From positions 1,494 to 65,493 of the forward strand of contig CAMYMN010000005.1 of assembly GCA_947259395.1 (NCBI GenBank): a DNA stretch of 64,000 bases, written 5' to 3'. Each line of letters starts with the position of its first letter. The stretch's first letter is position 1. The DNA is from an uncultured Gammaproteobacteria bacterium (GTDB lineage Bacteria; Pseudomonadota; Gammaproteobacteria; Arenicellales; JAANXG01). This document shows, piece by piece, positions 1 to 64,000 of this stretch. The position numbers and the translations under genes are program-made. The notes under the pieces are model-generated. The model was given only the letters and a program-made list of their open reading frames with translations. It was not told the origin of the DNA and did not search any database.

Positions 1-1157
1 CACGTTTTTATCTTGCCGGTGAATTGCCGACCGGCATCCCCGATGACGGACACCTTTGGCGGGTGGTCAAGTTCACCGATGACGACACACTCGAATTAAG
101 TGGTGGTGGTGCGGTGGTCGGCACGATTCCGCGGGGTCTACCGGAACTCAAAGCGCCGACCATCGACTTCGGCGTGGTGGCGCGATTGCTACCGGCAGCC
201 ATTACCATCGCCCTGCTCGGTTTCATGGAGGCGATCTCCATTGCCAAGGCCATGGCGACACGCACCAAGCAGCGTGTCGATGCCAATCAAGAACTCATCG
301 GTCAGGGTTTGGGGAATATCGTTGGCGGCCTGTTTCAGAGCTATCCGGTATCAGGATCATTTTCCCGCTCTGCGGTCAACATCGAAGCCGGTGCATTGAC
401 CGGATTTTCGTCGGTGGTCACCAGCCTGATCGTGGTGATCGTACTGTTGTGGCTGACACCACTGCTGTACCACCTACCGCAGGCGACGTTGGCGGCGGTG
501 ATCATGATGGCCGTGTTCGGGTTGATCAATGTGGGCATCTTCAAACACATCTGGAGAACCCAGCGTAGTGACGGCATCGTCGCGGTGATCACGTTCTTTT
601 TGACCCTGACCCTGGCGCCGCACCTGGATTACGGGATTCTCATGGGTGCGGCCATGGCGCTGGGGCTTTACCTGTTGCGCACCATGCGTCCGCGGGTGGT
701 GGTTTTAGGACGGTTCTGGGACGGCACGCTGCGCGATGCCGAGCTGTATACGCTCGAGACCTGTCCCAATATCTCGATGATACGTTTCGACGGCTCGCTG
801 TATTTCGCCAATACCAGCTACTTTGAAGACAAGATCCTAGAACGCAGCTCACAAAAACCGGATCTTAAATACGTCATCGTCGATGGGGAGGGCATCAACG
901 AGATTGATGCATCCGGCGAGGAAATGCTGTCATCCATGGTAGAACGCCTGGACGGGATCGGGGTGAAAGTGATCTTTACACAATTCAAACGCCAAGCCTA
1001 CGATGTACTGAAGCGCTCCGGCTTCATCGACAAGGTCGGTGAGGAATGCTTTTTTCGTCACGTGGATCACGCCCTGCGCCACGTCTGGCAGGAGCTGGGC
1101 GACGATCATGTCGATAGCTGCGCCCTCAACCCGCTACGCCAGGCGACGCAGGCTTGA
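1..1157 (+). CDS. SulP-family anion permease, C-terminal part with STAS domain; 5' end lies outside the window
   Basis: The frame is open from the window edge (the track start at 24 is an internal TTG). The translation carries a SulP signature region (NQELIGQGLGNIVGGLFQSYPVSGSFSRSAVN) and hydrophobic helices. It ends in a STAS-like tail (ISMIRFDGSLYFANTSYFEDKI ... VDGEGINEIDASGEEML). Confidence 0.85.
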   Translation, partial: RFYLAGELPTGIPDDGHLWRVVKFTDDDTLELSGGGAVVGTIPRGLPELKAPTIDFGVVARLLPAAITIALLGFMEAISIAKAMATRTKQRVDANQELIGQGLGNIVGGLFQSYPVSGSFSRSAVNIEAGALTGFSSVVTSLIVVIVLLWLTPLLYHLPQATLAAVIMMAVFGLINVGIFKHIWRTQRSDGIVAVITFFLTLTLAPHLDYGILMGAAMALGLYLLRTMRPRVVVLGRFWDGTLRDAELYTLETCPNISMIRFDGSLYFANTSYFEDKILERSSQKPDLKYVIVDGEGINEIDASGEEMLSSMVERLDGIGVKVIFTQFKRQAYDVLKRSGFIDKVGEECFFRHVDHALRHVWQELGDDHVDSCALNPLRQATQA

Positions 1158-1540
1158 GCCGCACATCGCGCTAAGGCCAGTCAACATCGAGAACGTTCGA
1201 CTTTGCTCGCCGAGAATAGATAGGTCGGTATAGTCCTCACCGAGTTGTGCAACCTGCACGTTGCCGAAGCGGGCCAAACGCGAACGACATTGCCGAACGT
1301 ACTTGGAAGACACATCCACCCCGCACACTTTGCCTACTTTGGGGGCCAATGCCTCCAGCAAATGCCCAGGCCCACAACCGATATCTAGATTTTATCTTCT
1401 ACGGAATAGTCCATGAGCTCCTTACTGTTTTCGAGAAATATGTTTACATGGTGGGCAAGAAACTCATCGTCAAACGTAGATTGATCAGACCAGAAACGGG
1501 CCCATACAGAGTTGTCCAGATCATTACCAGGTGTCGTCAC
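1134..1540 (-). pseudogene. Class I SAM-dependent methyltransferase, frameshifted and truncated
   Basis: On the minus strand one frame reads ...WARFWSDQSTFDDEFLAHHVNIFLENSKELMDYSVEDKI-stop. One base out of register the reading continues LDIGCGPGHLLEALAPKVGKVCGVDVS (SAM-binding motif I). The junction is at about 1385-1390. There is no ATG start, and the short atypical C-terminus overlaps the SulP stop. Confidence 0.6.
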
Positions 1541-1843
1541 AATCGATTTGCTGCGCGAAGCTCGTCAGTTATGCCTATGGAAGGATTCTTCAGTCTCAGA
1601 TGGACGAATTATATCAACGGGTCTGCAACGTCTCAGCGCAGAACCCTGAACTGCGTGGTAAGAATGACACACTATGCAAGTTGGTACACGCAACTCAGGT
1701 GTCTTCGTAGCCACAAAAACCGCTTCGGGTTCGCTGCGCGGGCTTTGGATATATGGGGTCGCGGTCCGATCCACAGGTGATCAAGCCGGACCGTTTCGCA
1801 GAACCGGTTTTTTTGATCCTGGGGCGCACTGGTATTTTACGTA

Positions 1844-2317
1844 TCAGTCATCAGATGGAGAATACGGCAACGATGAATGCTGCAGAACGATTTTTACTTC
1901 GCCGTCCTCCGTTTTAACGTACCCGAAGGAATATTCGACCTTAATCTCTTGTCCCTCTGCGTCGGTAAAAAAGTAATTGCCCATACACAGCGCAGTGTCT
2001 CCATGCAGCCACATGCCATCGTTTTCGAATCGCACATTGGTCCAAGGACGCAAGGCAAAGCCCTTGTCCTCTGGACACACGCCGTTTTCACCGATGAAGT
2101 ACGATTCCGCCTCCGGTACCGTACTGCGGAATTGTTTCTCCGATGCTAAGGTGGGCTTGAACAACACGCCGTCCAAATCGTACGCATAAAGTTGTCGTAT
2201 GTGGTCTTTTGCACGTTGTACGTAATCTTGTCCTTCGGCGAATGCTCTACCTATGGCAACAATACCGTCTCCCCAGGCATTCTGGGCTTCAATAACTTCA
2301 TCACGATTGATGGACAT
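1844..2317 (-). CDS. Small soluble protein, NTF2-like/SnoaL-like fold suspected (function unknown)
   Basis: An internal ATG at 2317 (MSINRDEVIEAQNAWGDG...) is preceded by AAGGAG at good spacing. The upstream part of the 220-aa track ORF looks non-coding. The fold assignment is from memory of similar sequences only. Confidence 0.6.
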   Translation of the reverse strand: MSINRDEVIEAQNAWGDGIVAIGRAFAEGQDYVQRAKDHIRQLYAYDLDGVLFKPTLASEKQFRSTVPEAESYFIGENGVCPEDKGFALRPWTNVRFENDGMWLHGDTALCMGNYFFTDAEGQEIKVEYSFGYVKTEDGEVKIVLQHSSLPYSPSDD

Positions 2318-2599
2318 CCAAAACTCCTTGCGATAATGAATGAGTGAGCAACACGCCACGCAGGCGTCTTGTACAATAAACTCAAGAACTAAGTTCGACC
2401 ATGGTATAAGGCGGTAATCTATGTCAACACATCTGCCCACTCCCGGATTGGGCCCCGACAACTGCCATCGTCGCGGTAGATTTCGATTGACGCTGCCTCT
2501 AGCCACTGGTTTACCGCTTATACCCCCTTCAGCAACGGATTCACCGCACGATCTGACACAGCGTTGATTCTCAGTCCGGCAAAACTCGGTGAGTTTATG

Positions 2600-2902
2600 T
2601 CATAGTCTTAAGTCCGCTATCAACCGGCGGATGCAGTCATGTTCTATCACCGGAGCCGAATCATGCAGTGCCATGACATGATCGTTTCCGACTCCCAGCT
2701 CTGCCAGTGAAAAGATGGATCGCGACATAAAGTCAGTGTCCTTCACCAGGGTGTTCCAAAGCAAGTCAGTGCGCATCTGTAGCGCCGCTAGTGCGCTGGA
2801 ATTGTCCGCGCAGGCGGCATGCCATGCGTCGGTGTCGTCCACCAACGGGGTCAATACCGGGACGACCAATCCGTGTAGACGCTGGTTTTTGCCCATATTC
2901 AC
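2600..2902 (-). CDS. Hypothetical protein (100 aa)
   Basis: Open frame with a GTG/ATG start and no clear Shine-Dalgarno. No recognisable motifs. It sits 80 bp downstream of the dienelactone hydrolase gene. Confidence 0.35.
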   Translation of the reverse strand: MNMGKNQRLHGLVVPVLTPLVDDTDAWHAACADNSSALAALQMRTDLLWNTLVKDTDFMSRSIFSLAELGVGNDHVMALHDSAPVIEHDCIRRLIADLRL

Positions 2903-2982
2903 AGTTGCGGGTAAAGAAGCCTTGGCATGGTCTGGTCAACTCCGAAGCCGGCGCCGCAACGAACCCGGATGCACAACCTCCC

Positions 2983-3696
2983 CTATGCATTTACCAAGAA
3001 GCGATCCAAGAACTCCCGGGTTCTCGTCCACGAGGCCGCTGCGACATCCTTACGATAGCGCTCGGCACTGAGAAAGTTCATGAACGCATGACCGGCACCG
3101 GCATAGGAATAAAACTCGTGGCGCTTGTGGTGGCGGGTGAGTTCGTCGTCTAGTAGACGCATATCATCCGGTGAAGGATTCGTGTCCTCGGCACCGAAGT
3201 GAAACATCAGTGGGCACCGGATCTCGCCGGTCTGGGCAAACGGCGCAGCGACATCCCGGCCCCACGGGACCATGATGTTACCGCCGTAATAGGCGACCGC
3301 GGCCCGAAAATGGGGATTCACCGCGGCCATGAGATACACCACACGGCCTCCCATACAAAAACCAATAATGCCAAGCTGCGCGCTTCGGACTGCCGCATGC
3401 CGCTGTAGGAAATCCACACTGGCGTTCACATCCGCAATAATTTCTCGATCATCGAGCTGCTTTCGCTTGTCGACGCCGTTCATCATCGGATCGAGACGAT
3501 GATACAAATCCGGGGCCACCGCCGCGAAACCGGCCTCCGTCAAACGATGCACCATGGCATGCACGAACCCGTCCACACCAGGCGCGTGTTGAATCACCAC
3601 AATCCCGGGAAATGGTCCATCCCCCTCCGGTATGGCGAGGTAAAGCGCCATGCCGTGGTTATCCACATCAATCGTCATGGTTGCGGCTTGCATCAA
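2983..3696 (-). CDS. Dienelactone hydrolase family protein
   Basis: GFCMGG nucleophile elbow (G-x-C-x-G), alpha/beta-hydrolase layout, and a C-terminal AGHAF histidine motif typical of DLH-family enzymes. Confidence 0.9.
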   Translation of the reverse strand: MMQAATMTIDVDNHGMALYLAIPEGDGPFPGIVVIQHAPGVDGFVHAMVHRLTEAGFAAVAPDLYHRLDPMMNGVDKRKQLDDREIIADVNASVDFLQRHAAVRSAQLGIIGFCMGGRVVYLMAAVNPHFRAAVAYYGGNIMVPWGRDVAAPFAQTGEIRCPLMFHFGAEDTNPSPDDMRLLDDELTRHHKRHEFYSYAGAGHAFMNFLSAERYRKDVAAASWTRTREFLDRFLVNA

Positions 3697-3856
3697 GGCT
3701 TCTCGTGTCTTTTTTTGGTGTGCCGTACTCCGGCGTTCATGGCCTACGAGCCTGCTCAGCCGGAACAGTGCTTGACAACGTCGCGTTTGCCCAACATTTG
3801 CTCAATTAACAATATATCATCATGACTCGAGCCGTAAACGTCATTAGCACAACCGT

Positions 3857-4801
3857 TTGAATACCGTTATTAATATCGCCGGTCCCATCTTTGGCATCGG
3901 TCTGTTGGGTTATGTTGCCGCCCGGCGGGGCTGGTTTTCGGCCAAAGCCGCCGAAGGGCTGGCGCTCTTTGTTTTTGATTGGGCGGTACCGATCATGCTG
4001 GTGCGGGTGTTCGCCTCCGCCCCTCTGCCGGAGAGTTTCCCGTGGAAACTATTGGCCGCCTTCTATGTGCCGGCCTGCTTTTTTTACGCGTTGGGCATGT
4101 TTGTCGCCAACAGATACTTCCAACGCCACTACCTCGATCAAGTTATCACTGGCTTTGCCTATACGTTTGGAAACTCGGTATTGCTTGGCTTACCGTTGAT
4201 ACTGCTGACGTTCGGTGAGGCGGGCACGGTTCCGTTTTTCATCTTGTTGTCTTTGCATGGATTATCGTATTTGTCCGCAACAACCATCTTGATGGAATTG
4301 GGCCGCAACCGCGCACAATCGATTACCAAGCTGATCTCCGGGACCGTGAAGGGATTCATCAGCAATCCGATCATCCTTGGCCTGATTACCGGCCTGATAC
4401 TCAATCAACTACAGATCACGCTCCCCGGCCCACTCGACAAGATCGCCGAATATATGCAAATGGCGGTCATGCCCTGCGCACTATTTTCGCTGGGTGCCGC
4501 ATTGAATGCATATGGCATCGTGGGTCAGTTGAGCCAATCCGTGGTTGCGGTTTTGGTCAAAAACATCGCTTTTCCCGCGCTCGTGTGGGTGCTGTCGGTG
4601 TATGTACTCGAACTGCCGACGGTGTGGGCGATGATCGCAACACTGCTGGCGGCGCAACCTGCCGGCATAAATATCTATTTGTTTGCACAGCGCTATCAGG
4701 CCGCCCAAGCCTTGGCAACCACCACGGTTTTTCTGTCTAACGTGGTGGGCATCGCGACGCTCACGGTGTTACTTTTGATATTCGAAAAGATTGGTTGGTA
4801 G
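3857..4801 (+). CDS. AEC (auxin efflux carrier) family permease
   Basis: TTG start. About 10 predicted TM helices with a two-half layout. The N-terminus MNTVINIAGPIFGIGLLGY and overall composition match the AEC/membrane transport protein family. Confidence 0.8.
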   Translation: MNTVINIAGPIFGIGLLGYVAARRGWFSAKAAEGLALFVFDWAVPIMLVRVFASAPLPESFPWKLLAAFYVPACFFYALGMFVANRYFQRHYLDQVITGFAYTFGNSVLLGLPLILLTFGEAGTVPFFILLSLHGLSYLSATTILMELGRNRAQSITKLISGTVKGFISNPIILGLITGLILNQLQITLPGPLDKIAEYMQMAVMPCALFSLGAALNAYGIVGQLSQSVVAVLVKNIAFPALVWVLSVYVLELPTVWAMIATLLAAQPAGINIYLFAQRYQAAQALATTTVFLSNVVGIATLTVLLLIFEKIGW

Positions 4802-4844
4802 AAAAAGTAACGACACATCGCTTGCATAGCGTTTACCCCGTGTT

Positions 4845-6170
4845 TCATGTCAACCATGCGTAGAGATGCAGCAATATGGCGCTGAGTATTAACATGAACA
4901 AACAATAACTCAGATTCCAGCGGAAAAACCGCCAACTCTCTATCCCGTAACGCCCCTGTATCGTGAGATGCGTAGCAGAAAGTGGACTGCTGGCAACGCC
5001 TATCCCCCAGGTCATGAGAAACACCATCGCCAATAGCGTTGGATCCGGATGGATGGGCGTCAACCACGTGGCCACGGCAGTCACCGAGATGATCGGGTGT
5101 ATACCCATCGCCGCCAGACCAACCATCCCTATCAGGCTTATGGTCGCAGTGGTTCCGGTGAACGCCGCAAAGGGAAGGCGGTCATCGAAGCTGGCGAACA
5201 CACTCGACAGCCCGACGGCCAACACCCCTGCAGCAAGAAATAACAGTAACTCCACGGACATCTCCGGGAGGTGCAGGTTAACGTGTTGGCGCACTTCCGC
5301 TAACGCCCGGCGACAACCGCGGCGGTGCCCGAAAACGACAAACGTGAGCAGCGGGGAAAGCAGGCTGATGACCGTTAATACCGACCAATGCGGTAGAAAA
5401 ACGTGGGTGAGTAACACACAAGCCGCCAACAGGCCAGGTAGCCAAAGGCTCTGAAAATGGATCGGATAGCCACTGAATGCGGCCAGGCGTGAAGGATCGG
5501 TAACCAAGGCTTCAGCGTAGGTGTACGCCAGACCGGCGAGCGCCAAGGGCAGACCGACGGCAACCAGAATCGGCAACTCCGCCCCCGGCGAGTAGGTCAA
5601 CACCACGGCCATCCCTGCGAAGAATGTTGACCACAGCGCCGCAGAGGAAAATCCGCGAGACACGAGAATTGCGGTGCGCTTGTCGAACGTGCCTTGCCGG
5701 GCAAGACGATCACCGATGATCACCACCGCAGACAAATTGATAGCAGCACCGAACAGATGGATCCCAACGAGCGTGCGAAGATAGGCGTGTCCACCACGCG
5801 GCGGCGCCTCTTTCTGACTGGCATCGGGCATACTCACCAGTCGCAGGAAGCTCACCGCGGCCAACATCGACAGCAGCGCATGGTTCTGATCGATCAACGC
5901 CACAACATCCACCGGAGCACCGTTGTACCAACCCCAGAACAGACCTACCAAGCCCAAGGACGCTAGGACCCCAACCTGTACACGCTGCCGGCGCGGCGTG
6001 CGGACCCAGAGCAACACACCCGCCAGCCACGCCGACAACCCGGACGGCCAGGCTGGGAACACGGGCCACACGCCATGAATGACCGCAAACACGATCATCA
6101 ACGCCAGCAAAGGACCGGCGAGGATTCTGTAGGTATACATCAAATGAAGACGCTCACGCCGCAGGTCCAA
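4845..6170 (-). CDS. Polytopic integral membrane protein, function unknown
   Basis: 441 aa, almost entirely hydrophobic helices with positive-inside loops. No family-specific motif recognised. Confidence 0.7.
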   Translation of the reverse strand: MDLRRERLHLMYTYRILAGPLLALMIVFAVIHGVWPVFPAWPSGLSAWLAGVLLWVRTPRRQRVQVGVLASLGLVGLFWGWYNGAPVDVVALIDQNHALLSMLAAVSFLRLVSMPDASQKEAPPRGGHAYLRTLVGIHLFGAAINLSAVVIIGDRLARQGTFDKRTAILVSRGFSSAALWSTFFAGMAVVLTYSPGAELPILVAVGLPLALAGLAYTYAEALVTDPSRLAAFSGYPIHFQSLWLPGLLAACVLLTHVFLPHWSVLTVISLLSPLLTFVVFGHRRGCRRALAEVRQHVNLHLPEMSVELLLFLAAGVLAVGLSSVFASFDDRLPFAAFTGTTATISLIGMVGLAAMGIHPIISVTAVATWLTPIHPDPTLLAMVFLMTWGIGVASSPLSATHLTIQGRYGIESWRFFRWNLSYCLFMLILSAILLHLYAWLT

Positions 6171-6363
6171 TTACTCGAGTGATATAAGAATCGGTGGGAA
6201 CACCGCGTCCGGTGATGTTATAAACTTTTCTAAGTCCGATCAGTTGGGGGTTCGTAATCCATGATCGCTAAAGAACAAAAACGCTGATTCGAACGTTATG
6301 CTAATCAAACCAAGGTGGTGAGTCACGTACGGAACAGCCGTCTAGCCCAACTACTTGTCAACG

Positions 6364-9300
6364 CTAGGTGTTCTTGGGGTGGGCTTTGTTGACACGACCG
6401 GAGGTTGTTGTGTCCGGTTTCCTAGGATTTTGGGCGTGGTCGAAGACCGACAACGAATCCAAGGCCTGATGCAAAATAGTCACCGCCTGGTTGCGTTCTT
6501 CGGTAGACATCGCATGCATATTAAGATCAAGATTTAAGTTGGCGTGATGTTCACGGATGAAATGATGGTCATCGCGAAGATTGTCATGTAAATCCACCAC
6601 CTGATACGTGACAATCGGGTAGGCAATGCCTTTTACGTTGATCTCGCCATGCTTCTCGCAGTGGATCTGGTCTTTGACGAGTGCATAGGTCTCATAGGAG
6701 ATGAGAATCCCACCAGGTGTTGCTGCGGACTCTAGCCGCGCAGCAAGATTCACACCGCCGCCAATAATCGTGTAATCCATCCGATCTTCACTGCCAAAAT
6801 TACCGACTGTGCAGAATCCGGTGTTTATACCGGTCCTGCAACGCAATGGATTACCGACACCTGAGGCCCGCCATACATCCTGTAGTTCGTGCATCCTTTT
6901 GCGCATTGCAATTGCCATTTTGACGCATGCGAGCGCGTCTTCTTTGATGCCCCGACTTTCCGGATCGCCAAAGAATATAACGATGGCGTCACCCACATAT
7001 TTATCGATCGTGGCGCCGTGCGCCAAAGCGATTTGGGACATCTCCGTAAGATACTGATTCAGTAATTCGGTTAGCTCCTCGGACTCCAATCGGTCTGCGG
7101 TTTCCGTAAATCCTACAATATCCGAGAAAAAGATCGTCAGTTTCTTACGCTGGCTAGCAAGCTTGACCTCTTGACTACCGCGAAATATTGAGTCATACAC
7201 TTGTGGCGATAAGTATTTCGCCAGTTGATTGGATAACTGCTCGAGAGAATTCGATTTTTGGGCAAGCTCTGCCTCGCGCTGTTTTAGTTCTGTGACCTCA
7301 GAGTAGACGGCTACCGTGCCGCCGTCTTCCGTTTTGCGTTCGCTAACCAGAATCCAACGATCGTCAGCCCGGCATTGCAGGTGGGGTTCGTCGCTCGGCT
7401 CGCGGTGACGCGCTAAGCGTTCTTCGAGCCACTCCTCAACACGGTTCTGTGCGTCCTTGATGTACCCGCGTTCAGCGGCATAGCGCACAATGTCTTCAAA
7501 GGTCATGCCGGGGGTGATCTCCTCGGTACCTCCGGGATACAACAGCGCTTGATACTTGCTGTTGCACACCACCAGGCGGTCTTGACTGTCATACAGCGAG
7601 AAACCTTCGGAGATACTCTCGATCGCATCCATTAATCGGCGGCGAGTCTCGCGAATTTCCACGAGGTTCGATTTCTGAACCTCGATCGCCGTGTCGCGGA
7701 ACACGCCGAGCGCCTGGGCCATGCGACCGATCTCATCGCTGCGTTCCCGGAACGGAATATCAACCGACGTATCGCCTGCCGCTAGATCGGCCATAGCTTC
7801 GGTGATGCTCTCCAGTGGCCTGACAATACGGGGCCCAACGTAGTACAGGATGACGAACAGAGCACCGGTCACGCTTGCAGCCGTTATCAGCATCATAATC
7901 AGCTTGCCATATTCAATCGTTTCCGCGGCGCGGACTGCGGCCTCATCGCTACCTTGCTGAGCAGCCTTTACCAGTTCTGCAACCTGCTCGCTGAGCCGGA
8001 TAGAAAGCACGCGGCTAGCTTTCAACGACCGCTGGGCGACTGCGGTCTGGTCCAATTCCGCGTGACGCAATTCAAAAATGTTTCCGTCGGCCCGGCCGAC
8101 ATCGATAAGCGCCTGCGGCACCCTTCGCAGCACACCTCCGCCCACGGAATCGGGAATCTGGAAGAGCGTCTTCTCCATCTGCCCTGCGGCGGCAATAAAG
8201 CGTTCACGAACCGGTTGCAGCATAGTCGCGTCCCTCACCCCAGCCGCCTCGGCAAGCAATCCCGCCGCAAGATTGCCTTCGGCTCGCAGGGTAAGCAGCG
8301 TATGCAGGGTGTTGGCGCCGCCCTCGATGAGATTGTTGATCGACTCGGTACTTTGCGCGGTCAGTTCCTCGGCGTTCAACACCAGGTCAAACGTTGCGTC
8401 GTCCACGAGTGGAGCCAAGGTCGCAAGGACGGTCTCATGCGTTTCCTTAATTCTCTGCGTCATCCTATCACTGCTGACTTGTGCCGAACCCTGAAAAGAT
8501 GCGCTCCCCAATAATTCGCTTGCGCGTGCGTCAAAAATGTTTTTACCGCCAGTACCAAAGGCAAGCAAAGCGTCGATACCATGTTGAAGCTTCTGCCATT
8601 TTGGCAAATCGGTAAGTTGACGCAGATTGCTCCGAATTCGTGCCGCAACAGCAACGAACTGTTCGCGGATAGGCTGGATCAACACGGGATCCGAAACGTT
8701 TGCAGCTTCGGCAAGCAGTCCCGCGGCGAGGTTGGCTTCGGCATTGATCGTAAGTAAGGGATGAATCGTATTGATACCGCCTTGGATGAGGTCGGTGATA
8801 GCCTTGGTGCTTTGCGCCGTCACATCTTCGCCACTGATTATCAAATTGAATTGTGCGTCGTCGACCAATGGTTCTAAGGCATCAAGGAAACTCTGGTGCA
8901 CCTGAGCCAGAGAGGCTACTGCCGCCTCCCGTTGGGCCTCGAGCTGCAATCTGTTGTCAACGGCGGTATTGAGCGCGTTTAGCGCCGCCGATATTTTTTG
9001 GTGGGTTTCCGCAAGCTTGTTGACCTTATCTGTCGGAATCCCGCTTGTTTTGAGAGATCGCGTCAATTCAGCCAACTCCAACACCTTTTCTTCCAGATTT
9101 GCTTGTTCCGATATACGCTCATACCGGTCTGCACTGGCCATAAGAGCTGGCGCGATTGCTGAAATCTCGGCGCTTTTCTCGGCAAGTTTAAGGGAAGCCG
9201 CCATGGTGGGTACGGTTTCGGCAGTGATTCGCGACACCGAGCGATCAATCAGGAAGAAAACGTACACAGCGACTGCGCTTGCAACGGCGGTCAATGCAGC

Positions 9301-9417
9301 GAGCGTGCACAGTGTTAACAACAACTTCGTTTTTATGCCGAACAGAACGTTGCGCTCGTCTCGTTGCTCGGCTGCATCGTCGGCTGTCGAAGTAAACGGT
9401 GCGGGATTAGCATCCAT
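6364..9417 (-). CDS. Membrane-bound class III adenylate/guanylate cyclase: TM - duplicated helical periplasmic sensor - TM - HAMP - PAS - coiled coil - cyclase domain
   Basis: TM1 is LLLTLCTLAALTAVASAVAVYVFFL and TM2 is LIMMLITAASVTGALFVILYYV. HAMP: PLESITEAMADLAAGDTSVDIPFRERSDEIGRMAQAL. PAS-like: RLMDAIESISEGFSLYDSQDRLVVCNSKY. Cyclase core: LTIFFSDIVGFTE ... KYVGDAIVIFFGDPE ... RTGINTGFCTVGNFGS ... DYTIIGGGVNLAARLES. Confidence 0.9.
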   Translation of the reverse strand: MDANPAPFTSTADDAAEQRDERNVLFGIKTKLLLTLCTLAALTAVASAVAVYVFFLIDRSVSRITAETVPTMAASLKLAEKSAEISAIAPALMASADRYERISEQANLEEKVLELAELTRSLKTSGIPTDKVNKLAETHQKISAALNALNTAVDNRLQLEAQREAAVASLAQVHQSFLDALEPLVDDAQFNLIISGEDVTAQSTKAITDLIQGGINTIHPLLTINAEANLAAGLLAEAANVSDPVLIQPIREQFVAVAARIRSNLRQLTDLPKWQKLQHGIDALLAFGTGGKNIFDARASELLGSASFQGSAQVSSDRMTQRIKETHETVLATLAPLVDDATFDLVLNAEELTAQSTESINNLIEGGANTLHTLLTLRAEGNLAAGLLAEAAGVRDATMLQPVRERFIAAAGQMEKTLFQIPDSVGGGVLRRVPQALIDVGRADGNIFELRHAELDQTAVAQRSLKASRVLSIRLSEQVAELVKAAQQGSDEAAVRAAETIEYGKLIMMLITAASVTGALFVILYYVGPRIVRPLESITEAMADLAAGDTSVDIPFRERSDEIGRMAQALGVFRDTAIEVQKSNLVEIRETRRRLMDAIESISEGFSLYDSQDRLVVCNSKYQALLYPGGTEEITPGMTFEDIVRYAAERGYIKDAQNRVEEWLEERLARHREPSDEPHLQCRADDRWILVSERKTEDGGTVAVYSEVTELKQREAELAQKSNSLEQLSNQLAKYLSPQVYDSIFRGSQEVKLASQRKKLTIFFSDIVGFTETADRLESEELTELLNQYLTEMSQIALAHGATIDKYVGDAIVIFFGDPESRGIKEDALACVKMAIAMRKRMHELQDVWRASGVGNPLRCRTGINTGFCTVGNFGSEDRMDYTIIGGGVNLAARLESAATPGGILISYETYALVKDQIHCEKHGEINVKGIAYPIVTYQVVDLHDNLRDDHHFIREHHANLNLDLNMHAMSTEERNQAVTILHQALDSLSVFDHAQNPRKPDTTTSGRVNKAHPKNT
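8044..8898 (-). repeat. Intragenic tandem duplication (two units of about 130 aa) inside the cyclase sensor domain
   Basis: Unit A: ALEPLVDDAQFNLIISGEDVTAQSTKAITDLIQGGINTIHPLLTINAEANLAAGLLAEAANVSDPVLIQPIREQF...GKNIFDARASEL. Unit B: TLAPLVDDATFDLVLNAEELTAQSTESINNLIEGGANTLHTLLTLRAEGNLAAGLLAEAAGVRDATMLQPVRERF...DGNIFELRHAEL. The similarity is also visible at DNA level (about 8250-8300 versus 8705-8760). Coordinates are approximate. Confidence 0.75.
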
Positions 9418-9502
9418 AATGGCTGATTTTGCCGATATTGATCATTTCGCAACCTGGATCAGTTTGAAAAAATCGTCGCGATTCCGCGTCCTATGGGCGA
9501 GG

Positions 9503-10669
9503 TTAATCTGTTAATCGCTCCACGGCCTTAAAACGACCGTTCGGTTGGATGATTGTCAAGAAGACCTGATCCATCCCTTGATTGTCTTCCACGCTAAAGG
9601 TCAACGAGATCCCGTCGAGATCAAAATTCCCAGTTTTAGCGAACTGATCTAAAAACCCGCCGCGTTCCACGTTATCACCCATCGCCTCCAGTGCCAGTAT
9701 GGTCAAGCGGCCGACCATGTAACCTTCGAGTGAGACAAAACCGGGCTCGGCTTCCGGACTGTCGGCAAACAGGGCCTTGTGGTATCTGGCTACCAGCGGT
9801 TTATCGGTATCCTCCGGAAACGGCACGACTTGCGTGATGATAACTCCGTCTCCACTCTCACCCAGTTCTTTTGCGAGGGCCTTACTGCCGACAAAGGAAA
9901 CGTTCAGATACTTCGCTTGGATACCGGTCTTCTTTGCCAACTTGATGAACTCCGCACAGGGCTTATAGGCGCCGATCATGATTACGGCTTCGGGCTTACC
10001 CTTACGGATCGAAAGTACCGCTCTTTTCACGGCGATCGTATTGCGTTTGTAAGTACCTTCCGCCACCAGCGCCATGTTTCGCTTGTCGAGCGCGCGCTTG
10101 ACGCCGGTAAATCCAGCGCGTCCGTATGAATCATCTTGATACAGGATGGCAATGCGAGACACGCCCAAATCTTGAACTAGACGCTCGACCATTGCTTCTG
10201 TTTCTTGAAAGTATGAGGCCCGCATATTAATGACGGTCCGTTTATATGGGCTGCGAAGAAACTCGGCGCCGGTAAACGGTCCAATAAAGGGCACCCCCGC
10301 TTGGGAGGCGATCGGTTGGGCTGCTTTCGAGGTGGGAGTACCGACTTCTCCAATCAACGCAAACACCGCGTCTTGTTGAATTAAGCGTCTCGTATTGTCG
10401 ATGGCCTTATTCGGTTCATAACCATCGTCATAGCTAATGAGTTCCAGCTTGCGGCCATTTACGCCACCGGTTGCGTTCGCCTCCCTGAACGCGGCGACTA
10501 TCCCTTGACGCATACCCAAGCCAAGAGCCGCAGCGGGCCCTTCGAAGGCCGCGGATTGACCGAACAGGATTTTATCTTGATGGATACCCGGCTCAGCAAG
10601 GACGTTGGTAACCAAACATACGAGTATGCCGAACCCGGCGGCAACTGCATGAGTGTTGGACCGGCGCAT
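9503..10669 (-). CDS. Periplasmic binding protein, type 1 (LivK / branched-chain amino acid binding protein-like), no cognate ABC permease or ATPase nearby
   Basis: Signal peptide (AAGFGILVCLVTNVLA). The layout is typical of the Leu/Ile/Val-binding family (ILFGQSAAFEGPAAALG..., AVFALIGEVGTPT, ILYQDDSYGR). It lies 85 bp upstream of the cyclase on the same strand. Confidence 0.8.
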   Translation of the reverse strand: MRRSNTHAVAAGFGILVCLVTNVLAEPGIHQDKILFGQSAAFEGPAAALGLGMRQGIVAAFREANATGGVNGRKLELISYDDGYEPNKAIDNTRRLIQQDAVFALIGEVGTPTSKAAQPIASQAGVPFIGPFTGAEFLRSPYKRTVINMRASYFQETEAMVERLVQDLGVSRIAILYQDDSYGRAGFTGVKRALDKRNMALVAEGTYKRNTIAVKRAVLSIRKGKPEAVIMIGAYKPCAEFIKLAKKTGIQAKYLNVSFVGSKALAKELGESGDGVIITQVVPFPEDTDKPLVARYHKALFADSPEAEPGFVSLEGYMVGRLTILALEAMGDNVERGGFLDQFAKTGNFDLDGISLTFSVEDNQGMDQVFLTIIQPNGRFKAVERLTD

Positions 10670-10843
10670 ACTTCACCTCCAGTGACAACCGGACGGTTTA
10701 GAAAAGTAAGTACTAAAGCCTATCCTGTCTATATAGGATGAACGATTAATCTTGATCAAGATACTCGGGTTTTTTTGCGAAGTCACTAGGTTTATGAAGA
10801 TATCGGGAAATCCGAGAACCCGGAGATCGACGTCATGTAATCT

Positions 10844-11362
10844 CTATTTTTTTCCGGTTTTTTGGGCGTCGTTATCCGTCCTTTGGGCGAAATCCAATAG
10901 GGTCGGCGTGAGAAGATTGAGCATATCTATGGTGTGCATAGAAATGATGAAACCCCGGCTGCCGCCGTTGATATAAATCTTGGGCAACTCGGCGATGCTG
11001 GCCTGGCAATACACCGGCATCTTGCGTCGGGTTCCGAACGGCGATGTGCCGCCCACCTGGTAACCGGAGTGCTTGTCGGCAACCCTGGGATCACAGGGAT
11101 TTATGTGCTTGACACCCAGATGCCGCGCCAGGGCCTTGGTCGATACCTGCCGGTCACCATGCATCAAGACGATCAATGGATTGTGACTGTCATCTTCCAT
11201 GATCAACGTCTTGATGGTTAGATGCTCATCAACACCCATCTCGCGTGCAAACTGCTCGGTGCCACCTCCCTTTATATAAGTATACGGGTGGTCATCGAAC
11301 GCGATCTTGGCGCGGCGCAATACGCGCACCGCTTGCGTCACCGGTGTTTTGGGCTTGTTCAT
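10844..11362 (-). CDS. ybaK: Cys-tRNA(Pro)/Cys-tRNA(Cys) deacylase YbaK
   Basis: Typical YbaK sequence: TPVTQAVRVLRRAKIAFDDHPYTY ... TIKTLIMEDD ... LVLMHGDRQVSTKALARHLGVK ... ADKHSGYQVGGTSPFG. Confidence 0.85.
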   Translation of the reverse strand: MNKPKTPVTQAVRVLRRAKIAFDDHPYTYIKGGGTEQFAREMGVDEHLTIKTLIMEDDSHNPLIVLMHGDRQVSTKALARHLGVKHINPCDPRVADKHSGYQVGGTSPFGTRRKMPVYCQASIAELPKIYINGGSRGFIISMHTIDMLNLLTPTLLDFAQRTDNDAQKTGKK

Positions 11363-11451
11363 TGGCCCTGTCTTGGCTCAACCTAGCTATTGCCGGTAAT
11401 CGCCAACTATCCACGTGCCAATTTCATCACACGCCGACACTGGCGCGTGCC

Positions 11452-12384
11452 TCACAACGATTCGTAATAAGCGATCATCTTTTGGCGAGTCGCCGCATCC
11501 GGCAAGCGGCCAAATCCGGCACCCATGTTGTCGATCATGTGGCGTAACTTAGATGTCGCTGGGATGGCGCAGGTTGCCGCGGGATGGGAGACCGCGAATT
11601 TCAAAAAGAACTGGCCCCAGCTTGCGCAGTCAAAATCCGCAGCCCACGGCGGCAACGGTTTGCCCTTGACGCGGCGGAACAGGCCGCCACCCTGATACGG
11701 GCGATTGATCAACGTGGCGATACCGCGCTCGGCAGCCAGTGGCAGCAGGCGCTTCTCGACGTCGCGATTGGCAATACTGTAGGTAAACTGCACGAAGTCG
11801 AACAGTTCGTTCTGCAGTATCTGTTCGAGCTCGCCATGGTCGCGGCCGTGCGAGGTGGTGATGCCGATATACCGCACCCTGCGTTCCGCCTTCCATGCCT
11901 TCAGGGTCTCGAGATGGGTCTCCCAGTCAACCAGATTATGGATTTGCATAAGATCGAACACTTCGACACCCATGCGCCGCATCGAGCGTTGCATCTGCGC
12001 AATGCCCCGTTTCCTGCCCCGTGTCCATACCTTGGTCGCCGCAAACAACGCCTGCTTGTTACTCACTTTTTTCAATAAATCGCCAATGACTTGCTCGGAC
12101 GAACCGTACATGGGTGAGGAATCGATGACCGCGCCGCCATGGTCAAAAAACGCCTGCAACACCTCGAGCAGCGTGGCCCGCTCCGATGCACTATCCCCAA
12201 CGTCAAAGGTCTGCCACGACCCCATGCCGATCACCGGCAGCGGTTCTCCCGAGGACGGTATCTTTTTCTTGATTGGTGACTGCTTCATGGCAAACACGAA
12301 TTGCGGCTTCGACGCCAGGGTGGCCCCCAATCCAAGCATGGATTTGAGAAACGATCGTCGATGAAGATTGTGCTTGTCGCGCAT
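11452..12384 (-). CDS. Aldo/keto reductase with Tat signal peptide
   Basis: Twin-arginine leader (HRRSFLKSMLGLGATLA) followed by AKR-fold motifs (IGMGSWQTFD, IDSSPMYGSSEQVIG, YIGITTSH). Confidence 0.85.
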   Translation of the reverse strand: MRDKHNLHRRSFLKSMLGLGATLASKPQFVFAMKQSPIKKKIPSSGEPLPVIGMGSWQTFDVGDSASERATLLEVLQAFFDHGGAVIDSSPMYGSSEQVIGDLLKKVSNKQALFAATKVWTRGRKRGIAQMQRSMRRMGVEVFDLMQIHNLVDWETHLETLKAWKAERRVRYIGITTSHGRDHGELEQILQNELFDFVQFTYSIANRDVEKRLLPLAAERGIATLINRPYQGGGLFRRVKGKPLPPWAADFDCASWGQFFLKFAVSHPAATCAIPATSKLRHMIDNMGAGFGRLPDAATRQKMIAYYESL

Positions 12385-12507
12385 AAGCTACAAACTGACA
12401 GTGATGAGACGAAATTCTAACCTCGGTTGCCGCGTCGTCGACAGATACCGTCGCCACCAATCCAAGGACCCGGTAACCACCATGAGCTCAAACCTCACAG
12501 ACCGATC

Positions 12508-13377
12508 TCAGCCATCGTCGGATTGCGGCCCGTAGAACGCCCGGCATTCGGACTCGCGGCCACGTACCACGCGCCGCCCGATCAGCGCACCGCGGGTTTC
12601 GGTAACTATGGTATTTTGTCCCTCCTGGTGGTGATCGTCGTAAAAATATACCACCACCCAGTCGCGGGTGCGGTCCAACTCATGCGCCCGCGCGGTGTTG
12701 GAGAATAACACGGTAAAGTGCCACGCATCGCGCTGGGTGTGCAAGATCGGCAGCCAGGCCTCACCGCGTGGGTTGAAACGCTTGGGTGCGATGGTAGGCA
12801 GCTTACCCTGTGCCGACTTGTTGCGATACTCGCGATCGACGTCAAGCAGCATATCGACGCCCGGGCCATGAACCTCGGCACGTGTCCGCACCCTACGCAC
12901 GCGGCCGAGCATACTCTCCAGGTTAGCGCGGATGGCCACCGCACGCCGCAGTCCGACACCGGTGAGCGATTCGAGACGGCCGTCGTGGGCAGCCAACTCC
13001 AGGGCCTCGAGGGTGTCGACGTGTAATTCATCGTGTATCCGCTGTGCAAGACGCGGGCCGATCCCGGGTACAGTTTGTAGCAGCTTTTCCGGATCGAGCA
13101 CCCCACGCAGCCGTTCGAGTTGCACCCAACGTCCGGTGCGCAGGATCTCGTCGATGGCGGTGGCCAATCCGCGGCCGACATTGGGCAGTGCCAACAACCC
13201 TTCCATACCTTGGCGTTTGACGAGCGCAGCCAGGTCCTCGCCGCGCCCCGCGACGGTGTCCGCGGCGCGCCGGTAGGCGTTAACGCGGAAAGGATTGGCG
13301 CCTTGCTGTTGCAGAAGGTCGGCGGCCTCACGCAGCTTGCCGGCCACCTGTTGGTTGATCGTGAGGTCGGGGGGCAT
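12508..13377 (-). CDS. Helix-hairpin-helix DNA-binding protein resembling the N-terminal (8-kDa plus fingers) part of PolX, fused to an unknown C-terminal domain
   Basis: NQQVAGKLREAADLLQQQGANPFRVNAYRRAADTV and the HhH motifs LLALPNVGRGLATAIDEIL and LQTVPGIGPRLAQRIHDEL match the PolX lyase/fingers region. No DxD palm motif is seen in the last about 115 aa. Confidence 0.65.
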   Translation of the reverse strand: MPPDLTINQQVAGKLREAADLLQQQGANPFRVNAYRRAADTVAGRGEDLAALVKRQGMEGLLALPNVGRGLATAIDEILRTGRWVQLERLRGVLDPEKLLQTVPGIGPRLAQRIHDELHVDTLEALELAAHDGRLESLTGVGLRRAVAIRANLESMLGRVRRVRTRAEVHGPGVDMLLDVDREYRNKSAQGKLPTIAPKRFNPRGEAWLPILHTQRDAWHFTVLFSNTARAHELDRTRDWVVVYFYDDHHQEGQNTIVTETRGALIGRRVVRGRESECRAFYGPQSDDG

Positions 13378-13438
13378 GGGGCGGGAATCTACCTAACGAT
13401 ACGCGGCTTAGTGTTGATCAAACTAGATCAATTCCCAG

Positions 13439-14032
13439 TCACCCTAGTGTGCGCGCGACAAAGTCGAGGCGGTCTTGTCCCCAGAAAAGCTCGTCATCAA
13501 TGACATAGGTCGGCACACCGAACACGCCGCGCTGGATCGCCTGCTGGGTATCGCGTTCGTATTCCGCGGCAATATCCGCTTCGGTAGAAAAATCCGCTAA
13601 CCCCTTGCCATCCATTCCCACGTCGTTTGCCAGCGCTGTGATGGTGTTAACGTCGGCGATGTTGGCCTCCTCCGCCCACACAGCTCGCAACATTCTTTGT
13701 GCCAAGCTGAGCGCGTCCAGACCTTGCCGGCGTGCGGCGATGATCATTAACGACGCGGGGTTAGCGTCTACCGGGAAGTACTTGGGCTCGAGCACCAACG
13801 GGATATCGAGATAATCACGCCAGCGGCGCAGCTCAAGCAGACGATAGGCCTGACGCTCGGGGGCGCGCTGCTTGAGCGGCAATCCACCGGTTGCCGGAAA
13901 CACCTTGGTCAGGTCAATGGCAAGCACATTCACCGTCGCATTGGCATCGCGGGTGATGTTGGCGAAACGCTCGCTACCTAAATAACTATAAGGTGAGACG
14001 GGACTTAAGTAATAATCGACAACTCGGGCCAT
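13439..14032 (-). CDS. 2-hydroxychromene-2-carboxylate isomerase family (DsbA-like fold) protein
   Basis: VDYYLSPVSPYSYLG N-terminus (SPYS replaces CxxC) and a C-terminal GVFGVPTYVIDDELFWGQDRLDF, both typical of the HCCA isomerase/DsbA-like family. Confidence 0.8.
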   Translation of the reverse strand: MARVVDYYLSPVSPYSYLGSERFANITRDANATVNVLAIDLTKVFPATGGLPLKQRAPERQAYRLLELRRWRDYLDIPLVLEPKYFPVDANPASLMIIAARRQGLDALSLAQRMLRAVWAEEANIADVNTITALANDVGMDGKGLADFSTEADIAAEYERDTQQAIQRGVFGVPTYVIDDELFWGQDRLDFVARTLG

Positions 14033-14172
14033 GGTAAATGATCTCCACTATTGAAAAACGGTGCAAAAGATGAAAAAGGATCGGTGACGATTAATGGTAA
14101 AAGTCATTACAATCATTGCAGTACACTATGCTCATACCTTAACCGATACAGCGTGATTTGATTAAACAGATT

Positions 14173-15558
14173 ATGAAACGCATCGTGCGCAGATTAACGT
14201 TCGTCGCCGCGCTGTGTCTACTGGTGCTAATACCGTTGACGCCGGGAGTTGCCCAAGCCGAGAACGGCGCGGAGCAGAAGAATATGGCATTGGTGGGACA
14301 TCACAACCTCCATGGGCGCAGCGCGTATCAACCGGTCATCCAGGAGTACGCGGGACGTTGGATTGCCTACATCGGTCACCACCAGGGCACCGCCCGCAAC
14401 CCGCTCACCGGCAAGCGTGAATCCAATGGCACATCCATTGTGGATGTGTCCAACGCTTCGCACCCGGTTTATCTGCACCATATGCCGGGCGCGGGCGGCG
14501 CCCAGATGGCCCAAACCTGCCGCGGAAGGGATCTCCCCGTCAACGATGACAAGGTCTACCTGCTGCGCACGAACGGCGACGTATCCCATGAGGTGTGGGA
14601 CGTCACCAACCCGCGCGCGCCGAGTCTAATCAGCACGCCGCTGGCGGGAGGCAACGCCACACACAAGAATTGGTGGGATTGTAAGACCGGCATCGCCTAC
14701 CTGGTGTACGATGGCCGGCAACTGGGATGGAAGACGCGCCGTCTGTTGTGGGTCGTCGATCTCGCCGACCCCGCCCAACCCCAGATCATCCGCCAGTTTG
14801 GACTGCCCGGTCAGCAACCGTCGCAACAGTTTTCCGGTGTCCCGCCGGGCGCCCACGAAGCCACGCTGTCCCCCGATGGAAAGCGTCTTTTCATTGCCTA
14901 CGGCACCGGCCAACGGGGCATCATGCAGATTGTGGATGTGCGCAAACTGCTGAACTGCCGGCCCGCCTGCCCTGACAATCCCACCGGTAAGGAACTGCTC
15001 GACCCCCAGGTGGCACGGCTAGATATGCCGCGTTTTTGGGGCGCCCACACCGCGTGGCCGGTGATGGGGATGCCAGTGCCCGAACAGGCAAAATTCATCA
15101 ACGCCAGTCCGCGCGACTTCGTGGTGCTGGTGTCCGAGTCATTCGCAGCCGAGTGCCAAGAAGACGCACACGACATGGTGTTTCTGGTCGACATCAGCGA
15201 CGAAAGCCGGCCGTTCCCGGTGGCGAACTACCAGGTCCGCGAATCTCAAGGCGCGTTTTGCGATCGCGGTGGGCGTTTTGGCGCCCACTCAATCAACTGG
15301 TCTTACCATCCCGCGTTTTACAAGAAACTGATCGTTGTCTCGTACTTCAACGCTGGGGTGCGCGCCGTAGACATTCGCGATCCATTTCACCCCCAGGAAG
15401 CAGGCTTTTATATCCCGGCGAACAAAAACAACACTGTCGTACAAACCAACAATGTCGAAATCGATGGACGCGGATTGATCTACCTTGCCGATCGTGCCGG
15501 CGGCGGCCTGCATATTGTGAAACTCACCGGGACCGCGGCGCAGATCGTGCAACCCTGA
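14173..15558 (+). CDS. Secreted beta-propeller-like protein (LVIVD-repeat type suspected)
   Basis: ATG at 14173 gives MKRIVRRLTFVAALCLLVLIPLTPGVAQA (signal peptide). Recurring strand motifs (LWVVDLADP, IMQIVDVRKL, VFLVDISD, GLHIVKLTG) resemble LVIVD repeats. Confidence 0.6.
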   Translation: MKRIVRRLTFVAALCLLVLIPLTPGVAQAENGAEQKNMALVGHHNLHGRSAYQPVIQEYAGRWIAYIGHHQGTARNPLTGKRESNGTSIVDVSNASHPVYLHHMPGAGGAQMAQTCRGRDLPVNDDKVYLLRTNGDVSHEVWDVTNPRAPSLISTPLAGGNATHKNWWDCKTGIAYLVYDGRQLGWKTRRLLWVVDLADPAQPQIIRQFGLPGQQPSQQFSGVPPGAHEATLSPDGKRLFIAYGTGQRGIMQIVDVRKLLNCRPACPDNPTGKELLDPQVARLDMPRFWGAHTAWPVMGMPVPEQAKFINASPRDFVVLVSESFAAECQEDAHDMVFLVDISDESRPFPVANYQVRESQGAFCDRGGRFGAHSINWSYHPAFYKKLIVVSYFNAGVRAVDIRDPFHPQEAGFYIPANKNNTVVQTNNVEIDGRGLIYLADRAGGGLHIVKLTGTAAQIVQP

Positions 15559-15588
15559 CGACCTGAACCCGACGGTGATCGGCTCCCC

Positions 15589-16533
15589 TCAAAACGCCGC
15601 CTGTTCGGCCTCCAAAACGGCGAAGCTCACGTGCTTGCCGAAATCCTCCTCGAACAACGGCCAATTCCGGAACTTGTCCATGAGCGGCAAGAGCTTTGCT
15701 TTGATCTCATAGGGCGCGAGCCCCTCCTCGCTGTATTTCACGGCCGCGTCGTAGACCGTCTTCAGGTATTGGCGGAATGCGTCACCCGCCTCGGAACCCC
15801 CCGAGGGCCCGTGGCCAGGCACATAATGTTTTAGCTTGAGCGCCAGGGCACGATCCAGCGCCGCGATATTGCCTCTAAACGTACCGTCGTCCATACGCCC
15901 CATGCGTTGATACACACCGATGTCGCCGAGGAACATCAACGAATCCTCCACCACTTCGATCATCGCGTCGGTCTTGGTGTGTGCGTGTTCCGACAGGTAG
16001 ACCCGCAAGGTGAGCCCGCCGACGGCGATCTCCTGACCATCCTGAAACGGCTCGGTAGGGATCTCGGCCTGGGTGCCATCGGTAGCGCCATTGGTAAGCC
16101 GGCTCAAAAAATTTAGCCACACCTGGGCGCCACCCCCTTCGGCCTCTGCGATCATTTGCGGATGGGCATGGATCTTGACCTGCGGGTAGGCCTGTTTGAT
16201 GGCGTGGCTGCCCAGCCAGTGATCCCCATGGATGTGCGACACGAAGACGTGACTCACCGGTTTGTCAGTGATCTTGCGGATTTGCCGCAGCACCATTTCT
16301 CCAATGTATACACTGGACCCCGGGTCCACGATAACGACGCTTCGATCAGTAATCACAAACGCCGGATTATTCATGAAACCTCGATTTGTGGGATTAGGGA
16401 TTTCCCTCGGACCATGGATGACAAAGACGTGTTCGCTGACCTGCTGCACCGGATAATCCGGTACCTCCTGCTCGGCCGATGCCTCGCAAATTGAAGCAAA
16501 CAGAAATACAAAAACGCTAGCAGATACTCTCAT
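15589..16533 (-). CDS. MBL-fold metallo-hydrolase, secreted
   Basis: HIHGDHWLG (HxHxDH) zinc motif. The ATG at 16533 gives the signal peptide MRVSASVFVFLFASICEASA. The track start at 16554 is an upstream TTG. Confidence 0.85.
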   Translation of the reverse strand: MRVSASVFVFLFASICEASAEQEVPDYPVQQVSEHVFVIHGPREIPNPTNRGFMNNPAFVITDRSVVIVDPGSSVYIGEMVLRQIRKITDKPVSHVFVSHIHGDHWLGSHAIKQAYPQVKIHAHPQMIAEAEGGGAQVWLNFLSRLTNGATDGTQAEIPTEPFQDGQEIAVGGLTLRVYLSEHAHTKTDAMIEVVEDSLMFLGDIGVYQRMGRMDDGTFRGNIAALDRALALKLKHYVPGHGPSGGSEAGDAFRQYLKTVYDAAVKYSEEGLAPYEIKAKLLPLMDKFRNWPLFEEDFGKHVSFAVLEAEQAAF

Positions 16534-16849
16534 CTTTTTCCGTCTTATTGACAAAACACATCAATCAAATTCTTGAATCAAGATATACAAAGTCAGGGCT
16601 AAAGAATACTTCATTTAAACTCAAAAGAAACAGGGTCCTGTCCACAAAGAGTCAAATCAAAATGATTAACTGTTGGATCTACAGTGTCACAGTGACTTTG
16701 CCTGGGAAATAGTCCCCACTAACCGGTGACACACACCGCTATCTCGAACCCGAAATCAAGGGGCCGGAGTCAGTTGATCCGACCCCTGTGCTCTGTTTAC
16801 CCTTATCAATTCGTCGCCATCAACCGGGACGCCTCGGGTAAGCGGGATG

Positions 16850-17098
16850 CTAGTGTTTTACTCCAATCAATTCCAGCGCTTCGTGTAACACGTCGAGAGA
16901 TTGACTGTGTTTACCATCCTTATGTAGCTGCTCACCCTCATCCCGCAACTTCTTGACCTCGGCTAGCTGTTCAGCATCCAGATTCGCGCCCATTTTCAAC
17001 GCGGCATCGATCGCCTTGACGTCCCTGGGGCAGTGACCGGCAAAGGCCGGCGACGCGATCACCAGTAACATCGTCGCAGCACAAAGCTTTTTAAACAT
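16850..17098 (-). CDS. Small secreted protein (82 aa), unknown function
   Basis: Signal peptide MFKKLCAATMLLVIASPAFA. GGGAG lies 7 nt upstream of the ATG. The mature part is helical and charged. Confidence 0.55.
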   Translation of the reverse strand: MFKKLCAATMLLVIASPAFAGHCPRDVKAIDAALKMGANLDAEQLAEVKKLRDEGEQLHKDGKHSQSLDVLHEALELIGVKH

Positions 17099-17355
17099 AA
17101 CTCGACTCCCGATATTGTGAATATCATGTGAGGTCCCTCACCGAAGCGCATAAGTCACTGCGGCACAGACACCTGACCATGATTTGCTAGTGAGCAAGTT
17201 TAGAACCTGGCTGTGTCATATGGTTCCGGGGCCGACACCGCACAGAATCCACCCTCAGCCGTCCGGTGTACGCGTCTGCGTCTGTCGTCAGATACCACAC
17301 CATTCCCCCACACCATGCACACCTTTTACTGGCCCATGGACGCCACACGTTTTTC

Positions 17356-17456
17356 TAGGCTCACTAAGCCTATGAAAATAGGCGCCTTTTTTGCCAACCG
17401 GGTTGGCACGGGTTTTGAAATACTCAGGGTGACGGCGCTGATTCGTGCCGGTTGGT
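17356..17456 (+). promoter_or_regulatory. Structured 5' leader with an orphan intrinsic-terminator-like hairpin upstream of the CDP-alcohol phosphatidyltransferase gene
   Basis: GCCTAT-GAAA-ATAGGC (17368-17383) is followed by GCC and a T6 run (17387-17392). An upstream TAGGC (17356-17360) can pair alternatively with GCCTA. A further 8+4 bp stem joins 17394-17410 with 17444-17455. Confidence 0.45.
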
Positions 17457-17488
17457 AACTACGTTAACTGCTGCTAGGGAGGCTAGAC

Positions 17489-18148
17489 ATGATTTACACC
17501 ATTCCCAACGTCTTATCGCTTTCCAGGCTACTGATCTTTCTCCCGATTCTTTGGCTGCTGGCGATACACGGGGAACCCATTTGGCTCGGCGCAGTACTGG
17601 CGGGGGCCTTGTTCACCGACGTCCTCGATGGACAATTCGCGAGACGGCTGAATCAGGTGACGGCACTGGGCTCACGCTTAGATTCAATTGCCGACAACAC
17701 TCTGCTCGTGAGCGCTATTGTCTGGTTGTTAATGCTCAGGCCTGAGGTCAATCACGGCCGGCATGGCCTGGTCCTGGCATTCTCGGTCGCACTATGGGCG
17801 GCGTCGATTATCATCGGCTGGATTCGTTTTCACCGCTTCGCAAATCTTCATTTGTACTCGGACAAGACCGCCGCGGTGGTCGGAGGAGTATTTCTCGTCA
17901 CGTGTTTTATGTTCGGATTTCACCCGTGGCTGTTTTATCTGGCCGCCGGTGTCTCGGTACTGGCGAATATCGAAGGCATCGTGCTGTTGATTACACGGGA
18001 CGACGTGGATGAGCATATGGGTTCAATCTTTTGCCACTCCGGAAAAGCGCAGACATCCATGCCAGCTGCGTTACGGCCCTATAACGGAGGAACAAGCGAC
18101 ATGCATCTACGAGCCACTAAGGGCGCACCAATATCGTTAAACCGTTGA
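17489..18148 (+). CDS. CDP-alcohol phosphatidyltransferase family protein
   Basis: Canonical D(x2)DG(x2)AR(x8)G(x3)D(x3)D motif: DVLDGQFARRLNQVTALGSRLDSIADN. Multi-TM. GGGAGG RBS. Confidence 0.85.
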   Translation: MIYTIPNVLSLSRLLIFLPILWLLAIHGEPIWLGAVLAGALFTDVLDGQFARRLNQVTALGSRLDSIADNTLLVSAIVWLLMLRPEVNHGRHGLVLAFSVALWAASIIIGWIRFHRFANLHLYSDKTAAVVGGVFLVTCFMFGFHPWLFYLAAGVSVLANIEGIVLLITRDDVDEHMGSIFCHSGKAQTSMPAALRPYNGGTSDMHLRATKGAPISLNR

Positions 18149-18154
18149 CGGCGA

Positions 18155-18331
18155 TCAGCCATTCTTTTTTCTGTTATTTTGCTGTTGCCACTGCTTATAG
18201 CACTCTAGTCCGCAGAAGTGCACGACATAGTCGTCGCCTTCAAACGACTTTGCGACATCCTTCGGGATCTGCTTCATGCAGACCTCGCAGTCCACGTGCT
18301 CTGGCTCTTGGGGAACAATTTTCTCCGACAT
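18155..18331 (-). CDS. Small zinc-ribbon-like protein (DUF3330-like)
   Basis: ATG at 18331 with an AGGTGG RBS. The Cys pattern CEVC ... FCGLEC ([36 protein letters not shown]) matches my recollection of DUF3330 proteins. Confidence 0.55.
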
Positions 18332-18389
18332 GCCTAACCACCTATAAACTAACGAGTGCAAAGTATTGTGTTCATTGATCTTCAAACGC

Positions 18390-18704
18390 CTACGCAGAGC
18401 CGGCTGAGTCATCGGTCTTAACATCGCCATTTACCGATGGCCAGCCTGAAAATGGAAACGGCTTGTCCTCTGAATTAAAGGTCACATATTGAAGAATCTG
18501 GTAGATAAACTTACTCAAGCCAGCACCGAAATTAAGTAGTTTTTGATTCCGGTCCCCGGAAATAAGTACAAAACCGAACTGCACTACGACCACCGCGACA
18601 ATGACGATCTCGGTAACGCTATAGATTAATGCAAATAAAATCACATAAAGCGCGCGAATCCAGGTTTCACGCCGCGATGGTTCTGATGTCAATTCCTCAA
18701 CCAT
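18390..18704 (-). CDS. Small membrane protein (DUF4389-like)
   Basis: Two hydrophobic helices ([34 protein letters not shown]). The size and pattern resemble DUF4389. Confidence 0.6.
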
Positions 18705-18957
18705 GGGGCTGTTCTCCTATTGAACCTTTACCAAGTCAACCATACCGGATGAGCGTAAATCTGACTAGATCGCTTTTACGCGAGTTCGCCGAAACTTGCG
18801 TTGATACGGATCATGCGATGGAATGATTTAGAGCCCGCTGCACGGAATTCCAGCTAGCCAGACGTGAGATTGCATACAGAGCATCTACCACAATGGGCCC
18901 GCGTGGAACGGCGGCAGGCCTACCTTGAGCTGCGGTTTATTTTATCGCGTAACAATA

Positions 18958-19082
18958 CCCCGTGCGTGAGCACGGGGATGGACGCGATGCCCGCACGGTA
19001 TCGTGCGGGCCACGGATGAGGCCGGGTGCGGCTTTGCCGACAACCGGCCGAGTCCAGTGTATCCCCGCGCATAAGCGCGGGG
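18958..19082. repeat. Three tandem GC-rich tetraloop hairpins (REP-like palindromic elements)
   Basis: CCCCGTGC-GTGA-GCACGGGG (18958-18977), GCCCGCACG-GTAT-CGTGCGGGC (18989-19010) and CCCCGCGC-ATAA-GCGCGGGG (19063-19082). They lie in the gap between two minus-strand genes. Confidence 0.6.
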
Positions 19083-19086
19083 AGAT

Positions 19087-19347
19087 TCAATTTACAAGCG
19101 GATGATCCTTGGGCAGTTGCTTGACGTACCACATGGCAAGCTTGTGCCTCATGGATTTTTGCGAGACCTGATTCTCGGGCAAAGGTTGAATTAATTGATC
19201 GTGTACTAACAGGCGGTAGATGTACAGGATCTTCTCGCTCTGAGAATCAGTCGGTTCAAATTCGACGGCGCCGCGATCCTCCCCATATTTGATACCCGCG
19301 AGTATCGCCGCCTTAACCAAGGCCGCTTCATTTTTGAGTTTCTTCAT
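19087..19347 (-). CDS. Hypothetical protein (86 aa)
   Basis: Open frame with plausible protein-like composition. Weak RBS and no recognised motif. Confidence 0.45.
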   Translation of the reverse strand: MKKLKNEAALVKAAILAGIKYGEDRGAVEFEPTDSQSEKILYIYRLLVHDQLIQPLPENQVSQKSMRHKLAMWYVKQLPKDHPLVN

Positions 19348-19447
19348 GACACCAGCCGGAGTCAGGTCTTGGACCTTACCGATTTGGCCAAGACCTGCCC
19401 CAGTTCCCTATTTATCCACGGGCCCGTCGGAACCAGGGACCGTTCGG

Positions 19448-19924
19448 CTACTTCTGGGGTGCGGCCTGAGGGGCGGCGCCCGTGGCGGCTCCCATCATTT
19501 CGTTGTACCAGTTTTCATAGTTTTTGGGATCCATCGCCTTGGTCATATCCTCGAACCACTTAGTGTAGCTCTGCGGATCCATGAGTTTGCCGACTTGGCC
19601 CATGCCCTGCGTGTAGGCATTCGGGTTCATGAGTTGCATGTAGGGTGCTGGATTCATCCACGACATATACATACCCGGGTTCATGTACTGCATGTACGGC
19701 ATCGGATTCATCATTCCCATGTAGGTGTTCGGATTCATCCACATACCCGGATTCATGCCCATCATCATTGGATTCATCATGGTCGACGGATTCATCATGA
19801 CATTTGGATTCATCATCATCCCCATCATCTGATGCGGATTGGGTTGTTGGGCCTGAGCTGCAGTGGTGGCGTACATACCAGCAACCAAAGCCAGCGCACC
19901 GATTGTGGTTGTAAATCTTTTCAT
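19448..19924 (-). CDS. Secreted methionine-rich MNP-repeat protein
   Basis: ATG at 19924 lies 8 nt after GAGGAA. Signal peptide MKRFTTTIGALALVAGMYATTAAQA. The mature part contains at least nine MNP tripeptides (MMMNPNVMMNPSTMMNPMMMGMNPGMWMNPN...) plus two MDP. Confidence 0.7.
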   Translation of the reverse strand: MKRFTTTIGALALVAGMYATTAAQAQQPNPHQMMGMMMNPNVMMNPSTMMNPMMMGMNPGMWMNPNTYMGMMNPMPYMQYMNPGMYMSWMNPAPYMQLMNPNAYTQGMGQVGKLMDPQSYTKWFEDMTKAMDPKNYENWYNEMMGAATGAAPQAAPQK

Positions 19925-20186
19925 TAACATTTCCTCTTTGATGTTGAACTCACCCGGAAGGCCGGGCCTGGCTCGAAGTTTCGGTCGATCTGACATAACC
20001 AACTGTAACGCAAGACGATCACCGTTTCGCGGGGGTAAGCTTGGTTCAGACCAACCCTCAATAGCTTGTGATTATAAACTTTACCCATGCAAAGACCAGA
20101 ATAATTCCCTCGGCGCCGAACCACCAAGAAAACAACACTAATGGGCGCCAATTCATTAGCAATTCTCTTGGTTTAATCCAGCGGCA

Positions 20187-20621
20187 TCATACTGACTCGG
20201 CAGACCGGACAGCGGCCTGAACAAAGTCCGCCTCGGTAACGATTCCCACCAATTTACCTTCCTCAACCACTGGCAAGCATCCGACTTTGTTCTCGAGCAT
20301 TACTTTTGCGGCCTCGTGGGCTGGGGTTTGCGGAGAAGTCGTTAGCACTTCGCTCGTCATCGCCTCCTTGACGGGCAGCGACTCATACATCTTGTCTGCG
20401 ATCCTCGATCCGTAACCCAGCGCGCGCAGTAATGCGCCGCGAAATAGATCTCGCTGTGTGACGATGCCGCAAAGCCGCCCATCGTCGTCCAACACCGGGA
20501 TGTGGCGGATACGCTCTTGCTTTAGCAGGTTATTGGCCAGCGAGAGCCGGTCATTACGTCCCAGCGTAATTACCGGGTCAGCCATTAGATCCCGCACCAG
20601 TGTCGCGCCCTTGCTATTCAT
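20187..20621 (-). CDS. CBS domain pair protein
   Basis: Two CBS motifs (VRDLMADPVITL...IRHIPVLDDDGRLCGIVTQRDL and VKEAMTSEVLTT...VGCLPVVEEGKLVGIVTEADF). Confidence 0.85.
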   Translation of the reverse strand: MNSKGATLVRDLMADPVITLGRNDRLSLANNLLKQERIRHIPVLDDDGRLCGIVTQRDLFRGALLRALGYGSRIADKMYESLPVKEAMTSEVLTTSPQTPAHEAAKVMLENKVGCLPVVEEGKLVGIVTEADFVQAAVRSAESV

Positions 20622-20882
20622 AAGCCCCTTCGCATTTCATCCACCAACGTTCATGGTTGTCAAAGTATAACTTATGTTTTTCTTCCTTCCGAGATGCTTG
20701 GTTGCGATCAACCTCATCAGTCCTTTTCGTTGACCCGCATCAAGGAGTCATCGGTTTCAGCATGGATAATCGTAGGCTGGTTGCATGAACAAACCGGTTA
20801 CGACACGTATCTCTATTTAAGAAGCACGCACCACTGATAAACTACCAGTTGTCCTAAAAGACTATGATTCGGAGGGTTTGAA

Positions 20883-21269
20883 ATGGGATACAAGCTGAAA
20901 ACACTGCTTTGGTTGGCGGTTGTTGCCGCGGCGAACCTTGGTTCGGCGCACGTTGTACACGCGCAGTCGGCAACGACTATCTCGGCCGATGTGCTCACTC
21001 GTTACACCGTGGTCGAAGGTGATAATTTGTCAAGAATTGCAGAACATAATGCCGTCTATGGTGATGGTCACTTATGGCCGTTAATTTTCAAGGCCAACAC
21101 CGACAAACTCAGCGATCCGGAAAAACTGAAACCAGGCATGGTTCTGGTGATTCCCCGCAACTTGTCGCAAGTGGAAATCGATGCGGCTTCGAGCTACGCG
21201 AAAAAGCGGCCGGGAGTACCGACCAATCGTGTCAAGGAGCTCGACCTCGAGTATTTGCAAGGCGATTGA
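20883..21269 (+). CDS. LysM peptidoglycan-binding domain protein, secreted
   Basis: GGAGG RBS, a signal peptide, and a LysM core (YTVVEGDNLSRIAEH ... LKPGMVLVIP). Confidence 0.85.
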   Translation: MGYKLKTLLWLAVVAAANLGSAHVVHAQSATTISADVLTRYTVVEGDNLSRIAEHNAVYGDGHLWPLIFKANTDKLSDPEKLKPGMVLVIPRNLSQVEIDAASSYAKKRPGVPTNRVKELDLEYLQGD

Positions 21270-21493
21270 TCTGGTAGCTCGCTGAGTGGGCGGCTGGGCA
21301 CCGCTGCTATTTGGTGATTTTCGCCTTGTATTTTTCGTCAATAGGCTCCATGATATAGGCACAATCTACGTTCTGGTCTGCCTTCAGCTACCCGCCTGTT
21401 TCCGGGCGGTCGTTTAAAGTCACCCTCGACAATTAGGTTGTTCGACACGCGCCCGATTTGCGCGCGGATTATTTAGTTTATACGGAGGCCAGA

Positions 21494-21697
21494 ATGGCTA
21501 TTGGTACTGTAAAGTGGTTTAACCCCGTCAAGGGCTTCGGTTTTATCAAGCCGGAGAGTGGTTCACGCGATGTGTTCGTGCATATCAGTGCAGTGGAGCG
21601 CTCGGGGCTCGGAACGCTGGTCGAAGGTCAGCGCCTGAGCTACGATATTGTCAATGAGCGCGGCAAAGAAGCCGCTGACAATCTCAAGACGGCATAA
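21494..21697 (+). CDS. Cold-shock protein, CspA family
   Basis: MAIGTVKWFNPVKGFGFIKPESGSRDVFVHISAV carries the RNP1 (KGFGFI) and RNP2 (VFVHI) motifs. GGAGG lies 5 nt upstream of the ATG at 21494. Confidence 0.95.
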   Translation: MAIGTVKWFNPVKGFGFIKPESGSRDVFVHISAVERSGLGTLVEGQRLSYDIVNERGKEAADNLKTA

Positions 21698-21743
21698 CCA
21701 AAAAGCGTTAGACGTCCTCGCGGCGTTTTGCTTTTGAATATGC

Positions 21744-21775
21744 AAAAGGCAGCCCTCAATGGGCTGCCTTTTTTA
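21744..21775. terminator. Bidirectional rho-independent terminator between the convergent csp and OMP genes
   Basis: AAAA-GGCAGCCC-TCAAT-GGGCTGCC-TTTTTT: an 8-bp GC stem flanked by an A-run and a T-run. Confidence 0.85.
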
Positions 21776-21875
21776 ATACCTAGATCGCATGTTGATAACG
21801 GCGCCGGTGTCCCGCCGGCCTAGCAGCATCTAATTTCCAGCGCAATTCGATCTTAATTGCCGTGCTGATCGGCTG

Positions 21876-22538
21876 TCAGTAATTGAACCGCACGCCTAAC
21901 AGCACATTGTTGGATCGATACTCGATTTCCGTGGCTACACCGCCGGTGGCAGCGGATGTCTGCACACTGGGATCATCGGTGGCGAAGTAGCGATATTCAC
22001 CGAAGATCTCGGCGCTCTGCGAAATGTCCCAGCTGGCCCCGGCAATGACTTGGAATGCCAATACCGACTCGCCTTCAGACAGCACGTTTGGTATCGCAGT
22101 TACGCCAAACCCATCTGCCTCGACATGCGCGATTCCTAAGCCGCCCCCCAGGTACGGACTAAAACTCGACTGATCGCTGAAATCCACCAGTAGGTTCACC
22201 ATGAAAGCGGTACTCTCGATATCGCCGGCCGAGCCTGCCAAGGCACTACCGTTAAGTTTGTGCGTGTCCACGTCGTTGGACCGATAACTGACTTCGGCCT
22301 CGGCGCGAAGGCGATTGCCGGTGCCGACCTCTCGCAGCCGCCAACCAATCGCCGCGCCGAAACCGTATCCGTTATCGAAGTCGGTATTGATCGCGCCCGT
22401 CGCGACCTGAAAATCGAAGTCTTTGACATCGGTGTACGCACCCCACAAAGAAAAATAATTGTCTGCAAGTGCCGCTGACGATACGCCCGCAGCGACCATA
22501 GTAACCACACCGGCGATTATTGATCTACGCAGAATCAT
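21876..22538 (-). CDS. Outer-membrane beta-barrel protein (OmpA-like TM / opacity-porin family)
   Basis: Signal peptide, alternating amphipathic strands, and a C-terminal LLGVRFNY with a terminal aromatic residue. Confidence 0.8.
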   Translation of the reverse strand: MILRRSIIAGVVTMVAAGVSSAALADNYFSLWGAYTDVKDFDFQVATGAINTDFDNGYGFGAAIGWRLREVGTGNRLRAEAEVSYRSNDVDTHKLNGSALAGSAGDIESTAFMVNLLVDFSDQSSFSPYLGGGLGIAHVEADGFGVTAIPNVLSEGESVLAFQVIAGASWDISQSAEIFGEYRYFATDDPSVQTSAATGGVATEIEYRSNNVLLGVRFNY

Positions 22539-22749
22539 GATGAGACCTCCATAAAAAAATGTTTTTGGCGAATTGAATCAACGCGCGGCCCGAGAACGCG
22601 ACAGAATCCTGTAGGCACCTAGTCTATCAAATTTAAGTGAAGACGCGGTGAAGAAAGCAATATTTTGTAATTATAGGGGATGCAACAATGATGCTCCGTT
22701 CTCGCATTGAGTGGTAGTGCGACATGGCCGAACCTCGTCCCGCTCTTGA

Positions 22750-24192
22750 TCAATGACGCTCAAAATAGTCCTTGATTGCCTTCATTGCCCGGCAGTCGTC
22801 TTCATTGTATTCGAGAATACGTCGCAGGATATCCTTGCGTAATGGATTCTGAATGTGCTCGTTGTACCAAACAATCGAGTTAGCACCGCTTGGGTCTGGA
22901 TCGCGCCACGAGAAACCAATTAGCTTAGCGATGCTTTTGATGCCGTAGGTATAAGTGGGCCAGTCAGAATACTTAACCACCAAATCGGTATACAGATCGT
23001 ATTCACGCTCAACATACCGGTCATACACCGTTGGATCGAGATCATAGCGTTCCATCAGCCGGCGCAGGGATGTCCGTTCTTTGGGGGAATAAACATAAAA
23101 CACGGTATCGTTTGCCTGTGAGACATAGTCCCAGAATTCTCTCGCAGTTTTCTCTTCATCATCCGGAGATTCGGCCAAAAAGTAGTGGTATCGCCAGTCG
23201 CCGTAACCGTCTTGTTCGATCATGCCATAGAGATACGTGAGATCCCGCGTGGGATCATCCTCAATATCGAAATATATTTCGACGTTACCGGTTGGAAACT
23301 CGAAACCATGATGAACAATCGGCTCACCGGACAGAGCTACTTTAGCGCGCTGTTTCATCCTCGCCAGACTTATCTCACCCATGCGCGGGATCTTATTGGC
23401 GGGTCTTAGGTACTTTGCAACATCCATCTCGGCAATATCGGCGACCGTCTCGAGTCCCGCCTGCTTCAACTGGAACTTATTTTGACCCACAAAGAACAGC
23501 AACGTCGGATCCTGATGGCGTTCCACCCAATGTCGGCATTTACGATACCACGCGCATTGGTGGCAGGCGCTGCCGAGAACGGGCTCCGATGTGTCGTCCC
23601 CGCCAACCAGCTGCTCTACTTCCTTAAAAGCATTGTCAAATTCCGCCATAAAGTTCGCGGGATCGAATTCCTCGATCTGTTTGTCGGTATTAATGATATG
23701 CGCTAAAGGCGGACAATAACCTTGCAACTCAGCGAGAATTATTCGATAAAAAATAATCTGAAAGGCGTAGTGGGTTTTAAATTTGGCCCGCTTCCCATCC
23801 TGCTGTTGCCAGCCGCGGCCCGCCTTGATATCAATTGGCTCATAGTGATAGTCACCGAAATGAGATCCGGCATCTGTCCGCTTGAGCAGCAGATCGGGCC
23901 GTCCAACTAGTTCATTCGACTGAATAACACCCTGATAGATCAGATGCACGCCTTGTTGCATCAAATCGATGGTCCGCCCCGCCGCCTGATCTAGTGAAAG
24001 GTTCTCGAGGTTTTCAAATTCTACATCTCCCAACGTCTGCAAATACTCTATTTCCGTTTGCAGTCCCATCTCCCAGAGCATCTGGATGAAGGGGCTGACC
24101 TCCCCGCGCTCCGCAGGATTACCATTGGCGTCGAGATAAACCCGATGTTTGCATTTCGTGTAGTTGTACAAGTCCTGGGCGGTAATTCGCAT
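22750..24192 (-). CDS. RecB-like putative nuclease (TM0106 family type): N-terminal PD-(D/E)xK/Cas4-like domain plus C-terminal RNase H-fold exonuclease-like domain
   Basis: N-terminus MRITAQDLYNYTKCKHRVYLD. Cys cluster CHQCAWYRKC. The C-terminal half has IYFDIEDDP and YNEDDCRAM (DEDD-like ExoI/ExoIII motifs). Confidence 0.7.
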   Translation of the reverse strand: MRITAQDLYNYTKCKHRVYLDANGNPAERGEVSPFIQMLWEMGLQTEIEYLQTLGDVEFENLENLSLDQAAGRTIDLMQQGVHLIYQGVIQSNELVGRPDLLLKRTDAGSHFGDYHYEPIDIKAGRGWQQQDGKRAKFKTHYAFQIIFYRIILAELQGYCPPLAHIINTDKQIEEFDPANFMAEFDNAFKEVEQLVGGDDTSEPVLGSACHQCAWYRKCRHWVERHQDPTLLFFVGQNKFQLKQAGLETVADIAEMDVAKYLRPANKIPRMGEISLARMKQRAKVALSGEPIVHHGFEFPTGNVEIYFDIEDDPTRDLTYLYGMIEQDGYGDWRYHYFLAESPDDEEKTAREFWDYVSQANDTVFYVYSPKERTSLRRLMERYDLDPTVYDRYVEREYDLYTDLVVKYSDWPTYTYGIKSIAKLIGFSWRDPDPSGANSIVWYNEHIQNPLRKDILRRILEYNEDDCRAMKAIKDYFERH

Positions 24193-24277
24193 TGGTGATC
24201 GTCGAAATCAATAACTAGCTTGCAGCACAATCCGGTGTCGTTGACGATGGTGTCGCCCACAGCGGCAATGTCCGCGA

Positions 24278-25480
24278 CTAGACTGCGGATCTGGGTTTAA
24301 CTTTGGTCCCATCTTCAATCGTGTCATCAGGGTGAGTGATGACCATCTCATCTTCTTTTAGACCCTTGATCACTTGTGACACCAATCCGTTGTTGCGGCC
24401 AACTTCCACGACGCGGAGGCGCGCCACTCCTTCATCGATGGCGAATACCGCCCACTGGTTTTGGCCGTATCGGAATAGTGCGCTGGCCGGAATTTGCAAC
24501 ACATCGTCCTCCTGCCAGATGAGGAAACTTGCCTCAAGACGATAGCCATCGCCGAGACGAACCCATTTTTCCGGCGGTGACGTGATGTCCACAATCACCC
24601 ACACCCTTTGCTCTTCAATACCGAGCGCCGATATCTTGGTGAATCCCGTCGGCTCAACTACGCGTACTACCCCTTCCAACAGGCCTTCACCGCCCCAGCG
24701 ATCGAATAACACCCGGGTGCCGGGTTCCACGCGTACGGCATCCGCCGACAGCAGATCGACTACAACCTCCAATGCGCGTGGGTCTCCAACCTCGACCAGT
24801 GCCTGTCCAGCTTGGACGACGCCCTCACTCTTTTGGTGCAACTTCAGAACCGTGCCGGCCACCGGCGACCGGACCTGGACCCATTCGCCATTGCCCTCGA
24901 CCTGTGCCGCGGAATAGGCCAAGGCGGTGCGTGCCGCCTCCAACTCGTGTCGCGCCACATCCACGGCAAACTGTGCCGAGCGCAGATCCGCAGCAGTACG
25001 TTGCTTTTGGTTGCGTGCCGCTTCCAGGGCCTCCTGGGAGATGGTGCGGCTCTTCCACAAACGCTGTTTACGATCGTATTCTCTAGCTGCGTATTCAGCA
25101 TCGGCCCGGGCCGCTCGTGTCTTCGCCTCACCGGCATCCAGCGAGGCCTGGGCAGCAGCCGCCCGTGCGCGGGCCTCTGCGCGGCGCCGCGGGTCCAACA
25201 CGTCGGACCGCAACGGTTCCAGTTCCACGGCAGCCTGGCCCTGTTGCACGCGATCTCCCACATCGAATTGGATGCGACGTGCATAACCGGCTACCGGCGC
25301 CGACACCACATAGCGATCGATGACCCGGGTCTTGCCCTCCTCATCCACAGTAACCGACAGCACATCTCGCTTAACCGGCGCGGCGTCCACCAACACCGCC
25401 CGCGGCCAGTAGCCCCAAACGATGGCCACCACGATGCCAACGGACAATAAGATCAGTCGCAATCGGCGTCCCCAGGACAT
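24278..25480 (-). CDS. Efflux periplasmic adaptor (HlyD/MacA-like membrane fusion protein)
   Basis: N-terminal TM anchor, a lipoyl-like region, a long Ala/Arg-rich coiled-coil hairpin (RRRAEARARAAAAQASLDAGEAKTRAARADAEYAAREY), and a beta-barrel C-terminus. Confidence 0.85.
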   Translation of the reverse strand: MSWGRRLRLILLSVGIVVAIVWGYWPRAVLVDAAPVKRDVLSVTVDEEGKTRVIDRYVVSAPVAGYARRIQFDVGDRVQQGQAAVELEPLRSDVLDPRRRAEARARAAAAQASLDAGEAKTRAARADAEYAAREYDRKQRLWKSRTISQEALEAARNQKQRTAADLRSAQFAVDVARHELEAARTALAYSAAQVEGNGEWVQVRSPVAGTVLKLHQKSEGVVQAGQALVEVGDPRALEVVVDLLSADAVRVEPGTRVLFDRWGGEGLLEGVVRVVEPTGFTKISALGIEEQRVWVIVDITSPPEKWVRLGDGYRLEASFLIWQEDDVLQIPASALFRYGQNQWAVFAIDEGVARLRVVEVGRNNGLVSQVIKGLKEDEMVITHPDDTIEDGTKVKPRSAV

Positions 25481-25485
25481 GTTGC

Positions 25486-27921
25486 TTACTCCCTTGTTTT
25501 TAATACGGCGATCAAATCTAAGCGGCGCAACCGGCGCCAGACCAGGTATCCCGAGATGACCGCCGAAACGAGTATTACTACTGTCGCGAATGAATACGCG
25601 TCGGGTTCCAGGATCAGTGGAATCCGATAGAGATCCGATTCGAACTGAGACACCAGGTACGCGCAGAGTGCGCGCCCAAACATAAATCCCAATGGCAATG
25701 CCATCAGCGTGAGCACCGCGAGTTCACCGAGCAGGATATAAGCGATCTCACCTACGGTGAATCCTAGCACACGCAAACTGGCTAATTCCCGGCCGCGTTC
25801 TGACAACGCAATTCGCGCGCTGTTGTAGACGACGCCGAATGCGATCACCGCCCCAAGCGTCGCCGACACCATGGTAAAAAACAAGATCGTCTGTTCCATG
25901 GTCTGGTTGAATTGCGCAATCGCTGCTTGACGGACTATTGTGCCGGATACCCGCGGCATCTCCTTGAGCCGCGCGTAGACCTCACGTTGGTGGCGGCTGT
26001 CGGTAGCGATGTAGGCACCATTGATCACATCACCCTCTTGGAGCAGCCGGTTGAGCGCGTTACGCGGCAGATAGACGGATACGCCGAGATATTGCTTCGT
26101 TGTAGCGACCATCGGTACGCGTAACGCAGGTTGACTTGCCGCCAGCACATCCGCGAATTGAAACGTCTTTGGACGCGCAAATCCTGCGGCGCGCAATACC
26201 GGCTCACTGTCTTCCAACACTTCCACGGTTACCCAGTCACCAGTCCTCATACCCAGAAGCTTGGCGAGGTAGTCGGTCATCACCACTCCCGCCGCGGGAA
26301 GTTTGATACGCTTGAGGTCCTTATCCAAGACGCGATGTAGCTCCCCACCGGGCTCAACGCCTTGCAGCGCAGTGCGAAAACTCCGATGCCCGAAATGTAA
26401 GCGCGCCGGCACACTCCGGAATCCCTCTACGTGTGCAACCCCCGCCAAACCCTTGAGTGAATGCAGCGCCCGCACCGAAGTCGGCTCGACGAAACTGACT
26501 GATAAATCCTCACGCGAACTCATTCCGTACTGGACATCGATCATGTAATGAATTGCGTCTTCTTGAAAGTTGGATACCATCACGACACCGCAGGCGCTGG
26601 CAATCCCGACGACCGTCAATAGCGCACGCAATGGCTGGCGCTCAATATGGCGCATGATCATGCGCGTTGGTTGTGCGAACCATCGCTGTAGCCCGACCCG
26701 TTCGACCAGCGTGGCACGGTATTCGGTCGGCGTCTCCGGCCGCATACCCTCCGCAGGCGGCAGGCGTACTGCACGGGCTACGGAAAATAATGTACCTGCA
26801 AGCCCGGCCACTACGGCCACCAAAGCCGCATTGATGACAACGCTTGGTTTCAACTCGTACTGCAAAAAAGGGAACCGGTAGAAATCCTGGTATACGGCGG
26901 ACATACCCTTACCCAAAAAGATACCCACCACCACACCACCGGCCAATCCAATGGCCACGATCATGAGCGAGAGTTTGGTGTAATGCCAACCGACCTCAAT
27001 ATTCCCGTAGCCGAACGCCTTGAGTATGGCGATCTGCTCGCGCTCTGTATTGATTAGACGCCCGATTACCACATTCAGAAGAAAAGCGGCGACACCGAGA
27101 AAAATCACCGGAAATACCGTTGCCATGGTCTCGAGCTGCCCGAATTCTTCGGCTAAGAATTTATGCGACAGTTGATCTTCGCGCCCATAAGCGCCACGCC
27201 CGCCAAACGGTCTGAGTAACTCGTCTAGCCGGTCGACGACGTCATCGAGATTGGCGTCTGCGGTCAGCGACAGCGCGAGGTCGTTGAATGCCCCTTCCAT
27301 ATCGTAGGCCGCCGCCAGCGGCGCCCGTGCCATCCACAATATGCCGAAGCGCTGGTAGTCCGGGAACACCGCACCAGGTTGAATCTCGTAGATATACTCG
27401 GGAGATAGGACGATACCGACAATGGTTAACTCCTTGCGCCGGCCATTGATGGTGGCGAAAACATTATCGCGTAATTCAAACCGGTGCGCATTGGCGAAAG
27501 ATTCGCTGATCACCACCTCGTCATCGCGTACGGGATTCACCATCCGTCCACGGCGAAGATACAAATTGTTGAACAGCGGCGCGCCGCGATCGGGCACCGA
27601 CACGAGTTGTCCCGACGCCGGATCATCGAATCCTGGGATGTCGAGGTTGACTGCAGCGACCACCCGGGTTTCAACCTTGTCGACGCCCCGGATATCGAGG
27701 AGACGCCGCGTCAGGCTTTCCGGGGCGCGCTTCAGGCTCGCGAATACCTGCGCGAAACGATAATCGCGATAGTACTTGGACTGGGTAAGCAATAGGGAAT
27801 CATAGGTCGATAGAGACATGATGAACGTCGACACGCCACCAACGAGCACCAAGGCAATGGCCAGCACGACGCCGCGTAACCGCATCAGGTCCCGCAGCAA
27901 TTTTAGGTCGAGGGCACGCAT
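25486..27921 (-). CDS. ABC transporter permease with two FtsX-like domains
   Basis: 811 aa. Two FtsX-type 4-TM modules are separated by large periplasmic domains. The start follows the ATPase gene within 3 nt. Confidence 0.85.
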
Positions 27922-27923
27922 GT

Positions 27924-28649
27924 CTACCAGCGCAGCTCACTGGCGGGTTTCTTCGTGACATTGCGGTGGACATCGACGATACGCCCGTCGGCCAAACGCA
28001 CTACACGGTCCGCCATGGCTGCGATATCCGCGTTATGGGTAATCAGCGCCGTAGTGGTGCCCAGTTCCCGATTGACACGCTCCAAGACTTCCAACACCAC
28101 GATTCCAGTGGTTGAATCCAAAGCGCCGGTAGGCTCGTCGCACAACAGCACCGACGGCCGCTTGGCGATAGCCCGGGCGATGGCCACGCGTTGCTGTTCA
28201 CCTCCCGACAACTGCGCTGGGAAGTGATCCACGCGCTCGCCCAAACCCACTAATGCCAAAGCCTCTTGCGGCGCCATTGCGTCGCGAGCGATCTCGGTCA
28301 CCGCAGCAACATTTTCGCGAGCAGTGAGGCTGGGGATCAAATTATAGAACTGGAAGACAAAGCCGACATGGTGACGGCGGTAGTCAGTCAGTTCGGTATC
28401 GCCCGCCTTGGTCAGCTCACGGCCGCGATAAATCACGTGCCCAGCGGTCGCCGTATCCAATCCACCCAGGATATTGAGCAATGTCGACTTGCCGCTTCCC
28501 GACGGGCCCAGCAGGACCAGTAATTCCCCACTATAAAGGTCGATATCCACCCCGCGTAAGGCGTGCACCTGAACCTCACCCATATCGTAGACCTTGGTGA
28601 GCCCGCGCGCCTGGAATACGATCCCGTTTGCATCCGTGATGGACATCAT
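27924..28649 (-). CDS. ABC transporter ATP-binding protein (MacB/LolD-like)
   Basis: Walker [10 protein letters not shown], signature [14 protein letters not shown], Walker [13 protein letters not shown]. Confidence 0.92.
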
Positions 28650-28928
28650 ATTGATTGCCGTGGATTAGTGCCAACCTAACGCATCACATCTATCGGTCCG
28701 ATCGGAACAGCCATAGAGGATCATCGTCCTTCCGCAGGCCAATCGCAACCCTGCCAGCACCACGTCCGGACAATCGATTGCGTCACCATCATCCGGGTTC
28801 CTTAGCGCAATATGCGGTTTAAAATCTATCCCGATTCTTGACCGCCGGGAGCTCTGCCGCCACTATAATCAAGCCTGCAAACAGAAATTGTGATCTAGGC
28901 ACCAATTCTCGATAATCATGCCTGGGCA

Positions 28929-29528
28929 ATGTCTGTCCTGGGAGCTATGGCAATGGGAATATTAATACTTGGACTAGTGCTGTTCTTCGCCATTCACTCG
29001 CTAGCCATCGTTAATCCGGCATGGCGGGACCAAGTGGTGGAGCGCATAGGTGAATGGCCGTGGAAAGGTCTGTACTCGCTGATATCGCTTGCCGGGTTCG
29101 CGCTCATCGTTTGGGGCTATGCGCTCGCCAATCAAATCCCATCCATTGTCTACTTGCCACCGGTGTGGCTACGCCACGGATCACTTGTGTTGTTGGTCTT
29201 TGTGTTTCCGTTGTTGCTCGCCGCCTATCTCCCCGGACGTATCAAGGCGGTCACTAAGCACCCGATGCTGGCGGCCACCAAGATCTGGGCATTCGCACAC
29301 CTGCTGTCAAACGGCGCACTGGCCGACGTGGTTCTGTTCGGTTCGTTTCTCGCCTGGGCGGTGGCGGACCGGATCTCCATGAAGCGGCGCGATCAAAGTC
29401 CAGTGTTGACAGCGCCGCCGTCCAAATTCAACGATGCGATAGCCGTTGTCTTGGGCCTGATGCTTTACGTGGCCTTCGTCCTGTGGTGGCATAACTGGCT
29501 GTTCGGTGTGTCACCCTTTGGCTTATGA
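28929..29528 (+). CDS. NnrU family membrane protein
   Basis: GILILGLVLFFAIHSLAIV N-terminus and a 5-6 TM pattern typical of NnrU. The true start may be the ATG at 28947 or 28953. Confidence 0.7.
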   Translation: MSVLGAMAMGILILGLVLFFAIHSLAIVNPAWRDQVVERIGEWPWKGLYSLISLAGFALIVWGYALANQIPSIVYLPPVWLRHGSLVLLVFVFPLLLAAYLPGRIKAVTKHPMLAATKIWAFAHLLSNGALADVVLFGSFLAWAVADRISMKRRDQSPVLTAPPSKFNDAIAVVLGLMLYVAFVLWWHNWLFGVSPFGL

Positions 29529-29570
29529 CGCCAATGAAACCGGGACAAACTGTCTCCGATTATCGTAAGG

Positions 29571-29924
29571 ATGTCTCTCATGCCGGAACAGATTTCAAAG
29601 TATCCCGAAATAACACTCAAGGTTTTAAAGGGAGCGGGTGCAGTATGCGGCGAGGGTGCTGAACAAAAGATACTAAAAAAATGTCCCGCTGAGCGGTTTT
29701 GCGATCTGCCAACCGGCGAAATCTGCGTATACGGTCTTGAACAGATTCCGCAGATGACGCAAATCACGACGCAGGAAATCGCGAATGTTGTCTGTCCACC
29801 GTCTCAGGGATCAATGTTCCCAGCGTTGGACGACGGTCTCCAGGCGGCACTGTTAGGCATGTGTTTTGCCCTCGGGCTGTTGACAGCGAAGTGGTGGCAA
29901 AGAGGCAAGAAGTCGGCCCACTGA
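29571..29924 (+). CDS. Hypothetical Cys-containing protein with C-terminal TM helix
   Basis: Five Cys in the soluble part (CGEG...KKCPAERFCDLPTGEICVYG...VVCPP) and a TM segment LQAALLGMCFALGLLTAKWW. The likely start is the ATG at 29580, 9 nt after AAGG. Confidence 0.5.
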   Translation: MSLMPEQISKYPEITLKVLKGAGAVCGEGAEQKILKKCPAERFCDLPTGEICVYGLEQIPQMTQITTQEIANVVCPPSQGSMFPALDDGLQAALLGMCFALGLLTAKWWQRGKKSAH

Positions 29925-30062
29925 ATGCGAGCCAGTTGCGATCAGGCGCTGCACCAGCCCTCCAAGTTGGGACGGTGAAGTCACTGTCAAATTGAATGAT
30001 GCTCCGCTTACGGTTCCCTGAAGCAGATCCTTGATCTGCAGATGCGGTCCGCTCCTGGACCA

Positions 30063-30278
30063 CTACATCTCTTGCGCTTCACCGGTGGTGCTGTTGTAAA
30101 CGTCGAGGAGTACCGTCTCGGGGGTCTTGACCTCGATCTCCAGATAGCTGGCCTTGTTCCCTTCCGACTCGAAGAATATCTTCAATGCATCCGCACCACT
30201 GCCTTCAATTACAAATGGGGCATGAGCGACGTCAGAGACGTCGTTTCCTGAGATAGGGTCGACTGTAGTGATTTTCAT
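30063..30278 (-). CDS. Small acidic protein, cysteine-less YHS-like domain suspected (paralogue 1)
   Basis: ATG at 30278 with a GAGGTG RBS. MKITTVDPISGNDVSDVAHAPFVIEGSGADALKIFFESEGNKASY aligns with the neighbouring paralogue and loosely with the YHS pattern DPV-G--V ... Y-F-S--N---F. Confidence 0.6.
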   Translation of the reverse strand: MKITTVDPISGNDVSDVAHAPFVIEGSGADALKIFFESEGNKASYLEIEVKTPETVLLDVYNSTTGEAQEM

Positions 30279-30348
30279 CGATGACACCTCATTAAATGAT
30301 GAAACAGGTTTGATATGGACCAATCGCTGCCTCGGTACAATATTCGGG

Positions 30349-30570
30349 CTAGTCCCATAGGATGTCTTCGTCGTCCTCAATTTGTTTGTAAAGCGCAAGT
30401 GAACACGCATCAGGTTGCCGCGCGGCAATCTTTACATACTCTTGTTTATTTTGTTGTGACTCGAAATATATTTTCAATGCGCCGCCGCCGGTACCTTCGA
30501 TAACGAATGGCGCGTTTACCCTGTCCGTGACGTCATTCCCACTGATCGGGTCCCGGGTGGTTGCTCGCAT
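30349..30570 (-). CDS. Small acidic protein, cysteine-less YHS-like domain suspected (paralogue 2)
   Basis: MRATTRDPISGNDVTDRVNAPFVIEGTGGGALKIYFESQQNKQEY. By eye, roughly two thirds of the first 45 residues are identical to paralogue 1. Confidence 0.6.
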   Translation of the reverse strand: MRATTRDPISGNDVTDRVNAPFVIEGTGGGALKIYFESQQNKQEYVKIAARQPDACSLALYKQIEDDEDILWD

Positions 30571-30766
30571 TCGCTAATTTCTCTGTTGATTAATGCCACC
30601 TTCGTCGAGCGGTAACGCGCGTGGTCAGGGGATCCACGTCACCGACGACTCGTTCGATGTCTGTTTTTTCTATGTTACAGGGTTGGCGTGAATGCGGCGT
30701 GAAGGGCACGAAAACCGACAGCCTCTAGACGCGGGGTGCTTTGGCGTAAAATATGGGTTAGCCTGC

Positions 30767-31861
30767 CTACTTCAATTTCTTATAAAGCTCGCGTTCCTCA
30801 TCGCTGATGTTTTCGGGGATACGGATTTGTATGCGCAGATTTAGGTCCCCACGGCCGCTGCGACCATAGCGCGGCAGGCCTTTTCCCCTTAGGCGCAGCA
30901 CTTCGTCCGGTTGCGTCCCCGCGGGGATGTTGACCTTCACGCGAGACCCCAACGTAGGCACCTTGATGGTGGTACCAAGCACCGCATCCGCTACGTGTAT
31001 GGCCTCGGAGCACCATAGATCAGCCCCCATGCGTTGAAACCGGCCATCTTGTTTCGTAAACACTGCCACCTGGAGATCGCCAGGAGGAACCCCGGGCGCA
31101 TCGCCAGGCAGCCCACGCTTGGGGACACGAAGCAACATTCCGTCCTCGATACCCAGCGGTATAGTGATCTTGATGGTCTCTTCTTTTTCCACCTGTCCGT
31201 ATCCGCCGCAGGCGCGGCACGGTTCGCTGATCTCGGTTCCACGTCCGTGGCAAACCGGACAAATCGTGATTTGCTGGATCTTGACCTGTTGAGCGTGTCG
31301 TTGCTCTTGACGCACATCGATTTTTCGCCCTGATCCGTGACAGTCAGGGCATAGACTGGCCGGGCGGCCGGACCGCGTACCATAGCCGTTGCAGTCGGGA
31401 CAACTTGCCGGGTGACTGATACGCACCTTCTGCTTACCGCCTTGGTCGATCAACTCCAGGGGTACTTCGATGCGCACCCGAAGATCTTTGCCATGTGCCG
31501 GCCGCGCTCTGCGATGACCGAACATCCGATCGAAGATACCACCGCCGCCGAAGTCAAAACCCATATCACCGAATAAGTCACCAAAATCAAGACCTCCAAA
31601 TAGATCCTCCGGCGTGTAATGTGCCACCCCTTCCATACCCATGGCGTCGTATTGTGCACGCTTCTTGGGATCCTTGAGGATGGCGTAGGCCTTGGCGACC
31701 TGCTTGAAACGTTCCTCTGCCTCGGGGCTCTGGTTCCGATCGGGATGCCATTTCATGGCGAGTTTGTGATATGCCTGCTTAATGGTTTCCCCATCGGCGT
31801 CCCGAGAAACACCTAAGACCTGATAGTAATCTTGTGCCGGGTACGGCATGAGATCACGCAA
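30767..31861 (-). CDS. DnaJ-type (class I) J-domain chaperone, orphan paralogue (no dnaK or grpE adjacent)
   Basis: J domain ([33 protein letters not shown]), a G/F region, and four CxxCxGxG zinc motifs ([32 protein letters not shown]). Confidence 0.9.
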
Positions 31862-32001
31862 GCTTGTGTGTGAAACGCATCCATGCGCTGACAGAGGATC
31901 GGCAATATTGTGAATTCAAAATTGTCATTGTATTTTTATACAGTACACGATCCCTGCGCCGATGATCTCGCCGACGCATCCGTGCCTGCCAGGGACAACG
32001 G

Positions 32002-33306
32002 TTAGCCCACACCTTTTTTCTGCGTCTTGAACACACGTTCTGACTGGATGATTAGAAAACTAATTGCAATCGCAGCGATCAAAATCGCCGCCGCAGTGAT
32101 GACGTTGCTCAAAAGCTCCGGGGCCAACAGCAACGTCACCCCCAGCCCGAGCATCATGAGACCCGATACCAACTTCAGGATTCTTCCTCCTCTCTCACCG
32201 AGCTTCCTTGATCCCAACGTCAGGCTGAAGACAACAACCATGATTGCGAGCGGAGTTATGTAAATGAGGTTATAAACTAACAAATAAAGATAATAAGTTT
32301 CCGGGGTCAAGTCATTTAAAGTGAGCGCGCGCGTGTAGATCATTGGAAAACCGGCGGTGCACAATAATTCATAGGTATTGGCGGCAATAGCCAGGGTTAC
32401 GGTGCCCACTAACATCGGCGCTATGCTCCGGGCTTGTGTCAAATCCCGTATGCGCTTGAATAAGCCGGGTTTGGCAGCCTCCGGAATCGTCAGCGAAACG
32501 CCCCTTTGAAACCAGAAATAATCTTTTATGTTCACGACTGCCATTGACAAGGCGATAAGGCCGGCAACGGTTGTTATGACGCGTAGTTCCCCGATCCACA
32601 GGAACACATTCAACCATGCAGCCATGAAGGCAAAATAGATCAGCCCTGAAAATAAAACGAAAGTACCGCCGATGAACAGCATCCGCGATCGGCTCTTGGC
32701 ATGTACCAGCAAGCTCAACAAAAACAGTAACACGAAAAATGCGCAAGGATTGAAGGCGTCCATCCCGGCGATAACCAGTGTCAAGACGGGCAAAGACAAG
32801 CCGGTGATATCGATGTCACCGAAAAAAGGTGCATGAATCGAACTTGGATGTTCCACAGTAGGCGCCAACCGTCCACCGTTCAATAACTTCTGCGCATGGG
32901 CCGACCGGCATTGCTTTAACGTGCGAATCAAGGCCGCGCCCGTGGTCTCCTCATTACCATAGCCAGTCATAAGTGTTTTACAAAAGATAAATCCCGGCAC
33001 CGATGAGACCTCTGTTCCCAAGTATTTTGCCAGCGCCACATAGAGCTGAACGTTATCGCGATGTTTGGTCAGCTCGTAACTGTGAACCGCAAGCCACGGA
33101 AACTTTTTCGGCAGCGCTTCAACAAACGGCTGCGCACGCACGCAGTGCGGACAGCTAAGCGACCAGAAAAAATGTAAATGGATCACGACTTGTTGCTGCT
33201 CATTGAATGTATACCAGAATGAATCATCAAAAGTTTGACTGGACTGTACCGATCCCGGCAAAGACGATAACGCGGTGATAAAGAAAAGAGTCGTCCAAAA
33301 TCTCAT
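32002..33306 (-). CDS. Fusion of a secreted thioredoxin-fold domain (CPHC) with a polytopic membrane domain (DsbD/CcdA-like suspected)
   Basis: Signal peptide. FFWSLSCPHCVRAQPFVE is a thioredoxin-type CxxC. The membrane part begins AGMDAFNPCAFFVLLFLLSLL and has at least 6 further helices. Confidence 0.65.
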   Translation of the reverse strand: MRFWTTLFFITALSSLPGSVQSSQTFDDSFWYTFNEQQQVVIHLHFFWSLSCPHCVRAQPFVEALPKKFPWLAVHSYELTKHRDNVQLYVALAKYLGTEVSSVPGFIFCKTLMTGYGNEETTGAALIRTLKQCRSAHAQKLLNGGRLAPTVEHPSSIHAPFFGDIDITGLSLPVLTLVIAGMDAFNPCAFFVLLFLLSLLVHAKSRSRMLFIGGTFVLFSGLIYFAFMAAWLNVFLWIGELRVITTVAGLIALSMAVVNIKDYFWFQRGVSLTIPEAAKPGLFKRIRDLTQARSIAPMLVGTVTLAIAANTYELLCTAGFPMIYTRALTLNDLTPETYYLYLLVYNLIYITPLAIMVVVFSLTLGSRKLGERGGRILKLVSGLMMLGLGVTLLLAPELLSNVITAAAILIAAIAISFLIIQSERVFKTQKKGVG

Positions 33307-33626
33307 CGGCAGACCGTGGCAACAAAGAAATTCAACCTGCAGCTAACTATCCCCAAGTCAAACCGACTTTGCTATGACGCGGGTCAATCAATATCAACAC
33401 TGGTGTTATGGGTTGTGACCATCAACGATCCAGGGCGTGCTTTTTTTCCACCAGGAACGAACAGCAGCCACAACGTATGGTGCATCGCCCGCGATATTTT
33501 CGAACGCACACCCAGCCGCCGGTCAAATTCGTGCGGGAAGATAGCAATCCCCATCGACCATTTGCCGCCGGTTGTCCATGGGCGCTAACATATCAATCAA
33601 AGACACTAGCGCCTTCACCATCAGTC

Positions 33627-33992
33627 ATGCAGCCGCAGATCCGACGCTTTAACGATCACACCTCTCCCGGGGTGCGCCATTTGGTTGAGTGCGCGGAGAT
33701 CCTGCAGGTTTCCGAGGCCGATATCTTCCGCCTCGCCTACCGGCACTGGTATGAACGGGAGCTCAACGAGCCCCTGCTCAACGAACTGGTCGCCGGTTAC
33801 TTATTGCGTCAGGAACTGCCGGGTTGGGTACGCAGTTACTGCGTGGGGGTCCTCAATCTTGCCGATGTGGGACAGCTCGATCCACGCGATTTTGGCGTTG
33901 AGCGTCCCAGGATGAGGCGGTATTCCGATCATCAGGTTGCATCGCTGTTGACCTTTGGCGGTTTTATTCTCTACTGGCTTTTCTTTGCGTAA
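33627..33992 (+). CDS. Hypothetical protein with C-terminal TM helix
   Basis: An internal ATG at 33627 (MQPQIRRFNDHTSPG...) is the most plausible start. C-terminal hydrophobic LLTFGGFILYWLFFA. No motif recognised. Confidence 0.4.
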   Translation: MQPQIRRFNDHTSPGVRHLVECAEILQVSEADIFRLAYRHWYERELNEPLLNELVAGYLLRQELPGWVRSYCVGVLNLADVGQLDPRDFGVERPRMRRYSDHQVASLLTFGGFILYWLFFA

Positions 33993-34083
33993 ACCTGAAC
34001 TAATCGATCTCCACGGTACCGGCTACAAACATCAGTCAATGTAAGCACGCACATTACTCGTCTGCCTGTGTAAAGTTGTCCTT

Positions 34084-34317
34084 TTAATCTTCGTTTTCGT
34101 TATTGGATTTTCCGCGCTCACCGGGGAAGTGTTCTATCCGGCGTTCGGTACCGTTAGGGATTGTGCGTTCACCGTCGTCCCACTGGTCGTGGGTCCGGTG
34201 GGAGCCGCAGCATCTCATTCGCCCTTTGAAGCCAGACAACATGCAAAACAGCATCATACCGATACATACCAGCGGGAAGATCCACCAGAGTTCAAGGTAT
34301 TCAATTCCAAGGTTCAT
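34084..34317 (-). CDS. Small membrane protein with a CC pair (77 aa)
   Basis: Strong AGGAGG lies 7 nt before the ATG at 34317. TM helix LELWWIFPLVCIGMMLFCMLSGF, then RMRCCGSH. It lies 53 bp downstream of the AhpD-like gene on the same strand. Confidence 0.6.
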   Translation of the reverse strand: MNLGIEYLELWWIFPLVCIGMMLFCMLSGFKGRMRCCGSHRTHDQWDDGERTIPNGTERRIEHFPGERGKSNNENED

Positions 34318-34373
34318 CACTTACCTCCTTATTCAAATATCTTTTCAATGGTTGTCAGCATCAGAACGACACA

Positions 34374-34862
34374 TCAACCGCAAATTCCGGCTGCTGCTTG
34401 GCGCTGTGGCTGGACCTGTTGAATCTCGTTGCCCGTTTTGACGATCTTCTCCACATGGCTCGCCGCCTTGGCCTTGATAAGCCGTGCGAGCCGTACCACC
34501 GCCTGCAGCTCATCGTCAGTAATCCCGATCGTCGCGGCCACAGCCCGGTGCTTTGCCAAATTAGTCGTGCAGTTCACGGCAAATGCCGCACCGACAGACA
34601 CCAGTTCGGTGAGCCGACGGGTCTTACCGTCGCTGCGCTCATTAACGCCGTGGGCGACGTCGAGTTCACCGAGGCCATAGCTTTCCATGACTTGTTGCGC
34701 GCTCGCACGCACGCTAATGGCATCGGCAATAGCCCGCTGGATTTCAATTTCAGTGGCCTTGGCCTTGCGTACTGCCTTGAGGTGATAGTCTGTGCATGGC
34801 TTGCAACCGGCCACCACTGAAATTGCCACTGCGACCAGCTCTTTTTCCTTTAATGTCATCAT
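34374..34862 (-). CDS. Carboxymuconolactone decarboxylase / AhpD-like family protein
   Basis: AAGGAG lies 9 nt before the ATG at 34862. AhpD-core CxxC motif: ELVAVAISVVAGCKPCTDYHLKA. Confidence 0.85.
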   Translation of the reverse strand: MMTLKEKELVAVAISVVAGCKPCTDYHLKAVRKAKATEIEIQRAIADAISVRASAQQVMESYGLGELDVAHGVNERSDGKTRRLTELVSVGAAFAVNCTTNLAKHRAVAATIGITDDELQAVVRLARLIKAKAASHVEKIVKTGNEIQQVQPQRQAAAGICG

Positions 34863-34918
34863 CGTCTTCAACTCCTTGGTTGTCTTCGAGGATTCCAATA
34901 ACTTTCTTTGTCCTTACC

Positions 34919-34949
34919 TCTTAGACGACGCCGCAACCCAAAGCGTTAC
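34919..34949 (-). promoter_or_regulatory. ECF-type promoter-like motif GTAAC-N17-CGTCTAAGA reading toward the AhpD-like gene
   Basis: The plus strand reads TCTTAGACG (34919-34927), a 17-nt spacer, then GTTAC (34945-34949). On the minus strand this is GTAAC-N17-CGTCTAAGA, identical in both boxes to the motif at 34980-35010. Confidence 0.5.
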
Positions 34950-34979
34950 ATGGTGCACGTTCCTGCATTCGGTTTTGCC

Positions 34980-35010
34980 GTAACACTTTTATGGTCAAGT
35001 TCGTCTAAGA
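34980..35010 (+). promoter_or_regulatory. ECF-type promoter-like motif GTAAC-N17-CGTCTAAGA reading toward the Cys-rich peptide / ECF sigma operon
   Basis: GTAAC (34980-34984), a 17-nt spacer, then CGTCTAAGA (35002-35010), about 45 nt upstream of the peptide start codon. Confidence 0.5.
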
Positions 35011-35053
35011 ATCGCAACGTAAACGCCTCAATGACACAGTAAGGAGTATGGTT

Positions 35054-35248
35054 ATGACGACGAAAACTACTCAAGACCTCGGCCGAAGTGCGAAGCCGGA
35101 CCAGGCATCGATTTCAACACCAGAAGAAATCACTGAGACGATGGAAGGATGCTGTTGCGGTCCGATGATGAAACAGATGATGGAAGCCTGCCTGGATAAA
35201 GCCGAGAAGGTTAAAGAGAAGGAAAAAAAAGAGTCCGCCTGTTGTTGA
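35054..35248 (+). CDS. Cys/Met-rich micro-protein (64 aa; 66 aa if the ATG at 35048 is used)
   Basis: TAAGGAG lies 8 nt before the ATG at 35054. Sequence: ...EEITETMEGCCCGPMMKQMMEACLDKAEKVKEKEKKESACC. It ends 42-93 nt before the ECF sigma gene. Confidence 0.55.
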   Translation: MTTKTTQDLGRSAKPDQASISTPEEITETMEGCCCGPMMKQMMEACLDKAEKVKEKEKKESACC

Positions 35249-35341
35249 CTCGCATCAACCGGCCTCGCGCATTGTCCCCCTGACACCGCCATGATAGCCT
35301 GCTTACATAGCGCCACACCTTTGCCGACAACAACAAATTCC

Positions 35342-35920
35342 ATGACTAAAACTACAGCCGAAACGCTGGCCGAGCACCGAGATGCTGTACGGGGTTTCGT
35401 GCTGGGACTTATCGGCGACGAGGCCTTGGCCGAGGATCTGACACAAGAGACCTATGTGCGTGTCCAGCGCGCGGCCGGCTCGTACCGCGGCGAGGCCAAT
35501 GAGCGCACTTGGTTGTGCGCCATTGCCCTAAATTTAGTCCGCGATCACTTCCGCGCTGTCAAACGTGTCCCAGAGTCGAGCTTAGATACCGAAACCAGGC
35601 ACGCGATGATAAATAGTAGTGAGGACGTAGAATTGAGCGCACTCAAGACAGAAATGTCGAGTTGCATCGGTGCCTATCTGACTCAGTTGCCACGTTCTCA
35701 GTACGAAGTGGTGGCGCTCCACGATATGGCCGGCCTCACCCACAAGGAGATTGCCGCCCAGCTCGATATCTCGGTGGCGAATGCACGGGTACTTCTGCAT
35801 CGAGGACGCGCCGCGTTACGGAAGATTTTGGAGGAGCATTGCGTGCTGTCATTGGACAGTGACACCATACCCTGCGAACGCCGGCCTACCTCACAAACAA
35901 CGAGGTCAGGCACCAAATAA
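35342..35920 (+). CDS. ECF-subfamily sigma-70 factor
   Basis: Region 2 (ALAEDLTQETYVRVQRA ... ERTWLCAIALNLVRDHFR) and region 4 HTH (YEVVALHDMAGLTHKEIAAQLDISVANARVLLHRGRAALRK). An alternative upstream ATG is at 35291. Confidence 0.85.
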   Translation: MTKTTAETLAEHRDAVRGFVLGLIGDEALAEDLTQETYVRVQRAAGSYRGEANERTWLCAIALNLVRDHFRAVKRVPESSLDTETRHAMINSSEDVELSALKTEMSSCIGAYLTQLPRSQYEVVALHDMAGLTHKEIAAQLDISVANARVLLHRGRAALRKILEEHCVLSLDSDTIPCERRPTSQTTRSGTK

Positions 35921-36036
35921 CGCTAATGTTCGAGTTAACAGTGTCCCATCGCGTTTTTCAGAATATTGGGTTCGTCATTCTCAACATCAGAAGCAAGAAC
36001 AAGACGTTTTAATACCACCGGACTAGTGTCCACTGC

Positions 36037-37251
36037 TCACTGCTGCAGAACCTGTAGCACCCGATCGATATCTTTCTCGGTGTGATTCGCGCACACCTGC
36101 AGCCTGATCTCCTCTTCCCCTTTTGGGACCACCGGGTAATTAAGGCCGGTAACGAGTATGTCGTTGTCGAACAGATGCTGCACCAACGCCGCGGTCTTGG
36201 CCGTGTCGCGAACCAACACCGGCACAATCGGATGTTCTCCACGGATGGTTTCTAACCCCAAGGCCTCGAGCCCGGCCCGCAATCTGGCGGCGAGACTGCG
36301 TGCTTTGTCCAGCAACTTACGCCCCTGTGAACCGGCGAGGATATCCAACGCTTCCGCGGCGGCAGCGGCCTCGGCCGCAGTAATCGGATTCGAGTAGATA
36401 TAAAACGGCGCCGTCTCCCGCAGATAGTCAATCGCCGTCCCTGTTGACACCACGTAACCCCCATTCACACCCAATGCCTTGCCCAAGGTGGCGATCAGCA
36501 GGTCCGCCCGGGCATGGGTGTATTCTTCCGTCCCGCGCCCACTTTGGCCAAACGCGCCAACGCCGTGGGAGTCATCGACCAGCGTGAGGATCCCCTCTTT
36601 ATACGCCTGTTCATGGCGCTCACAGATCGCCTTGATCTCGGCCAACGGCGCATGATCACCGCGCATACTGAAGATGCCGTCGGTGACCACGCACACCCGT
36701 TTGGCCTGACCGGTATTCGATGCGAGGATGTGATCCAGTTCGGACATGTCGAGATGAGCATAGACGGCCTTTTTTGTCGGGCGCGCGAGTCGTATCGCGT
36801 TAATGATGCAGTTGTGATTCAGCGCATCGCTGACCACTAAGGTGTGTTCGTCGATGAACTGCGGTAATACCCCCACCACCGTCGCGTACGCAGCGCTCAT
36901 CAGCATCGCGGCCTCGCGACCGTGAAACGCAGCCAGTTTTCGTTCCAGGTCGACATGGGGCTGATAAGTGCCGCTGATAAAGCGCACCGCCCCGGGCCCG
37001 GCGCCAAATTGTTCCGCCGCCCTGGCCTCTGCCGCGATCACGCGTTCATGCAAGGCAAGGCCCAAGTAAGAATTCGAGTTCATCCTCAGGAACGCTCGCT
37101 CTCCATAACCTTCAAGGGTATACCTGGGACCAAACCCATCTTTCCCTGGAAGCACCCCGGTAACCACATATTCCACGCCTTTGAGCGTGCCTCGGGCTTT
37201 TCGTTCGGCCAGGCTACGTCTCAACAAGGGCTCAATCTTGTCAAGCGCCAT
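36037..37251 (-). CDS. kbl: Glycine C-acetyltransferase (2-amino-3-ketobutyrate CoA ligase) type PLP-dependent acyltransferase
   Basis: Alpha-oxoamine synthase family features (NSNSYLGL, DDSHGVGAFGQSGRG, the ATLGKALG lysine motif). It lies directly downstream of the SDR-type threonine dehydrogenase. Confidence 0.85.
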   Translation of the reverse strand: MALDKIEPLLRRSLAERKARGTLKGVEYVVTGVLPGKDGFGPRYTLEGYGERAFLRMNSNSYLGLALHERVIAAEARAAEQFGAGPGAVRFISGTYQPHVDLERKLAAFHGREAAMLMSAAYATVVGVLPQFIDEHTLVVSDALNHNCIINAIRLARPTKKAVYAHLDMSELDHILASNTGQAKRVCVVTDGIFSMRGDHAPLAEIKAICERHEQAYKEGILTLVDDSHGVGAFGQSGRGTEEYTHARADLLIATLGKALGVNGGYVVSTGTAIDYLRETAPFYIYSNPITAAEAAAAAEALDILAGSQGRKLLDKARSLAARLRAGLEALGLETIRGEHPIVPVLVRDTAKTAALVQHLFDNDILVTGLNYPVVPKGEEEIRLQVCANHTEKDIDRVLQVLQQ

Positions 37252-37262
37252 GCTCTATCGAC

Positions 37263-38237
37263 TCAAGTAGCCTTTAGCTCATTTGATAGGTGTTTGATCA
37301 TATCCTCGACCATCGCCGGCAGATCAAACTTCGGCTTCCAACCCCACTCGTTTCGCGCCACGCTGTCATCCATATGCCGGGGCCATGATTCTGCGATCCC
37401 CTGGCGCACCGGATCGATTCGATAGCCGACGGTAAAATCTGGGATACGCTTTTTGATTTCTGCCGCAATATCCGCCGGAGAAAAACTCATCGCAGTGACA
37501 TTGTATCCATTACGGTGGATCAACCGCTCGCCGTCAAACTCCATTAGTCGGATTGCCGCATTGATGGCGTCCGGCATATACATCATATCTAGCCGGGTAT
37601 CGGCCTTTAAGAAGCAATCGTAATGGCCATCTCTCAATGCGGCATAAAATATCTCCACGGCATAATCGGTCGTGCCACCACCGGGTGGGGTTCTATAAGA
37701 GATCAATCCCGGATATCGCACCCCCCGGGTGTCGACGCCGAAACGCCTCTGGTAATAGCCACACAACAGCTCACCGGACACCTTGGTGATGCCATACATC
37801 GTATTTGGGTGCTGGATCGTATCCTGGGGTGTATTCTCCGCGGGCGTAAGCGGTCCAAACGCCCCGATGGAGCTGGGGAAAAACAGCGAGCAGTGCCGCA
37901 TCCGCGCTATTTCCAGCACATTGAGCAAGCCGTTGACATTGATATCCCAAGCAAGCTGCGGTTCCTCCTCAGCTACGGCGGACAGCAGCGAGGCGAGATG
38001 ATAAATCGTATCGATCCCGTGCTTGGCCACCACCGCTTCCAACACCGTGGCGTCGCGAACATCCACGCTGCAAAACGGGCCTGACTCGGCGAGCTCCGCA
38101 TCCGGCTGGCGTCGATGTCCCGCGGCAATCACATTTTGATTACCGTATTTTTTTCGCAGCACCGGCGCCAGCTCGGAACCGATCTGCCCGGTTGCACCGG
38201 TTATAAGGATCTTCTTCATCGTCGCAGCGACAGCCAC
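37263..38237 (-). CDS. tdh: L-threonine 3-dehydrogenase, NAD-dependent epimerase/SDR type
   Basis: KILITGATGQIGSELAPVLRKKYG Rossmann motif and a YGITK catalytic Y-x3-K. Pairing with kbl supports the call. The start is GTG at 38237 or ATG at 38219. Confidence 0.8.
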   Translation of the reverse strand: MAVAATMKKILITGATGQIGSELAPVLRKKYGNQNVIAAGHRRQPDAELAESGPFCSVDVRDATVLEAVVAKHGIDTIYHLASLLSAVAEEEPQLAWDINVNGLLNVLEIARMRHCSLFFPSSIGAFGPLTPAENTPQDTIQHPNTMYGITKVSGELLCGYYQRRFGVDTRGVRYPGLISYRTPPGGGTTDYAVEIFYAALRDGHYDCFLKADTRLDMMYMPDAINAAIRLMEFDGERLIHRNGYNVTAMSFSPADIAAEIKKRIPDFTVGYRIDPVRQGIAESWPRHMDDSVARNEWGWKPKFDLPAMVEDMIKHLSNELKAT

Positions 38238-38246
38238 CTGCGCCGT

Positions 38247-38690
38247 CTATTGGATGCGTATGATCATGGGCTCGATCTCCTTATAGATGATACGTAACGG
38301 TGCCTTTTTTGAAATGGTCACAAATCGCGTCCCTGACGGGTACGTTAAATGATAGGTCAGGTACAAATGTAACGCCTGGCTCACTGTGAATGCACACAGC
38401 AACCCGCTTAAGTATTCCTGCACTTCGTTGCTGGATACATCAAATCCGGTGTCACCGAGCTGGAAATATGAATCAGAGACGGTGAGCACGTTGGTCTTCG
38501 CCTTTTTTCTCAAAACCTGTTTATACACTTCCCTGCGAAGCTGATCCGGCAGAATGAGGCCCACCTGATCTTCCGCGAGCAGCCACGTAATGCCGTTTGC
38601 GCCCTCCAACTCGTTGTCAATTTCACCAAAAGCCTGGCACCAACCGCGGAAATAGGCCGCATAGCGTTTCAACTCGCATCGAAAGGACAT
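38247..38690 (-). CDS. Hypothetical protein (147 aa), first gene of the tdh-kbl operon
   Basis: Clean ORF whose stop lies 9 nt before the tdh start. No motif recognised. Confidence 0.55.
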   Translation of the reverse strand: MSFRCELKRYAAYFRGWCQAFGEIDNELEGANGITWLLAEDQVGLILPDQLRREVYKQVLRKKAKTNVLTVSDSYFQLGDTGFDVSSNEVQEYLSGLLCAFTVSQALHLYLTYHLTYPSGTRFVTISKKAPLRIIYKEIEPMIIRIQ

Positions 38691-38932
38691 AAATACGTAT
38701 CATTGTCGGGCAAATAAGGACAGAAACGCTACGTTATCAAGAAAGGCAGGCACAACCTAGCATCCCGACTGTTACGGCCCCGGCGAAACCGGGACCGACA
38801 GCGGATGGAGTCAATCTGCGGGATCCCACCCCGGGCATCAATTGATCAGGGATTATCGCGGCGAAAGCTTGCACCTACATTTGCTAGGATAACGTCGCGA
38901 AAACCCTCGCCACCATAATTAGCCGAGCATGT

Positions 38933-39229
38933 TTAACACCCGACCAATCTGGCTTCGGCACCCAGGGCCCTGACGGTATTCAGGATATCCAACGGTTTGG
39001 TGCGCGCGACATCGTAAGTGACGATCAACAGCGACGGTTCTTTGGGAGAAAACCGCGCAGAACGCACACCATGATTTTTCTGCACCTCGATCAGAAATGT
39101 ATTTTGAAGATGTCTTGGAAATCTGTCTTTCAACCACACGATAGAGATACACGAGGTTTCATGGGTTGTTGGCCTTTGTCCAAAAAATGCGACGGTCGCG
39201 GCTGTTTGGTCTTGGGTCTGCGAATGCAT
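38933..39229 (-). CDS. Hypothetical protein, HMA/ferredoxin-like fold suspected, lacking the CxxC metal site
   Basis: GGAGG lies 8 nt before the ATG at 39229. IEVQKNHGVRSARFSPKEPSLLIVTYDVARTKPLDILNTVRALGAEARLVG follows the beta-alpha-beta-beta-alpha-beta sequence pattern of HMA domains. Confidence 0.45.
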   Translation of the reverse strand: MHSQTQDQTAATVAFFGQRPTTHETSCISIVWLKDRFPRHLQNTFLIEVQKNHGVRSARFSPKEPSLLIVTYDVARTKPLDILNTVRALGAEARLVGC

Positions 39230-39781
39230 CGTGATGTCCTCCAATTAAAAGCTAAACCAGGACTCCAGGGTAGAGAACCCTATGATTGCACGCTGTGTAC
39301 AGTGACATACAAAACGTGTGAATTATTACCGAAACAAAACTCAAGATCGAAGTTTGATACTCCGACCCCGGTGTGTCGCGTCTTGTGCACCAAGATCAAA
39401 GTCTGCCTTCGGAGCCGGGCCGATGCCCTCCCGGACAAAGGAAGGCGACATATTTCTGACGTGTCAGCGCGCGCTGGTGGGAACTGGACGCTTCACAATC
39501 TCCCTGGCAGCGCACGGACACGATGACCCCCCGGACATCGCGCGAATACTTTTGTGCAAAATTTCAATGAAACATAAGTTTCCATCCACTCTCGAAGGTA
39601 AACGCCTGCAATAGCGACACATCGATCGGATTCTCGTTCCGCATTAGGTAATTTTCCGCCTACGTAGATCTCGATTAATGCGTTTAAATGAGATAAACAT
39701 GTGCTGTATACTGCTTATACTCTCAATTCGATGATGCTTAAATTGCAGCATTCGCTAAGTTGAAAGAGAGGAGGTAGCAAT

Positions 39782-40873
39782 ATGAGAACCTCGGGTTTAG
39801 GTATGGTGTGTGCTTTTCGCAACAGCGTGAAACAAACGCTTAACACTCGCGGTCTACGGCTCAAGTATGGTGTCGCGGAGTGCGCCCGCCTCACCGTATA
39901 TCTGGCAGCCGCTTTGGCGCTCGGCGCGTGCACGATCTGGCCGCCGACGGTGGAACCGATTACGAAACTTCCGGAAGAAGGAAAGCTCCGATTCGTAGTG
40001 ATGGGAGACAGTGGCCATGGCAACCAGACCCAGGAGAGTGTAGCCGCCACCATAAAGCGTGTCTGCGACCATCTCGGTGGCTGCGACTTCGCGCTGCTCT
40101 TGGGGGACAACATTTACAACAGCGGCGCCTCACACGTTACCGATCAGCAGTTCTTGACAAAGTTCGAGTATCCCTATGCCAAGCTCAAATTCCCATTCTT
40201 CGCAGTGCTTGGCAATCACGACTATGGGGGCGGTGGCGCCGGCTTGGAGGCCTGGAAGGGCAGAGTGCAAATCAAATACACCAACTACTCCAAAAAGTGG
40301 AAGATGCCGGCTCACTATTATAGTTTCAGCGCGACCGATGGGACCACAACGGTTGATTTTTTCGCGCTGGATACGAATGCCATCTTCTACTCCAGCGCCT
40401 GGTTGCAGAAATGCTGGCTGCGCCGGACCCTGGAGCGCTCAGAGGCCGACTGGAAGATCGTCTACGGCCATCACCCTTATATCTCGAACGGTCAGCACGG
40501 CAACGCCGGCGAATACGAGAAGGACATTGTCGACAACCCATTGATCAACGGCGATGCGATAAAGGAGTTTATCGAGGAGAAGGTGTGCGGGAAGGCCAAT
40601 TTGTATCTGGCCGGCCACGATCACAACCGGCAGTGGCTCGAACCCAAATGCGGCACGGAGTTCATCGGCACACAGTTCATCGTCTCGGGCAGCGCCTCCG
40701 GCGCGAAGCCGAGGGGCACCACAGCGAACAATCCAGTAAAGTGGGAGAACTACGCGGGAGGTGGGTTCGTGTTGATCGAGGTTCAAGACAATTCGCAGCT
40801 CTGGGTCCGGTTCTACGATGACACCCCCGGCAACCCGCCGGTACCGAACTTCGAGGGCGCGCTCTCCCATTAG
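39782..40873 (+). CDS. Calcineurin-like metallophosphoesterase (purple acid phosphatase-like), lipoprotein
   Basis: GAGGAGG RBS and a lipobox-like LALGAC. Metallophosphoesterase motifs are present: GDSGHG, GDNIY, GNHDY, GHHP and GHDH. Confidence 0.85.
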   Translation: MRTSGLGMVCAFRNSVKQTLNTRGLRLKYGVAECARLTVYLAAALALGACTIWPPTVEPITKLPEEGKLRFVVMGDSGHGNQTQESVAATIKRVCDHLGGCDFALLLGDNIYNSGASHVTDQQFLTKFEYPYAKLKFPFFAVLGNHDYGGGGAGLEAWKGRVQIKYTNYSKKWKMPAHYYSFSATDGTTTVDFFALDTNAIFYSSAWLQKCWLRRTLERSEADWKIVYGHHPYISNGQHGNAGEYEKDIVDNPLINGDAIKEFIEEKVCGKANLYLAGHDHNRQWLEPKCGTEFIGTQFIVSGSASGAKPRGTTANNPVKWENYAGGGFVLIEVQDNSQLWVRFYDDTPGNPPVPNFEGALSH

Positions 40874-40930
40874 CCGCATAAAATCCTGAGTCCCGTTAGC
40901 GACATGCATTGTTGAGGCCCTATGGAAGCT

Positions 40931-40958
40931 CGCAAACGCAAAGCTGCATGCGTTTGCG
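40931..40958 (+). terminator. Hairpin downstream of the phosphoesterase gene (possible terminator)
   Basis: CGCAAACGCA-AAGCTGCA-TGCGTTTGCG: a perfect 10-bp stem 58 nt after the stop. The downstream tract is only weakly T-rich. Confidence 0.35.
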
Positions 40959-41268
40959 GAGGACTTTAATCCGCTGCCTGAGTATCCAAAATCGGAGGCC
41001 GGTTAGTGGTCAGTCGCGACACGGTGCCCACTGCCGTCCTCGAACGTGCTCGTCCCGGCCGCCAGTCAAGCCAGGATCAGATCCGCGAGCGAGGGCCTCC
41101 TCAATCTTTACTCGCCGGGGGCAACATATGCGCAAACCCTTTTTTCGCTGTCTAACAAACGTGCTTGGGGATAGCCGTATACGTAAATAAAGTGCTAATC
41201 GAAGCTATTGATGAACTCTGGTAGACACTTAGTGAGCAACCGTGGCTCGTACCCGCTGACACGCCGGT

Positions 41269-42672
41269 TTACTCGAACTCTTCCACCTCATCGTAACAGG
41301 GTATGGACAACTCCGCGATAATATTGTCTGGTGAGCCCAAAGCGACATCAGCGGCAATCGCAGCGATCAACTTGGCTCTGGCTTCGTCACCCGCGTGTTT
41401 GCCGGGTGACACCAACGGTTCATAGAAGTTGTTGCGACAGGACCACCACTCATCGGACGGCACAAAATACCCCAGGGCGTCTCCGGTCAGCCCCAGAAAC
41501 AGCTTGTACTCGGCCGTCATCGCTTCCTTGATCGCGTGGGTGGTAGGGATTCCATCATCGAAACCGTTGCGGGTGAGCGATTCCCCCGGGAACGTGACGA
41601 CCTGGAGTTGATCTCCAAAGCGCAGATAGCCAAGCGTGGTGGGTATCTTGAGACGCAAACCTTCCCATTCGGCGTCGTAATCGAGACGATCGAAAAGATA
41701 AAATAGTCGGTAGAGCATACCTGTCATTTTGAGGTCCCAGGGTATCCTCGTTATCGTGATCTCGGAGGAGTCCGGGTTGATCAGGTCTTGATCGTCTCTT
41801 GAGTCGATCGCTGCCTGGGCAATCCGCTCACCGTATTCTTGGATGGTTTCACCGCGAAGGAGAGAGGGCTTGACGTCTCCAACCACCCCATTGGCAAATA
41901 TGGCTGTGCCGCCTAGTTGCTTCTCAAGATGATCCACGAGGTAGCCGCCAAAATCCCGGGATATGTATTCGACTTTGCCCAACAAATCCGGGTGGGCCGC
42001 GAAATTAAGCAGTGAACCGATGGTTGTCCCGGTATTAGTATCCTTGAATTCCACGAACGTGATTTCCTTATCAGTGAAACCCCACTTCCTGCGATTTCTA
42101 TTGCGATTTGGCCCAGTCGTTTTTGACACAAACATGTTCGCGGACGTAAGACTTTCATGTGCCTGGGTGACGGCTTCGATGGCTCCGGTCACTACGTCGT
42201 TCTTGTAGCCGTCCGGCACGCCGCCCCAGGGACCCTGCAGGTCGGGCGCGCTGTGGGTATGGGTGGCGCCCACAAAGTGGTTTTCTTTGGGTATCCCCAC
42301 GGCAGCCTCCGCACCCGTCACGATGCTGTCGATGATGCGGTTGCTGATGCCGACCGCATCTAGAATTGTCAAGGCGATGGTGATGGTTTTCTGGTTCGGG
42401 TTGCCCTCGTCTATCACCCATTGCAGCACCATAGATCGGGCGTAGATCTCCTCCTTCCCCGTGGGCAGGGTGGGATTCTCGCGATATCCCGTCGCCTGTA
42501 TGCGAGGGAAGTATCCGCCGATGTTGATGGGCAGGAAATGCTCCGCGGGTGTGATCTCTTTCTTTCCGAAGCCGGCCTGAAAGTTCACGGGCCACGCGAA
42601 CCCCGAGTACAACGTCAGGAAAATGCAAAGCCCCATTACACGGATCATTTTCATGATCATACTCCTATCCAT
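41269..42672 (-). CDS. Secreted hydrolase resembling neutral/alkaline non-lysosomal ceramidase N-terminal domain proteins
   Basis: Signal peptide. GATHTHSAPD and FANGVVGDVKPS resemble ceramidase-family active-site motifs. The assignment is from memory. Confidence 0.6.
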   Translation of the reverse strand: MDRSMIMKMIRVMGLCIFLTLYSGFAWPVNFQAGFGKKEITPAEHFLPINIGGYFPRIQATGYRENPTLPTGKEEIYARSMVLQWVIDEGNPNQKTITIALTILDAVGISNRIIDSIVTGAEAAVGIPKENHFVGATHTHSAPDLQGPWGGVPDGYKNDVVTGAIEAVTQAHESLTSANMFVSKTTGPNRNRNRRKWGFTDKEITFVEFKDTNTGTTIGSLLNFAAHPDLLGKVEYISRDFGGYLVDHLEKQLGGTAIFANGVVGDVKPSLLRGETIQEYGERIAQAAIDSRDDQDLINPDSSEITITRIPWDLKMTGMLYRLFYLFDRLDYDAEWEGLRLKIPTTLGYLRFGDQLQVVTFPGESLTRNGFDDGIPTTHAIKEAMTAEYKLFLGLTGDALGYFVPSDEWWSCRNNFYEPLVSPGKHAGDEARAKLIAAIAADVALGSPDNIIAELSIPCYDEVEEFE

Positions 42673-42779
42673 CCTGATGGGTGGAGACCGCGCGCTTTCC
42701 TTTCGAAGGTGTCTTCCCCAGTCGGGTCACGTTACGAAAACCAACAAGCGCACCACGGGTTCCACGAATATTGTAGAAG

Positions 42780-43359
42780 CAGCGACCAGCCTGACCCAGC
42801 AAGGCCGCGATTCTTCGTTGGTCTGATCGATAAAAGTACACCTTTTGTCAGGATCGCGGGGTGCCGCGGCGCACACAACGCCTTTGGGTGCGCCTCTTCC
42901 AGCGCCTCGCGGCAGGATTCCATGTTCCACATCCTGTTCATAGTTGCCAGCTTAGCCGGGACGAATCGTGGTTTCTGTGAAAAATTACCCAAATCCCGGC
43001 GGATTATTTACCGAGTATCACTATAACAGCCACCACCATGAGTTGGCGCAGCGCGTGAATAGGCCGTACCACAACCTAGCGAGACGGTCCCTTCCGAACA
43101 TCAATACCGTTTTCTAATCCATGATCGCGATAAGTTCTGCTCAGATGCACTCGACGACTCCATCACTCATCGAGGACGTAACGTGATCGAACCACGGTAT
43201 CGAAGTCCGCAGGCCAACTCGATCTGTGCGCGGGCCATCGGCTCGATGCGGCGAGCATATTTGGAACACGTGAATCCGCTCAATGAAATGCATTTTCGCA
43301 AACTTATCAAGGATTGGAAATGCTATTGCAACCGGGTCAAGTTACCTCATTTCACGTAG
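42780..43359 (+). pseudogene. 3' half of a DDE (rve-type) integrase/transposase gene, degenerate
   Basis: 43063-43359 translates to ...YRFLIHDRDKFCSDALDDSITHRGRNVIEPRYRSPQANSICARAIGSMRRAYLEHVNPLNEMHFRKLIKDWKCYCNRVKLPH. This follows the rve pattern LIrDRD ... SPWQNG.ER.IGtlRRE.LDH ... YYN..RPH. Upstream pieces (FFVGLIDKSTPFVRIAG) sit in other frames. No start codon, and several frameshifts. Confidence 0.6.
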
Positions 43360-46300
43360 GATAGTTTTCGCGGCGCGGAAATCACTTAGTTCGAGACCTT
43401 CTTCCCATCGGTCACACTGGTCGTTCAGAAGCTTCCGCGCCTCGCTGGTGCATCCCTGTGCCGCCAGACAGCGCGTCAGGGTACATGCGGCACGGAGTTC
43501 AAGCGCTTTCGAGTGCCGCGATTGCGCTTCAGACAGGGCTGATCGGAAGTCCGATTCCGCGAGGGACACCATCCGTGTATCCGTCGCCGTGTCCGACCAC
43601 GCCTCGCGGATCCGGTGCTCACCACGAAGTCTGTATAGCTCCGCCCGCCAGCAACGCTCCCCGGTCTCTTCCGTCAAGGCAAGCGCTTCTTCGACCACGC
43701 GCAAACCCCTGCCAGGCTGATTACCTTCGAGATAGACGTCACCGAGAAGTGCCATGAAATAAGGCAGAATCAGTCGCGTGCCGATACCGCGCCACTGCTC
43801 GATACCCTCCAGGACAGTGGCTTCGCCAGCGAAAGGATCATCCAACTTTGAAATCGCCCAGCCCAACAGCACGCGGCCCCATGCCCTCCCCTGCGTTACG
43901 GCCTGCGCTTCGGAGAGTTTAATGACTTCTTGCCCGACGGTCCGGACCAGCTCCGGCTCTAACCTCATCTGGTGCAGGGTCGCGAGATACAGCTTGGAGA
44001 ACACCACACTGTATGGGTGGTAGATGCTCTCCGCGACATTGACCGATTCGTATGCCGTGGACAACGCCTTATCGGGCATGCCCAGCGACCACAAAGTCAG
44101 CGCCAGCGTCGACAAACACACCACCCCGGGATCGGCGAAATACATGTAAGCAAGCGCGCTATGCGCCTTGGGGTCGTATATCTTTGCGCCTTGTTCCAAG
44201 TACTGCCGGGAAATCTGTAAATCGCCTTGCCAGTAGGCTGTGCCACCAAGACTCCGATAGGCCAGTAAGCATAAAGCCTGGTCGTTGGCCGACTCGGACA
44301 GCCGTCGTGCATGTTCGGCGAGTTCCCGCGCTTGACGAAGATCTCCCCGCGCTTGACTGAATATGTTCAGCCCGCACAGCACGGCAATCAGCTGCGGTGA
44401 ATCACCCAATTTGGCGCACAGCTCCTGCGCCCGCACCAGAACGCGCTCAGCTTCAGGAGATGCATATCCACGGGTTCGCACAACCGGACTACTGATCGCG
44501 ACCAACGCATTCAGCTCTTTTTGCAAGCGATCCGCGCCTTCCGGTAGATGGTGGATAAGTTCGAGCGCCCGGTTAAGATGCGTGACCGCTTCCTGGTTGG
44601 CCGATCGTTCGCTGCACCCCTTCCCCGCTGCCATGAGATACTCGATGGCCCTGTCGATGCGGCCGGCTTTCTCGAAATGATCAGCAAGTAGCTCGGGCTG
44701 GCGGGTCGCACCCTCGACGAACCGCCTTTCCAGAAAATCCGCGATCCGCGTGTGCATCAGACGCCGATCGGAACGAAGCAGAGACGAATAAGCTGCTTGC
44801 TGAATTAACACATGGTGGAAGGTATAGGTGTTCTCCGATCCCGATCGCCGCTGCGACAGGATGCCGAGGTGAACCAGGCGCTCGAGTCCCCGCGCCAGCG
44901 CCCCGGCATCACCTTGCCAAACGGCGCTGATCAGCGAGGATTCAAAACGTCGTCCAAGTACGGCGCACAGCATGGCAATTTCACGTTCCCAGGTCAGGTA
45001 GGTGAGCCGGGCCAGAAGCAAATCCTGCAGCGATGCGGGGATGGTCTCGGCCGTCATGGCGTGCCGCGCACCCGCGTCGGAGACTACCAGCCGCGTGAGT
45101 TCTTCAACATACAAAGGTACGCCATCGGCACGGTGTACGATCCGGTCGACGAGGGTGTCGGGTAGCGATACCTCTCCCGCGATGTCAGCGATCATCGCCC
45201 GTATCTCAGTCGACGTCATGGGTTGCAGTTCGATCCGGTACGTGCCTGCATAAGGCGGCCAGCGGTCGTGGTAACCGGTGCGAACACTCGCCAGAACCAT
45301 CACGCGGTGCTGCTCAATACGGGACAGAAGGAAAGAGACAAATTCCCGGGTTGACGGATCGATCCAGTGCACGTCCTCTATAATAAAGATAGTCGGTTGT
45401 TTACCGGCGAGCGCGACAACTACTTGCTGCAGCGCCACAAAGGTCTCGGTTTTTTGGGCATCGGGGGAAAGACGAAGCGGCGGGTACCGGTCCGAAGGTT
45501 CCAGACCAAGCAGCGAGGCAATCAGCGGAACAACCTTGTCAGTGGTCAGGCCGCTGTCCCGCAGTCCCGTTTCCAGCTTATCCATCCGCGCATCCGCATC
45601 GTCATCTTGACTGATAGCCAGATTACGCTGAATCGTTTCGATGACCGGGTACAGTGCGCTGTTCTCGGTGTGGGACCAGCATTGAACAATCAGCCGAAAA
45701 TGCGGGACAGACTCGAGCTGGCGTCTCATCTCCTGGATGAGACGTGATTTGCCGACACCCGCTTCTCCCGAAATCAGGACGACGGCATGCTGTCCGCTCT
45801 CAACCTGTTTCCACTTTATCCATAACTCGTGCATCTGCTCGTCGCGCCCGACCAATGCCGTTAATTGCTTCGGATGGGTGGCGACGAATCTGCTCTCCGG
45901 TGCCTTCGCTTCCAGTACGCGCCACGCCTGCACCGGCTCGGTGATACCTTTTAATTCATGCTTTCCCAGACTCTCGAACTTGAACAAATCACCCACAAGG
46001 TCTTTTGTCGAAGGCGACACCACTACAGTGTCCGGATTGGCGACGGCCTGAAGGCGGGCTGCCAGGTTCGGGGTCTCGCCGACCACACTTTGCTGTTCCA
46101 CCGAGTTATCGCTGATGATATCGCCGACCACCACAAGTCCGGTAGCAATGCCAATCCGGACGTGGAACGGGGCGCCGTGGGTAGCGGCAATCCGATTGTT
46201 GAGTTCCTGCATGGCGTCGATAATGCCCAGGGCCGCCCGGGCGCAACGTTCCGGATCGTTTTCATGCGACACTGGGTAGCCGAAGTAAGCAAGAATGCCG

Positions 46301-46719
46301 TCCCCCAAGTAGCGCGCAGAATACCCTCCGAACCGTCTGATCTCCTGCCCACACGTAGCCCGGTAAGCTCGAATTACGTCGCGCATATCTTCCGGGTCCA
46401 ACCGCGTGGACCATGCGGTGGAATCGACCAGATCGGAGAACAATACAGTGATTTGCCGGCGCTCGGCTTCGGGCGGAGAAGACCGCCTTCGGCGTGACGC
46501 TTCGTCAGAGCGCGTGCCAAAATCGGTATGGATTTGTTTTATCGCCCGGCAGAGTTTTTTTCGATGCCCTATGGACACGCCGAGTTCGGCAAGATCACCA
46601 TCTGTCAGGTCCGGCAGCTCTTCGAAACCAATGTTCTGCTCGACAAACCTGTCGGCATATTGCTCCAATCCAATCGAGCCGAGCCACTTTGTTATGTCGA
46701 ATTTATCATGCATCCGCAA
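43342..46719 (-). CDS. SAM (sterile alpha motif) domain - class III nucleotidyl cyclase - P-loop STAND NTPase - TPR repeat protein
   Basis: SAM-like: ITKWLGSIGLEQYADRFVEQNIGFEELPDLTDGDLAELGVSIGHRKKLCRAIKQI. Cyclase: ITVLFSDLVDSTAWS ... RYLGDGILAYFGYP ... RIGIATGLVVVGD ... VGETPNLAARLQ. Walker A VLISGEAGVGKSRL, Walker B TIFIIEDVHWID. About 500 aa of TPR-like helices follow. Confidence 0.9.
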   Translation of the reverse strand: MRMHDKFDITKWLGSIGLEQYADRFVEQNIGFEELPDLTDGDLAELGVSIGHRKKLCRAIKQIHTDFGTRSDEASRRRRSSPPEAERRQITVLFSDLVDSTAWSTRLDPEDMRDVIRAYRATCGQEIRRFGGYSARYLGDGILAYFGYPVSHENDPERCARAALGIIDAMQELNNRIAATHGAPFHVRIGIATGLVVVGDIISDNSVEQQSVVGETPNLAARLQAVANPDTVVVSPSTKDLVGDLFKFESLGKHELKGITEPVQAWRVLEAKAPESRFVATHPKQLTALVGRDEQMHELWIKWKQVESGQHAVVLISGEAGVGKSRLIQEMRRQLESVPHFRLIVQCWSHTENSALYPVIETIQRNLAISQDDDADARMDKLETGLRDSGLTTDKVVPLIASLLGLEPSDRYPPLRLSPDAQKTETFVALQQVVVALAGKQPTIFIIEDVHWIDPSTREFVSFLLSRIEQHRVMVLASVRTGYHDRWPPYAGTYRIELQPMTSTEIRAMIADIAGEVSLPDTLVDRIVHRADGVPLYVEELTRLVVSDAGARHAMTAETIPASLQDLLLARLTYLTWEREIAMLCAVLGRRFESSLISAVWQGDAGALARGLERLVHLGILSQRRSGSENTYTFHHVLIQQAAYSSLLRSDRRLMHTRIADFLERRFVEGATRQPELLADHFEKAGRIDRAIEYLMAAGKGCSERSANQEAVTHLNRALELIHHLPEGADRLQKELNALVAISSPVVRTRGYASPEAERVLVRAQELCAKLGDSPQLIAVLCGLNIFSQARGDLRQARELAEHARRLSESANDQALCLLAYRSLGGTAYWQGDLQISRQYLEQGAKIYDPKAHSALAYMYFADPGVVCLSTLALTLWSLGMPDKALSTAYESVNVAESIYHPYSVVFSKLYLATLHQMRLEPELVRTVGQEVIKLSEAQAVTQGRAWGRVLLGWAISKLDDPFAGEATVLEGIEQWRGIGTRLILPYFMALLGDVYLEGNQPGRGLRVVEEALALTEETGERCWRAELYRLRGEHRIREAWSDTATDTRMVSLAESDFRSALSEAQSRHSKALELRAACTLTRCLAAQGCTSEARKLLNDQCDRWEEGLELSDFRAAKTILREMR

Positions 46720-46857
46720 GCACCGGAGTTCGAGTCAGATATGCGGGTCCTGCGGAATCGTCGTAGTGCGCTATGAATTCCGCGAGCAACCCACTGCGAA
46801 ACCAGACCCCTACGCGACTTTGCCGGTGGCCTGATTATACCGTTTTGTGCGTAACCA

Positions 46858-48558
46858 CTACTGCCCCGACGTGCGGGGCAATTCACGTTCTGATTCGGCC
46901 TGAATCCGTTGACGCTCGGCCTGCGAGTTGCGTACGACTTGCGCCAAAACCTCGTCGTCCAGCCGTGTGAGTTCTGCCGCAGCTTCTTTGATAGCGACAT
47001 GTTCGACTGCTCGCGATACGGTTTCCGCTCTGGTTGCGCCACTTTTCGCTCCAAGAAAGGGTTTTATGAGTAAATACCCCACATCTCTTGCCGGCATGTA
47101 GCGAAGGAACCGTCGAATCAATCTAAACAGCTGAACCGGATAATGGCGAAGTTTATAAAGTAACAATCTACGTAGACCAGCACTGCGTTCGGAATGGATG
47201 ACCTCGCCTGGTAGACATGTGGGATCAATTTCTGAGCACTTGAAATACTTGTACCAATCGGCTTCGTCATCCACTAGACCGCGGTTTACGTATTCACGCC
47301 ATAGTGGCGTGCCGCGATACACACACAATCGATTGAAGCCGAAAGTGTCTAACCGTAGCTTGGACGCAAAATCGAACGTCGCCCGAAGATCTTCTACAGT
47401 TTCGTCCGGGCTTCCCACCACAAAGAACCCGTGCACAATTTCAATGCCCGCTTGTTTGGCATTAGTCACGGCAGTTTCCACTTCCTCCAGTGTTTGCTGT
47501 TTCTTGAGTCGATCGAGTACCTTTTGGCTACCACTCTCCAAACCAAACATGATCATTCGGCAATGGGCCCTGGCCATGTCAGGGAACAGATGCTGGGCTA
47601 CTGAGTCGACCCTACCTTCGCAGCTCCATTGAATGGTTACGTTGGCATCGTTGATACCCTGGCAAATCGCCTTGATCCGTTTAGGTTGCAGCAGAAAATG
47701 GTCGTCGACAAAACAAACTGACCCGTAACCATGTTCTTGTAAGTGTTTGAATTCATCCACGACGTGCTGCGCGCTTCTTGAGCGCCATTTACCTTCGTTA
47801 AAGATCGGAATGTCGCAGAATACGCAGGGCCAGGGACAACCGCGTGATGTTTGCATCGTGGTAAATCGATCCATGGATAACACGGCGGGCACATCGAGCG
47901 GCATCGATTCGATGAAGTCCAATGGCAGGCTTTCGCGGTCAGGGAATGGCCACTGGTCGAGTTTTCTTTCGATGGGCCGATTGGGATTGTGAATGACCTT
48001 GTCATCCTTGGCCCACGTCACACCGCCGACTCCAGACGGATCATCTAAGCTTTCTATGAGATCGAGGATCAACTGTTCCCCATCACCCCGGCAGACGAAG
48101 TCGACCTCGGGGCATTGATGCTTAACTAACTGCGCGTTGAGTGAAGTAAACACACCACCAAACGCCAATTTCACCTTATCATTCGCGGCGCGAATCTGAC
48201 GCGCCAGGACTTTAGCGTAGGGATAGCTCGTTGTGCTGAGGAAGCTCAATCCAACAAGTGCCGGCTTGTGCCTGCGAATTTCTTCAATGATCACCTCATT
48301 GGGTGTTTCGGGATTCGCTTGGTCAAACATCACACACTCGTGCCCGGCACGCTTCAAGACTGCAGAGAGTGACATGATCCCGATGGGGGGGAATCCCATC
48401 ACCTGTAGGCGCCCATTCTTAGCGCGCGCTTTTGTTGGCAGCGCATAGAATTGGGGATCGCGGATATGGACCAGGAATATCAGCAAAGTCTCCTCCTCTG
48501 CAATGATCGTCGGGACTCTAGGCCTGTTTTCGTTGAGGTTCCCGCCTGAGTATCGCAC
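46858..48558 (-). CDS. B12-binding-domain radical SAM (class B) enzyme, substrate unknown
   Basis: N-terminal cobalamin-binding-type Rossmann region (LLIFLVHI ... GIMSLSAVLKRAGHECVMFD). Radical SAM cluster motif TSRGCPWPCVFCDIP. A probable alternative start is the TTG at 48486, preceded by GAGGAGGA. Confidence 0.85.
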   Translation of the reverse strand: MRYSGGNLNENRPRVPTIIAEEETLLIFLVHIRDPQFYALPTKARAKNGRLQVMGFPPIGIMSLSAVLKRAGHECVMFDQANPETPNEVIIEEIRRHKPALVGLSFLSTTSYPYAKVLARQIRAANDKVKLAFGGVFTSLNAQLVKHQCPEVDFVCRGDGEQLILDLIESLDDPSGVGGVTWAKDDKVIHNPNRPIERKLDQWPFPDRESLPLDFIESMPLDVPAVLSMDRFTTMQTSRGCPWPCVFCDIPIFNEGKWRSRSAQHVVDEFKHLQEHGYGSVCFVDDHFLLQPKRIKAICQGINDANVTIQWSCEGRVDSVAQHLFPDMARAHCRMIMFGLESGSQKVLDRLKKQQTLEEVETAVTNAKQAGIEIVHGFFVVGSPDETVEDLRATFDFASKLRLDTFGFNRLCVYRGTPLWREYVNRGLVDDEADWYKYFKCSEIDPTCLPGEVIHSERSAGLRRLLLYKLRHYPVQLFRLIRRFLRYMPARDVGYLLIKPFLGAKSGATRAETVSRAVEHVAIKEAAAELTRLDDEVLAQVVRNSQAERQRIQAESERELPRTSGQ

Positions 48559-48649
48559 TATCCTTCCATCTAGACCATATCGGAAGCGCCAGAGTGAGGC
48601 TTGAATTAGCCGCGTATTGGATAGCGTCTACCAGTCGATCAGAAACGCA

Positions 48650-49170
48650 CCCAGTCTAACAGACAGGATTCACGTGCCACATGGCAAGGACCGGCGCGAT
48701 GATCCTGATTCATCACTGCGGCAGTGCGCTCAACCTAAACATTCGTATTCGCATGTTGTTTCTTGATGGGGTGTACGTCATAGTCGAGGAAGACTTGGTA
48801 TTTTTCGTTATGCCCGGTCGCCGGACCTCCAGGTGTTGGAATTACTCGTCCACACAATTCAGTCAGAGGTTTGCCGTTAACTACAGCGCCACGTGCGAGC
48901 AGGCATGTTTTGATGAGCGGAATCTGGCCCAAAATTTGCGTCGTTCTTTGGTGGAACTAAGCACGGCGAAAAACACGAGCTTAAGCAGAGGTTCCAGCTT
49001 TGAAAAGACTACTGATGCAACCCGCTGAGATGTGGGTCTCAAGAGCAAATGGGACGAATTGGAATCGCGGGGACTGGAGGTGTCCACGGCGAATTAGCAT
49101 TTAGAAGCCGAAATCGCGAACAAATCCAAGACTTGTCATCGCTGTGGAGTTCGTTACGATACGGAACCTA
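48650..49170 (+). pseudogene. IS91-family transposase fragment (C-terminal third), with frameshifts and stops
   Basis: GAMILIHHCGSALNLNIRIRMLFLDGVYV matches the conserved IS91 block FGSALNLNxHFHMLFLDGVY. The continuation (PDLQVLELLVHTIQSEV) is in another frame and is interrupted by stops. Confidence 0.6.
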
Positions 49171-49712
49171 TGCGCGAACTCGCTGTTCTGTTCCTTCACC
49201 TCGTTATGATTACTGCCCGGCTACTCGGACCAGGTTGGGCACGGTCGATCATCGCTGAATCTCTGTTGGTCAAACATCAACTCCTGATCATCAGTCGATC
49301 GCACCAACGAGGACCGAATCTCCGAACAATTGATCGCATTATCGCCGGGCTGTGCGCTCTGCCGATGCGCCCGAGCCATGTGGTCCGTTCGGCCATCATT
49401 TTGAAGCCTTCGACAATCCTTGGATTCCATAGATTGATGGTGAAACGCAAATATCCGCTTCTCTTCGCCCCCATCCACCGAGGAAAAACAGGATCCAAGG
49501 GTCCCACGCAAGAACCGATTGACGCTAATGTCGCGATGAAACACGGCAATCCGATCTGGGTTTGTCAACGTATCGCGGTGCAGATTTCATTGGCGTTTGT
49601 ATTGTTATAGATAAGGATCTCGTTCGCCGCGTTCTGTCTCGCCACTATCAACCCTTATCTGGTGAAAGGGGCATCCTGGCTCACCACCATGTCATTCTAT
49701 GAAATGTCATAG
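49170..49712 (+). pseudogene. 5' half of a DDE (rve-type) integrase/transposase gene, same family as the 42780-43359 remnant
   Basis: IIAESLLVKHQLLIISRSHQRGPNLRTIDRIIAGL ... ILKPSTILGFHRLMVKRKYPLLF ... GSKGPTQEPIDANVAMKHGNPIWVCQRIAVQISLAF. After a stop at 49610 it continues out of frame as DKDLVRRVLSRHYQP and GASWLTT. No catalytic DDE core follows. Confidence 0.6.
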
Positions 49713-49752
49713 TATGATTTGAGCGACCCCCAAGCTTACGAGCACCGACGCG

Positions 49753-50412
49753 ATGGACGTGCACAAGACGTTGAAGAACATCCCGCTATTTTCCGGCCTC
49801 AAGGAATCGGACTTGAAGACTATTTCGAGCCACGCCATTACCCGCAACTATCCCAAACACACAATTGTGATCACCGAAGGAGACGTCACCAATACTTTGT
49901 ACGTCATTCATTCAGGCAAGGTAAAGGTATTCCTGAATGATGAACATGGGAAAGAAATCATTCTCTCCAGGTTAGGACCGAATGAGTACTTCGGCGAGTT
50001 GTCATTGCTTGACGGTGAAGCCCGTTCTGCTTCGGTCATGACCCTGGAGCCCACAATCGTCGCGGTGATCTCGAAAGCAGACTTCGATGCATATCTCATT
50101 AACAATCCCACTGTTGCACTCAAGCTGTTGGAGACCCTCACACAAAAGATCCGGCATCTGACGGAGAACGTCAGAGGCCTGGCATTAATGGACGTCTATG
50201 GCCGGGTTGCACGGGTGTTGCTCGACATGGCCAAAGAAGCAAACGGCAAATTAGTAATCGACGAGAAACTCTCACAGCAGGAAATCGCCAAAATGGTGGG
50301 CGCTTCCCGCGAGATGGTGAGCCGTATTCTCAAGGACCTGTCAACGGGCGGATATATCGATGTCAAGCGGAACCATATCGTCATCAACCAAAAACTCCCA
50401 CCGGCTTGGTGA
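49753..50412 (+). CDS. Crp/Fnr-family cyclic-nucleotide-binding transcriptional regulator
   Basis: The cNMP-binding domain has FGELSLLDGEARSASV (the Glu and Arg-Ser-Ala residues that contact cAMP in CRP). C-terminal HTH: QQEIAKMVGASREMVSRILKDL. Confidence 0.85.
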   Translation: MDVHKTLKNIPLFSGLKESDLKTISSHAITRNYPKHTIVITEGDVTNTLYVIHSGKVKVFLNDEHGKEIILSRLGPNEYFGELSLLDGEARSASVMTLEPTIVAVISKADFDAYLINNPTVALKLLETLTQKIRHLTENVRGLALMDVYGRVARVLLDMAKEANGKLVIDEKLSQQEIAKMVGASREMVSRILKDLSTGGYIDVKRNHIVINQKLPPAW

Positions 50413-50542
50413 TACGACTGTGCGATAACAGTGTGAATATTTCACAGACTTTTCTGTAACAGCGCACAGACTATCCGCCGTGATGTCACTACGCTTTCCT
50501 CCACAGAGTACCGGAGTACCGGTGACAACTTGGGAGGTAGTT

Positions 50543-50659
50543 ATGGTGGATTATCGGCCTGAAGATCACTTCGCATCTGGACGGTATGTTGCGGGTAGTT
50601 GGTTACTCGTTGTAGTAGTTTTTACCGGCTTGTTCGTAATATCGTTATCTATGGTCTGA
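50543..50659 (+). CDS. Candidate 38-aa single-TM micro-protein (absent from the ORF track)
   Basis: GGAGG (50533-50537) lies 5 nt before the ATG at 50543. The translation is MVDYRPEDHFASGRYVAGSWLLVVVVFTGLFVISLSMV, ending in TGA at 50657-50659. Confidence 0.4.
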   Translation: MVDYRPEDHFASGRYVAGSWLLVVVVFTGLFVISLSMV

Positions 50660-50736
50660 CCCGAATAGCACCAGGGACCAAGAACCATCAACACAAATAA
50701 TAAGTAAAGATCGTTGTGGAACCCGGTCCCGGCCGG

Positions 50737-51813
50737 TTATTGGGCGAGGGTGGTCAAGTAGTTGGTGTCCACGCCCACCTCCACCGATTCGCCTTTCTGA
50801 AACACCCGATCGCCCTGGCGGTGACTCTCGTCGATAAGAATGACGTGCGGTTCGACCTGCACCGCATAGCGGACAATGGAACCCAAGAATTCGACATATT
50901 GCACGGTACCCGATAACGGGATAATTCGGGTTGCGTGGGCTGCGCCGGGAGACTGGATGGTCAGATTCTGTGGCCGGAGCACCACCGCGCCGTGCTCATG
51001 TTCCACTTTCTTGTCGAGAGTAATCTCGATGCCGGTTTCATCCATGAAACGACTGCCCCCATCGTCGGAGGTAAAGTGTCCCTTGAGCACGTTTGCAGTG
51101 CCGAGAAAATCCGCCACAAACAAATTAGACGGTCGGTCATACAGCGTCACCGGTGCACCCACTTGTTGGATCACGCCATCGTTAAGCACCGCCATGCGAT
51201 CCGACATCGTGTTGGCTTCTTCTTGATCGTGGGTCACAAAGATTGTGGTGAGTGATAACTTGCGCTGCAGGTCGAGGATATCCCGGCGCATCTGCACCCT
51301 CAGATTAGCATCCAAGTTCGACAGCGGTTCGTCCAAGAGCAAGACACGCGGTTCGACCACCACGGTACGCGCCAGGGCGACGCGTTGTTGCTGCCCACCG
51401 GAGAGTTGAGCGGGGCGCCGATCGGCGAACTCGGCCAATCCCACCAAATCGAGCGCGGCGTCCACCCGGCGCCGAAGCTCCTTGCCGTCCACACGGCGCT
51501 CCTCGAGTCCAAACGCGACATTCTTGCGCACCGTCATGTGCGGCCACAGGGCATAGCTTTGAAATACCATGCCCACGTTGCGTTTCCACGGCGGCAAGCC
51601 CGTGACATTCTGGCCATCGATGAGAATACGTCCCCCGGGCATGGGACCAAATCCTGCGATCGCGCGCAATAACGTCGATTTGCCGGAACCCGAGGGTCCG
51701 AGAAACGCGAAGAATTCACCCGGCTCGATGTCGAGGTTCACGCCGGTCAAAACGCGTGTGTGCCCAAAAGCCACATGCACATCTTCGATCTTTACACTTA
51801 CAGGCCCTTTCAT
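50737..51813 (-). CDS. ABC importer ATP-binding protein (FbpC/PotA-like)
   Basis: Walker [10 protein letters not shown], signature LSGGQQQRVALART, Walker B LLLDEPLSNLD, and a C-terminal TOBE-like regulatory domain. Confidence 0.9.
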   Translation of the reverse strand: MKGPVSVKIEDVHVAFGHTRVLTGVNLDIEPGEFFAFLGPSGSGKSTLLRAIAGFGPMPGGRILIDGQNVTGLPPWKRNVGMVFQSYALWPHMTVRKNVAFGLEERRVDGKELRRRVDAALDLVGLAEFADRRPAQLSGGQQQRVALARTVVVEPRVLLLDEPLSNLDANLRVQMRRDILDLQRKLSLTTIFVTHDQEEANTMSDRMAVLNDGVIQQVGAPVTLYDRPSNLFVADFLGTANVLKGHFTSDDGGSRFMDETGIEITLDKKVEHEHGAVVLRPQNLTIQSPGAAHATRIIPLSGTVQYVEFLGSIVRYAVQVEPHVILIDESHRQGDRVFQKGESVEVGVDTNYLTTLAQ

Positions 51814-51819
51814 TACGAC

Positions 51820-53529
51820 TCAGACTCCTCCCGCCAGAGCGGCATCGAGCGCTTGCTCGCGTTTGCCGCGCTCGATCACCCGATGCGACAAGTAGGTGGC
51901 GACGCCAACTATAATGACCGCGATCATACCCAAGGCCGCGCCGGGTCCGCGGCCGGCGGCCGATTGCATGAACACATAGATACCATAAGACAGCGGTGCG
52001 TCCGACTCCGCCGACACCAGCATGATGGTCGCCGATAACTCTACCGCTGCAGTGGCGAAGCTGGTTACGAATCCGGCGATAATCCCCCCGGACATCAGCG
52101 GCACCACCACCCGTTTGACGGTGCGGTATTTGGTGGCGCCAAGGTTCTCCGCCGCCTCCTCCAATGCCACCGCCACCTGCTGCAGCGCGGCGACACAAGC
52201 GCGTAACGCGTAGGGTAAACGGCGAACCGCCAGGGCCACGACAATGATCACCCACCAACTCGCCAGCGGCTGGCCGATGAAGGGCACCTCAACCTCGTAG
52301 AAGGTGCGCAGGTAACCGATTCCCAACACCACCCCAGGGATCGCGAGTGCGCCGGTGGCCAGGTAGTCCAACCATTTGCGTCCTACCAACTTGGTGCGCC
52401 ACACGAGGTAGGCGATGGCGGTGCCGAAGACCACATCGATCAACGCGGCCAAACCGGCATAGAGCATGGTGTTGGTGATGTAATCGGACGTGGTACCGAT
52501 TACTTCCTGATAATTAGCGAGTGTGAAACCGTCCGGGAGCACACTGAACGACCAGATGGTGCCGAAGGACAATAATGTCAAACCGATATGCGGTGATAAC
52601 ACGATCAACAACGTGAAGATCACCACCGCGTAGGCACCGACTTTTTCCCAGGTCCGCAGATCGCGTTTCATCAGACCGCCACCCCCCTTTTGCACCGTCG
52701 CATATTCTTTGCCGCGCATCGCTAAAAATGAGGTCCATAATGCAAACAATGAAAACAGCACCAGGATCACGGAAATCACGTAACCCATAGGGTCCGATAT
52801 GCCGATGGATGAAATGCGCAGATAGGCTTGGGGGGCGAGCATGTTGTTGACATTGAGCAGCAATGGGGTCCCCAGATCGTCGAACACTTTCAAAAATACC
52901 AACGATGCACCGGCCACATACCCCGGCATGGCCAGCGGAAAAACAATACGCCGGAACAAGCGAAACCCGTTGGCCCCGAGATTTTGCGCCGATTCCTCCA
53001 TCGACCGGTCGATATTGTTCAACGCGGCAGACAAATTGATAAGGATAAAGGGAAAATAGTGAATGCTCTCCACCAGGATCACGCCGTTCAGGCCTTCCAT
53101 GAACGGGATATTGATTCCGAACCATTCATCTAACAGCAAATTGATCGATCCGTTGGCGCCGAACAGCAGTTGCATCGCAACCGCGCCGACGAAGGGGGGC
53201 ATGATTAGCGGGATCACGCCCAATGTTTGTATGAGGACCGCACCATTAAAGTTAAAACGGGTGGTGAAATATGCGAGCGGCATAGCAATCACCGAACCCA
53301 CCACCACCGACATCAAGGCGACGTACAGGGAATTGAAAAACGATTCGCGGAATAGGGAGGTATTGAAGAAGTCCGCGAAGTTGACCAAAGTCAGCGCGCC
53401 GGTATTCGGATCTTGAAACGCAACGAAGATAACCTTGGCGACCGGAACCACCAGAAATACGAGCAAGAACAACCCGAGCAGAATGGCGACACCTGCCGGA
53501 CCGAGCGAGGTTCGTGCGAAGTAGTTCAA
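51820..53529 (-). CDS. ABC importer permease, duplicated (FbpB-like, two MetI-type domains)
   Basis: 569 aa with two permease modules, each with an EAA-like loop (MEESAQNLGANGFRLFRRIVFPL and LEEAAENLGATKYRTVKRVVVPL). Confidence 0.9.
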   Translation of the reverse strand: MNYFARTSLGPAGVAILLGLFLLVFLVVPVAKVIFVAFQDPNTGALTLVNFADFFNTSLFRESFFNSLYVALMSVVVGSVIAMPLAYFTTRFNFNGAVLIQTLGVIPLIMPPFVGAVAMQLLFGANGSINLLLDEWFGINIPFMEGLNGVILVESIHYFPFILINLSAALNNIDRSMEESAQNLGANGFRLFRRIVFPLAMPGYVAGASLVFLKVFDDLGTPLLLNVNNMLAPQAYLRISSIGISDPMGYVISVILVLFSLFALWTSFLAMRGKEYATVQKGGGGLMKRDLRTWEKVGAYAVVIFTLLIVLSPHIGLTLLSFGTIWSFSVLPDGFTLANYQEVIGTTSDYITNTMLYAGLAALIDVVFGTAIAYLVWRTKLVGRKWLDYLATGALAIPGVVLGIGYLRTFYEVEVPFIGQPLASWWVIIVVALAVRRLPYALRACVAALQQVAVALEEAAENLGATKYRTVKRVVVPLMSGGIIAGFVTSFATAAVELSATIMLVSAESDAPLSYGIYVFMQSAAGRGPGAALGMIAVIIVGVATYLSHRVIERGKREQALDAALAGGV

Positions 53530-53599
53530 CGCTTACCGGTCCGGGGACAAAGATCGGGGGTCATGGCGGGGCGCCAGCCGCCCCGCCATAGATCAAAGG

Positions 53600-54952
53600 T
53601 CACAACATCGATTTGGCTTGTTCCGCCAACGCTTTGGCCTTGGTGTAATTGGCCTTGATGATGTTATCCCACTCGGCCTCAACCTCCGCCTGCCGGCCGG
53701 TCACTTTGTCGGTGGCTTTTTTGCGCTTCTTCTTGAAAATGCCGGCGAAGTCCTTATCCAGCCCCTTCGCCTCATCGATCGGTACCGCAGCGACCAACGC
53801 CTTGGCCTCGGCGATCAGTTTCTGTGCCTGGGCGTTGGACTTACCGGACAGCGCGGCCTCAGCATCGTGGATCGCCTTGGTCGCGGCGCGCAGGTCGTTC
53901 AACCGGTAGGTAATCATCACGTCGAACAGGGAATTGACCAGGTTATACCGGTTCTTAGACTTGACCACATCGAATTTAACCGCCGCGCCGATCGACTTGT
54001 CCTTGAACGGATTCGGAAAATCGCCGGGCGCCTTGCTGTACATATCCGGGCGCACTGGCAGGCGGCGTATCTTCGGATCGAGCAACAATTCCTGTCCTTG
54101 TTGCGACATCAAGAACTCGATAAATGCCCCCGCGGCTTCGGGGTGCGGTGCCTTAGCAACAATCCCAATGTTGGCCGGCACCAGAGTGGTTACGGTCGGG
54201 TAAATGAATTGGACTGGGAACCCGGACGCCTGGGACGACAAACCGAAGAAATCGATGACCACGCCGAGCCCGAACTGCCCGGAATTGACGCCATCGGGAA
54301 CACCAAAACTTCTCTCTGTCACGGTGTTGAAGTTACCCGCGATCTCCTTCCATATCGCCCAGCCTTTGTCCCAACCCTCGCCCTGCAACAGCGTTTCAAC
54401 GGTGAGATGGGTAGTACCGGAACGCGATGGCGCCGACATGCCCACATGTCCGTGGTACACAGGTTTGGCCAAATCCAACCACTCCTTGGGCGCCGGCAGC
54501 TTCTTGGCCTTGATGTAGCGCTCGTTCCACATAATGCCGTAACCGGCTCCGGCGAATCCCTTGTAATACCCATCTGGGTCATTGATCGGGTAGGCGCCGA
54601 TCATATCCGGGATGCCGGTGGCCTTGACTATATATTTCTGCAGCAACCCGTCGCTTTTCAACACCTCGAACGCGTCGGGTGCAGACGCCCAAAACATGTC
54701 CGATGTGTTGTTGGACGCCGTTTCTTGCAGATACTTGACCCCAGCCGTGGTCTTCTTCTTCAACATCTCGACCTCGACGCCGGGATGTTTTTTCTCGAAC
54801 GCGGCCTTGAAGGCCCCGGTCAGGTCTTTGGGAAAAGAAGTCACAACAACTAGCTTGTCTTCGAGTGCCCGAACCAATGGCGCCCCAGTCAGCAGACTCG
54901 CGGCGAGAATCAAGACTCCGGCAACACGGAAATTGCGAGTGTTCTTAGTCAT
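53600..54952 (-). CDS. Extracellular solute-binding protein (Fe3+/FbpA-like family 1) with a C-terminal helical extension
   Basis: Signal peptide, then an SBP_bac_1-like core (LVVVTSFPKDL..., GIPDMIGAYPI...). About 100 extra C-terminal residues are rich in Ala, Lys and Glu. Confidence 0.8.
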   Translation of the reverse strand: MTKNTRNFRVAGVLILAASLLTGAPLVRALEDKLVVVTSFPKDLTGAFKAAFEKKHPGVEVEMLKKKTTAGVKYLQETASNNTSDMFWASAPDAFEVLKSDGLLQKYIVKATGIPDMIGAYPINDPDGYYKGFAGAGYGIMWNERYIKAKKLPAPKEWLDLAKPVYHGHVGMSAPSRSGTTHLTVETLLQGEGWDKGWAIWKEIAGNFNTVTERSFGVPDGVNSGQFGLGVVIDFFGLSSQASGFPVQFIYPTVTTLVPANIGIVAKAPHPEAAGAFIEFLMSQQGQELLLDPKIRRLPVRPDMYSKAPGDFPNPFKDKSIGAAVKFDVVKSKNRYNLVNSLFDVMITYRLNDLRAATKAIHDAEAALSGKSNAQAQKLIAEAKALVAAVPIDEAKGLDKDFAGIFKKKRKKATDKVTGRQAEVEAEWDNIIKANYTKAKALAEQAKSML

Positions 54953-55098
54953 GGATATCGCTCCTTTGGTTGAACCTTGGTGGTCGCTTGTGCACGACCT
55001 TCTGGGTCGTGTTTTAGGCTAATTATAGTGTCACTCGCATCTCGTAGATACCGACGAAACGACGCTGTCGAGGATGGGGACTGCCAAACGGCCATTAA

Positions 55099-55421
55099 GA
55101 AACGGCGTATAGAGAACTAGGACGTTTAGTTATCGTCGTTGACGACACGGTGCATTTTCTGAGCCACTACCTGCGCGCTCAACGAGAGAAGAATCTGGAC
55201 GCCGTGGGGGCAATCCGTAATTCCTTCAACACCGTAGGGGGGCGATGTGGATCACTACCGCGACCCTGGCTGCTGATTTTTTGGTGTTGTCGCTCTCCGG
55301 CTACAAGATGAACGCCGACATGGGGCTTCTGTCCGCCATCACCATCACCCTCGCATTGGCGATGGATCTCTTTTTCCTACCGCCGTTGCTTTTGGAAATC
55401 AAAACCGGCATGGGCCATTGA
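55099..55421 (+). pseudogene. C-terminal remnant of an RND/MMPL-superfamily exporter, 5'-truncated and frameshifted
   Basis: The first frame reads GRLVIVVDDTVHFLSHYLRAQREKNLDAVGAIRNSFNTVGG. After a G6 run (55237-55242) the sense continues one base out of register as MWITTATLAADFLVLSLSGYKMNADMGLLSAITITLALAMDLFFLPPLLLEIKTGMGH-stop. Both pieces match the last TM segments of RND transporters. Confidence 0.6.
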
Positions 55422-55489
55422 CGAACGCCGATCCCCGATCACCGGTCCCCGGTCTTGCCTTGAGCTGCGAAACTTAGACCGCCAACTGA

Positions 55490-55810
55490 CTAGTCGCCGG
55501 GCGGGTGGTATTCCACCGATTTCTTCGCCGCCTCGTCGATCTCTTCCGGCGTCATCAGTATCACCGTCTTTACTTGTGACGCACCGGTAGCATTGACAGT
55601 CATGCTCACCGCGGCAGCGCTGGCGTGATCCGGCAAGTCGACAATACCGTAAACGTCGGTATCTCCAAACGCGAAGTAGAAGGTCTCCAGCGTACCGCCC
55701 AAGCCGCGGATCATCCGGTCGACTTGTTCACGCCGGCTCGACCCGCCATCTTTGACAACACCCTTAGTGCCGTGCGCCGTGTACGACGCCGTAAATAAGT
55801 ACTTGGCCAT
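55490..55810 (-). CDS. GYD domain protein
   Basis: AGGAGG lies 6 nt before the ATG at 55810. MAKYLFTASYTAHGTKGVVKDGGSSRREQVDRMIRGLGGTLETFYFAFGDTDVYGIVDLPD matches the GYD family closely. Confidence 0.85.
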   Translation of the reverse strand: MAKYLFTASYTAHGTKGVVKDGGSSRREQVDRMIRGLGGTLETFYFAFGDTDVYGIVDLPDHASAAAVSMTVNATGASQVKTVILMTPEEIDEAAKKSVEYHPPGD

Positions 55811-55920
55811 GTGGTCCTCCTGGTGATGCAGATGCGTTATTCCATGACTCGTGTGCAAATGGCATTCATGTCCCGTTACGCATACCGCTCAAATCGGATT
55901 GCCAAGTGGTAAGACGAAGA

Positions 55921-57111
55921 TTAAGAACTTTCCCGTTTCTCGTTCAACATTCCCACCTCGTTTTTCAACAGTGCGGCCTTGTCGGTGTTTTCCCAGCTAA
56001 AGTCGGGGTCGTCGCGGCCAAAATGCCCGTATGATGCGGTCTTGAGATAGATCGGCCGCTTCAAGTCCAACTCTTTTAATATCGCCGCTGGTGTGAGCGG
56101 AAAATGTTTCCTAACCAACACGGTGATCCAGCCTTCGGGGAATTTATTGGTGCCAAAGCAATCCACGTTGATCGACACCGGCTCAGCGACGCCGATGGCG
56201 TAGGCCAGTTGTATTTCACACCGATCGGCCATGTCTGCCGCCACAACGTTCTTGGCGATATACCTGGCGGCGTAGGCGGCCGACCGGTCCACTTTACTGG
56301 GGTCTTTCCCGGAGAAACACCCGCCACCATGTCTTCCGATTCCACCATAACTATCAACGATGATCTTCCTACCGGTGCAACCGGCATCGGCGTAAGGCCC
56401 GCCCCTAATGAAGAAGCCCGTCGGGTTGACGTAGAACTTGGTATCCTCATCTATCCAGTCCTTGGCTATCGGATTTATCACTTTCTCGATCACCGCCGTC
56501 TTGATCTCATCGTGTTCGACTCCGGCATCATGTTGCGTGGATATCAAGATGGTGTCGGCGCGTTGGGGCTTGCCCGCCTCGTCGTACTCGATGGACACTT
56601 GGGACTTTCCATCCGGCCGCAGCCAACTCAGTTCCTCGTTCTTTCTTGTTTGGGCGAGTCGTCTCGTCAGCTTATGGGCAAGCATGACAGGAAGCGGCAT
56701 GAATTCCGGGGTCTCGTTGCTCGCATAGCCGAACATCATTCCCTGATCGCCGGCCCCTTGCTCTTTGTGCAGGCCCTGTCCTTCGCTCACGCCTATCGAT
56801 ATATCCGGTGACTGCTCGGTGATCTGCGTCCATACCGAACAGGTCTCCCATTCGATACCGTAATGCGAATCCGTGTATCCGATCTGTTTAATGACATCCC
56901 GGGTGATATGCGGAACGTCGACCCATCCCTTCGTTGTCATTTCACCAAACACCATGACGCCGCCGTTCTTCGCTGCGGCCTCAATGGCCACCCTGCTATT
57001 CACATCCTGCCTGAGGGCCTCGTCAAGAATCGCGTCGCTGATCTGGTCGCACATCTTGTCGGGATGTCCTTCGGTAACTGATTCTGAAGTTATGATCCGC
57101 TTTTCAGCCAT
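55921..57111 (-). CDS. metK: S-adenosylmethionine synthetase
   Basis: Hallmark motifs: [53 protein letters not shown]. Confidence 0.97.
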
Positions 57112-57260
57112 ATCATCACCTTATTCCAACTGGAGTTATATCAAGTGGTTACGACCAAGTCGAGCCGGCGACACAGCCGATATGAACACGCTAAGTATAC
57201 TGGGAACCCAGAGCAGAGTCCTTCCTCCGAACACCTTTCCCGTGTCATCGTTTATCGGGT

Positions 57261-58034
57261 TCAACTCTGTTCGATGTGGCCACCCAGATCGTGCACTAGC
57301 GATGCGATATCTATAGCTGCTGCGGACACTTGTTCAGAATCCGCACCGCGCACCACTAACGAAACCTGGTATCCAGTATTGGCTCTGCCGGGATAACTGC
57401 CGATACTCAGATCGGCGTACTTGGATTGAATCTCGCGCAGACCCATGGCTACGGTGCCTTCTGGTAAATCACACACCACGGTAGCACTGGTGATGGGCGA
57501 GCGATGTTCGAGCCTCGGCAAAATCTCCTCCACCATCACTTGCATCACCTTGGGGACACCAGCCATGACATAAACGTTACCAATATAAAATCCCGGCGCG
57601 ACCGATATCTGGTTTGCTATCAGTTCGGCGCCCTGCGGGGCGTTGGCCATGCGCAGCCGCGCCTCGTTTACCTCGACGCCGCGAGTTTTAAAGTAATCGA
57701 TCAGCCGGCGTTCTGCCTCGGGATGCCGGATCAGCGGCACATTGAACGCCTTGGCAACACATTCAGCGGTGATGTCGTCGTGGGTGGGACCGATCCCGCC
57801 GGTGGTGAACACATAACTCACACGTTCACGCAGTTCATTGACAGTAGCAATGATTGTTTGTTCGACGTCCGGAATCACGCGGGCCTCTACCAAGTTGATG
57901 CCGACCTCGCTGAGACGCTGCGCCAAATGACTCAGATTCGCATCCTGGGTGCGCCCCGACAACAACTCATTGCCGATCAGGATCAGCGCCGCGGTAATGG
58001 CAGAGTTTTCTTTGCTTGGTTGAGCCATGGCCAT
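57261..58034 (-). CDS. Molybdopterin-binding (MoCF biosynthesis / CinA N-terminal-like) domain protein
   Basis: AALILIGNELLSGRTQDANLSHLAQRL ... VFTTGGIGPTHDDIT is typical of the CinA/MoaB-like MoCF_biosynth domain. Confidence 0.8.
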   Translation of the reverse strand: MAMAQPSKENSAITAALILIGNELLSGRTQDANLSHLAQRLSEVGINLVEARVIPDVEQTIIATVNELRERVSYVFTTGGIGPTHDDITAECVAKAFNVPLIRHPEAERRLIDYFKTRGVEVNEARLRMANAPQGAELIANQISVAPGFYIGNVYVMAGVPKVMQVMVEEILPRLEHRSPITSATVVCDLPEGTVAMGLREIQSKYADLSIGSYPGRANTGYQVSLVVRGADSEQVSAAAIDIASLVHDLGGHIEQS

Positions 58035-58302
58035 AAACTACACCATGTCTTGGGGCACCGAAACCACCTAGTGGTGAAAATGGCCATATCTTGCAGGCAC
58101 ACTGTGTATATTGACGATGGGCCTTGGTATTTTTTTGTCTGTGCGAGATTCTTCCGAGCGGGGCTGATCGTGCGCCGGGTCAATGTGGCGGAGAGGGAAA
58201 CCGTGGACCGGTGTCATTCAGGCATCAATGCAAACGAAGTAAGTAATCTAACAGTGTTACATTGTAGCTACCGGTTAAAGCGGGCGAGTCCGTGGGAAGG
58301 AC

Positions 58303-59310
58303 ATGAATCTTGTGATTTATTTTTTGGTTCTTTTAATTGTGCGCCGCATACCGCGACATTGTCTTATTATCGCGGCGATTACCACCCTAAGCGTCACCAT
58401 TTCTGCAAACGCATCTGATCTTGCAGGTTCCATGACCCGCGAAATTACTGCAAAACAGCTCCGGCAGCATGTCTTACACCTTGCCGACACCATCGGCGAG
58501 CGCAATGTGTTTCGGCCACAGGCGTTGCGTGCGGCACAGGAGTACATCGAAGCGACTTGGCGAGGTCAGGGTTATGATATTGTTGCTCAGGAGTATTCGG
58601 TCAACGCGGTGCGCAGTGCCAACCTGGAAGTCACGCGTGCCGGCGGTCGAAATTCGGAACAAATAATCCTCATCGGCGCCCATTACGATTCGGTGTATGG
58701 CAGTCCGGGGGCCAACGATAATGGCAGCGGTGTTGCCGCACTGCTGGAGTTGTCGCGGTTGTTTGTCGGTACCGAAGCTGAAAAGAGCGTGCGTTTTGTG
58801 GCCTTCACCAATGAGGAGCCGCCTTTTTATGCCACCGATCAGCAAGGTAGTGCAGTCTATGCGCGTAACGCGCGAAAACGCGGCGATAACATACAATTCA
58901 TGGTTGCGCTAGAGACCATAGGCAGCTATTCGAATACCCCGGGCTCCCAGAGCTACCCGCCGCTATTTCGGTTCTTCTATCCAGATCAAGGAAACTTCAT
59001 CGCATTTGTCAGTGATTTCGGCTCCCGCCATGTGATGCGAGAGCTCGTGGGCGCGTACCGGAAATCAACGGATTTTCCCGTCGAACACGTGGCAACGTTT
59101 GCGGCGATCCCTGGGGTCTCTTGGAGTGATCACCGCTCATTTTGGCATCAAGATTACGCTGCGTTGATGATCACCGATACGGCGTTTTACCGATACCGTT
59201 ACTATCACAGCAGCGAGGACACTGCCGATAAGCTGAACTACGACGAGTTTGCCAACATGACCAACGGGTTGTTCCGGGCGCTGTTACTGCTTGCTGAGGG
59301 ATCGGACTGA
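58303..59310 (+). CDS. M28 family metallopeptidase (aminopeptidase)
   Basis: N-terminal hydrophobic leader. GAHYDSVYGSPGANDNGSGVAALLELSR is the zinc-ligand region typical of M28. Confidence 0.85.
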   Translation: MNLVIYFLVLLIVRRIPRHCLIIAAITTLSVTISANASDLAGSMTREITAKQLRQHVLHLADTIGERNVFRPQALRAAQEYIEATWRGQGYDIVAQEYSVNAVRSANLEVTRAGGRNSEQIILIGAHYDSVYGSPGANDNGSGVAALLELSRLFVGTEAEKSVRFVAFTNEEPPFYATDQQGSAVYARNARKRGDNIQFMVALETIGSYSNTPGSQSYPPLFRFFYPDQGNFIAFVSDFGSRHVMRELVGAYRKSTDFPVEHVATFAAIPGVSWSDHRSFWHQDYAALMITDTAFYRYRYYHSSEDTADKLNYDEFANMTNGLFRALLLLAEGSD

Positions 59311-59400
59311 ATAGCCGGGACTCCAGGCGCGTGGTAATCATGCTGCGCCGATGCACCTTCAGGCGGAACAAGCAGCGGTACTCATCACGCTATGTCGAGA

Positions 59401-59883
59401 CTAGTTATCCGGGACTAATTTTGCGGCGCCCCGCCGCCAGGAGCCGTCGGGTTGCAGACACGCAGTGCCGTAAGCCTCGACCTGTTTGCCATGGATAACG
59501 ACGGTGGTCTGATATTCGCGTTCCTGCAGACAGCGACTACTCGGAGCGGTCGTGCGGTACGAGGGTATAACCTCGCGATAAACGACGCGCGGTTGATCGT
59601 ATTCGTAGTAGTGGCGGTGGTAACGATGCGGTGGATAGCGCCTGGGTGCATAGTAGTAGTCATCACGAGGCTGGCTCATGGCATGGCCCAACACAGCGCC
59701 AAACAAGAGCCCGAATCCTAATGCCAGGCCGACGTCGCCACTGTCGTATTTGTGATGTCCGTGATGTTCATAGCCGTGATAGCCGCGGTAGTGCCCACCG
59801 TAATACCCGCCGGCGACGGCGATATTGGTCGCCAGAAACGTCGATAACACCATCGCTAACAGCACCTTGGTCAAGCCACGCAT
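59401..59883 (-). CDS. Secreted/outer-membrane glycine-zipper protein with a His/Tyr-rich region and a surface-antigen-like C-terminus
   Basis: Signal peptide. GGYYGGHYRGYHGYEHHGHHKY, the glycine zipper GLALGFGLLFGAVLG, and a C-terminal CLQEREYQTTVVIHGKQVEAYGTACLQPDGSWR. Confidence 0.6.
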   Translation of the reverse strand: MRGLTKVLLAMVLSTFLATNIAVAGGYYGGHYRGYHGYEHHGHHKYDSGDVGLALGFGLLFGAVLGHAMSQPRDDYYYAPRRYPPHRYHRHYYEYDQPRVVYREVIPSYRTTAPSSRCLQEREYQTTVVIHGKQVEAYGTACLQPDGSWRRGAAKLVPDN

Positions 59884-60005
59884 TAGACATCCTCCTTGGG
59901 AACGTATTGATTATAACGGTGAAAACGTCGATTCGTTGACAGCAATCTCCCTGAAAAACCTAGATGGCGACGATCGGCGGGATGGGCGTAGCATTCGCGT
60001 AGTGA

Positions 60006-61259
60006 CTAGGTGATTAATAATTTGAATATAAAAAAGAATATGATCGCCAGTATCGCGCCCGCGGGAAGTGTGACGACCCATGACATAAAGATATTGCGTA
60101 CCACGTTCAGGTTCAGAGCACCGATACCACGCGCCATGCCCACGCCAAGCACCGCCCCTACCAGGGTATGGGTAGTGGAGATGGGTAGGCCGGTTCCGGA
60201 GGCCATGACGACGGTGGTGGCCGCCGCGAGTTCCGCCGCGAACCCGCGACTCGGTGTCAGCTCGGTGATGTTCTTTCCAACCGTGGCAATCACGCGCGTG
60301 CCGTACATCAACAGCCCGAGGACGATACCAACGCCACCCAATAAAAGTACCCAGACCGGCAAGGGCGATGTCTGCCCCACTTTTCCCGCACTCTGCACCA
60401 CCCCAACGACTGCCGCCACCGGACCGACCGCATTGGCGACATCGTTGGATCCGTGGGCAAACGCCATGGAACAGGCGGTGAAGATCATTAGGACACCGAA
60501 GATCCTTTCCACGTTGGCAAAATGAAACTGCTTGTCGAGCGTCGGATCCATGCGCACGCGGTTGATAAACATCTTTCCAATTCCCATCAACATCAGACCC
60601 ATGATCAGGGCGAGCACGTAACTTTGTCCCGTTGACAGCCCAATACCCACGTGCTTCAAGCCCTTGAGGAGCGTTACCAGCGAGATCACGAATCCCACCA
60701 GGAATATGTACACCGGTACGTAGCGTTTGGCGTTCTTAAACGGGTCTTCGGTTCCAAGAATCAGTCTCTGTACGCTCAGGAACAATATGAACGCGATCGC
60801 ACCGGCAAGCAGCGGCGACACGACCCAGCTGCTGACGATGGAACCGATCCGACCCCAATTGACCGCTTCCACTCCGATCCCGGCGATCGCAAAACCCACG
60901 ATCGATCCGATTATGGAGTGGGTCGTCGATACCGGCCAGCCAAATGTCGACGCAACCAGCAACCAGGTGCCCGCCGCCAGCAGCGCAGCGAGCATACCGA
61001 TGACGAGATATTCCGGCGTATCTGCGACCGTGGTGACATCGATGATCCCTTTGCGTATGGTGGCAGTCACCTCGCCGCCGGCTAAAAACGCCCCAAGAAA
61101 TTCGAACACGGCAGCAATAAGTACCGCCTGACGGATTGTCAACGCACGGGAGCCCACCGAAGTGGCCATCGCGTTCGCAACGTCGTTTGCCCCGATCCCC
61201 CAGGCCATGAAAAGACCGAATACGGCCGCCAAGACAAGGTAGGTGGTGGAGAATTCCAC
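60006..61259 (-). CDS. Inorganic phosphate transporter, PiT family
   Basis: The GANDVANAM signature occurs twice (WGIGANDVANAMATSVG and HGSNDVANAVGPV). About 10 TM helices. Confidence 0.92.
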   Translation of the reverse strand: MEFSTTYLVLAAVFGLFMAWGIGANDVANAMATSVGSRALTIRQAVLIAAVFEFLGAFLAGGEVTATIRKGIIDVTTVADTPEYLVIGMLAALLAAGTWLLVASTFGWPVSTTHSIIGSIVGFAIAGIGVEAVNWGRIGSIVSSWVVSPLLAGAIAFILFLSVQRLILGTEDPFKNAKRYVPVYIFLVGFVISLVTLLKGLKHVGIGLSTGQSYVLALIMGLMLMGIGKMFINRVRMDPTLDKQFHFANVERIFGVLMIFTACSMAFAHGSNDVANAVGPVAAVVGVVQSAGKVGQTSPLPVWVLLLGGVGIVLGLLMYGTRVIATVGKNITELTPSRGFAAELAAATTVVMASGTGLPISTTHTLVGAVLGVGMARGIGALNLNVVRNIFMSWVVTLPAGAILAIIFFFIFKLLIT

Positions 61260-61278
61260 GGGATTGGTCAGTTGGCGC

Positions 61279-61959
61279 TTATCGTGCCAGCAAATATTCG
61301 AGACGGCTGCCGACGCGCTGCGCGAGATCAGCGATCTCCCCTATCCAATCGATAATTTTGTAGAGAAACATTACGTTGACAGGGTTGAGAGTCTCTTCGA
61401 GAGTAAACAAACTTGCACGAATTTTGACTTGCTGTTCATCATTTTGCTTCTCGATGACATCGAGCCGTTTTATCATCGATTCGACCAACTCGACTTCGGC
61501 GCCGCGAAATCCGGTCTCGAAAAGCTCATCCAACTCATTGATGGCGGTGCGCGCCTGTTTGGTTGCTTCCACGGAACGGTTCACAAACTCGACCATCTCG
61601 TCCGCTATCTCGCGCGGGATGACCATCTTGCGACCGAGCATCAGACCCGCGATGTCCTTGGCCTTGTTGGCGACCAAGTCCTGAATGCGCAACATCTCGA
61701 GGAGATCTATGCGCGACACCGGCATGAAGATCCCCTTTGGTAAATGCAGGCGGATATCCCGCTTGATGTCATCGGCTTCGTTCTCCAAGCCACTAATGGC
61801 TTGCTGGATCTCGCCTGCCTGGTCCCAGTCCCCGTTTACAACCGCATCAAAGAACGGTTGTAATTTGGAAACACACGCCACCACTTTTTCCATGTGATGT
61901 TGCATGGGTTTCACTGGGGAGCTGCTGAAAATTCTCGACAAGTAACCGCCGGTCGCCAT
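61279..61959 (-). CDS. DUF47 / TIGR00153-type PhoU-like protein (Pit accessory)
   Basis: Helical PhoU-like sequence directly upstream of the PiT gene. This is the conserved DUF47-Pit pairing. Confidence 0.85.
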   Translation of the reverse strand: MATGGYLSRIFSSSPVKPMQHHMEKVVACVSKLQPFFDAVVNGDWDQAGEIQQAISGLENEADDIKRDIRLHLPKGIFMPVSRIDLLEMLRIQDLVANKAKDIAGLMLGRKMVIPREIADEMVEFVNRSVEATKQARTAINELDELFETGFRGAEVELVESMIKRLDVIEKQNDEQQVKIRASLFTLEETLNPVNVMFLYKIIDWIGEIADLAQRVGSRLEYLLAR

Positions 61960-62344
61960 AGCTGTGATTTCCCGAATGAGATTCGCTTATATTAATGATT
62001 CGCCTCGTTCAAACAAGGGCAGTCCAGCGTATTGCGACGGAAGCAACAATCGAGCTCTGTATAAGAAAAGGTGACAAGATGTTGCGCACAAACGAATTTT
62101 TGTCACTGAATTGGTTGCACATACCAGCACGATCACCACCGCCACACCATCGAAAAAAGCGCGTTAGAACCCCTCCAATAACTGGTCGTCTGCCGACAAT
62201 CAACGCCATGCGGTTGAATCAATTTGGCCTTAGCCGCCGAATTACCCGCTGATGGCCGTAGACATTTCACGACAATGTGTGCAACAGTCAAGGCTCTTAC
62301 ATAGGCTTCACACACATTTGAACAAGTAAAGCAGAGATTGACCA

Positions 62345-62647
62345 TTGGTTAAGCGGACATACAATCCGGGTGATCTGGTGGTATATCAAGTAACCAAACA
62401 TAGCAATCACCCTGGAGTACGGGCGCAGAGTATTACGCCGGCAACAAAGGGAGACCAGTATAGCTATACCGTAAAAAAATTCTGGCGAATCATAGAACAG
62501 ACGCCGGATGGTAACGTTGTCGCCCAAACCCGCCGCGGCAAGCAGCACGAGATCAGTCTAGACGATCCTTGCTTGCGCCCGGTCACCTGGTGGGAACGCA
62601 TTGTTTACCGCACTCGCCTGACGAATCTACACGATGATGAGCAGTAA
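62345..62647 (+). CDS. Hypothetical protein (100 aa)
   Basis: TTG start and no SD. Protein-like sequence (PGDLVVYQV ... YSYTVKKFWRIIEQTPDGNVVAQTRRGKQHEISLDDPCLRPVTWWERI) that I believe recurs in other bacteria. Confidence 0.45.
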   Translation: MVKRTYNPGDLVVYQVTKHSNHPGVRAQSITPATKGDQYSYTVKKFWRIIEQTPDGNVVAQTRRGKQHEISLDDPCLRPVTWWERIVYRTRLTNLHDDEQ

Positions 62648-63120
62648 GTGGCGGGTGGAAAGCGCGAGAGCGGAGCGTTGGGTTAAGTACAAGATACGAA
62701 GTCGGGAACGACATCCCTGTCACAGACTAATCCCAAAAAATATCATTACTTCCCTAAACTTGCGCGGCCTCTACTCGCACCACCGATGAGGGGTCAGGGC
62801 ACCTGAAAAGTACGTTGCTGGAAGATGCCTGTTACTAGTGAATACATCATGCACGCCGCTTCCAAAAAACATTGTTGATTACACACGACTTCAAAAGCGC
62901 GTGCGGTATTGTCAAGCACCAAGGCTTCACGCCCATACCGGCGTGTTGCTGAACATAAACAGTAACAATATCAGGACAAGCCGGTACTGTAGTATTAAAG
63001 ACATTGGGTTACCTTCTCGGTTTGAACACCTCGCATCCGACTCGTGGTCCAAGATTCGACTAGGGGGAAACGCGATCCATAAACGTCGAGCGAAACCGCC
63101 TCCACCAGCGGCCGCGGTAG

Positions 63121-63152
63121 CAAACAAAGAGGCCACCAGTCTCTGGTGGCCT
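63121..63152 (-). terminator. Rho-independent terminator of the phasin gene
   Basis: On the minus strand, GAGGCCACCAG-loop-CTGGTGGCCTC is followed by TTTGTTTG, 22 nt after the phasin stop. Confidence 0.65.
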
Positions 63153-63173
63153 CCGGTTTAGCGCATTCGCTGT

Positions 63174-63518
63174 TTAGGCGACTTTCTTGGTTACGTTCGC
63201 GACGTTCTCGGCGACGACTTTCTGCACATCACTGGCATACTCTTGTCCAATCTCCGCCACTACTTTGGCGTCGTCGGCCAGATTTTTCACGACTTCCTGC
63301 GCAACCTTGCCCTGCTTTGTTATGTATTCCTGCCCGCTCTCCAGATCGGAGATGGCCAGGGCGTCTTTCCAGCTCCCCAGCATCACATCCGCATACTTGC
63401 GCACACTCTCGATATTGAGGTCCACTAGACGCTCGACGTTTGCTAAGGTCAACTGGTTCACTTCTTTGACGACCGCCAACGCGTCGCCGGCTTGCTTGGT
63501 AAGATCAACATTTGCCAT
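63174..63518 (-). CDS. Phasin family protein (PHA granule-associated)
   Basis: 114 aa, all-helical, Ala/Val/Lys/Glu-rich. NQLTLANVERLVDLNIESVRKYADVMLG is a typical phasin N-terminal pattern. Confidence 0.75.
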   Translation of the reverse strand: MANVDLTKQAGDALAVVKEVNQLTLANVERLVDLNIESVRKYADVMLGSWKDALAISDLESGQEYITKQGKVAQEVVKNLADDAKVVAEIGQEYASDVQKVVAENVANVTKKVA

Positions 63519-63547
63519 GGTTTTGCTCCTGATAAATTAATGGTTTC

Positions 63548-63593
63548 GCTATGTTGCGATGCAGCATAGCACAGCTTATGTTGCAGTGCAACA
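63548..63593. promoter_or_regulatory. Two related palindromic operator-like sites upstream of the phasin gene
   Basis: GCTATGTTGC-GAT-GCAGCATAGC (63548-63570) and TGTTGCA-G-TGCAACA (63579-63593). Both contain ATGTTGC-N3-GCA, that is (T/C)TGC-N3-GCA(G/A). Confidence 0.45.
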
Positions 63594-63768
63594 ATAACTA
63601 AATATTTTTGTGCCTGCGAACAAAAATTTGCATAACTACTTGTAAATAAAGGGTTTTAAGTTGTGGATTGAGAAACATAGGTGGCCATCGCTGCCCAGCG
63701 GAAGTATCGCCGGATCCCATCTCGGTGCCAAAACCCGGCACGCTGCGGCACGGGCGCGATAATCCGGC

Positions 63769-64000
63769 ATGGTCTGGCTGCAGTTTTTGATCTGCGTATT
63801 GGTGATCGGCTACGCTGGCATCAAATTGTCGCATTATGGTGACGCCATCGCCGATAAGACCGGGCTCGGAGGCACCTGGATCGGCTTGGTTTTGTTGGCT
63901 TCGGTCACATCTTTGCCGGAACTGGTAACCGGCGTCAGCTCGGTCACGATTGCCAACGTACCCGACATCGCCGTGGGTGACATCTTTGGCAGCTGCGTGT
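63769..64000 (+). CDS. CaCA-family sodium/calcium exchanger (YrbG-like), 3' end outside the window
   Basis: An ATG at 63769 opens a frame that runs to the window edge. [58 protein letters not shown]...GDIFGS carries the alpha-1 repeat motif. Confidence 0.8.

Follow-up and report, generated by a model that had tools for sequence, protein, structure and literature searches.

The feature described here lies in a window of 64 kb, by which we mean the whole stretch of DNA that was analysed, at the junction between two divergent sets of genes. The minus-strand set begins with a gene (34374..34862) for a 162-aa AhpD-like protein of the CMD family (Pfam PF02627, E = 2.9e-18; NCBIfam ahpD_dom, 43.3 bits versus a cutoff of 27.8). 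Its active-site motif, C20-K-P-C23-T-D-Y-H27 (CxxCxxxH), is invariant in 18 homologues and agrees with its placement in this family; a second invariant cysteine, C98, is accompanied by a further cysteine near the C-terminus that is usual among the homologues. On the same strand, 53 nt downstream, an open reading frame (34084..34320) encodes a CC membrane protein that is 78 aa long (77 if counted from the ATG), contains WWIFPLVCIGMMLFCMLSGFKGRMRCCGSH and matches no Pfam family. Judging by the 53-nt gap, which is the one basis for this view, the gene is probably co-transcribed with the CMD gene.

On the plus strand, the sigma operon opens with a gene for a Met/Cys-rich peptide of 64 aa (35054..35248), which is preceded by a ribosome-binding site. 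The peptide has the core MMExCxCGPMMxxMMxxC, carries CC at its C-terminus, and is devoid of a signal peptide or transmembrane segment. Translation probably starts at the ATG at 35054, which is served by a well-spaced AAGGAG and corresponds to the start used by orthologues. The peptide gene is followed by that of an ECF (group 4) sigma factor of 192 aa (35342..35920), for which an alternative in-frame ATG is present at 35291. An earlier, sequence-only reading of this DNA had named the same flanking genes, namely the CMD/AhpD-like, CC membrane protein, Cys-rich peptide and ECF sigma genes, and had given the length of the gap correctly: 185 bp lie between the CMD ATG (34862) and the first ATG of the peptide ORF (35048), or 191 bp if the ATG at 35054 is counted instead.

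Twin motifs in the intergenic gap

ECF promoters combine an AAC-containing -35 box with a CGT-containing -10 box across a 16-17-nt spacer, and transcription starts 5-9 nt after the -10 box. The gap contains two sequences of this form. The minus-strand copy, running from 34949 to 34919, reads GTAAC GCTTTGGGTTGCGGCGT CGTCTAAGA, and the plus-strand copy, running from 34980 to 35010, reads GTAAC ACTTTTATGGTCAAGTT CGTCTAAGA, which confirms the earlier claim that GTAAC, exactly 17 nt and CGTCTAAGA occur once on each strand with each copy facing a gene. The two 17-nt spacers mismatch at 11 of 17 positions. The identical -10 part extends over 10 nt, TCGTCTAAGA, and was also returned by a repeat finder as the perfect 10-nt inverted repeat I3 (34919-34928 / 35001-35010; arms TCTTAGACGA / TCGTCTAAGA). 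The -35 boxes of the twin copies are oriented outward with 30 bp between them, and each copy is directed at its own gene; as TGTAAC-N17-CGTCTAA, the motif lies 44 nt 5' of the peptide-sigma operon and 57 nt 5' of the CMD gene.

We annotated the two copies as predicted ECF promoters. P(cmd), on the minus strand (34919..34950), is proposed from the pattern match, the matrix score and a five-locus footprint, and would consist of a -35 box TGTAAC (34950-34945), a 17-nt spacer and a -10 box (T)CGTCTAAGA (34928-34919), with transcription expected to start at about 34913-34917, some 53 nt 5' of the CMD ATG. P(sig), on the plus strand (34979..35010), is proposed from the pattern match, the matrix score and a position kept in orthologous loci, and would consist of a -35 box cGTAAC (34979-34984), a spacer of the same length and a -10 box TCGTCTAAGA (35001-35010), with a putative start at about 35012-35016, some 40 nt 5' of the peptide ATG at 35054. 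No sigma-70-like promoter was detected in the intergenic gap.

Repeats of this kind could be a chance resemblance or a relic with no regulatory role, for example terminal inverted repeats left by a mobile element that has decayed. Short motifs of mixed AT/GC content can recur, and when up to two mismatches were allowed for GTAAC-N17-CGTCTAAGA, shuffled versions of the window held a mean of 0.21 matches and reached two, the number found in the real 64 kb window, in 1 of 100 shuffles. Against such an origin, base composition predicts 3.8e-4 exact matches per window for the 14 specified bases, versus two observed within 92 bp. Nor does the locus carry transposase genes or extended identity of the arms, as the divergent spacers illustrate.

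The looser pattern GTAAC-N15-18-CGTC matched a single site elsewhere in the window (50580-50606). This site has an 18-nt spacer, was missed by the weight matrix described below, and was rejected as a regulon member, the best non-target matrix score being 8.8 bits. There is no further regulon member within the 64 kb window.

Conservation of the motif with the sigma clade

The motif was followed in 21 distinct loci besides the window (143 kb) that encode a close relative of the sigma factor (47-91% identity; hereafter clade loci) and in 161 control loci (841 kb), which mostly contain other ECF sigma genes at ≤39% identity. It was present 5' of the sigma operon, of the adjacent AhpD/CMD gene, or of both in 20 of the 21 other distinct clade loci, which span Gamma-, Alpha- and Deltaproteobacteria as well as Myxococcota. 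The occurrence is non-random and specific to the clade: GTAAC-N17-CGTC was found 32 times in the 21 clade loci (1.1 expected) and 7 times in the 161 control loci (6.4 expected), i.e. at chance level. Both results support the promoters proposed by the sequence-only reading, which had suggested phylogenetic footprinting as a check and non-conservation in orthologous loci as counting against them; conservation is what was found.

The relatives were drawn from more than one source. In a collection of species-representative genomes, the close relatives of the sigma factor were all from uncultured MAGs (57-91% identity), comprising Gammaproteobacteria, a Thalassospiraceae, a Myxococcales and a 'Deltaproteobacteria', and GTAAC-N17-CGTC stood 5' of the sigma operon in all of them, with a second, divergent copy in most. 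More than 120 clusters (90% identity) of sigma relatives at ≥54% identity, nearly all metagenomic, were retrieved from a protein database, and genomic contexts were examined for seven metagenomic sigma clusters. A profile scan of metagenome contigs with the sigma alignment returned 2-3 clade loci, the remainder being other ECF sigma genes. In reciprocal sampling from the CMD side, three homologues were selected for the length of their contigs alone; each of the three adjoins a sigma gene of the clade, and the motif is present at every one. A search of sequencing runs with the window and two clade loci (L001 and L018) matched low-share DNA metagenomes and no RNA run. The sigma clade is uncharacterised yet widespread, mostly metagenomic and with almost no cultured members.

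We derived a weight matrix from sites outside the window only, which gave the consensus TGTAACgnTT-N12-tCGTCnAA. The matrix was seeded with the pattern of the sequence-only reading, so that the core is conserved by construction, whereas the flanks and the enrichment statistics are independent of it. Several positions outside the search pattern were likewise conserved, namely the T before GTAAC, the G/A and TT after it, the T before CGTC and the AA of CGTCnAA; the spacer carried essentially zero information. In the window, the matrix assigned 35.1 bits to the minus-strand copy and 25.0 bits to the plus-strand copy, which is the weaker match to the consensus and has C instead of T before GTAAC, versus 8.8 bits for the next best site. 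In a scan of 974 kb of loci, scores ≥20 occurred in clade loci only. An alignment of the intergenic region from the five closest loci retained the four boxes and the ribosome-binding sites as its only invariant elements, and the surrounding intergenic DNA is not conserved across clade loci and is otherwise unalignable. That the motif keeps the same placement in such DNA, at 47-91% sigma identity, speaks further against chance or a relic, as does the fact that the loci are not assembly duplicates but come from different MAGs and different samples with 47-91% protein identity. We consider this explanation negligible in probability.

The geometry of the motif follows that of the genes. Across clade loci the intra-motif spacer is invariably 17 nt, and a gene starts ~40-60 nt downstream of every copy, in the direction of that copy. 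The position of P(sig) is kept in L001-L005, L016-L018, L094, L095, L174, L180 and L181. Where the CMD gene precedes the sigma gene in the same direction (L175, L182, L185), a single copy is found 5' of the CMD gene, and in loci without a divergent CMD gene (L004, L005, L016) a single copy is found 5' of peptide-sigma. At one locus (L179) the motif occurs at the CMD side only, and at another (L177, with its duplicate L178) it is absent, the sigma gene there standing behind a glycosyltransferase gene without a CMD gene.

These arrangements bear on whether the inverted pair is instead an operator, that is, a long palindrome bound by a dimeric transcription factor acting as repressor or activator. 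The plus strand does present an inverted repeat, TCTTAGACGA...GTTAC / GTAAC...TCGTCTAAGA, and palindromic operators are often common to divergent gene pairs. However, orthologous loci place the two halves anywhere between 13 and 83 bp apart with the 17 nt inside each motif fixed, and the six loci with one copy named above hold single, non-palindromic sites. The variable twin distance together with the single copies in co-directional operons argues for separate promoters that act independently and against a single palindromic operator. The sequence moreover fits the ECF grammar of a -35 AAC and a -10 CGTC, and no conserved DNA-binding regulator besides the sigma factor is encoded in the loci. 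An operator is, in our view, highly improbable.

We propose with considerable confidence that the twin motifs represent back-to-back ECF promoters (-35 TGTAAC, 17-nt spacer, -10 CGTCTAA) that would be read by the adjacent sigma factor. Autoregulation is usual among ECF sigma factors, and the motifs they target can be predicted and are specific to each group (PMC7826278). The locus appears to conform to what is expected of an autoregulated ECF promoter, with a bipartite AAC/CGT motif near the sigma operon that is both conserved and group-specific. RNA polymerase carrying this sigma factor, whose gene lies 330 bp downstream, would accordingly be expected to initiate at both promoters. P(sig) would drive the peptide-sigma operon, resulting in positive autoregulation, and P(cmd) would drive the gene for the AhpD-like CxxC protein and, probably, that for the small membrane protein behind it, so that active sigma factor would amplify its own synthesis and turn on a small thiol-redox output.

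A related scheme, in which both sites are ECF promoters but are read by another ECF sigma factor encoded elsewhere, would make the adjacent sigma gene a cascade target that is not autoregulated. A GTAAC-type -35 is used by unrelated ECF sigma factors, such as mycobacterial/corynebacterial SigD (PMC13537577), and our analysis covers 64 kb of the host genome. In addition, one related MAG holds two paralogous sigma loci (L003 and L005) with the same motif, and cross-talk between these paralogues is therefore possible. Yet the motif tracks the sigma clade over at least four phylum- or class-level lineages and falls to chance level in the 161 control loci. Strict linkage of this kind is predicted by autoregulation, whereas a regulator acting in trans would have to be co-inherited in every lineage. 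We regard reading by a sigma factor from elsewhere in the genome as unlikely.

The co-occurrence seen here does not by itself identify the sigma factor that reads the sites; a paralogue of the same specificity could do so, and strict autoregulation would look the same as cross-regulation by such a paralogue.

The sigma factor and its partner genes

The sigma factor contains the Pfam domains Sigma70_r2 (E = 5.6e-14) and Sigma70_r4_2 (E = 2.8e-13) together with Sigma70_ECF, and its score of 81.6 bits against the NCBIfam sigma70-ECF superfamily model (cutoff 42.9) identifies it as an ECF family member. SigZ was the best NCBIfam model, at a score under its cutoff (96.6 versus 168.65 bits), and the protein does not classify as a SigZ equivalog (TIGR02959 / NF007215; 96.6 versus 168.65 and 92 versus 212). 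It ends ~25 aa past sigma-4, without a further domain. Three cysteines are invariant in 25 aligned clade sigmas, namely C108 in the linker (EMSxCIGE) and C167 and C178 in the tail (NC-x10-PCER).

No neighbouring ORF matched anti-sigma, zf-HC2 or RskA models, and a 121-aa tail-anchored neighbour protein lacks HxxxCxxC. The 64-aa peptide was also weighed for an anti-sigma role, but about half of the loci lack it. With no recognisable anti-sigma gene in the vicinity, regulation would most likely act through the three invariant cysteines of the sigma factor itself. We infer that such control might operate by oxidation or by binding of a thiol-binding metal or metalloid, in a CorE-like manner. An AF2 model of the sigma factor shows a confident core and a Cys tail predicted as a low-confidence hairpin (pLDDT about 51-57), and it does not provide structural support for a Cys cluster. 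A PDB sequence search with the sigma factor returned generic ECF cores alone, none of which covers the tail.

The sequence-only reading had combined the AhpD-like gene, the CC membrane protein gene, the Cys-rich peptide gene and the sigma gene into a mini-regulon. Gene order across the clade upholds the first and last of these as the conserved core of the predicted module and demotes the other two to apparent accessory members; counting the window, 17 of 22 distinct clade loci have a CMD gene next to the sigma gene. The peptide, present in about half of the loci, is encoded 5' of the sigma gene in L001, L002, L004, L005, L094, L174 and L180, with a divergent form in L016; it is rare in databases (3 clusters by word search, and 7 representatives among 1.8 billion proteins by profile search). 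Homologues of the 77/78-aa membrane protein occupy the same position in L001, L002, L003 and L174, and a related form is encoded in L021, L107 and L112; by lineage, the protein occurs in the gammaproteobacterial subclade and in scattered distant relatives, and the related form in Desulfobacterota. For the Met/Cys peptide and the CC membrane protein, both of them small orphans, membership in the predicted module offers a first functional handle.

Two neighbouring genes, one Trx/DsbD-like (434 aa) and the other encoding the 121-aa protein, were rejected as regulon members; both lack the motif upstream and are kept in the two closest loci only. An RNA structure in the peptide-sigma spacer was likewise dismissed, the consensus fold being weak (-5.4 kcal/mol).

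Comparison with known systems and possible signal

The arrangement resembles that of ECF41-COE, in which COE stands for carboxymuconolactone decarboxylase / oxidoreductase / epimerase and for which the promoter logic was tested experimentally (Wecke et al. 2012, PMC3426412). In both systems the partner of the ECF sigma gene is an adjacent gene of the CMD family, and there is no anti-sigma gene (PMC3426412). Both also use one group-specific bipartite promoter with a CGTC -10, placed 5' of the CMD and/or sigma gene; in the divergent layout the motif stands at both genes, and in the COE->ECF layout at the first gene only. The regulon is in each case essentially one locus. The ECF41 trait of an adjacent COE gene as main target in the absence of an anti-sigma factor is found here as well, given the CMD counts from both directions of sampling (17/22 and 3/3). 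The signature of ECF41 promoters, however, is TGTCACA-N16(+/-1)-CGTC (PMC3426412), whereas the sites here read TGTAAC(G/A) with a fixed spacing of 17 nt. ECF41 proteins furthermore possess a regulatory C-terminal extension of ~100 aa (SnoaL-like), in contrast to the ~25-aa Cys tail of the present sigma factor, and the present CMD protein falls into a distinct subfamily that has two half-domains and a C-terminus bearing a Cys.

With respect to the sigma factor itself, the nearest description is that of ECF238, a group that merges ECF24 and ECF44 and includes SigZ of Bacillus subtilis and CorE/CorE2 of Myxococcus xanthus (PMC7826278, PMC4937300, PMC3107203). The published profile of a short (~20 aa) Cys tail without an anti-sigma factor, in some cases joined by a Cys in the linker (PMC7826278), applies here, and SigZ is the best-scoring model, although well below cutoff. 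By analogy, the sigma factor likely senses its signal through its own cysteines, following the same logic as ECF238. It differs from CorE-like (ECF44) proteins, which have a CxC linker (PMC4937300) and a 28-38-aa CRD with 6 Cys (PMC4937300, PMC8999054), in having a single invariant linker Cys (25/25 aligned) and two invariant tail Cys. The CMD partner seen here is also unmentioned in the published main text on ECF238 (PMC7826278), and a search of published main texts found no promoter motif for ECF24/ECF238.

The closest likeness to the -35 box is offered by SigD (ECF40), whose mycobacterial/corynebacterial promoters read GTAACA/G-N16-18-(C)GAT, with a nearly identical -35 and a similar spacer (PMC13537577). 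This use of GTAACA/G marks GTAAC as a bona fide ECF -35 element (PMC13537577). The -10 is CGAT/GAT in SigD promoters versus CGTCnAA here, and SigD belongs to an unrelated sigma family, has an anti-sigma factor and governs a large cell-envelope regulon (PMC13537577).

Together, these comparisons suggest that the feature is an uncharacterised autoregulated ECF promoter pair with an ECF41-like architecture and a sigma factor resembling ECF238. Taken alone, the locus would be a textbook autoregulated ECF switch, and it mainly confirms that reading raw sequence can detect such promoters. For the sigma clade as a whole, the analysis adds a clean predicted promoter in the form of the above consensus and a fixed AhpD-like partner. 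The pair may also serve as an orthogonal sigma/promoter pair of the type used in synthetic circuits, and the sigma factor, which may respond directly to redox or metalloid stress, provides a case ready for testing.

As to the signal, the sigma gene is immediately followed by arsM, which encodes an arsenite methyltransferase, in L003, L004 and L005, whose sigma factors share 68-72% identity with that of the window (ArsM called by NF008823, 364 bits versus a cutoff of 263). This placement hints at a signal related to thiols or metalloids. Among NCBIfam models, AhpD domains fused to ArsM-like methyltransferases come closest to the CMD domain. One could speculate that the clade and a wider family, defined by a linker Cys and a C-terminal C-x10-12-C, are anti-sigma-free sensors of thiol-reactive metalloids, chiefly arsenite, acting via the three cysteines. 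The outputs would then include the AhpD-like disulfide reductase, the CC membrane protein, the Met/Cys peptide (CxCGPMMxxMMxxC) and, in sister lineages, ArsM. If so, the clade would represent a previously unrecognised ECF-controlled arsenic or thiol-stress module. We hold this proposal to be doubtful: arsM was not found in the 64 kb window and arsenic genes are absent from most clade loci, which makes an arsenite signal a minority hypothesis. Generic thiol-redox sensing via the three cysteines would be the safer statement. A literature search found no paper linking ECF sigma factors to arsM or AhpD.

Two further associations on which the arsenic proposal draws occur around more distant sigma genes. 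At one locus (L025), a distantly related ECF sigma gene that shares the Cys pattern is flanked by an arsR-arsM-arsC operon in divergent orientation, and at another (L100), a related Met/Cys peptide gene precedes arsM beside another ECF sigma gene with this pattern. Relatives at 30-39% sigma identity share the CMD linkage and the Cys pattern, and some of them also carry GTAACCTT-N14-CGTCT.

Distant relatives and the age of the module

The pairing of a CMD (AhpD-like) gene with an ECF sigma factor gene extends well outside the group of close relatives of the window's sigma factor (gene 35342-35920, plus strand; 47-91% identity). ECF sigma genes from Desulfobacterota and others, with products at only 36-39% identity to that of the window, retain GTAACCTT-N14-CGTCT upstream of an operon in which a small CMD gene precedes the sigma gene, as seen in three of the fetched loci (L020, 2632-3552; L021, 2674-3564; L098, 3129-3154 and 4109-4134). 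The module therefore predates the clade studied here. L098 has an additional copy of the motif 3' of its sigma gene, and L021 also encodes a SHOCT-tailed protein related to the 78-aa membrane protein.

A conserved block between the peptide and sigma genes

We found a conserved block of about 35 nt, CATTGTCCnCCnnACACCGCCATGATAGCCT, in the spacer separating the stop codon of the Met/Cys-rich peptide gene from the start of the sigma gene (35268-35300, with 35240-35245 and about 35328-35333). Six loci with sigma factor identities of 68-91% have an unchanged core in this block, which is better conserved than the DNA on either side. The block contains an upstream ATG (35291) in frame with the sigma gene, and initiation there would add a poorly conserved N-terminal extension of 17 aa. 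At the RNA level, we obtained a weak consensus fold (-5.4 kcal/mol) and a single 6-bp long-range helix, TGTTGT/ACAACA, with one compensatory column. The block may act in translation control, provide an alternative start or hold an internal promoter.

Arsenic and cyclase genes in related loci

In three sister loci (L003, 2963-3775; L004, 3090-3911; L005, 1030-1848), the arsenite methyltransferase gene arsM directly follows the clade sigma gene. In L025 (689-2403), an arsR-arsM-arsC cluster and a distant ECF sigma gene are divergently oriented, and this sigma factor has the same pattern of one linker and two C-terminal-tail cysteines. In L100 (909-2034), arsM is immediately preceded by a Met/Cys-rich peptide gene, the pair adjoining genes for an ECF sigma factor and a ZAS-type anti-sigma factor.

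Class III adenylate/guanylate cyclase genes adjoin the sigma/CMD pair, or share its operon, in three otherwise unrelated clade loci (L175, 900-3968; L183, 2461-3759; L185, 2707-3774). In L183, the cyclase and sigma genes appear to be co-transcribed from the predicted twin promoter.

Other genes of the window

The minus-strand gene at 32002-33306 encodes a 434-aa protein that carries a signal peptide and combines a thioredoxin-like CPHC domain with a DsbD/CcdA-like membrane domain (motifs FNPCAF and CTAGFP); the gene has no ECF motif upstream. The protein had no match in Pfam or NCBIfam and no significant one in PDB, is conserved in L001 and L174 only (the L028 counterpart shares 27% identity), and is possibly a periplasmic thiol-reductant transporter of an unclassified type. 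A plus-strand gene (33627-33992) that converges on the 78-aa gene (34084-34320, minus strand) specifies a 121-aa protein, which has a transmembrane anchor at its C-terminus and matched no family; its L001 and L174 counterparts are >91% identical, and none was found in the other fetched loci.

Across positions 1-64000, no tRNA genes were detected and no Rfam family reached threshold. Downstream of the sigma gene, minus-strand aminotransferase class I/II (36037-37251) and NAD-dependent epimerase-family (37263-38237) genes are read, by domain content alone, as a putative kbl/tdh-like threonine-degradation pair, which appears unrelated to the sigma/CMD module.

Follow-up and report, generated by a model that had tools for sequence, protein, structure and literature searches.

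A Cys/Met-rich micro-protein encoded upstream of a SigZ/CorE-like ECF sigma factor probably helps it to sense or soak up a metal, metalloid or oxidant that seeks thiols

The window, by which we mean the whole stretch of 64,000 nucleotides analysed here, comes from an uncultured Gammaproteobacteria bacterium (GCA_947259395.1 CAMYMN010000005.1:1494-65493) and carries a micro-gene for a small protein rich in cysteine and methionine, a gene for an ECF sigma factor on the same strand, and a divergent operon on the other. The features of this locus, in coordinates counted from the first nucleotide of the window, are listed here.

34084..34320, minus strand: 78-aa single-TM protein with the stretch ...MRCCGSH..., second gene of the divergent operon
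34374..34898, minus strand: AhpD-like (carboxymuconolactone decarboxylase family) protein with CxxC (Pfam CMD, 66.7 bits; NCBIfam ahpD_dom)
34920..34949, minus strand: second copy, by motif match, of the same ECF-type promoter as at 34980..35009, ahead of the AhpD-like/small membrane protein operon
34980..35009, plus strand: ECF-type promoter GTAAC-N17-CGTCTAAG of the micro-protein/sigma operon, conserved in all four loci of the genus while its flanks diverge
35040..35046, plus strand: Shine-Dalgarno sequence TAAGGAG, by direct reading of the sequence
35054..35248, plus strand: micro-protein gene, 64 aa plus TGA stop, from the ORF and its translation
35271..35303, plus strand: unexplained conserved spacer block ATTGTCC-N17-TAGCCT with ATG 35291, between the micro-gene and the sigma gene
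35342..35920, plus strand: ECF sigma factor of 192 aa, SigZ/CorE-like (Pfam Sigma70_r2 and Sigma70_r4_2)

The original prediction had placed an ORF with a strong TAAGGAG ribosome-binding site at 35048..35248; both are found there, and the peptide sequence that it gave is correct. The length of 64 residues, however, belongs to the second of two possible start codons, since translation from ATG 35048 yields 66 residues and translation from ATG 35054 yields 64, beginning with MTTK. Because TAAGGAG lies 7 nt from ATG 35054 and only 1 nt from ATG 35048, the former is the likely start of the micro-protein gene; the arrangement GGAG-6/7 nt-ATGACGACGAAA recurs in the relatives, which keep both the GGAG and its distance from the MTTK start. 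The sigma gene begins at ATG 35342, 93 nt past the micro-gene stop, and an alternative in-frame ATG at 35291 would extend the protein by 17 residues. Its Pfam Sigma70_r2 and r4_2 matches and its position bear out the claim that an ECF sigma gene lies just 3' of the ORF.

A six-frame search of 41 related genomes finds orthologues of the micro-protein in three of the six other genomes of the genus, with E values of 1e-16 to 1e-25, and nothing better than E = 0.06 in the rest of the 41. Pairwise dN/dS values of 0.11–0.30 for the micro-protein, compared with 0.15–0.25 for the neighbouring sigma factor, show that the ORF is a real gene under purifying selection, which acts along its entire length. 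Nine clusters of the family emerge when a profile is run against 1.84 billion representative proteins, and 26 emerge from a profile-seeded search of a 90%-identity collection; distant relatives at 33–47% identity retain the motif. The hallmark of the family is MTTK...MMxxCxCGPMMxxMMxxC, and the module C-x(0-3)-C-G-x-[MV]-M-x-x-[MI]-x-x-x-C is present in all 27 family sequences examined. In an alignment of 13 sequences, M1, K4, C35, G36, M39 and C46 are invariant, and C33, M29, M30, M38 and M42 come close to it. The window peptide does contain the CCC triplet and the terminal CC that had been singled out initially, but of its Cys residues only C33, C35 and C46 are conserved family-wide; the second Cys of the triplet varies, and so does the C-terminal pair. 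Neither the micro-protein nor its two-module variants match any Pfam or NCBIfam model, and a profile search of PDB sequences with the micro-protein and a Foldseek comparison of its model with the PDB return no match; in the ESM Atlas the best scores, 0.83–0.84, are to unnamed clusters and fall below the level that counts. The earlier impression that the peptide belongs to no named family is thus sustained by Pfam, NCBIfam, PDB and Foldseek alike, and the micro-protein is a member of a new, unannotated small-protein family.

The composition of the family is 12.9% Met, 6.9% Cys and 29% charged residues. Individual representatives contain three to six Cys residues, two of them only three, and with this Cys content the metallothionein-like buffer offered as one possibility in the original prediction is a poor fit. 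The N-terminus is hydrophilic (KD −0.9 to −2.3 in 26 of 27 representatives), and the micro-protein is predicted to be cytoplasmic because neither a hydrophobic N-terminus or signal peptide nor a TM segment was found in the family. The AlphaFold2 model computed with the family alignment comprises a helix at residues 23–31, a CxCGP turn, and a second helix at residues 36–62, with a mean pLDDT of 71. Strictly conserved positions fall on helix faces, M26/M29/M30/C33 on the first helix and M38/M39/M42/M43/C46/L47 on the second, and the predicted build is thus two helices joined by the CxCGP turn, with Met-lined faces and three conserved Cys residues. Versions with two copies of the Cys/Met motif are found in P0012 (101 aa) and in the protein of locus L016 (92 aa), whose gene is located as follows.

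L016 3932-4210, plus strand: two-module micro-gene, divergent from its sigma gene, with the promoter TGTATC-N17-CGTCTAC (one mismatch)

Given these two-module proteins, the motif seems to behave as an autonomous module.

The best NCBIfam models for the sigma factor are SigZ TIGR02959 at 97 bits and NF007215 at 92.4 bits, both scores being below the model cut-offs of 168.65 and 212 bits, respectively, and it is classed as SigZ/CorE-like by these best matches together with published trait descriptions. Solved ECF structures align to positions 10–164, which comprise the sigma2 and sigma4 core only, and leave a tail of residues 165–192 beyond it. The sigma search returned 333 clusters. Three Cys residues, C108 in the linker between sigma2 and sigma4 and C167 and C178 in the C-terminal tail, are invariant in 59 of 59 homologues of 33–83% identity, as they are in a smaller set of seven homologues. 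In the AlphaFold2 model the tail forms a short hairpin of strands 167–169 and 178–180, with a Cys opening each strand, at a low pLDDT of ∼53. In the accounts of group ECF238 given in PMC7826278, members have a short (about 20 aa) Cys-bearing C-terminal extension and, in some cases, a linker Cys, and are switched by metals via such Cys residues without anti-sigma factors, CorE2 being an example of activation by metals (PMC7826278; PMC8999054). The window sigma factor shares with this group both the core of sigma2 and sigma4 only and the short Cys-bearing extension with a linker Cys. CorE-like sigma factors in the narrow sense (former ECF44) are described by a linker CxC motif and a six-Cys domain, or CRD (PMC4937300), whereas the window sigma factor has one linker Cys and two tail Cys. 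By analogy with these proteins the sigma factor looks as though it is switched via its own Cys residues, that is, self-sensing.

The micro-gene lies directly upstream of the sigma gene in the window and in L002 (genome G006), L003 (contig C215 of G002), L004 (G004), L012, L014 and L018, of which L012 belongs to a gammaproteobacterial MAG and L014 and L018 are metagenome contigs with a second micro-protein sequence type. In L016 it is divergent from a SigZ/CorE-like sigma gene, and at every locus seen it stands beside a sigma gene of this type. The check that the original prediction had asked for, conservation of a similar small ORF upstream of orthologous sigma genes, therefore comes out in its favor and extends to more distant sigma factors. 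Of the 41 related genomes, four contain a sigma orthologue (E ≤ 1e-20), and the micro-protein occurs in precisely these four. None of the 399 other genomes scored in an even sample of the class yielded the micro-protein or the sigma factor, and a sample of the phylum contains one distant sigma factor (45% identity) without a micro-gene. In a maximum-likelihood tree of 65 sigma rows, obtained by a quick search with SH-aLRT branch supports only, the partnered sigma factors form two subclades that match the two micro-protein sequence types.

Genome G002 departs from the arrangement of the window. In its locus L003, on contig C215, the micro-gene is intact, and the sigma copy behind it (L003 222-948) has lost four residues in region 2 and is frameshifted; a gene for arsenite methyltransferase (ArsM) comes next. 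Its locus L024, on contig C133, has no micro-gene; it does have an intact sigma gene encoding the Cys triad, ArsM, the two promoters and the genes for the AhpD-like and membrane proteins. In the tree the L024 sigma factor nests inside the partnered clade. Because L024 retains both promoters but lacks a micro-gene, the micro-protein would be an accessory partner, dispensable at a locus with an autoregulated sigma factor, rather than its sole regulator. Since G002 keeps one micro-gene and one intact sigma gene, its content would suit a trans-acting partner as well as an accessory role, and this two-locus picture is that of a MAG in which an assembly error is possible.

The consensus TGTAAC-N17-CGTC(T/C)AAG sits 45–55 nt ahead of the micro-gene start. 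Strict matches precede the micro-gene in the window and in L002, L003, L004, L012, L014, L018 and L019; the promoter of L016 is the one-mismatch version and was read by eye. A second copy on the opposite strand is present in the window, L002, L012, L018, L019 and L024. The strict motif occurs twice in the 4.1-Mb genome (86.6% complete), both times at the window locus. A control with reversed patterns gave one and three matches, so that one match alone would carry little weight; a facing pair that occupies the expected intergenic region and is conserved from locus to locus does carry some. From this placement we infer that the sigma factor recognises its own promoter, TGTAAC-N17-CGTCYAAG, in an autoregulated operon with the micro-gene first. 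ECF238 sigma factors are described as having no conserved target promoter, whereas this motif precedes the operon in every locus with a strict match. Because the promoter copies face only the micro-gene/sigma and AhpD-like operons, the putative regulon can be read as the micro-protein, the sigma factor, the AhpD-like CxxC protein and the small membrane protein with CC, its size being defined by the strict promoter pattern only. The spacer block at 35271–35303 is common to the window, G006, G004 and L012 and is absent from L014 and L018; it may be an internal sigma-70-type promoter for basal sigma expression, or it may mark an alternative sigma start with an N-terminal extension. An attenuator in the spacer between micro-gene and sigma gene was considered and rejected, there being no terminator on the plus strand and an RNA folding z of −1.56, and no significant conserved RNA structure was found in the spacer (consensus energy −2.8 kcal/mol).

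The AhpD-like gene, which probably starts near 34862, is the first gene behind the divergent promoter, and it holds the same position in L002, L012, L024 and, in a short form, L018. By NCBIfam the protein resembles the AhpD domains of ArsM/AhpD and MduS selenoproteins. In L002, L012 and L024 it is followed, as in the window, by the gene for the small membrane protein (78 aa in the window), which has Cys residues inside and just past its helix; the small membrane neighbors, this one included, have no Pfam or NCBIfam match. ArsM directly follows the sigma gene in three of nine loci (L003, L004 and L024), which belong to two genomes. ArsM was also considered as a regulon member in G000, the genome of the window, and rejected, the orthologue there (363 bits against NF008823) lying on another contig without the promoter motif. 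A DGC-domain protein also recurs beside the module, as does a two-TM protein with N-terminal CPMxxMC. The latter, of about 85–108 aa with N-terminal CPMxxM(C/F), is encoded at three loci that otherwise differ (L004 152-421, minus strand; L018 2987-3241, minus strand; L016 4320-4646, plus strand) and has no Pfam or NCBIfam match. Among the conserved neighbors of the micro-gene loci no modifying enzyme, protease or exporter was found, nor a methionine sulfoxide reductase or yedYZ.

The original prediction saw no ZAS-type or membrane anti-sigma factor in the neighborhood and named a canonical anti-sigma factor controlling this sigma factor as one finding that would overturn it. Between 29000 and 41000 the only HxxxCxxC is in a DnaJ zinc finger, and no neighbor matches an anti-sigma family in Pfam or NCBIfam, so that the description of the neighborhood holds and no canonical anti-sigma factor emerged from the Pfam, NCBIfam and HxxxCxxC scans. 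The micro-protein itself contains neither HxxxCxxC nor a Pfam or NCBIfam anti-sigma domain. A 121-aa tail-anchored protein (33630..33992, plus strand) was considered as a hidden anti-sigma factor and rejected, having no family or PDB relative.

Two further proteins of the region are recorded here as observations. The 121-aa protein has a single C-terminal TM segment, is convergent to the AhpD-like operon, and adjoins the module only in the window and in G006. A 434-aa protein (32002-33306, minus strand) carries a signal-like segment at its N-terminus, together with a thioredoxin-type CPHC and, in a polytopic membrane domain, an NPC motif; it matches nothing in Pfam or NCBIfam.

In broad terms the micro-protein probably assists the sigma factor in sensing or soaking up some metal, metalloid or oxidant that seeks thiols. 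As to how it would do so, we tentatively favor a ligand-binding feedback partner, acting as a sink or by hand-over, of a self-sensing sigma factor. The sigma factor would be switched through its own Cys residues by a thiol-seeking ligand, as in CorE/CorE2, the candidates being thiol oxidants and metalloids or soft metals, for example As(III). Once active, it would transcribe the micro-protein, itself, the AhpD-like CxxC protein, the small CC-bearing membrane protein and, in some genomes, arsenite methyltransferase. With its strong ribosome-binding site the micro-protein would be produced in quantity, would bind the same ligand at its own site of three Cys and Met residues, and would feed back on the sigma factor either as a sink, by lowering free ligand, or by handing ligand over to the sigma Cys site. 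It would thereby damp or tune the response and would not be a classical sequestering anti-sigma factor. As to the ligand, the three-Cys site and the adjacency of ArsM point to As(III) or a similar metalloid, the combination of Cys with Met points to Cu(I), and thiol oxidants would also suit the AhpD-like gene. The arsenic link is limited in that it rests on three of nine loci in two genomes, with the ArsM gene of G000 lying elsewhere without the promoter motif.

This feedback partner is favored because the Cys triad of the sigma factor is invariant well beyond the partnered subclades, because of the literature on ECF238 sigma factors, because the gene upstream of corE2 failed as an anti-sigma factor and was nevertheless needed for induction, and because of the L024 locus together with the modular duplication of the motif. 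The constant linkage of the micro-gene to sigma genes of this type and the thiophilic company of an AhpD-like CxxC gene, ArsM and a DGC-domain protein also speak for it. Against it, three conserved Cys residues per chain give a sink low capacity, the conserved helix faces would suit a protein–protein interface equally well, and ECF238 is reported in the supplementary text of PMC7826278 as not autoregulated, so that the partnered clade departs from the description. Complex prediction for the sigma factor with the micro-protein gave a score of 0.02 against a mark of 0.32, with no controls folded, and weighs neither for nor against a contact between them.

Small two-helix anti-sigma factors are known, among them NepR and the cytoplasmic part of CnrY, and NepR is encoded upstream of its sigma gene in an autoregulated operon. 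The micro-protein might be a minimal factor of this kind, in which a Met-lined hairpin clamps the sigma factor and is made to release it by ligation or modification of C33, C35 and C46, and perhaps of Met. Metal, metalloid, electrophile or oxidant would be the trigger, and the freed sigma factor, transcribing both genes, would close a negative feedback loop. This is possible but doubtful. It would account for the position of the micro-gene at the head of an operon that the sigma factor autoregulates from its own promoter, for the perfect co-occurrence of the two genes in the 41 related genomes, and for the predicted helix-turn-helix with its conserved amphipathic Met/Cys stripes, and no other anti-sigma candidate was found. 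The state of G002, with an intact micro-gene beside a decayed sigma gene and an intact paralogue elsewhere, fits a trans-acting anti-sigma factor equally. The same reading leaves the invariance of the sigma Cys triad far outside the partnered subclades to be accommodated, as well as an autoregulated sigma factor in L024 without a micro-gene at the locus and two-module variants that would be odd for a clamp, and the micro-protein has no sequence or profile similarity to anti-sigma families or solved structures. Moreover, in the published accounts of the group ECF238-type sigma factors are reported to need no anti-sigma factor (PMC7826278; PMC8999054), and the upstream partner of corE2 failed an anti-sigma test (PMC4937300). 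Of the thiol- or soft-metal-sensing anti-sigma factor proposed originally, the idea of a partner of this sigma factor that is related to thiols or soft metals stands, whereas the anti-sigma role is weakened by the sigma factor's own Cys triad, by L024 and by the two-module variants.

The remaining alternatives are less probable. The micro-protein could supply its CxC and one further Cys in trans to a split metal(loid) sensor, with the ligand bridging or dissolving the complex of sigma factor and micro-protein; the logic is that CorE-type proteins carry CxC and the six-Cys domain in one chain while the sigma factor of the partnered clade keeps only three Cys residues. We consider this unlikely, and if true it would be a two-protein, ligand-bridged ECF switch without described precedent. 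Similarly improbable is a sacrificial cytoplasmic scavenger, a counterpart of MrpX, whose Met and Cys residues would be oxidised by reactive chlorine, oxygen or electrophiles and recycled by the AhpD-like CxxC protein. The composition (Met 12.9%, Cys 6.9%, charged 29%) and membership in a small ECF regulon alongside an AhpD-like thiol protein are in keeping with such a scavenger, and MrpX, a Met-rich protein of the ECF SigF regulon, is described as being oxidised by hypochlorite (PMC4436054). However, the motif is fixed by position rather than compositional, MrpX is periplasmic and the micro-protein has no signal peptide, the conserved neighbors include no methionine sulfoxide reductase gene, and ArsM adjacency at three loci points to a metalloid over an oxidant. 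The signal peptide, the content of about 20% Met and the YedYZ linkage that would mark an MrpX-like scavenger are all missing from the micro-protein. Least probable of all is that the ORF encodes a modified-peptide (RiPP) precursor, or is a leader whose translation controls the downstream sigma gene, although a small Cys/Met-rich ORF directly upstream of a regulator and a conserved, unexplained spacer block are what either would present. Against both stand purifying selection along the whole micro-protein, the missing modifying enzyme, protease or exporter nearby, and a spacer between ORF and sigma gene that holds neither a terminator nor a conserved RNA structure; in L016 the micro-gene is divergent from the sigma gene and hence cannot serve as a leader. 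The modified peptide precursor suggested initially is likewise disfavored by the conserved neighbors, which are the sigma factor, the AhpD-like protein and small membrane proteins, with no modifying enzyme among them.

Sigma factors of the SigZ/ECF238 type occur widely, and most of their signals are obscure. The published classification, in its description of ECF238, lists neither a conserved partner nor autoregulation (PMC7826278). A fixed partner, a clear self-promoter and a tiny regulon make the locus a compact system for how sigma factors of this type switch and by which ligand, and with the micro-protein comes an unannotated family of small proteins that has a distinctive Cys/Met module.

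Among known systems, NepR of the EcfG/PhyR system and the cytoplasmic domain of CnrY resemble the micro-protein in having ∼60 residues and two helices (predicted here), and in being encoded upstream of the sigma gene in a sigma-driven operon. The micro-protein has no sequence similarity to them and no partner-switching protein, and it has the conserved Cys and Met residues that they lack. The ZAS anti-sigma factors RsrA, ChrR and RslA share with it Cys-based, thiol-reactive sensing next to an ECF sigma factor, a property that is putative for the micro-protein, which in contrast lacks HxxxCxxC and an anti-sigma domain and, at about 60 aa, is roughly half their size. Operon-encoded metallochaperones serve a regulator or a pump, as CopZ does for CopY and ArsD for ArsA, and the S3 arsenite sites of ArsR and ArsD bind As(III) with three Cys residues. 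Like these, the micro-protein is a small soluble three-Cys protein encoded with a regulator, and ArsM adjoins three of its loci; unlike CopZ and ArsD, it has neither the HMA fold nor an ArsD family match, and a sigma factor takes the place of a repressor as the regulator. MrpX, as described in PMC4436054, is also small, Met-rich and highly charged, and its gene sits in a small ECF regulon in which promoter copies are duplicated, but it is periplasmic, lacks a Cys motif of fixed position, and acts together with YedYZ, a methionine sulfoxide reductase. No described counterpart of a Cys/Met micro-protein partner was found in the literature searched.

The closest known system is CorE/CorE2 of Myxococcus xanthus, within ECF238. 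As in the window, these sigma factors have a short Cys-bearing C-terminal extension and a linker Cys, they have no canonical anti-sigma factor, and their context is related to metals or metalloids. The likeness extends to an upstream partner gene that is co-transcribed with corE2 and modulates induction; according to the account in PMC4937300 this gene was tested and is not an anti-sigma factor, yet is needed for induction. Compared with CorE, the window sigma factor has three rather than eight Cys residues, the one in the linker not forming a CxC and the tail having two instead of six; compared with ECF238 as described, its clade has a conserved autoregulatory promoter; and the partner of corE2 is a lipoprotein, whereas here it is a 64-aa protein, predicted to be cytoplasmic, rich in Cys and Met. 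The system described here thus appears to differ from CorE/CorE2 in its three Cys residues, its conserved self-promoter and its dedicated Cys/Met micro-protein partner.

Follow-up and report, generated by a model that had tools for sequence, protein, structure and literature searches.

A SAM-cyclase-STAND-TPR protein and a B12-binding radical SAM enzyme are likely unrelated neighbours in a gammaproteobacterial genome

Our data suggest that two adjacent genes of an uncultured gammaproteobacterium, which code for a large SAM/cyclase/STAND/TPR protein and a radical SAM (rSAM) enzyme, are likely to be unrelated and separately inherited, standing side by side only here, with the large protein as a stand-alone signalling enzyme inside the cell and the rSAM gene as a monocistronic one. 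They were probably juxtaposed by an IS-associated rearrangement. The genes lie within a stretch of 64,000 nucleotides (the window) and are arranged as follows:

46858..48486, minus strand: class B (B12-binding) rSAM gene, 542 aa from TTG 48486
46720..46857, minus strand: spacer of 138 bp, with rSAM upstream of the large gene on the same strand
43342..46719, minus strand: large gene (SAM / class III cyclase / STAND NTPase / TPR), ORF of 1125 aa from TTG 46719
41269..42672, minus strand: Ceramidase_alk-like secreted hydrolase gene, downstream of the large gene (Pfam Ceramidase_alk, 41.9 bits)

Orthologues of the rSAM that are 74-90% identical had no cyclase-STAND gene nearby at any of 80 loci, mostly from Nitrospira, 71 of which had at least 1 kb of downstream sequence. 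Likewise, no rSAM was found near relatives of the large protein (34-66% identical) at 82 loci, of which 41 have at least 1.8 kb, i.e. space for a whole upstream rSAM gene. Three of the 82 are close orthologues (62-66%), and the other 79, at 34-41%, are possibly paralogues; rSAM is absent beside each of the closest three, L002 (66%), L001 (63%) and L083 (62%). The original prediction had taken the two genes as one cargo or system; this is not supported, as the counts (0/80 and 0/82) give the result set beforehand as its refutation. When the flanking ORFs of the 82 loci were clustered, no recurrent neighbour of the large protein emerged beyond same-lineage synteny, and in the flanks compared there was none of the rSAM across phyla. 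The ceramidase-like gene is the sole neighbour common to this locus and a close orthologue; its product is 56% identical to a counterpart 50 bp downstream of the orthologue in L002.

Remnants of transposase genes lie on both sides of the pair, followed on one side by a putative cyclic nucleotide receptor:

43063..43344, plus strand: rve (integrase-core) transposase fragment, C-terminal part (tblastn)
48684..48788, plus strand: IS91/ISCR-type transposase fragment, within ORF 48681-49028 (NCBIfam NF052416)
49170..49610, plus strand: rve transposase fragment, N-terminal part, of the same type as 43063..43344 (alignment)
49753..50412, plus strand: Crp/Fnr-family cNMP-binding transcription factor (Pfam cNMP_binding, 88.7 bits, and HTH_Crp_2)

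The first fragment and the large gene meet tail-to-tail at the stop codon of the latter. In tblastn the fragment hits plasmid genes bearing the annotation 'integrase core domain-containing protein' (E down to 2e-13); it aligns with a Bradyrhizobium protein of 338 aa (residues 212-301, E 2e-13) and has a weak match to Pfam rve_3 (E 0.07). The fragment at 49170..49610 corresponds to residues 21-124 of the same protein (E 2e-7) and has no Pfam or NCBIfam match, while the fragment between them covers model positions 176-210 of 509 of NF052416 (ISCR clade Ia; E 7.4e-7). Thus the pair is indeed flanked by IS fragments, as had been proposed. No compositional island, tRNA or repeated sequence was found within the window, the rest of which is ordinary chromosome (DnaJ, MetK, transporters, a second cyclase with a membrane sensor). 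The Crp gene was correctly recognised, but it is not directly beside the pair: it is divergent from rSAM, with about 1.2 kb of transposase debris in between. It scores 146.6 bits against the NCBIfam CRP model, under the cutoff of 266. Crp is absent beside the close orthologues of the large protein, and a Crp homologue occurs in 1 of the 82 family loci. The Crp gene is a neighbour and forms no unit with the pair. The window alone contains this Crp-type receptor plus the second, membrane-sensor cyclase.

The two genes might act as one functional module within this lineage, a new operon made by IS elements in which the STAND-cyclase would sense the product or substrate of the rSAM and pass the signal on as a cyclic nucleotide, or the rSAM would modify a target of the cyclase pathway. 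They are on the same strand with a gap of 138 bp, and a scan of this spacer revealed neither a terminator nor a promoter (fold z-score -1.7); a 9-bp hairpin overlaps the rSAM stop codon and has no U-tract, and a TATAAT hexamer follows immediately past this codon. As no terminator is recognisable, the rSAM and the large gene may be co-transcribed here. A Crp-type cNMP receptor 1.2 kb away would also suit such a module, as would the homology of the cyclase-ATPase-TPR body to the TOMM kinase/cyclase fusion protein, whose family takes its name from a natural-product context. We regard the module as very unlikely, because co-occurrence is nil in both directions over the 80 and 82 loci, the nearest orthologues of either gene have other neighbours, and the spacer was found to hold no CRP box. 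Moreover, the rSAM as a solitary gene is too conserved and widespread for an accessory of the large protein.

The large gene is intact, because homologues align across 99-100% of its length. Its start is most likely ATG 46713 rather than TTG 46719, giving a protein of 1123 aa which matches the database copy. The following domains were assigned:

46531..46707, minus strand: SAM domain, residues 5-63 (Pfam SAM_1, 56.1 bits, cutoff 23; SAM_2, 46.6 bits)
45937..46461, minus strand: class III cyclase homology domain, residues 87-261 (Pfam Guanylate_cyc, 76.7 bits)
44770..45855, minus strand: STAND nucleotide-binding oligomerisation module, residues ~289-650 (Pfam AAA_16 at residues 289-475, 78.2 bits)
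43345..44769, minus strand: C-terminal TPR-like helical repeat (sensor) region, residues ~650-1125 (Pfam TPR_12, 37.9 bits)

Pfam and AlphaFold2 agree on the four-part organisation read earlier from the sequence, with repeats of about 475 aa, and the motifs quoted for both ORFs are present at the coordinates given. The AlphaFold2 model (pLDDT 85.3, pTM 0.71) places a helical bundle of five helices at residues 9-67, then an alpha/beta cyclase fold, a nucleotide-binding oligomerisation domain (NOD) and, from ~650 to 1124, an unbroken array of helical hairpins (pLDDT mostly >90). In the PDB, the sequence of the N-terminal domain matches, among others, the SAM domains of SHANK3 and Caskin (E down to 7e-9). 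The repeats also give weak TPR_MalT, TPR_2 and TPR_10 matches, and nSTAND1 and NB-ARC score slightly below their Pfam cutoffs. Among known structures, the best Foldseek match of the model is 6mfv (E 4.4e-13, 761 columns), a STAND protein with a TPR sensor.

Class III cyclase domains are catalytic as dimers only, and dimeric cyclases are matched by the cyclase domain of the model with target-normalised TM-scores of 0.8-0.9. The domain aligns to Cya2 (2w01), CyaB (3r5g) and CyaC (1wc0) and carries the motifs VLFSDLVDST (residues 92-101) and YLGDGILAYFG (137-147), with the metal-binding D96 and D140 and the transition-state residues N218 and R222. The STAND module has a Walker A motif (GEAGVGKS, 318-325), a Walker B motif (IFIIEDVHWID, 444-454), the GxP motif within DGVPLYVEE (532-540) and an invariant His636 within FHHVLIQ; in the family alignment the columns of G321, G323, K324, S325, E448, D449, R480, G533, P535 and H636 are invariant. 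D96, D140, N218, R222, K324 and E448/D449 are unchanged across 44 family members; the catalytic residues are intact, as had been read for the two metal-binding Asp contexts. Specificity for ATP goes with a Lys/Asp pair and specificity for GTP with Glu/Cys; the pair here is Arg136/Ser211, so the nucleotide product is not predictable from the sequence.

The original prediction knew of no described case of this architecture. It is abundant, and the combination of SAM, cyclase and AAA_16 was reported in root-nodule bacteria in 2015 (PMC4653623). At least 7,997 relatives were found at E <= 1e-10 (7,997 of 8,000 scored candidates), SAM_1 is present in 108 of the best 120, and in other relatives a zinc ribbon or a kinase domain takes the place of the SAM domain. 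At least 219 records of plasmids, megaplasmids or chromids contain full-length homologues, with generic annotations only, and a single record can have as many as 4 (rhizobial megaplasmids), a copy number that fits sensory signalling. No experimentally characterised member of the SAM-bearing family was found in the literature. Among the sensor-controlled nucleotide cyclases, which make up a very large family, the large protein is an ordinary representative.

Could the large protein be an NLR/Avs-like antiviral sensor, whose TPR region reads a phage protein and whose cyclase emits a Pycsar-like signal for a cNMP-binding protein? The model is structurally similar to Avs3 and Apaf-1, IS scars are close by, and in L001 and L083 a CHAT-domain protein of 1870 aa and a trypsin-like protease are encoded ~1.8 kb away from the close orthologue. 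In PADLOC, the cyclase domain is hit by PycC models (best E 5e-19) and the cNMP domain of the Crp gene by Pycsar effector models. These PADLOC matches extend over the generic cyclase and cNMP-binding parts only, and none was to a defence model of the Avs or another STAND type. The cNMP-binding neighbour here is an HTH transcription factor rather than a TIR or membrane effector, and it is not conserved beside relatives of the large protein (a Crp homologue in 1 of 82 loci). No partner gene recurs in the family, its multiple rhizobial copies fit sensory signalling, and the genes around the pair here serve metabolism and transport. In addition, a survey published in 2026 on phage sensors of the STAND type (PMC12803255) makes no mention of cyclase effectors. 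An antiviral role is thus unlikely.

The maximal rSAM ORF (46858-48558, minus strand) encodes 566 aa. Translation most likely starts at TTG 48486 after a GAGGAGGAG Shine-Dalgarno sequence, giving 542 aa as in the closest homologues. Pfam and the sequence confirm the B12-type assignment and the position upstream of the large gene:

48067-48390, minus strand: B12-binding domain (75 bits)
47815-47838, minus strand: CPWPCVFC motif, residues 241-248 of the 566-aa ORF (rSAM sequence)
47365-47853, minus strand: Radical_SAM core (86.7 bits)

No NCBIfam subfamily reached its cutoff, the best being HpnJ (155 bits, cutoff 577.6) and BchE (151 bits, cutoff 481). Identity is 76-90% across Nitrospirota, Methylomirabilota, Verrucomicrobiota, Acidobacteriota and Gammaproteobacteria. 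The rSAM is 78% identical to the Nitrospira copies, against 57% for MetK between the same genomes. Among 50%-identity clusters there is one full-length representative at 62%, and the next full-length relatives are at ~42%. Judged by these identities, the rSAM belongs to an orthologous group with sharp limits and unusually slow evolution. It is a stand-alone, monocistronic class B enzyme, orphan as to its substrate.

Another reading would make the rSAM a RiPP maturase and the large protein the regulator of its cluster, in parallel to TOMM kinase/cyclase fusions. The NCBIfam model 'TOMM system kinase/cyclase fusion protein' (TIGR03903) is homologous to the cyclase-ATPase-TPR body of the large protein (527 bits over model positions 282-1265 of 1267), and the rSAM gives weak matches to the RiPP models ApyD (134 bits) and rSAM_ocin_1 (84 bits). 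All three scores are far under the cutoffs of 705.75, 750 and 281.85, and Pfam finds no kinase domain in the large protein. Precursor, cyclodehydratase and transporter genes are absent beside the pair, and the rSAM orthologues are solitary and highly conserved across phyla, unlike RiPP tailoring enzymes. We therefore consider this reading extremely improbable.

For the large protein alone, the proposed role of a ligand-triggered second-messenger generator is still the best mechanistic reading, drawn from domain homology. Studies of PH0952 and MalT described an ADP-bound resting state and multimerisation upon induction (PMC6468293, PMC10427625), and by the same homology both serve as a model for the STAND switch. 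By analogy, the STAND core would be ADP-bound at rest and locked by the TPR sensor arm. A cytoplasmic ligand may bind the TPR region, which would lead to ADP/ATP exchange and multimerisation of the core. The N-terminal cyclase domains could then dimerise and make a cyclic nucleotide, and the SAM domain may offer a second surface for self-association or partner docking. The signal would feed the general cNMP network of the cell. In metagenomes, the source sequence was found as traces only, in two sediment runs.

The two genes that the original prediction had joined into a two-gene cargo correspond to two long open reading frames of the window:

43342-46719, minus strand: 1125 aa, protein with a sterile alpha motif (SAM) domain, a cyclase, a STAND NTPase and TPR repeats (the large protein)
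46858-48558, minus strand: 566 aa, B12-binding radical S-adenosylmethionine enzyme (rSAM)

The gap between them is 138 bp, and the sequence motifs quoted earlier for both proteins were all found in the translations. The large gene probably starts at the ATG at 46713, its database twin being 1123 aa long, while the probable start of rSAM is the TTG at 48486, preceded by GAGGAGGAG, which results in a protein of 542 aa, equal to the nearest homologues.

Using one genome per species (GTDB representatives), we found that at least 550 loci encode a relative of rSAM. For the best 80 of these at least 550 loci up to 8 kb were fetched on each side. A cyclase-domain relative was present in 0 of the 80, although at least 1 kb downstream of rSAM was available in 71; one locus (L047) carries a distant ATPase-TPR protein with 24% identity and without a cyclase. 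In the opposite direction, 82 loci of large-protein relatives were analyzed, comprising the 66% and 63% identical relatives on contigs and 80 metagenome loci (62-34%). Not one of the 82 encodes a relative of rSAM, the room upstream being at least 500 bp in 64 and at least 1.8 kb in 41 of them. In L002, the locus of the 66% identical orthologue, the gene upstream is unrelated to rSAM. Since co-occurrence is missing in both directions, a conserved two-gene unit was rejected. The proposed two-gene system is thus not real, as judged by the comparison of gene neighborhoods that the original prediction had itself put forward, and the adjacency of the two genes is a local accident.

The same loci bear on the possibility that the large gene and rSAM form a lineage-specific operon, which we regard as very unlikely. 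The spacer (46720-46857) is free of a terminator, as would be expected for an operon, and the scan did not identify a promoter in it either. The predicted fold of the spacer is not significant, and CRP boxes are not enriched and do not occur there. Only two runs, both of sediment metagenomes (shares of 0.07 and 0.05), contained traces of the sequence, and RNA runs were not among the matches.

The assignment of the upstream gene as a B12-type class B radical enzyme on the same strand could be confirmed by Pfam matches to the B12-binding (75 bits) and Radical_SAM (87 bits) domains and by the CxxxCxxC motif CPWPCVFC. An N-terminal B12-binding Rossmann domain followed by the radical core is also the arrangement of the class B cobalamin-dependent enzymes HpnJ, BchE and PhpK. 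Families of this type gave the best subfamily scores for rSAM, yet each named subfamily remained 3-6 fold under its cutoff. Accordingly, none of the named subfamilies (HpnJ, BchE, PhpK, HpnR, RiPP methyltransferases and others) was assigned, with 33 of 33 NCBIfam matches far under cutoff. The nearest solved structure is AprD4 (6fd2), where the match covers the core only (E 4e-26), and the literature searched contained nothing useful on the subfamily or function of rSAM.

The best 80 rSAM loci are 74-90% identical and belong mostly to Nitrospirota, with further members in Methylomirabilota, Verrucomicrobiota, Acidobacteriota, Myxococcota and Gammaproteobacteria. Across these phyla, identities of 76-90% make rSAM strikingly conserved. 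The closest relatives (84-90%) come from Arenicellales and other gammaproteobacterial MAGs and have nothing else in common with the window. The enzyme is 78% identical to the Nitrospira copies, compared with 57% for MetK of the same 24 genome pairs. Clustering at 50% identity left a single full-length representative in the library at 62%, followed by full-length relatives at about 42% and then by others at about 30-37%. Judged from these sequence comparisons, rSAM stands alone as a gene, is unrelated to the large protein and belongs to a family with sharp boundaries and slow evolution. Its slower evolution compared with MetK, seen across at least five phyla, makes the family a reasonable target for function discovery, which is a separate question.

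Clustering and a Pfam scan showed that the neighbors of rSAM recur only by lineage, with sucCD and metK/ahcY in Nitrospira and Abhydrolase_3 in Gammaproteobacteria. In 24 Nitrospira loci, metK is part of the flanking 8 kb retrieved with the rSAM orthologue, accompanied by ahcY in 23, and in the rSAM locus L014 both genes (7914-10439) span 1.3-3.8 kb downstream of rSAM. The window also contains metK, encoding S-adenosylmethionine synthetase (55921-57111, minus strand), 7.4 kb from rSAM. This proximity may be a coincidence or a remnant of a linkage to S-adenosylmethionine supply.

On the other side of the pair, a secreted Ceramidase_alk-like hydrolase (41269-42672, minus strand) is the only neighbor of the large gene that is shared with a close orthologue. 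In L002 a gene for a 56% identical hydrolase (4737-6029) is located 50 bp downstream of the large-protein orthologue, indicating that the ceramidase-like gene is an ancestral neighbor of the large gene on the side away from rSAM. L001 and L083, the loci of the 63% and 62% identical orthologues, lack it, and clustering of all flanking ORFs revealed no recurrent neighbor of the large-protein family. In L001 (12739-19543) and L083 (13163-18775), the orthologues are found about 1.8 kb from a 1870-aa CHAT-domain (caspase-like) protein, which in L001 is followed by a Trypsin_2 protease. Genes for CHAT-domain proteins and Trypsin_2 proteases are typical of conflict systems; those of L001 and L083 have no counterpart in the window.

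Three transposase gene fragments were identified around the pair:

43063-43344, plus strand: C-terminal third of an rve-type transposase (plasmid tblastn; residues ~212-301 of a 338-aa reference)
48684-48788, plus strand: ISCR/IS91 transposase fragment, inside the ORF 48681-49028
49170-49610, plus strand: N-terminal third of an rve transposase of the same type (residues ~21-124 of the 338-aa reference)

The rve fragments are not recognized by Pfam or NCBIfam; their identity emerged from a tblastn with the C-terminal fragment and then from alignment of both to an annotated Bradyrhizobium transposase. The end of the left fragment coincides exactly with the large-gene stop codon, and the fragment lies between this gene and the ceramidase-like gene. 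As these two genes are only 50 bp apart in L002, the left fragment represents an insertion between old neighbors and not the edge of a mobile cargo. Insertion of the pair into a single IS was rejected as well, because the C-terminal fragment on the left and the N-terminal fragment on the right, both on the plus strand, are the reverse of a simple split. Two decayed rve copies would be the simplest reading of this order. The ISCR/IS91 fragment is located just upstream of rSAM and divergent from it. Rolling-circle elements of the ISCR/IS91 type can take adjacent DNA along, and such an element could explain the relocation of rSAM.

The pair had been placed within an IS-scarred island. The scars are present, whereas the surroundings are those of an ordinary chromosome, encoding DnaJ, MetK, an aminotransferase, an epimerase, an ECF sigma factor, several ABC transporters, PHO4/PhoU and an M28 peptidase. 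Within the 64-kb window we detected no compositional step, no tRNA or Rfam element and, by self-comparison, no repeats. Likewise, the Crp-family gene (49753-50412), described as directly beside the pair, lies beyond the IS debris; it is not found beside the close large-protein orthologues, and just one of the 82 large-protein loci contains a Crp homologue.

In the large protein, the four proposed parts were recovered by Pfam, in agreement with the AlphaFold2 model.

Pfam domains of the large protein.
Residues 5-63: SAM_1, 56.1 bits (cutoff 23)
Residues 87-261: Guanylate_cyc, 77 bits
Residues 289-475: AAA_16, 78.2 bits
C-terminal repeats: TPR_12, above cutoff

The scores for nSTAND1 and NB-ARC were just under the Pfam cutoffs. 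The model, calculated from an alignment of 44 sequences, has a mean pLDDT of 85.3 and a pTM of 0.71, and together with the TPR_12 matches it indicates a C-terminal helical-repeat array of about 475 aa. The SAM domain is modeled with five helices and matches the SAM domains of SHANK and Caskin in the PDB, while for the cyclase domain Foldseek gave matches to CyaC, Cya2 and CyaB, at target-normalised TM-scores of 0.8-0.9 and an rmsd of about 2 A.

Both metal-binding aspartates of the cyclase, D96 and D140, are intact as predicted; they align with the metal-binding Asp residues of Cya2, CyaB and CyaC, and all 44 family members have them. The same holds for the transition-state residues N218 and R222, which are four residues apart (GETPNLAARL). 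In the NTPase, Walker A (GEAGVGKS, consensus GxxGxGK[ST], with G321, G323, K324 and S325) and Walker B (IFIIEDVHWID, consensus hhhhED, with the acidic pair E448 and D449) are present, and the family alignment shows no exchange at any of these residues or at G533/P535 of the GxP motif and H636, the winged-helix His, both features of the NBD-helical-winged-helix core of STAND NTPases. The roles of the GxP residues and of the His are inferred by analogy. From this conservation, both the cyclase and the STAND NTPase module look functional.

The catalytic residues expected of an active cyclase are thus present, but the canonical substrate-specifying pair is absent from the large protein. Class III cyclases carry Lys/Asp or Lys/Thr when they use ATP and a pair of the Glu/Cys type when they use GTP. 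Alignment to Cya2, with Glu at the first position, and CyaB, with Lys, placed the specificity positions at R136/S211. Across the 44-member family the first position is R in 18, K in 14, Q in 6 and E in 3 members, and the second A in 22, S in 7, T in 6 and D in 4. Because the pair is non-canonical and variable within the family, the nucleotide product of the large protein is not predictable.

The architecture of the large protein has a described precedent. The combination of SAM_1, Guanylate_cyc and AAA_16 in root-nodule bacteria was noted by Seshadri et al. 2015 (PMC4653623). We found at least 7,997 matches at E <= 1e-10 (7,997 of 8,000 candidates scored), making the family very large. The proteobacterial SAM_1, Guanylate_cyc and AAA_16 (plus TPR) proteins share domain order and length (~1110-1150 aa) with the large protein, align to it over the full length with 34-66% identity and have the invariant catalytic and NTPase residues in common; at the specificity pair they show R/K/Q/E and A/S/T/D, where the protein described here has Arg/Ser. 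Compared to the rhizobial members, it originates from an uncultured sediment bacterium, in which rSAM is closest to the Arenicellales MAG copies. Full-length homologues (37-39% identity, 99% coverage) are carried by at least 219 plasmid, megaplasmid or chromid records from Sinorhizobium, Rhizobium, Bradyrhizobium and others, in up to four places per record. Their NCBI labels are generic only ('AAA family ATPase' or 'adenylate/guanylate cyclase domain-containing protein'), and in the literature searched no demonstrated function was found for any family member bearing a SAM domain. The large protein is therefore one more intact example of a known, widespread, multi-copy family of STAND-controlled cyclases, and biochemistry on any member would inform thousands of genes, several per rhizobial genome.

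Among the 120 top relatives, SAM, cyclase and AAA_16 domains are likewise combined in 108. The SAM domain is missing from the remaining 12, and 8 of these possess a zinc ribbon (PF13240/PF12773) in its place. In the relatives described by TIGR03903 (TOMM system kinase/cyclase fusion) this place is taken by a protein kinase. As these three domains occupy the same position, the N-terminal module varies among the relatives and, to judge from domain content, is exchangeable between otherwise collinear proteins.

The cyclase-ATPase-TPR body of the large protein aligns to positions 282-1265 of the 1267 positions of TIGR03903. With 527.3 bits it stays under the NCBIfam cutoff of 705.75, which is explained by the lack of an N-terminal kinase domain; Pfam detected no protein kinase in the large protein, which has the SAM domain instead. 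This likeness to a TOMM-associated family would be the starting point for regarding rSAM and the large protein as a RiPP enzyme and its regulator. Apart from the missing kinase, the subfamily scores are under the cutoffs and biosynthetic neighbors are lacking: no TOMM precursor or cyclodehydratase genes were found near the pair, where a ceramidase-like hydrolase, a phosphoesterase, IS fragments, Crp and an ABC transporter are encoded. We consider such a role extremely improbable.

The best overall match of the model in the PDB was 6mfv (E 4.4e-13, 761 columns), the crystal structure of the STAND protein PH0952 with a TPR sensor, although sequence identity is only about 13%. PH0952 and MalT are STAND NTPases with TPR or TPR-like sensors, and they provide the best structural match for the NOD and TPR part of the large protein. 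Both are kept as ADP-locked monomers, autoinhibited by the sensor, and multimerise on induction (PMC6468293, PMC10427625). Their output is a DNA-binding domain, whereas that of the large protein would be the N-terminal cyclase together with the SAM domain. In the mycobacterial proteins Rv0386, Rv1358 and Rv2488c, too, a class III cyclase at the N-terminus precedes a P-loop ATPase and a helical region. However, proteins of this type end in a LuxR/GerE HTH, which Pfam (E <= 0.01) did not detect in the 1125-aa protein; this protein also differs from them by an extra N-terminal SAM domain and a long TPR array. Rv0386 also has non-canonical substrate-specifying residues.

Overall, the two genes are probably independent, and the large one probably encodes a stand-alone, STAND-gated cyclase. 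By analogy with PH0952 and MalT and with class III cyclases, which are dimeric, we infer that the resting protein may be a monomer that binds ADP and is kept inactive by its own TPR arm. A cytoplasmic ligand would release this lock, and ATP-dependent multimerisation would then bring the cyclase domains into catalytic dimers, with the SAM domain possibly providing additional self-association or docking. Receptors for cNMP, for example the Crp-type regulator, would sense the product, with no dedicated genetic linkage. Only the ligand and product of the cyclase family and the extreme conservation of rSAM deserve further work, and both can be pursued independently of this locus.

The model of the large protein also matched Apaf-1 and Avs3. 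Such fold-level resemblance and generic PADLOC matches to cyclase and cNMP domains are what favors an antiviral, NLR- or Pycsar-like role, which we nevertheless consider unlikely given the multi-copy occurrence of the family, the lack of a partner effector and the non-defence neighbors. Antiviral STAND (Avs) proteins use nuclease, protease, Sir2 or TIR-type effectors, whereas the effector here is a cyclase, and no Avs or other STAND defence model of PADLOC matched the large protein at E <= 1e-3. In Pycsar, a cyclase gene is accompanied by an adjacent cNMP-binding effector of the TIR or transmembrane type. This pairing was not found: the PycC matches were generic to the cyclase domain (best E 5e-19), and the closest protein with a cNMP-binding domain, about 3 kb away, is a regulator of the HTH type and is not kept beside the relatives. 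In a further reading, the SAM-cyclase-STAND-TPR proteins would be bacterial NLR-like receptors that, upon polymerisation of the SAM domain into a signalling assembly, produce a non-canonical cyclic nucleotide, a product that the Arg/Ser specificity pair would fit. In this genome, an IS-driven rearrangement would then have put one copy behind rSAM and newly coupled the two by co-transcription. We give this reading very little credence.

The large protein is not the only cyclase encoded in the window. A second class III cyclase of 1017 aa (6364-9417, minus strand) contains a TorS-type sensor, HAMP and PAS domains, and is adjoined by a gene for a periplasmic binding protein (9503-10669, minus strand). 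The organism therefore possesses several cyclases feeding cNMP signalling.
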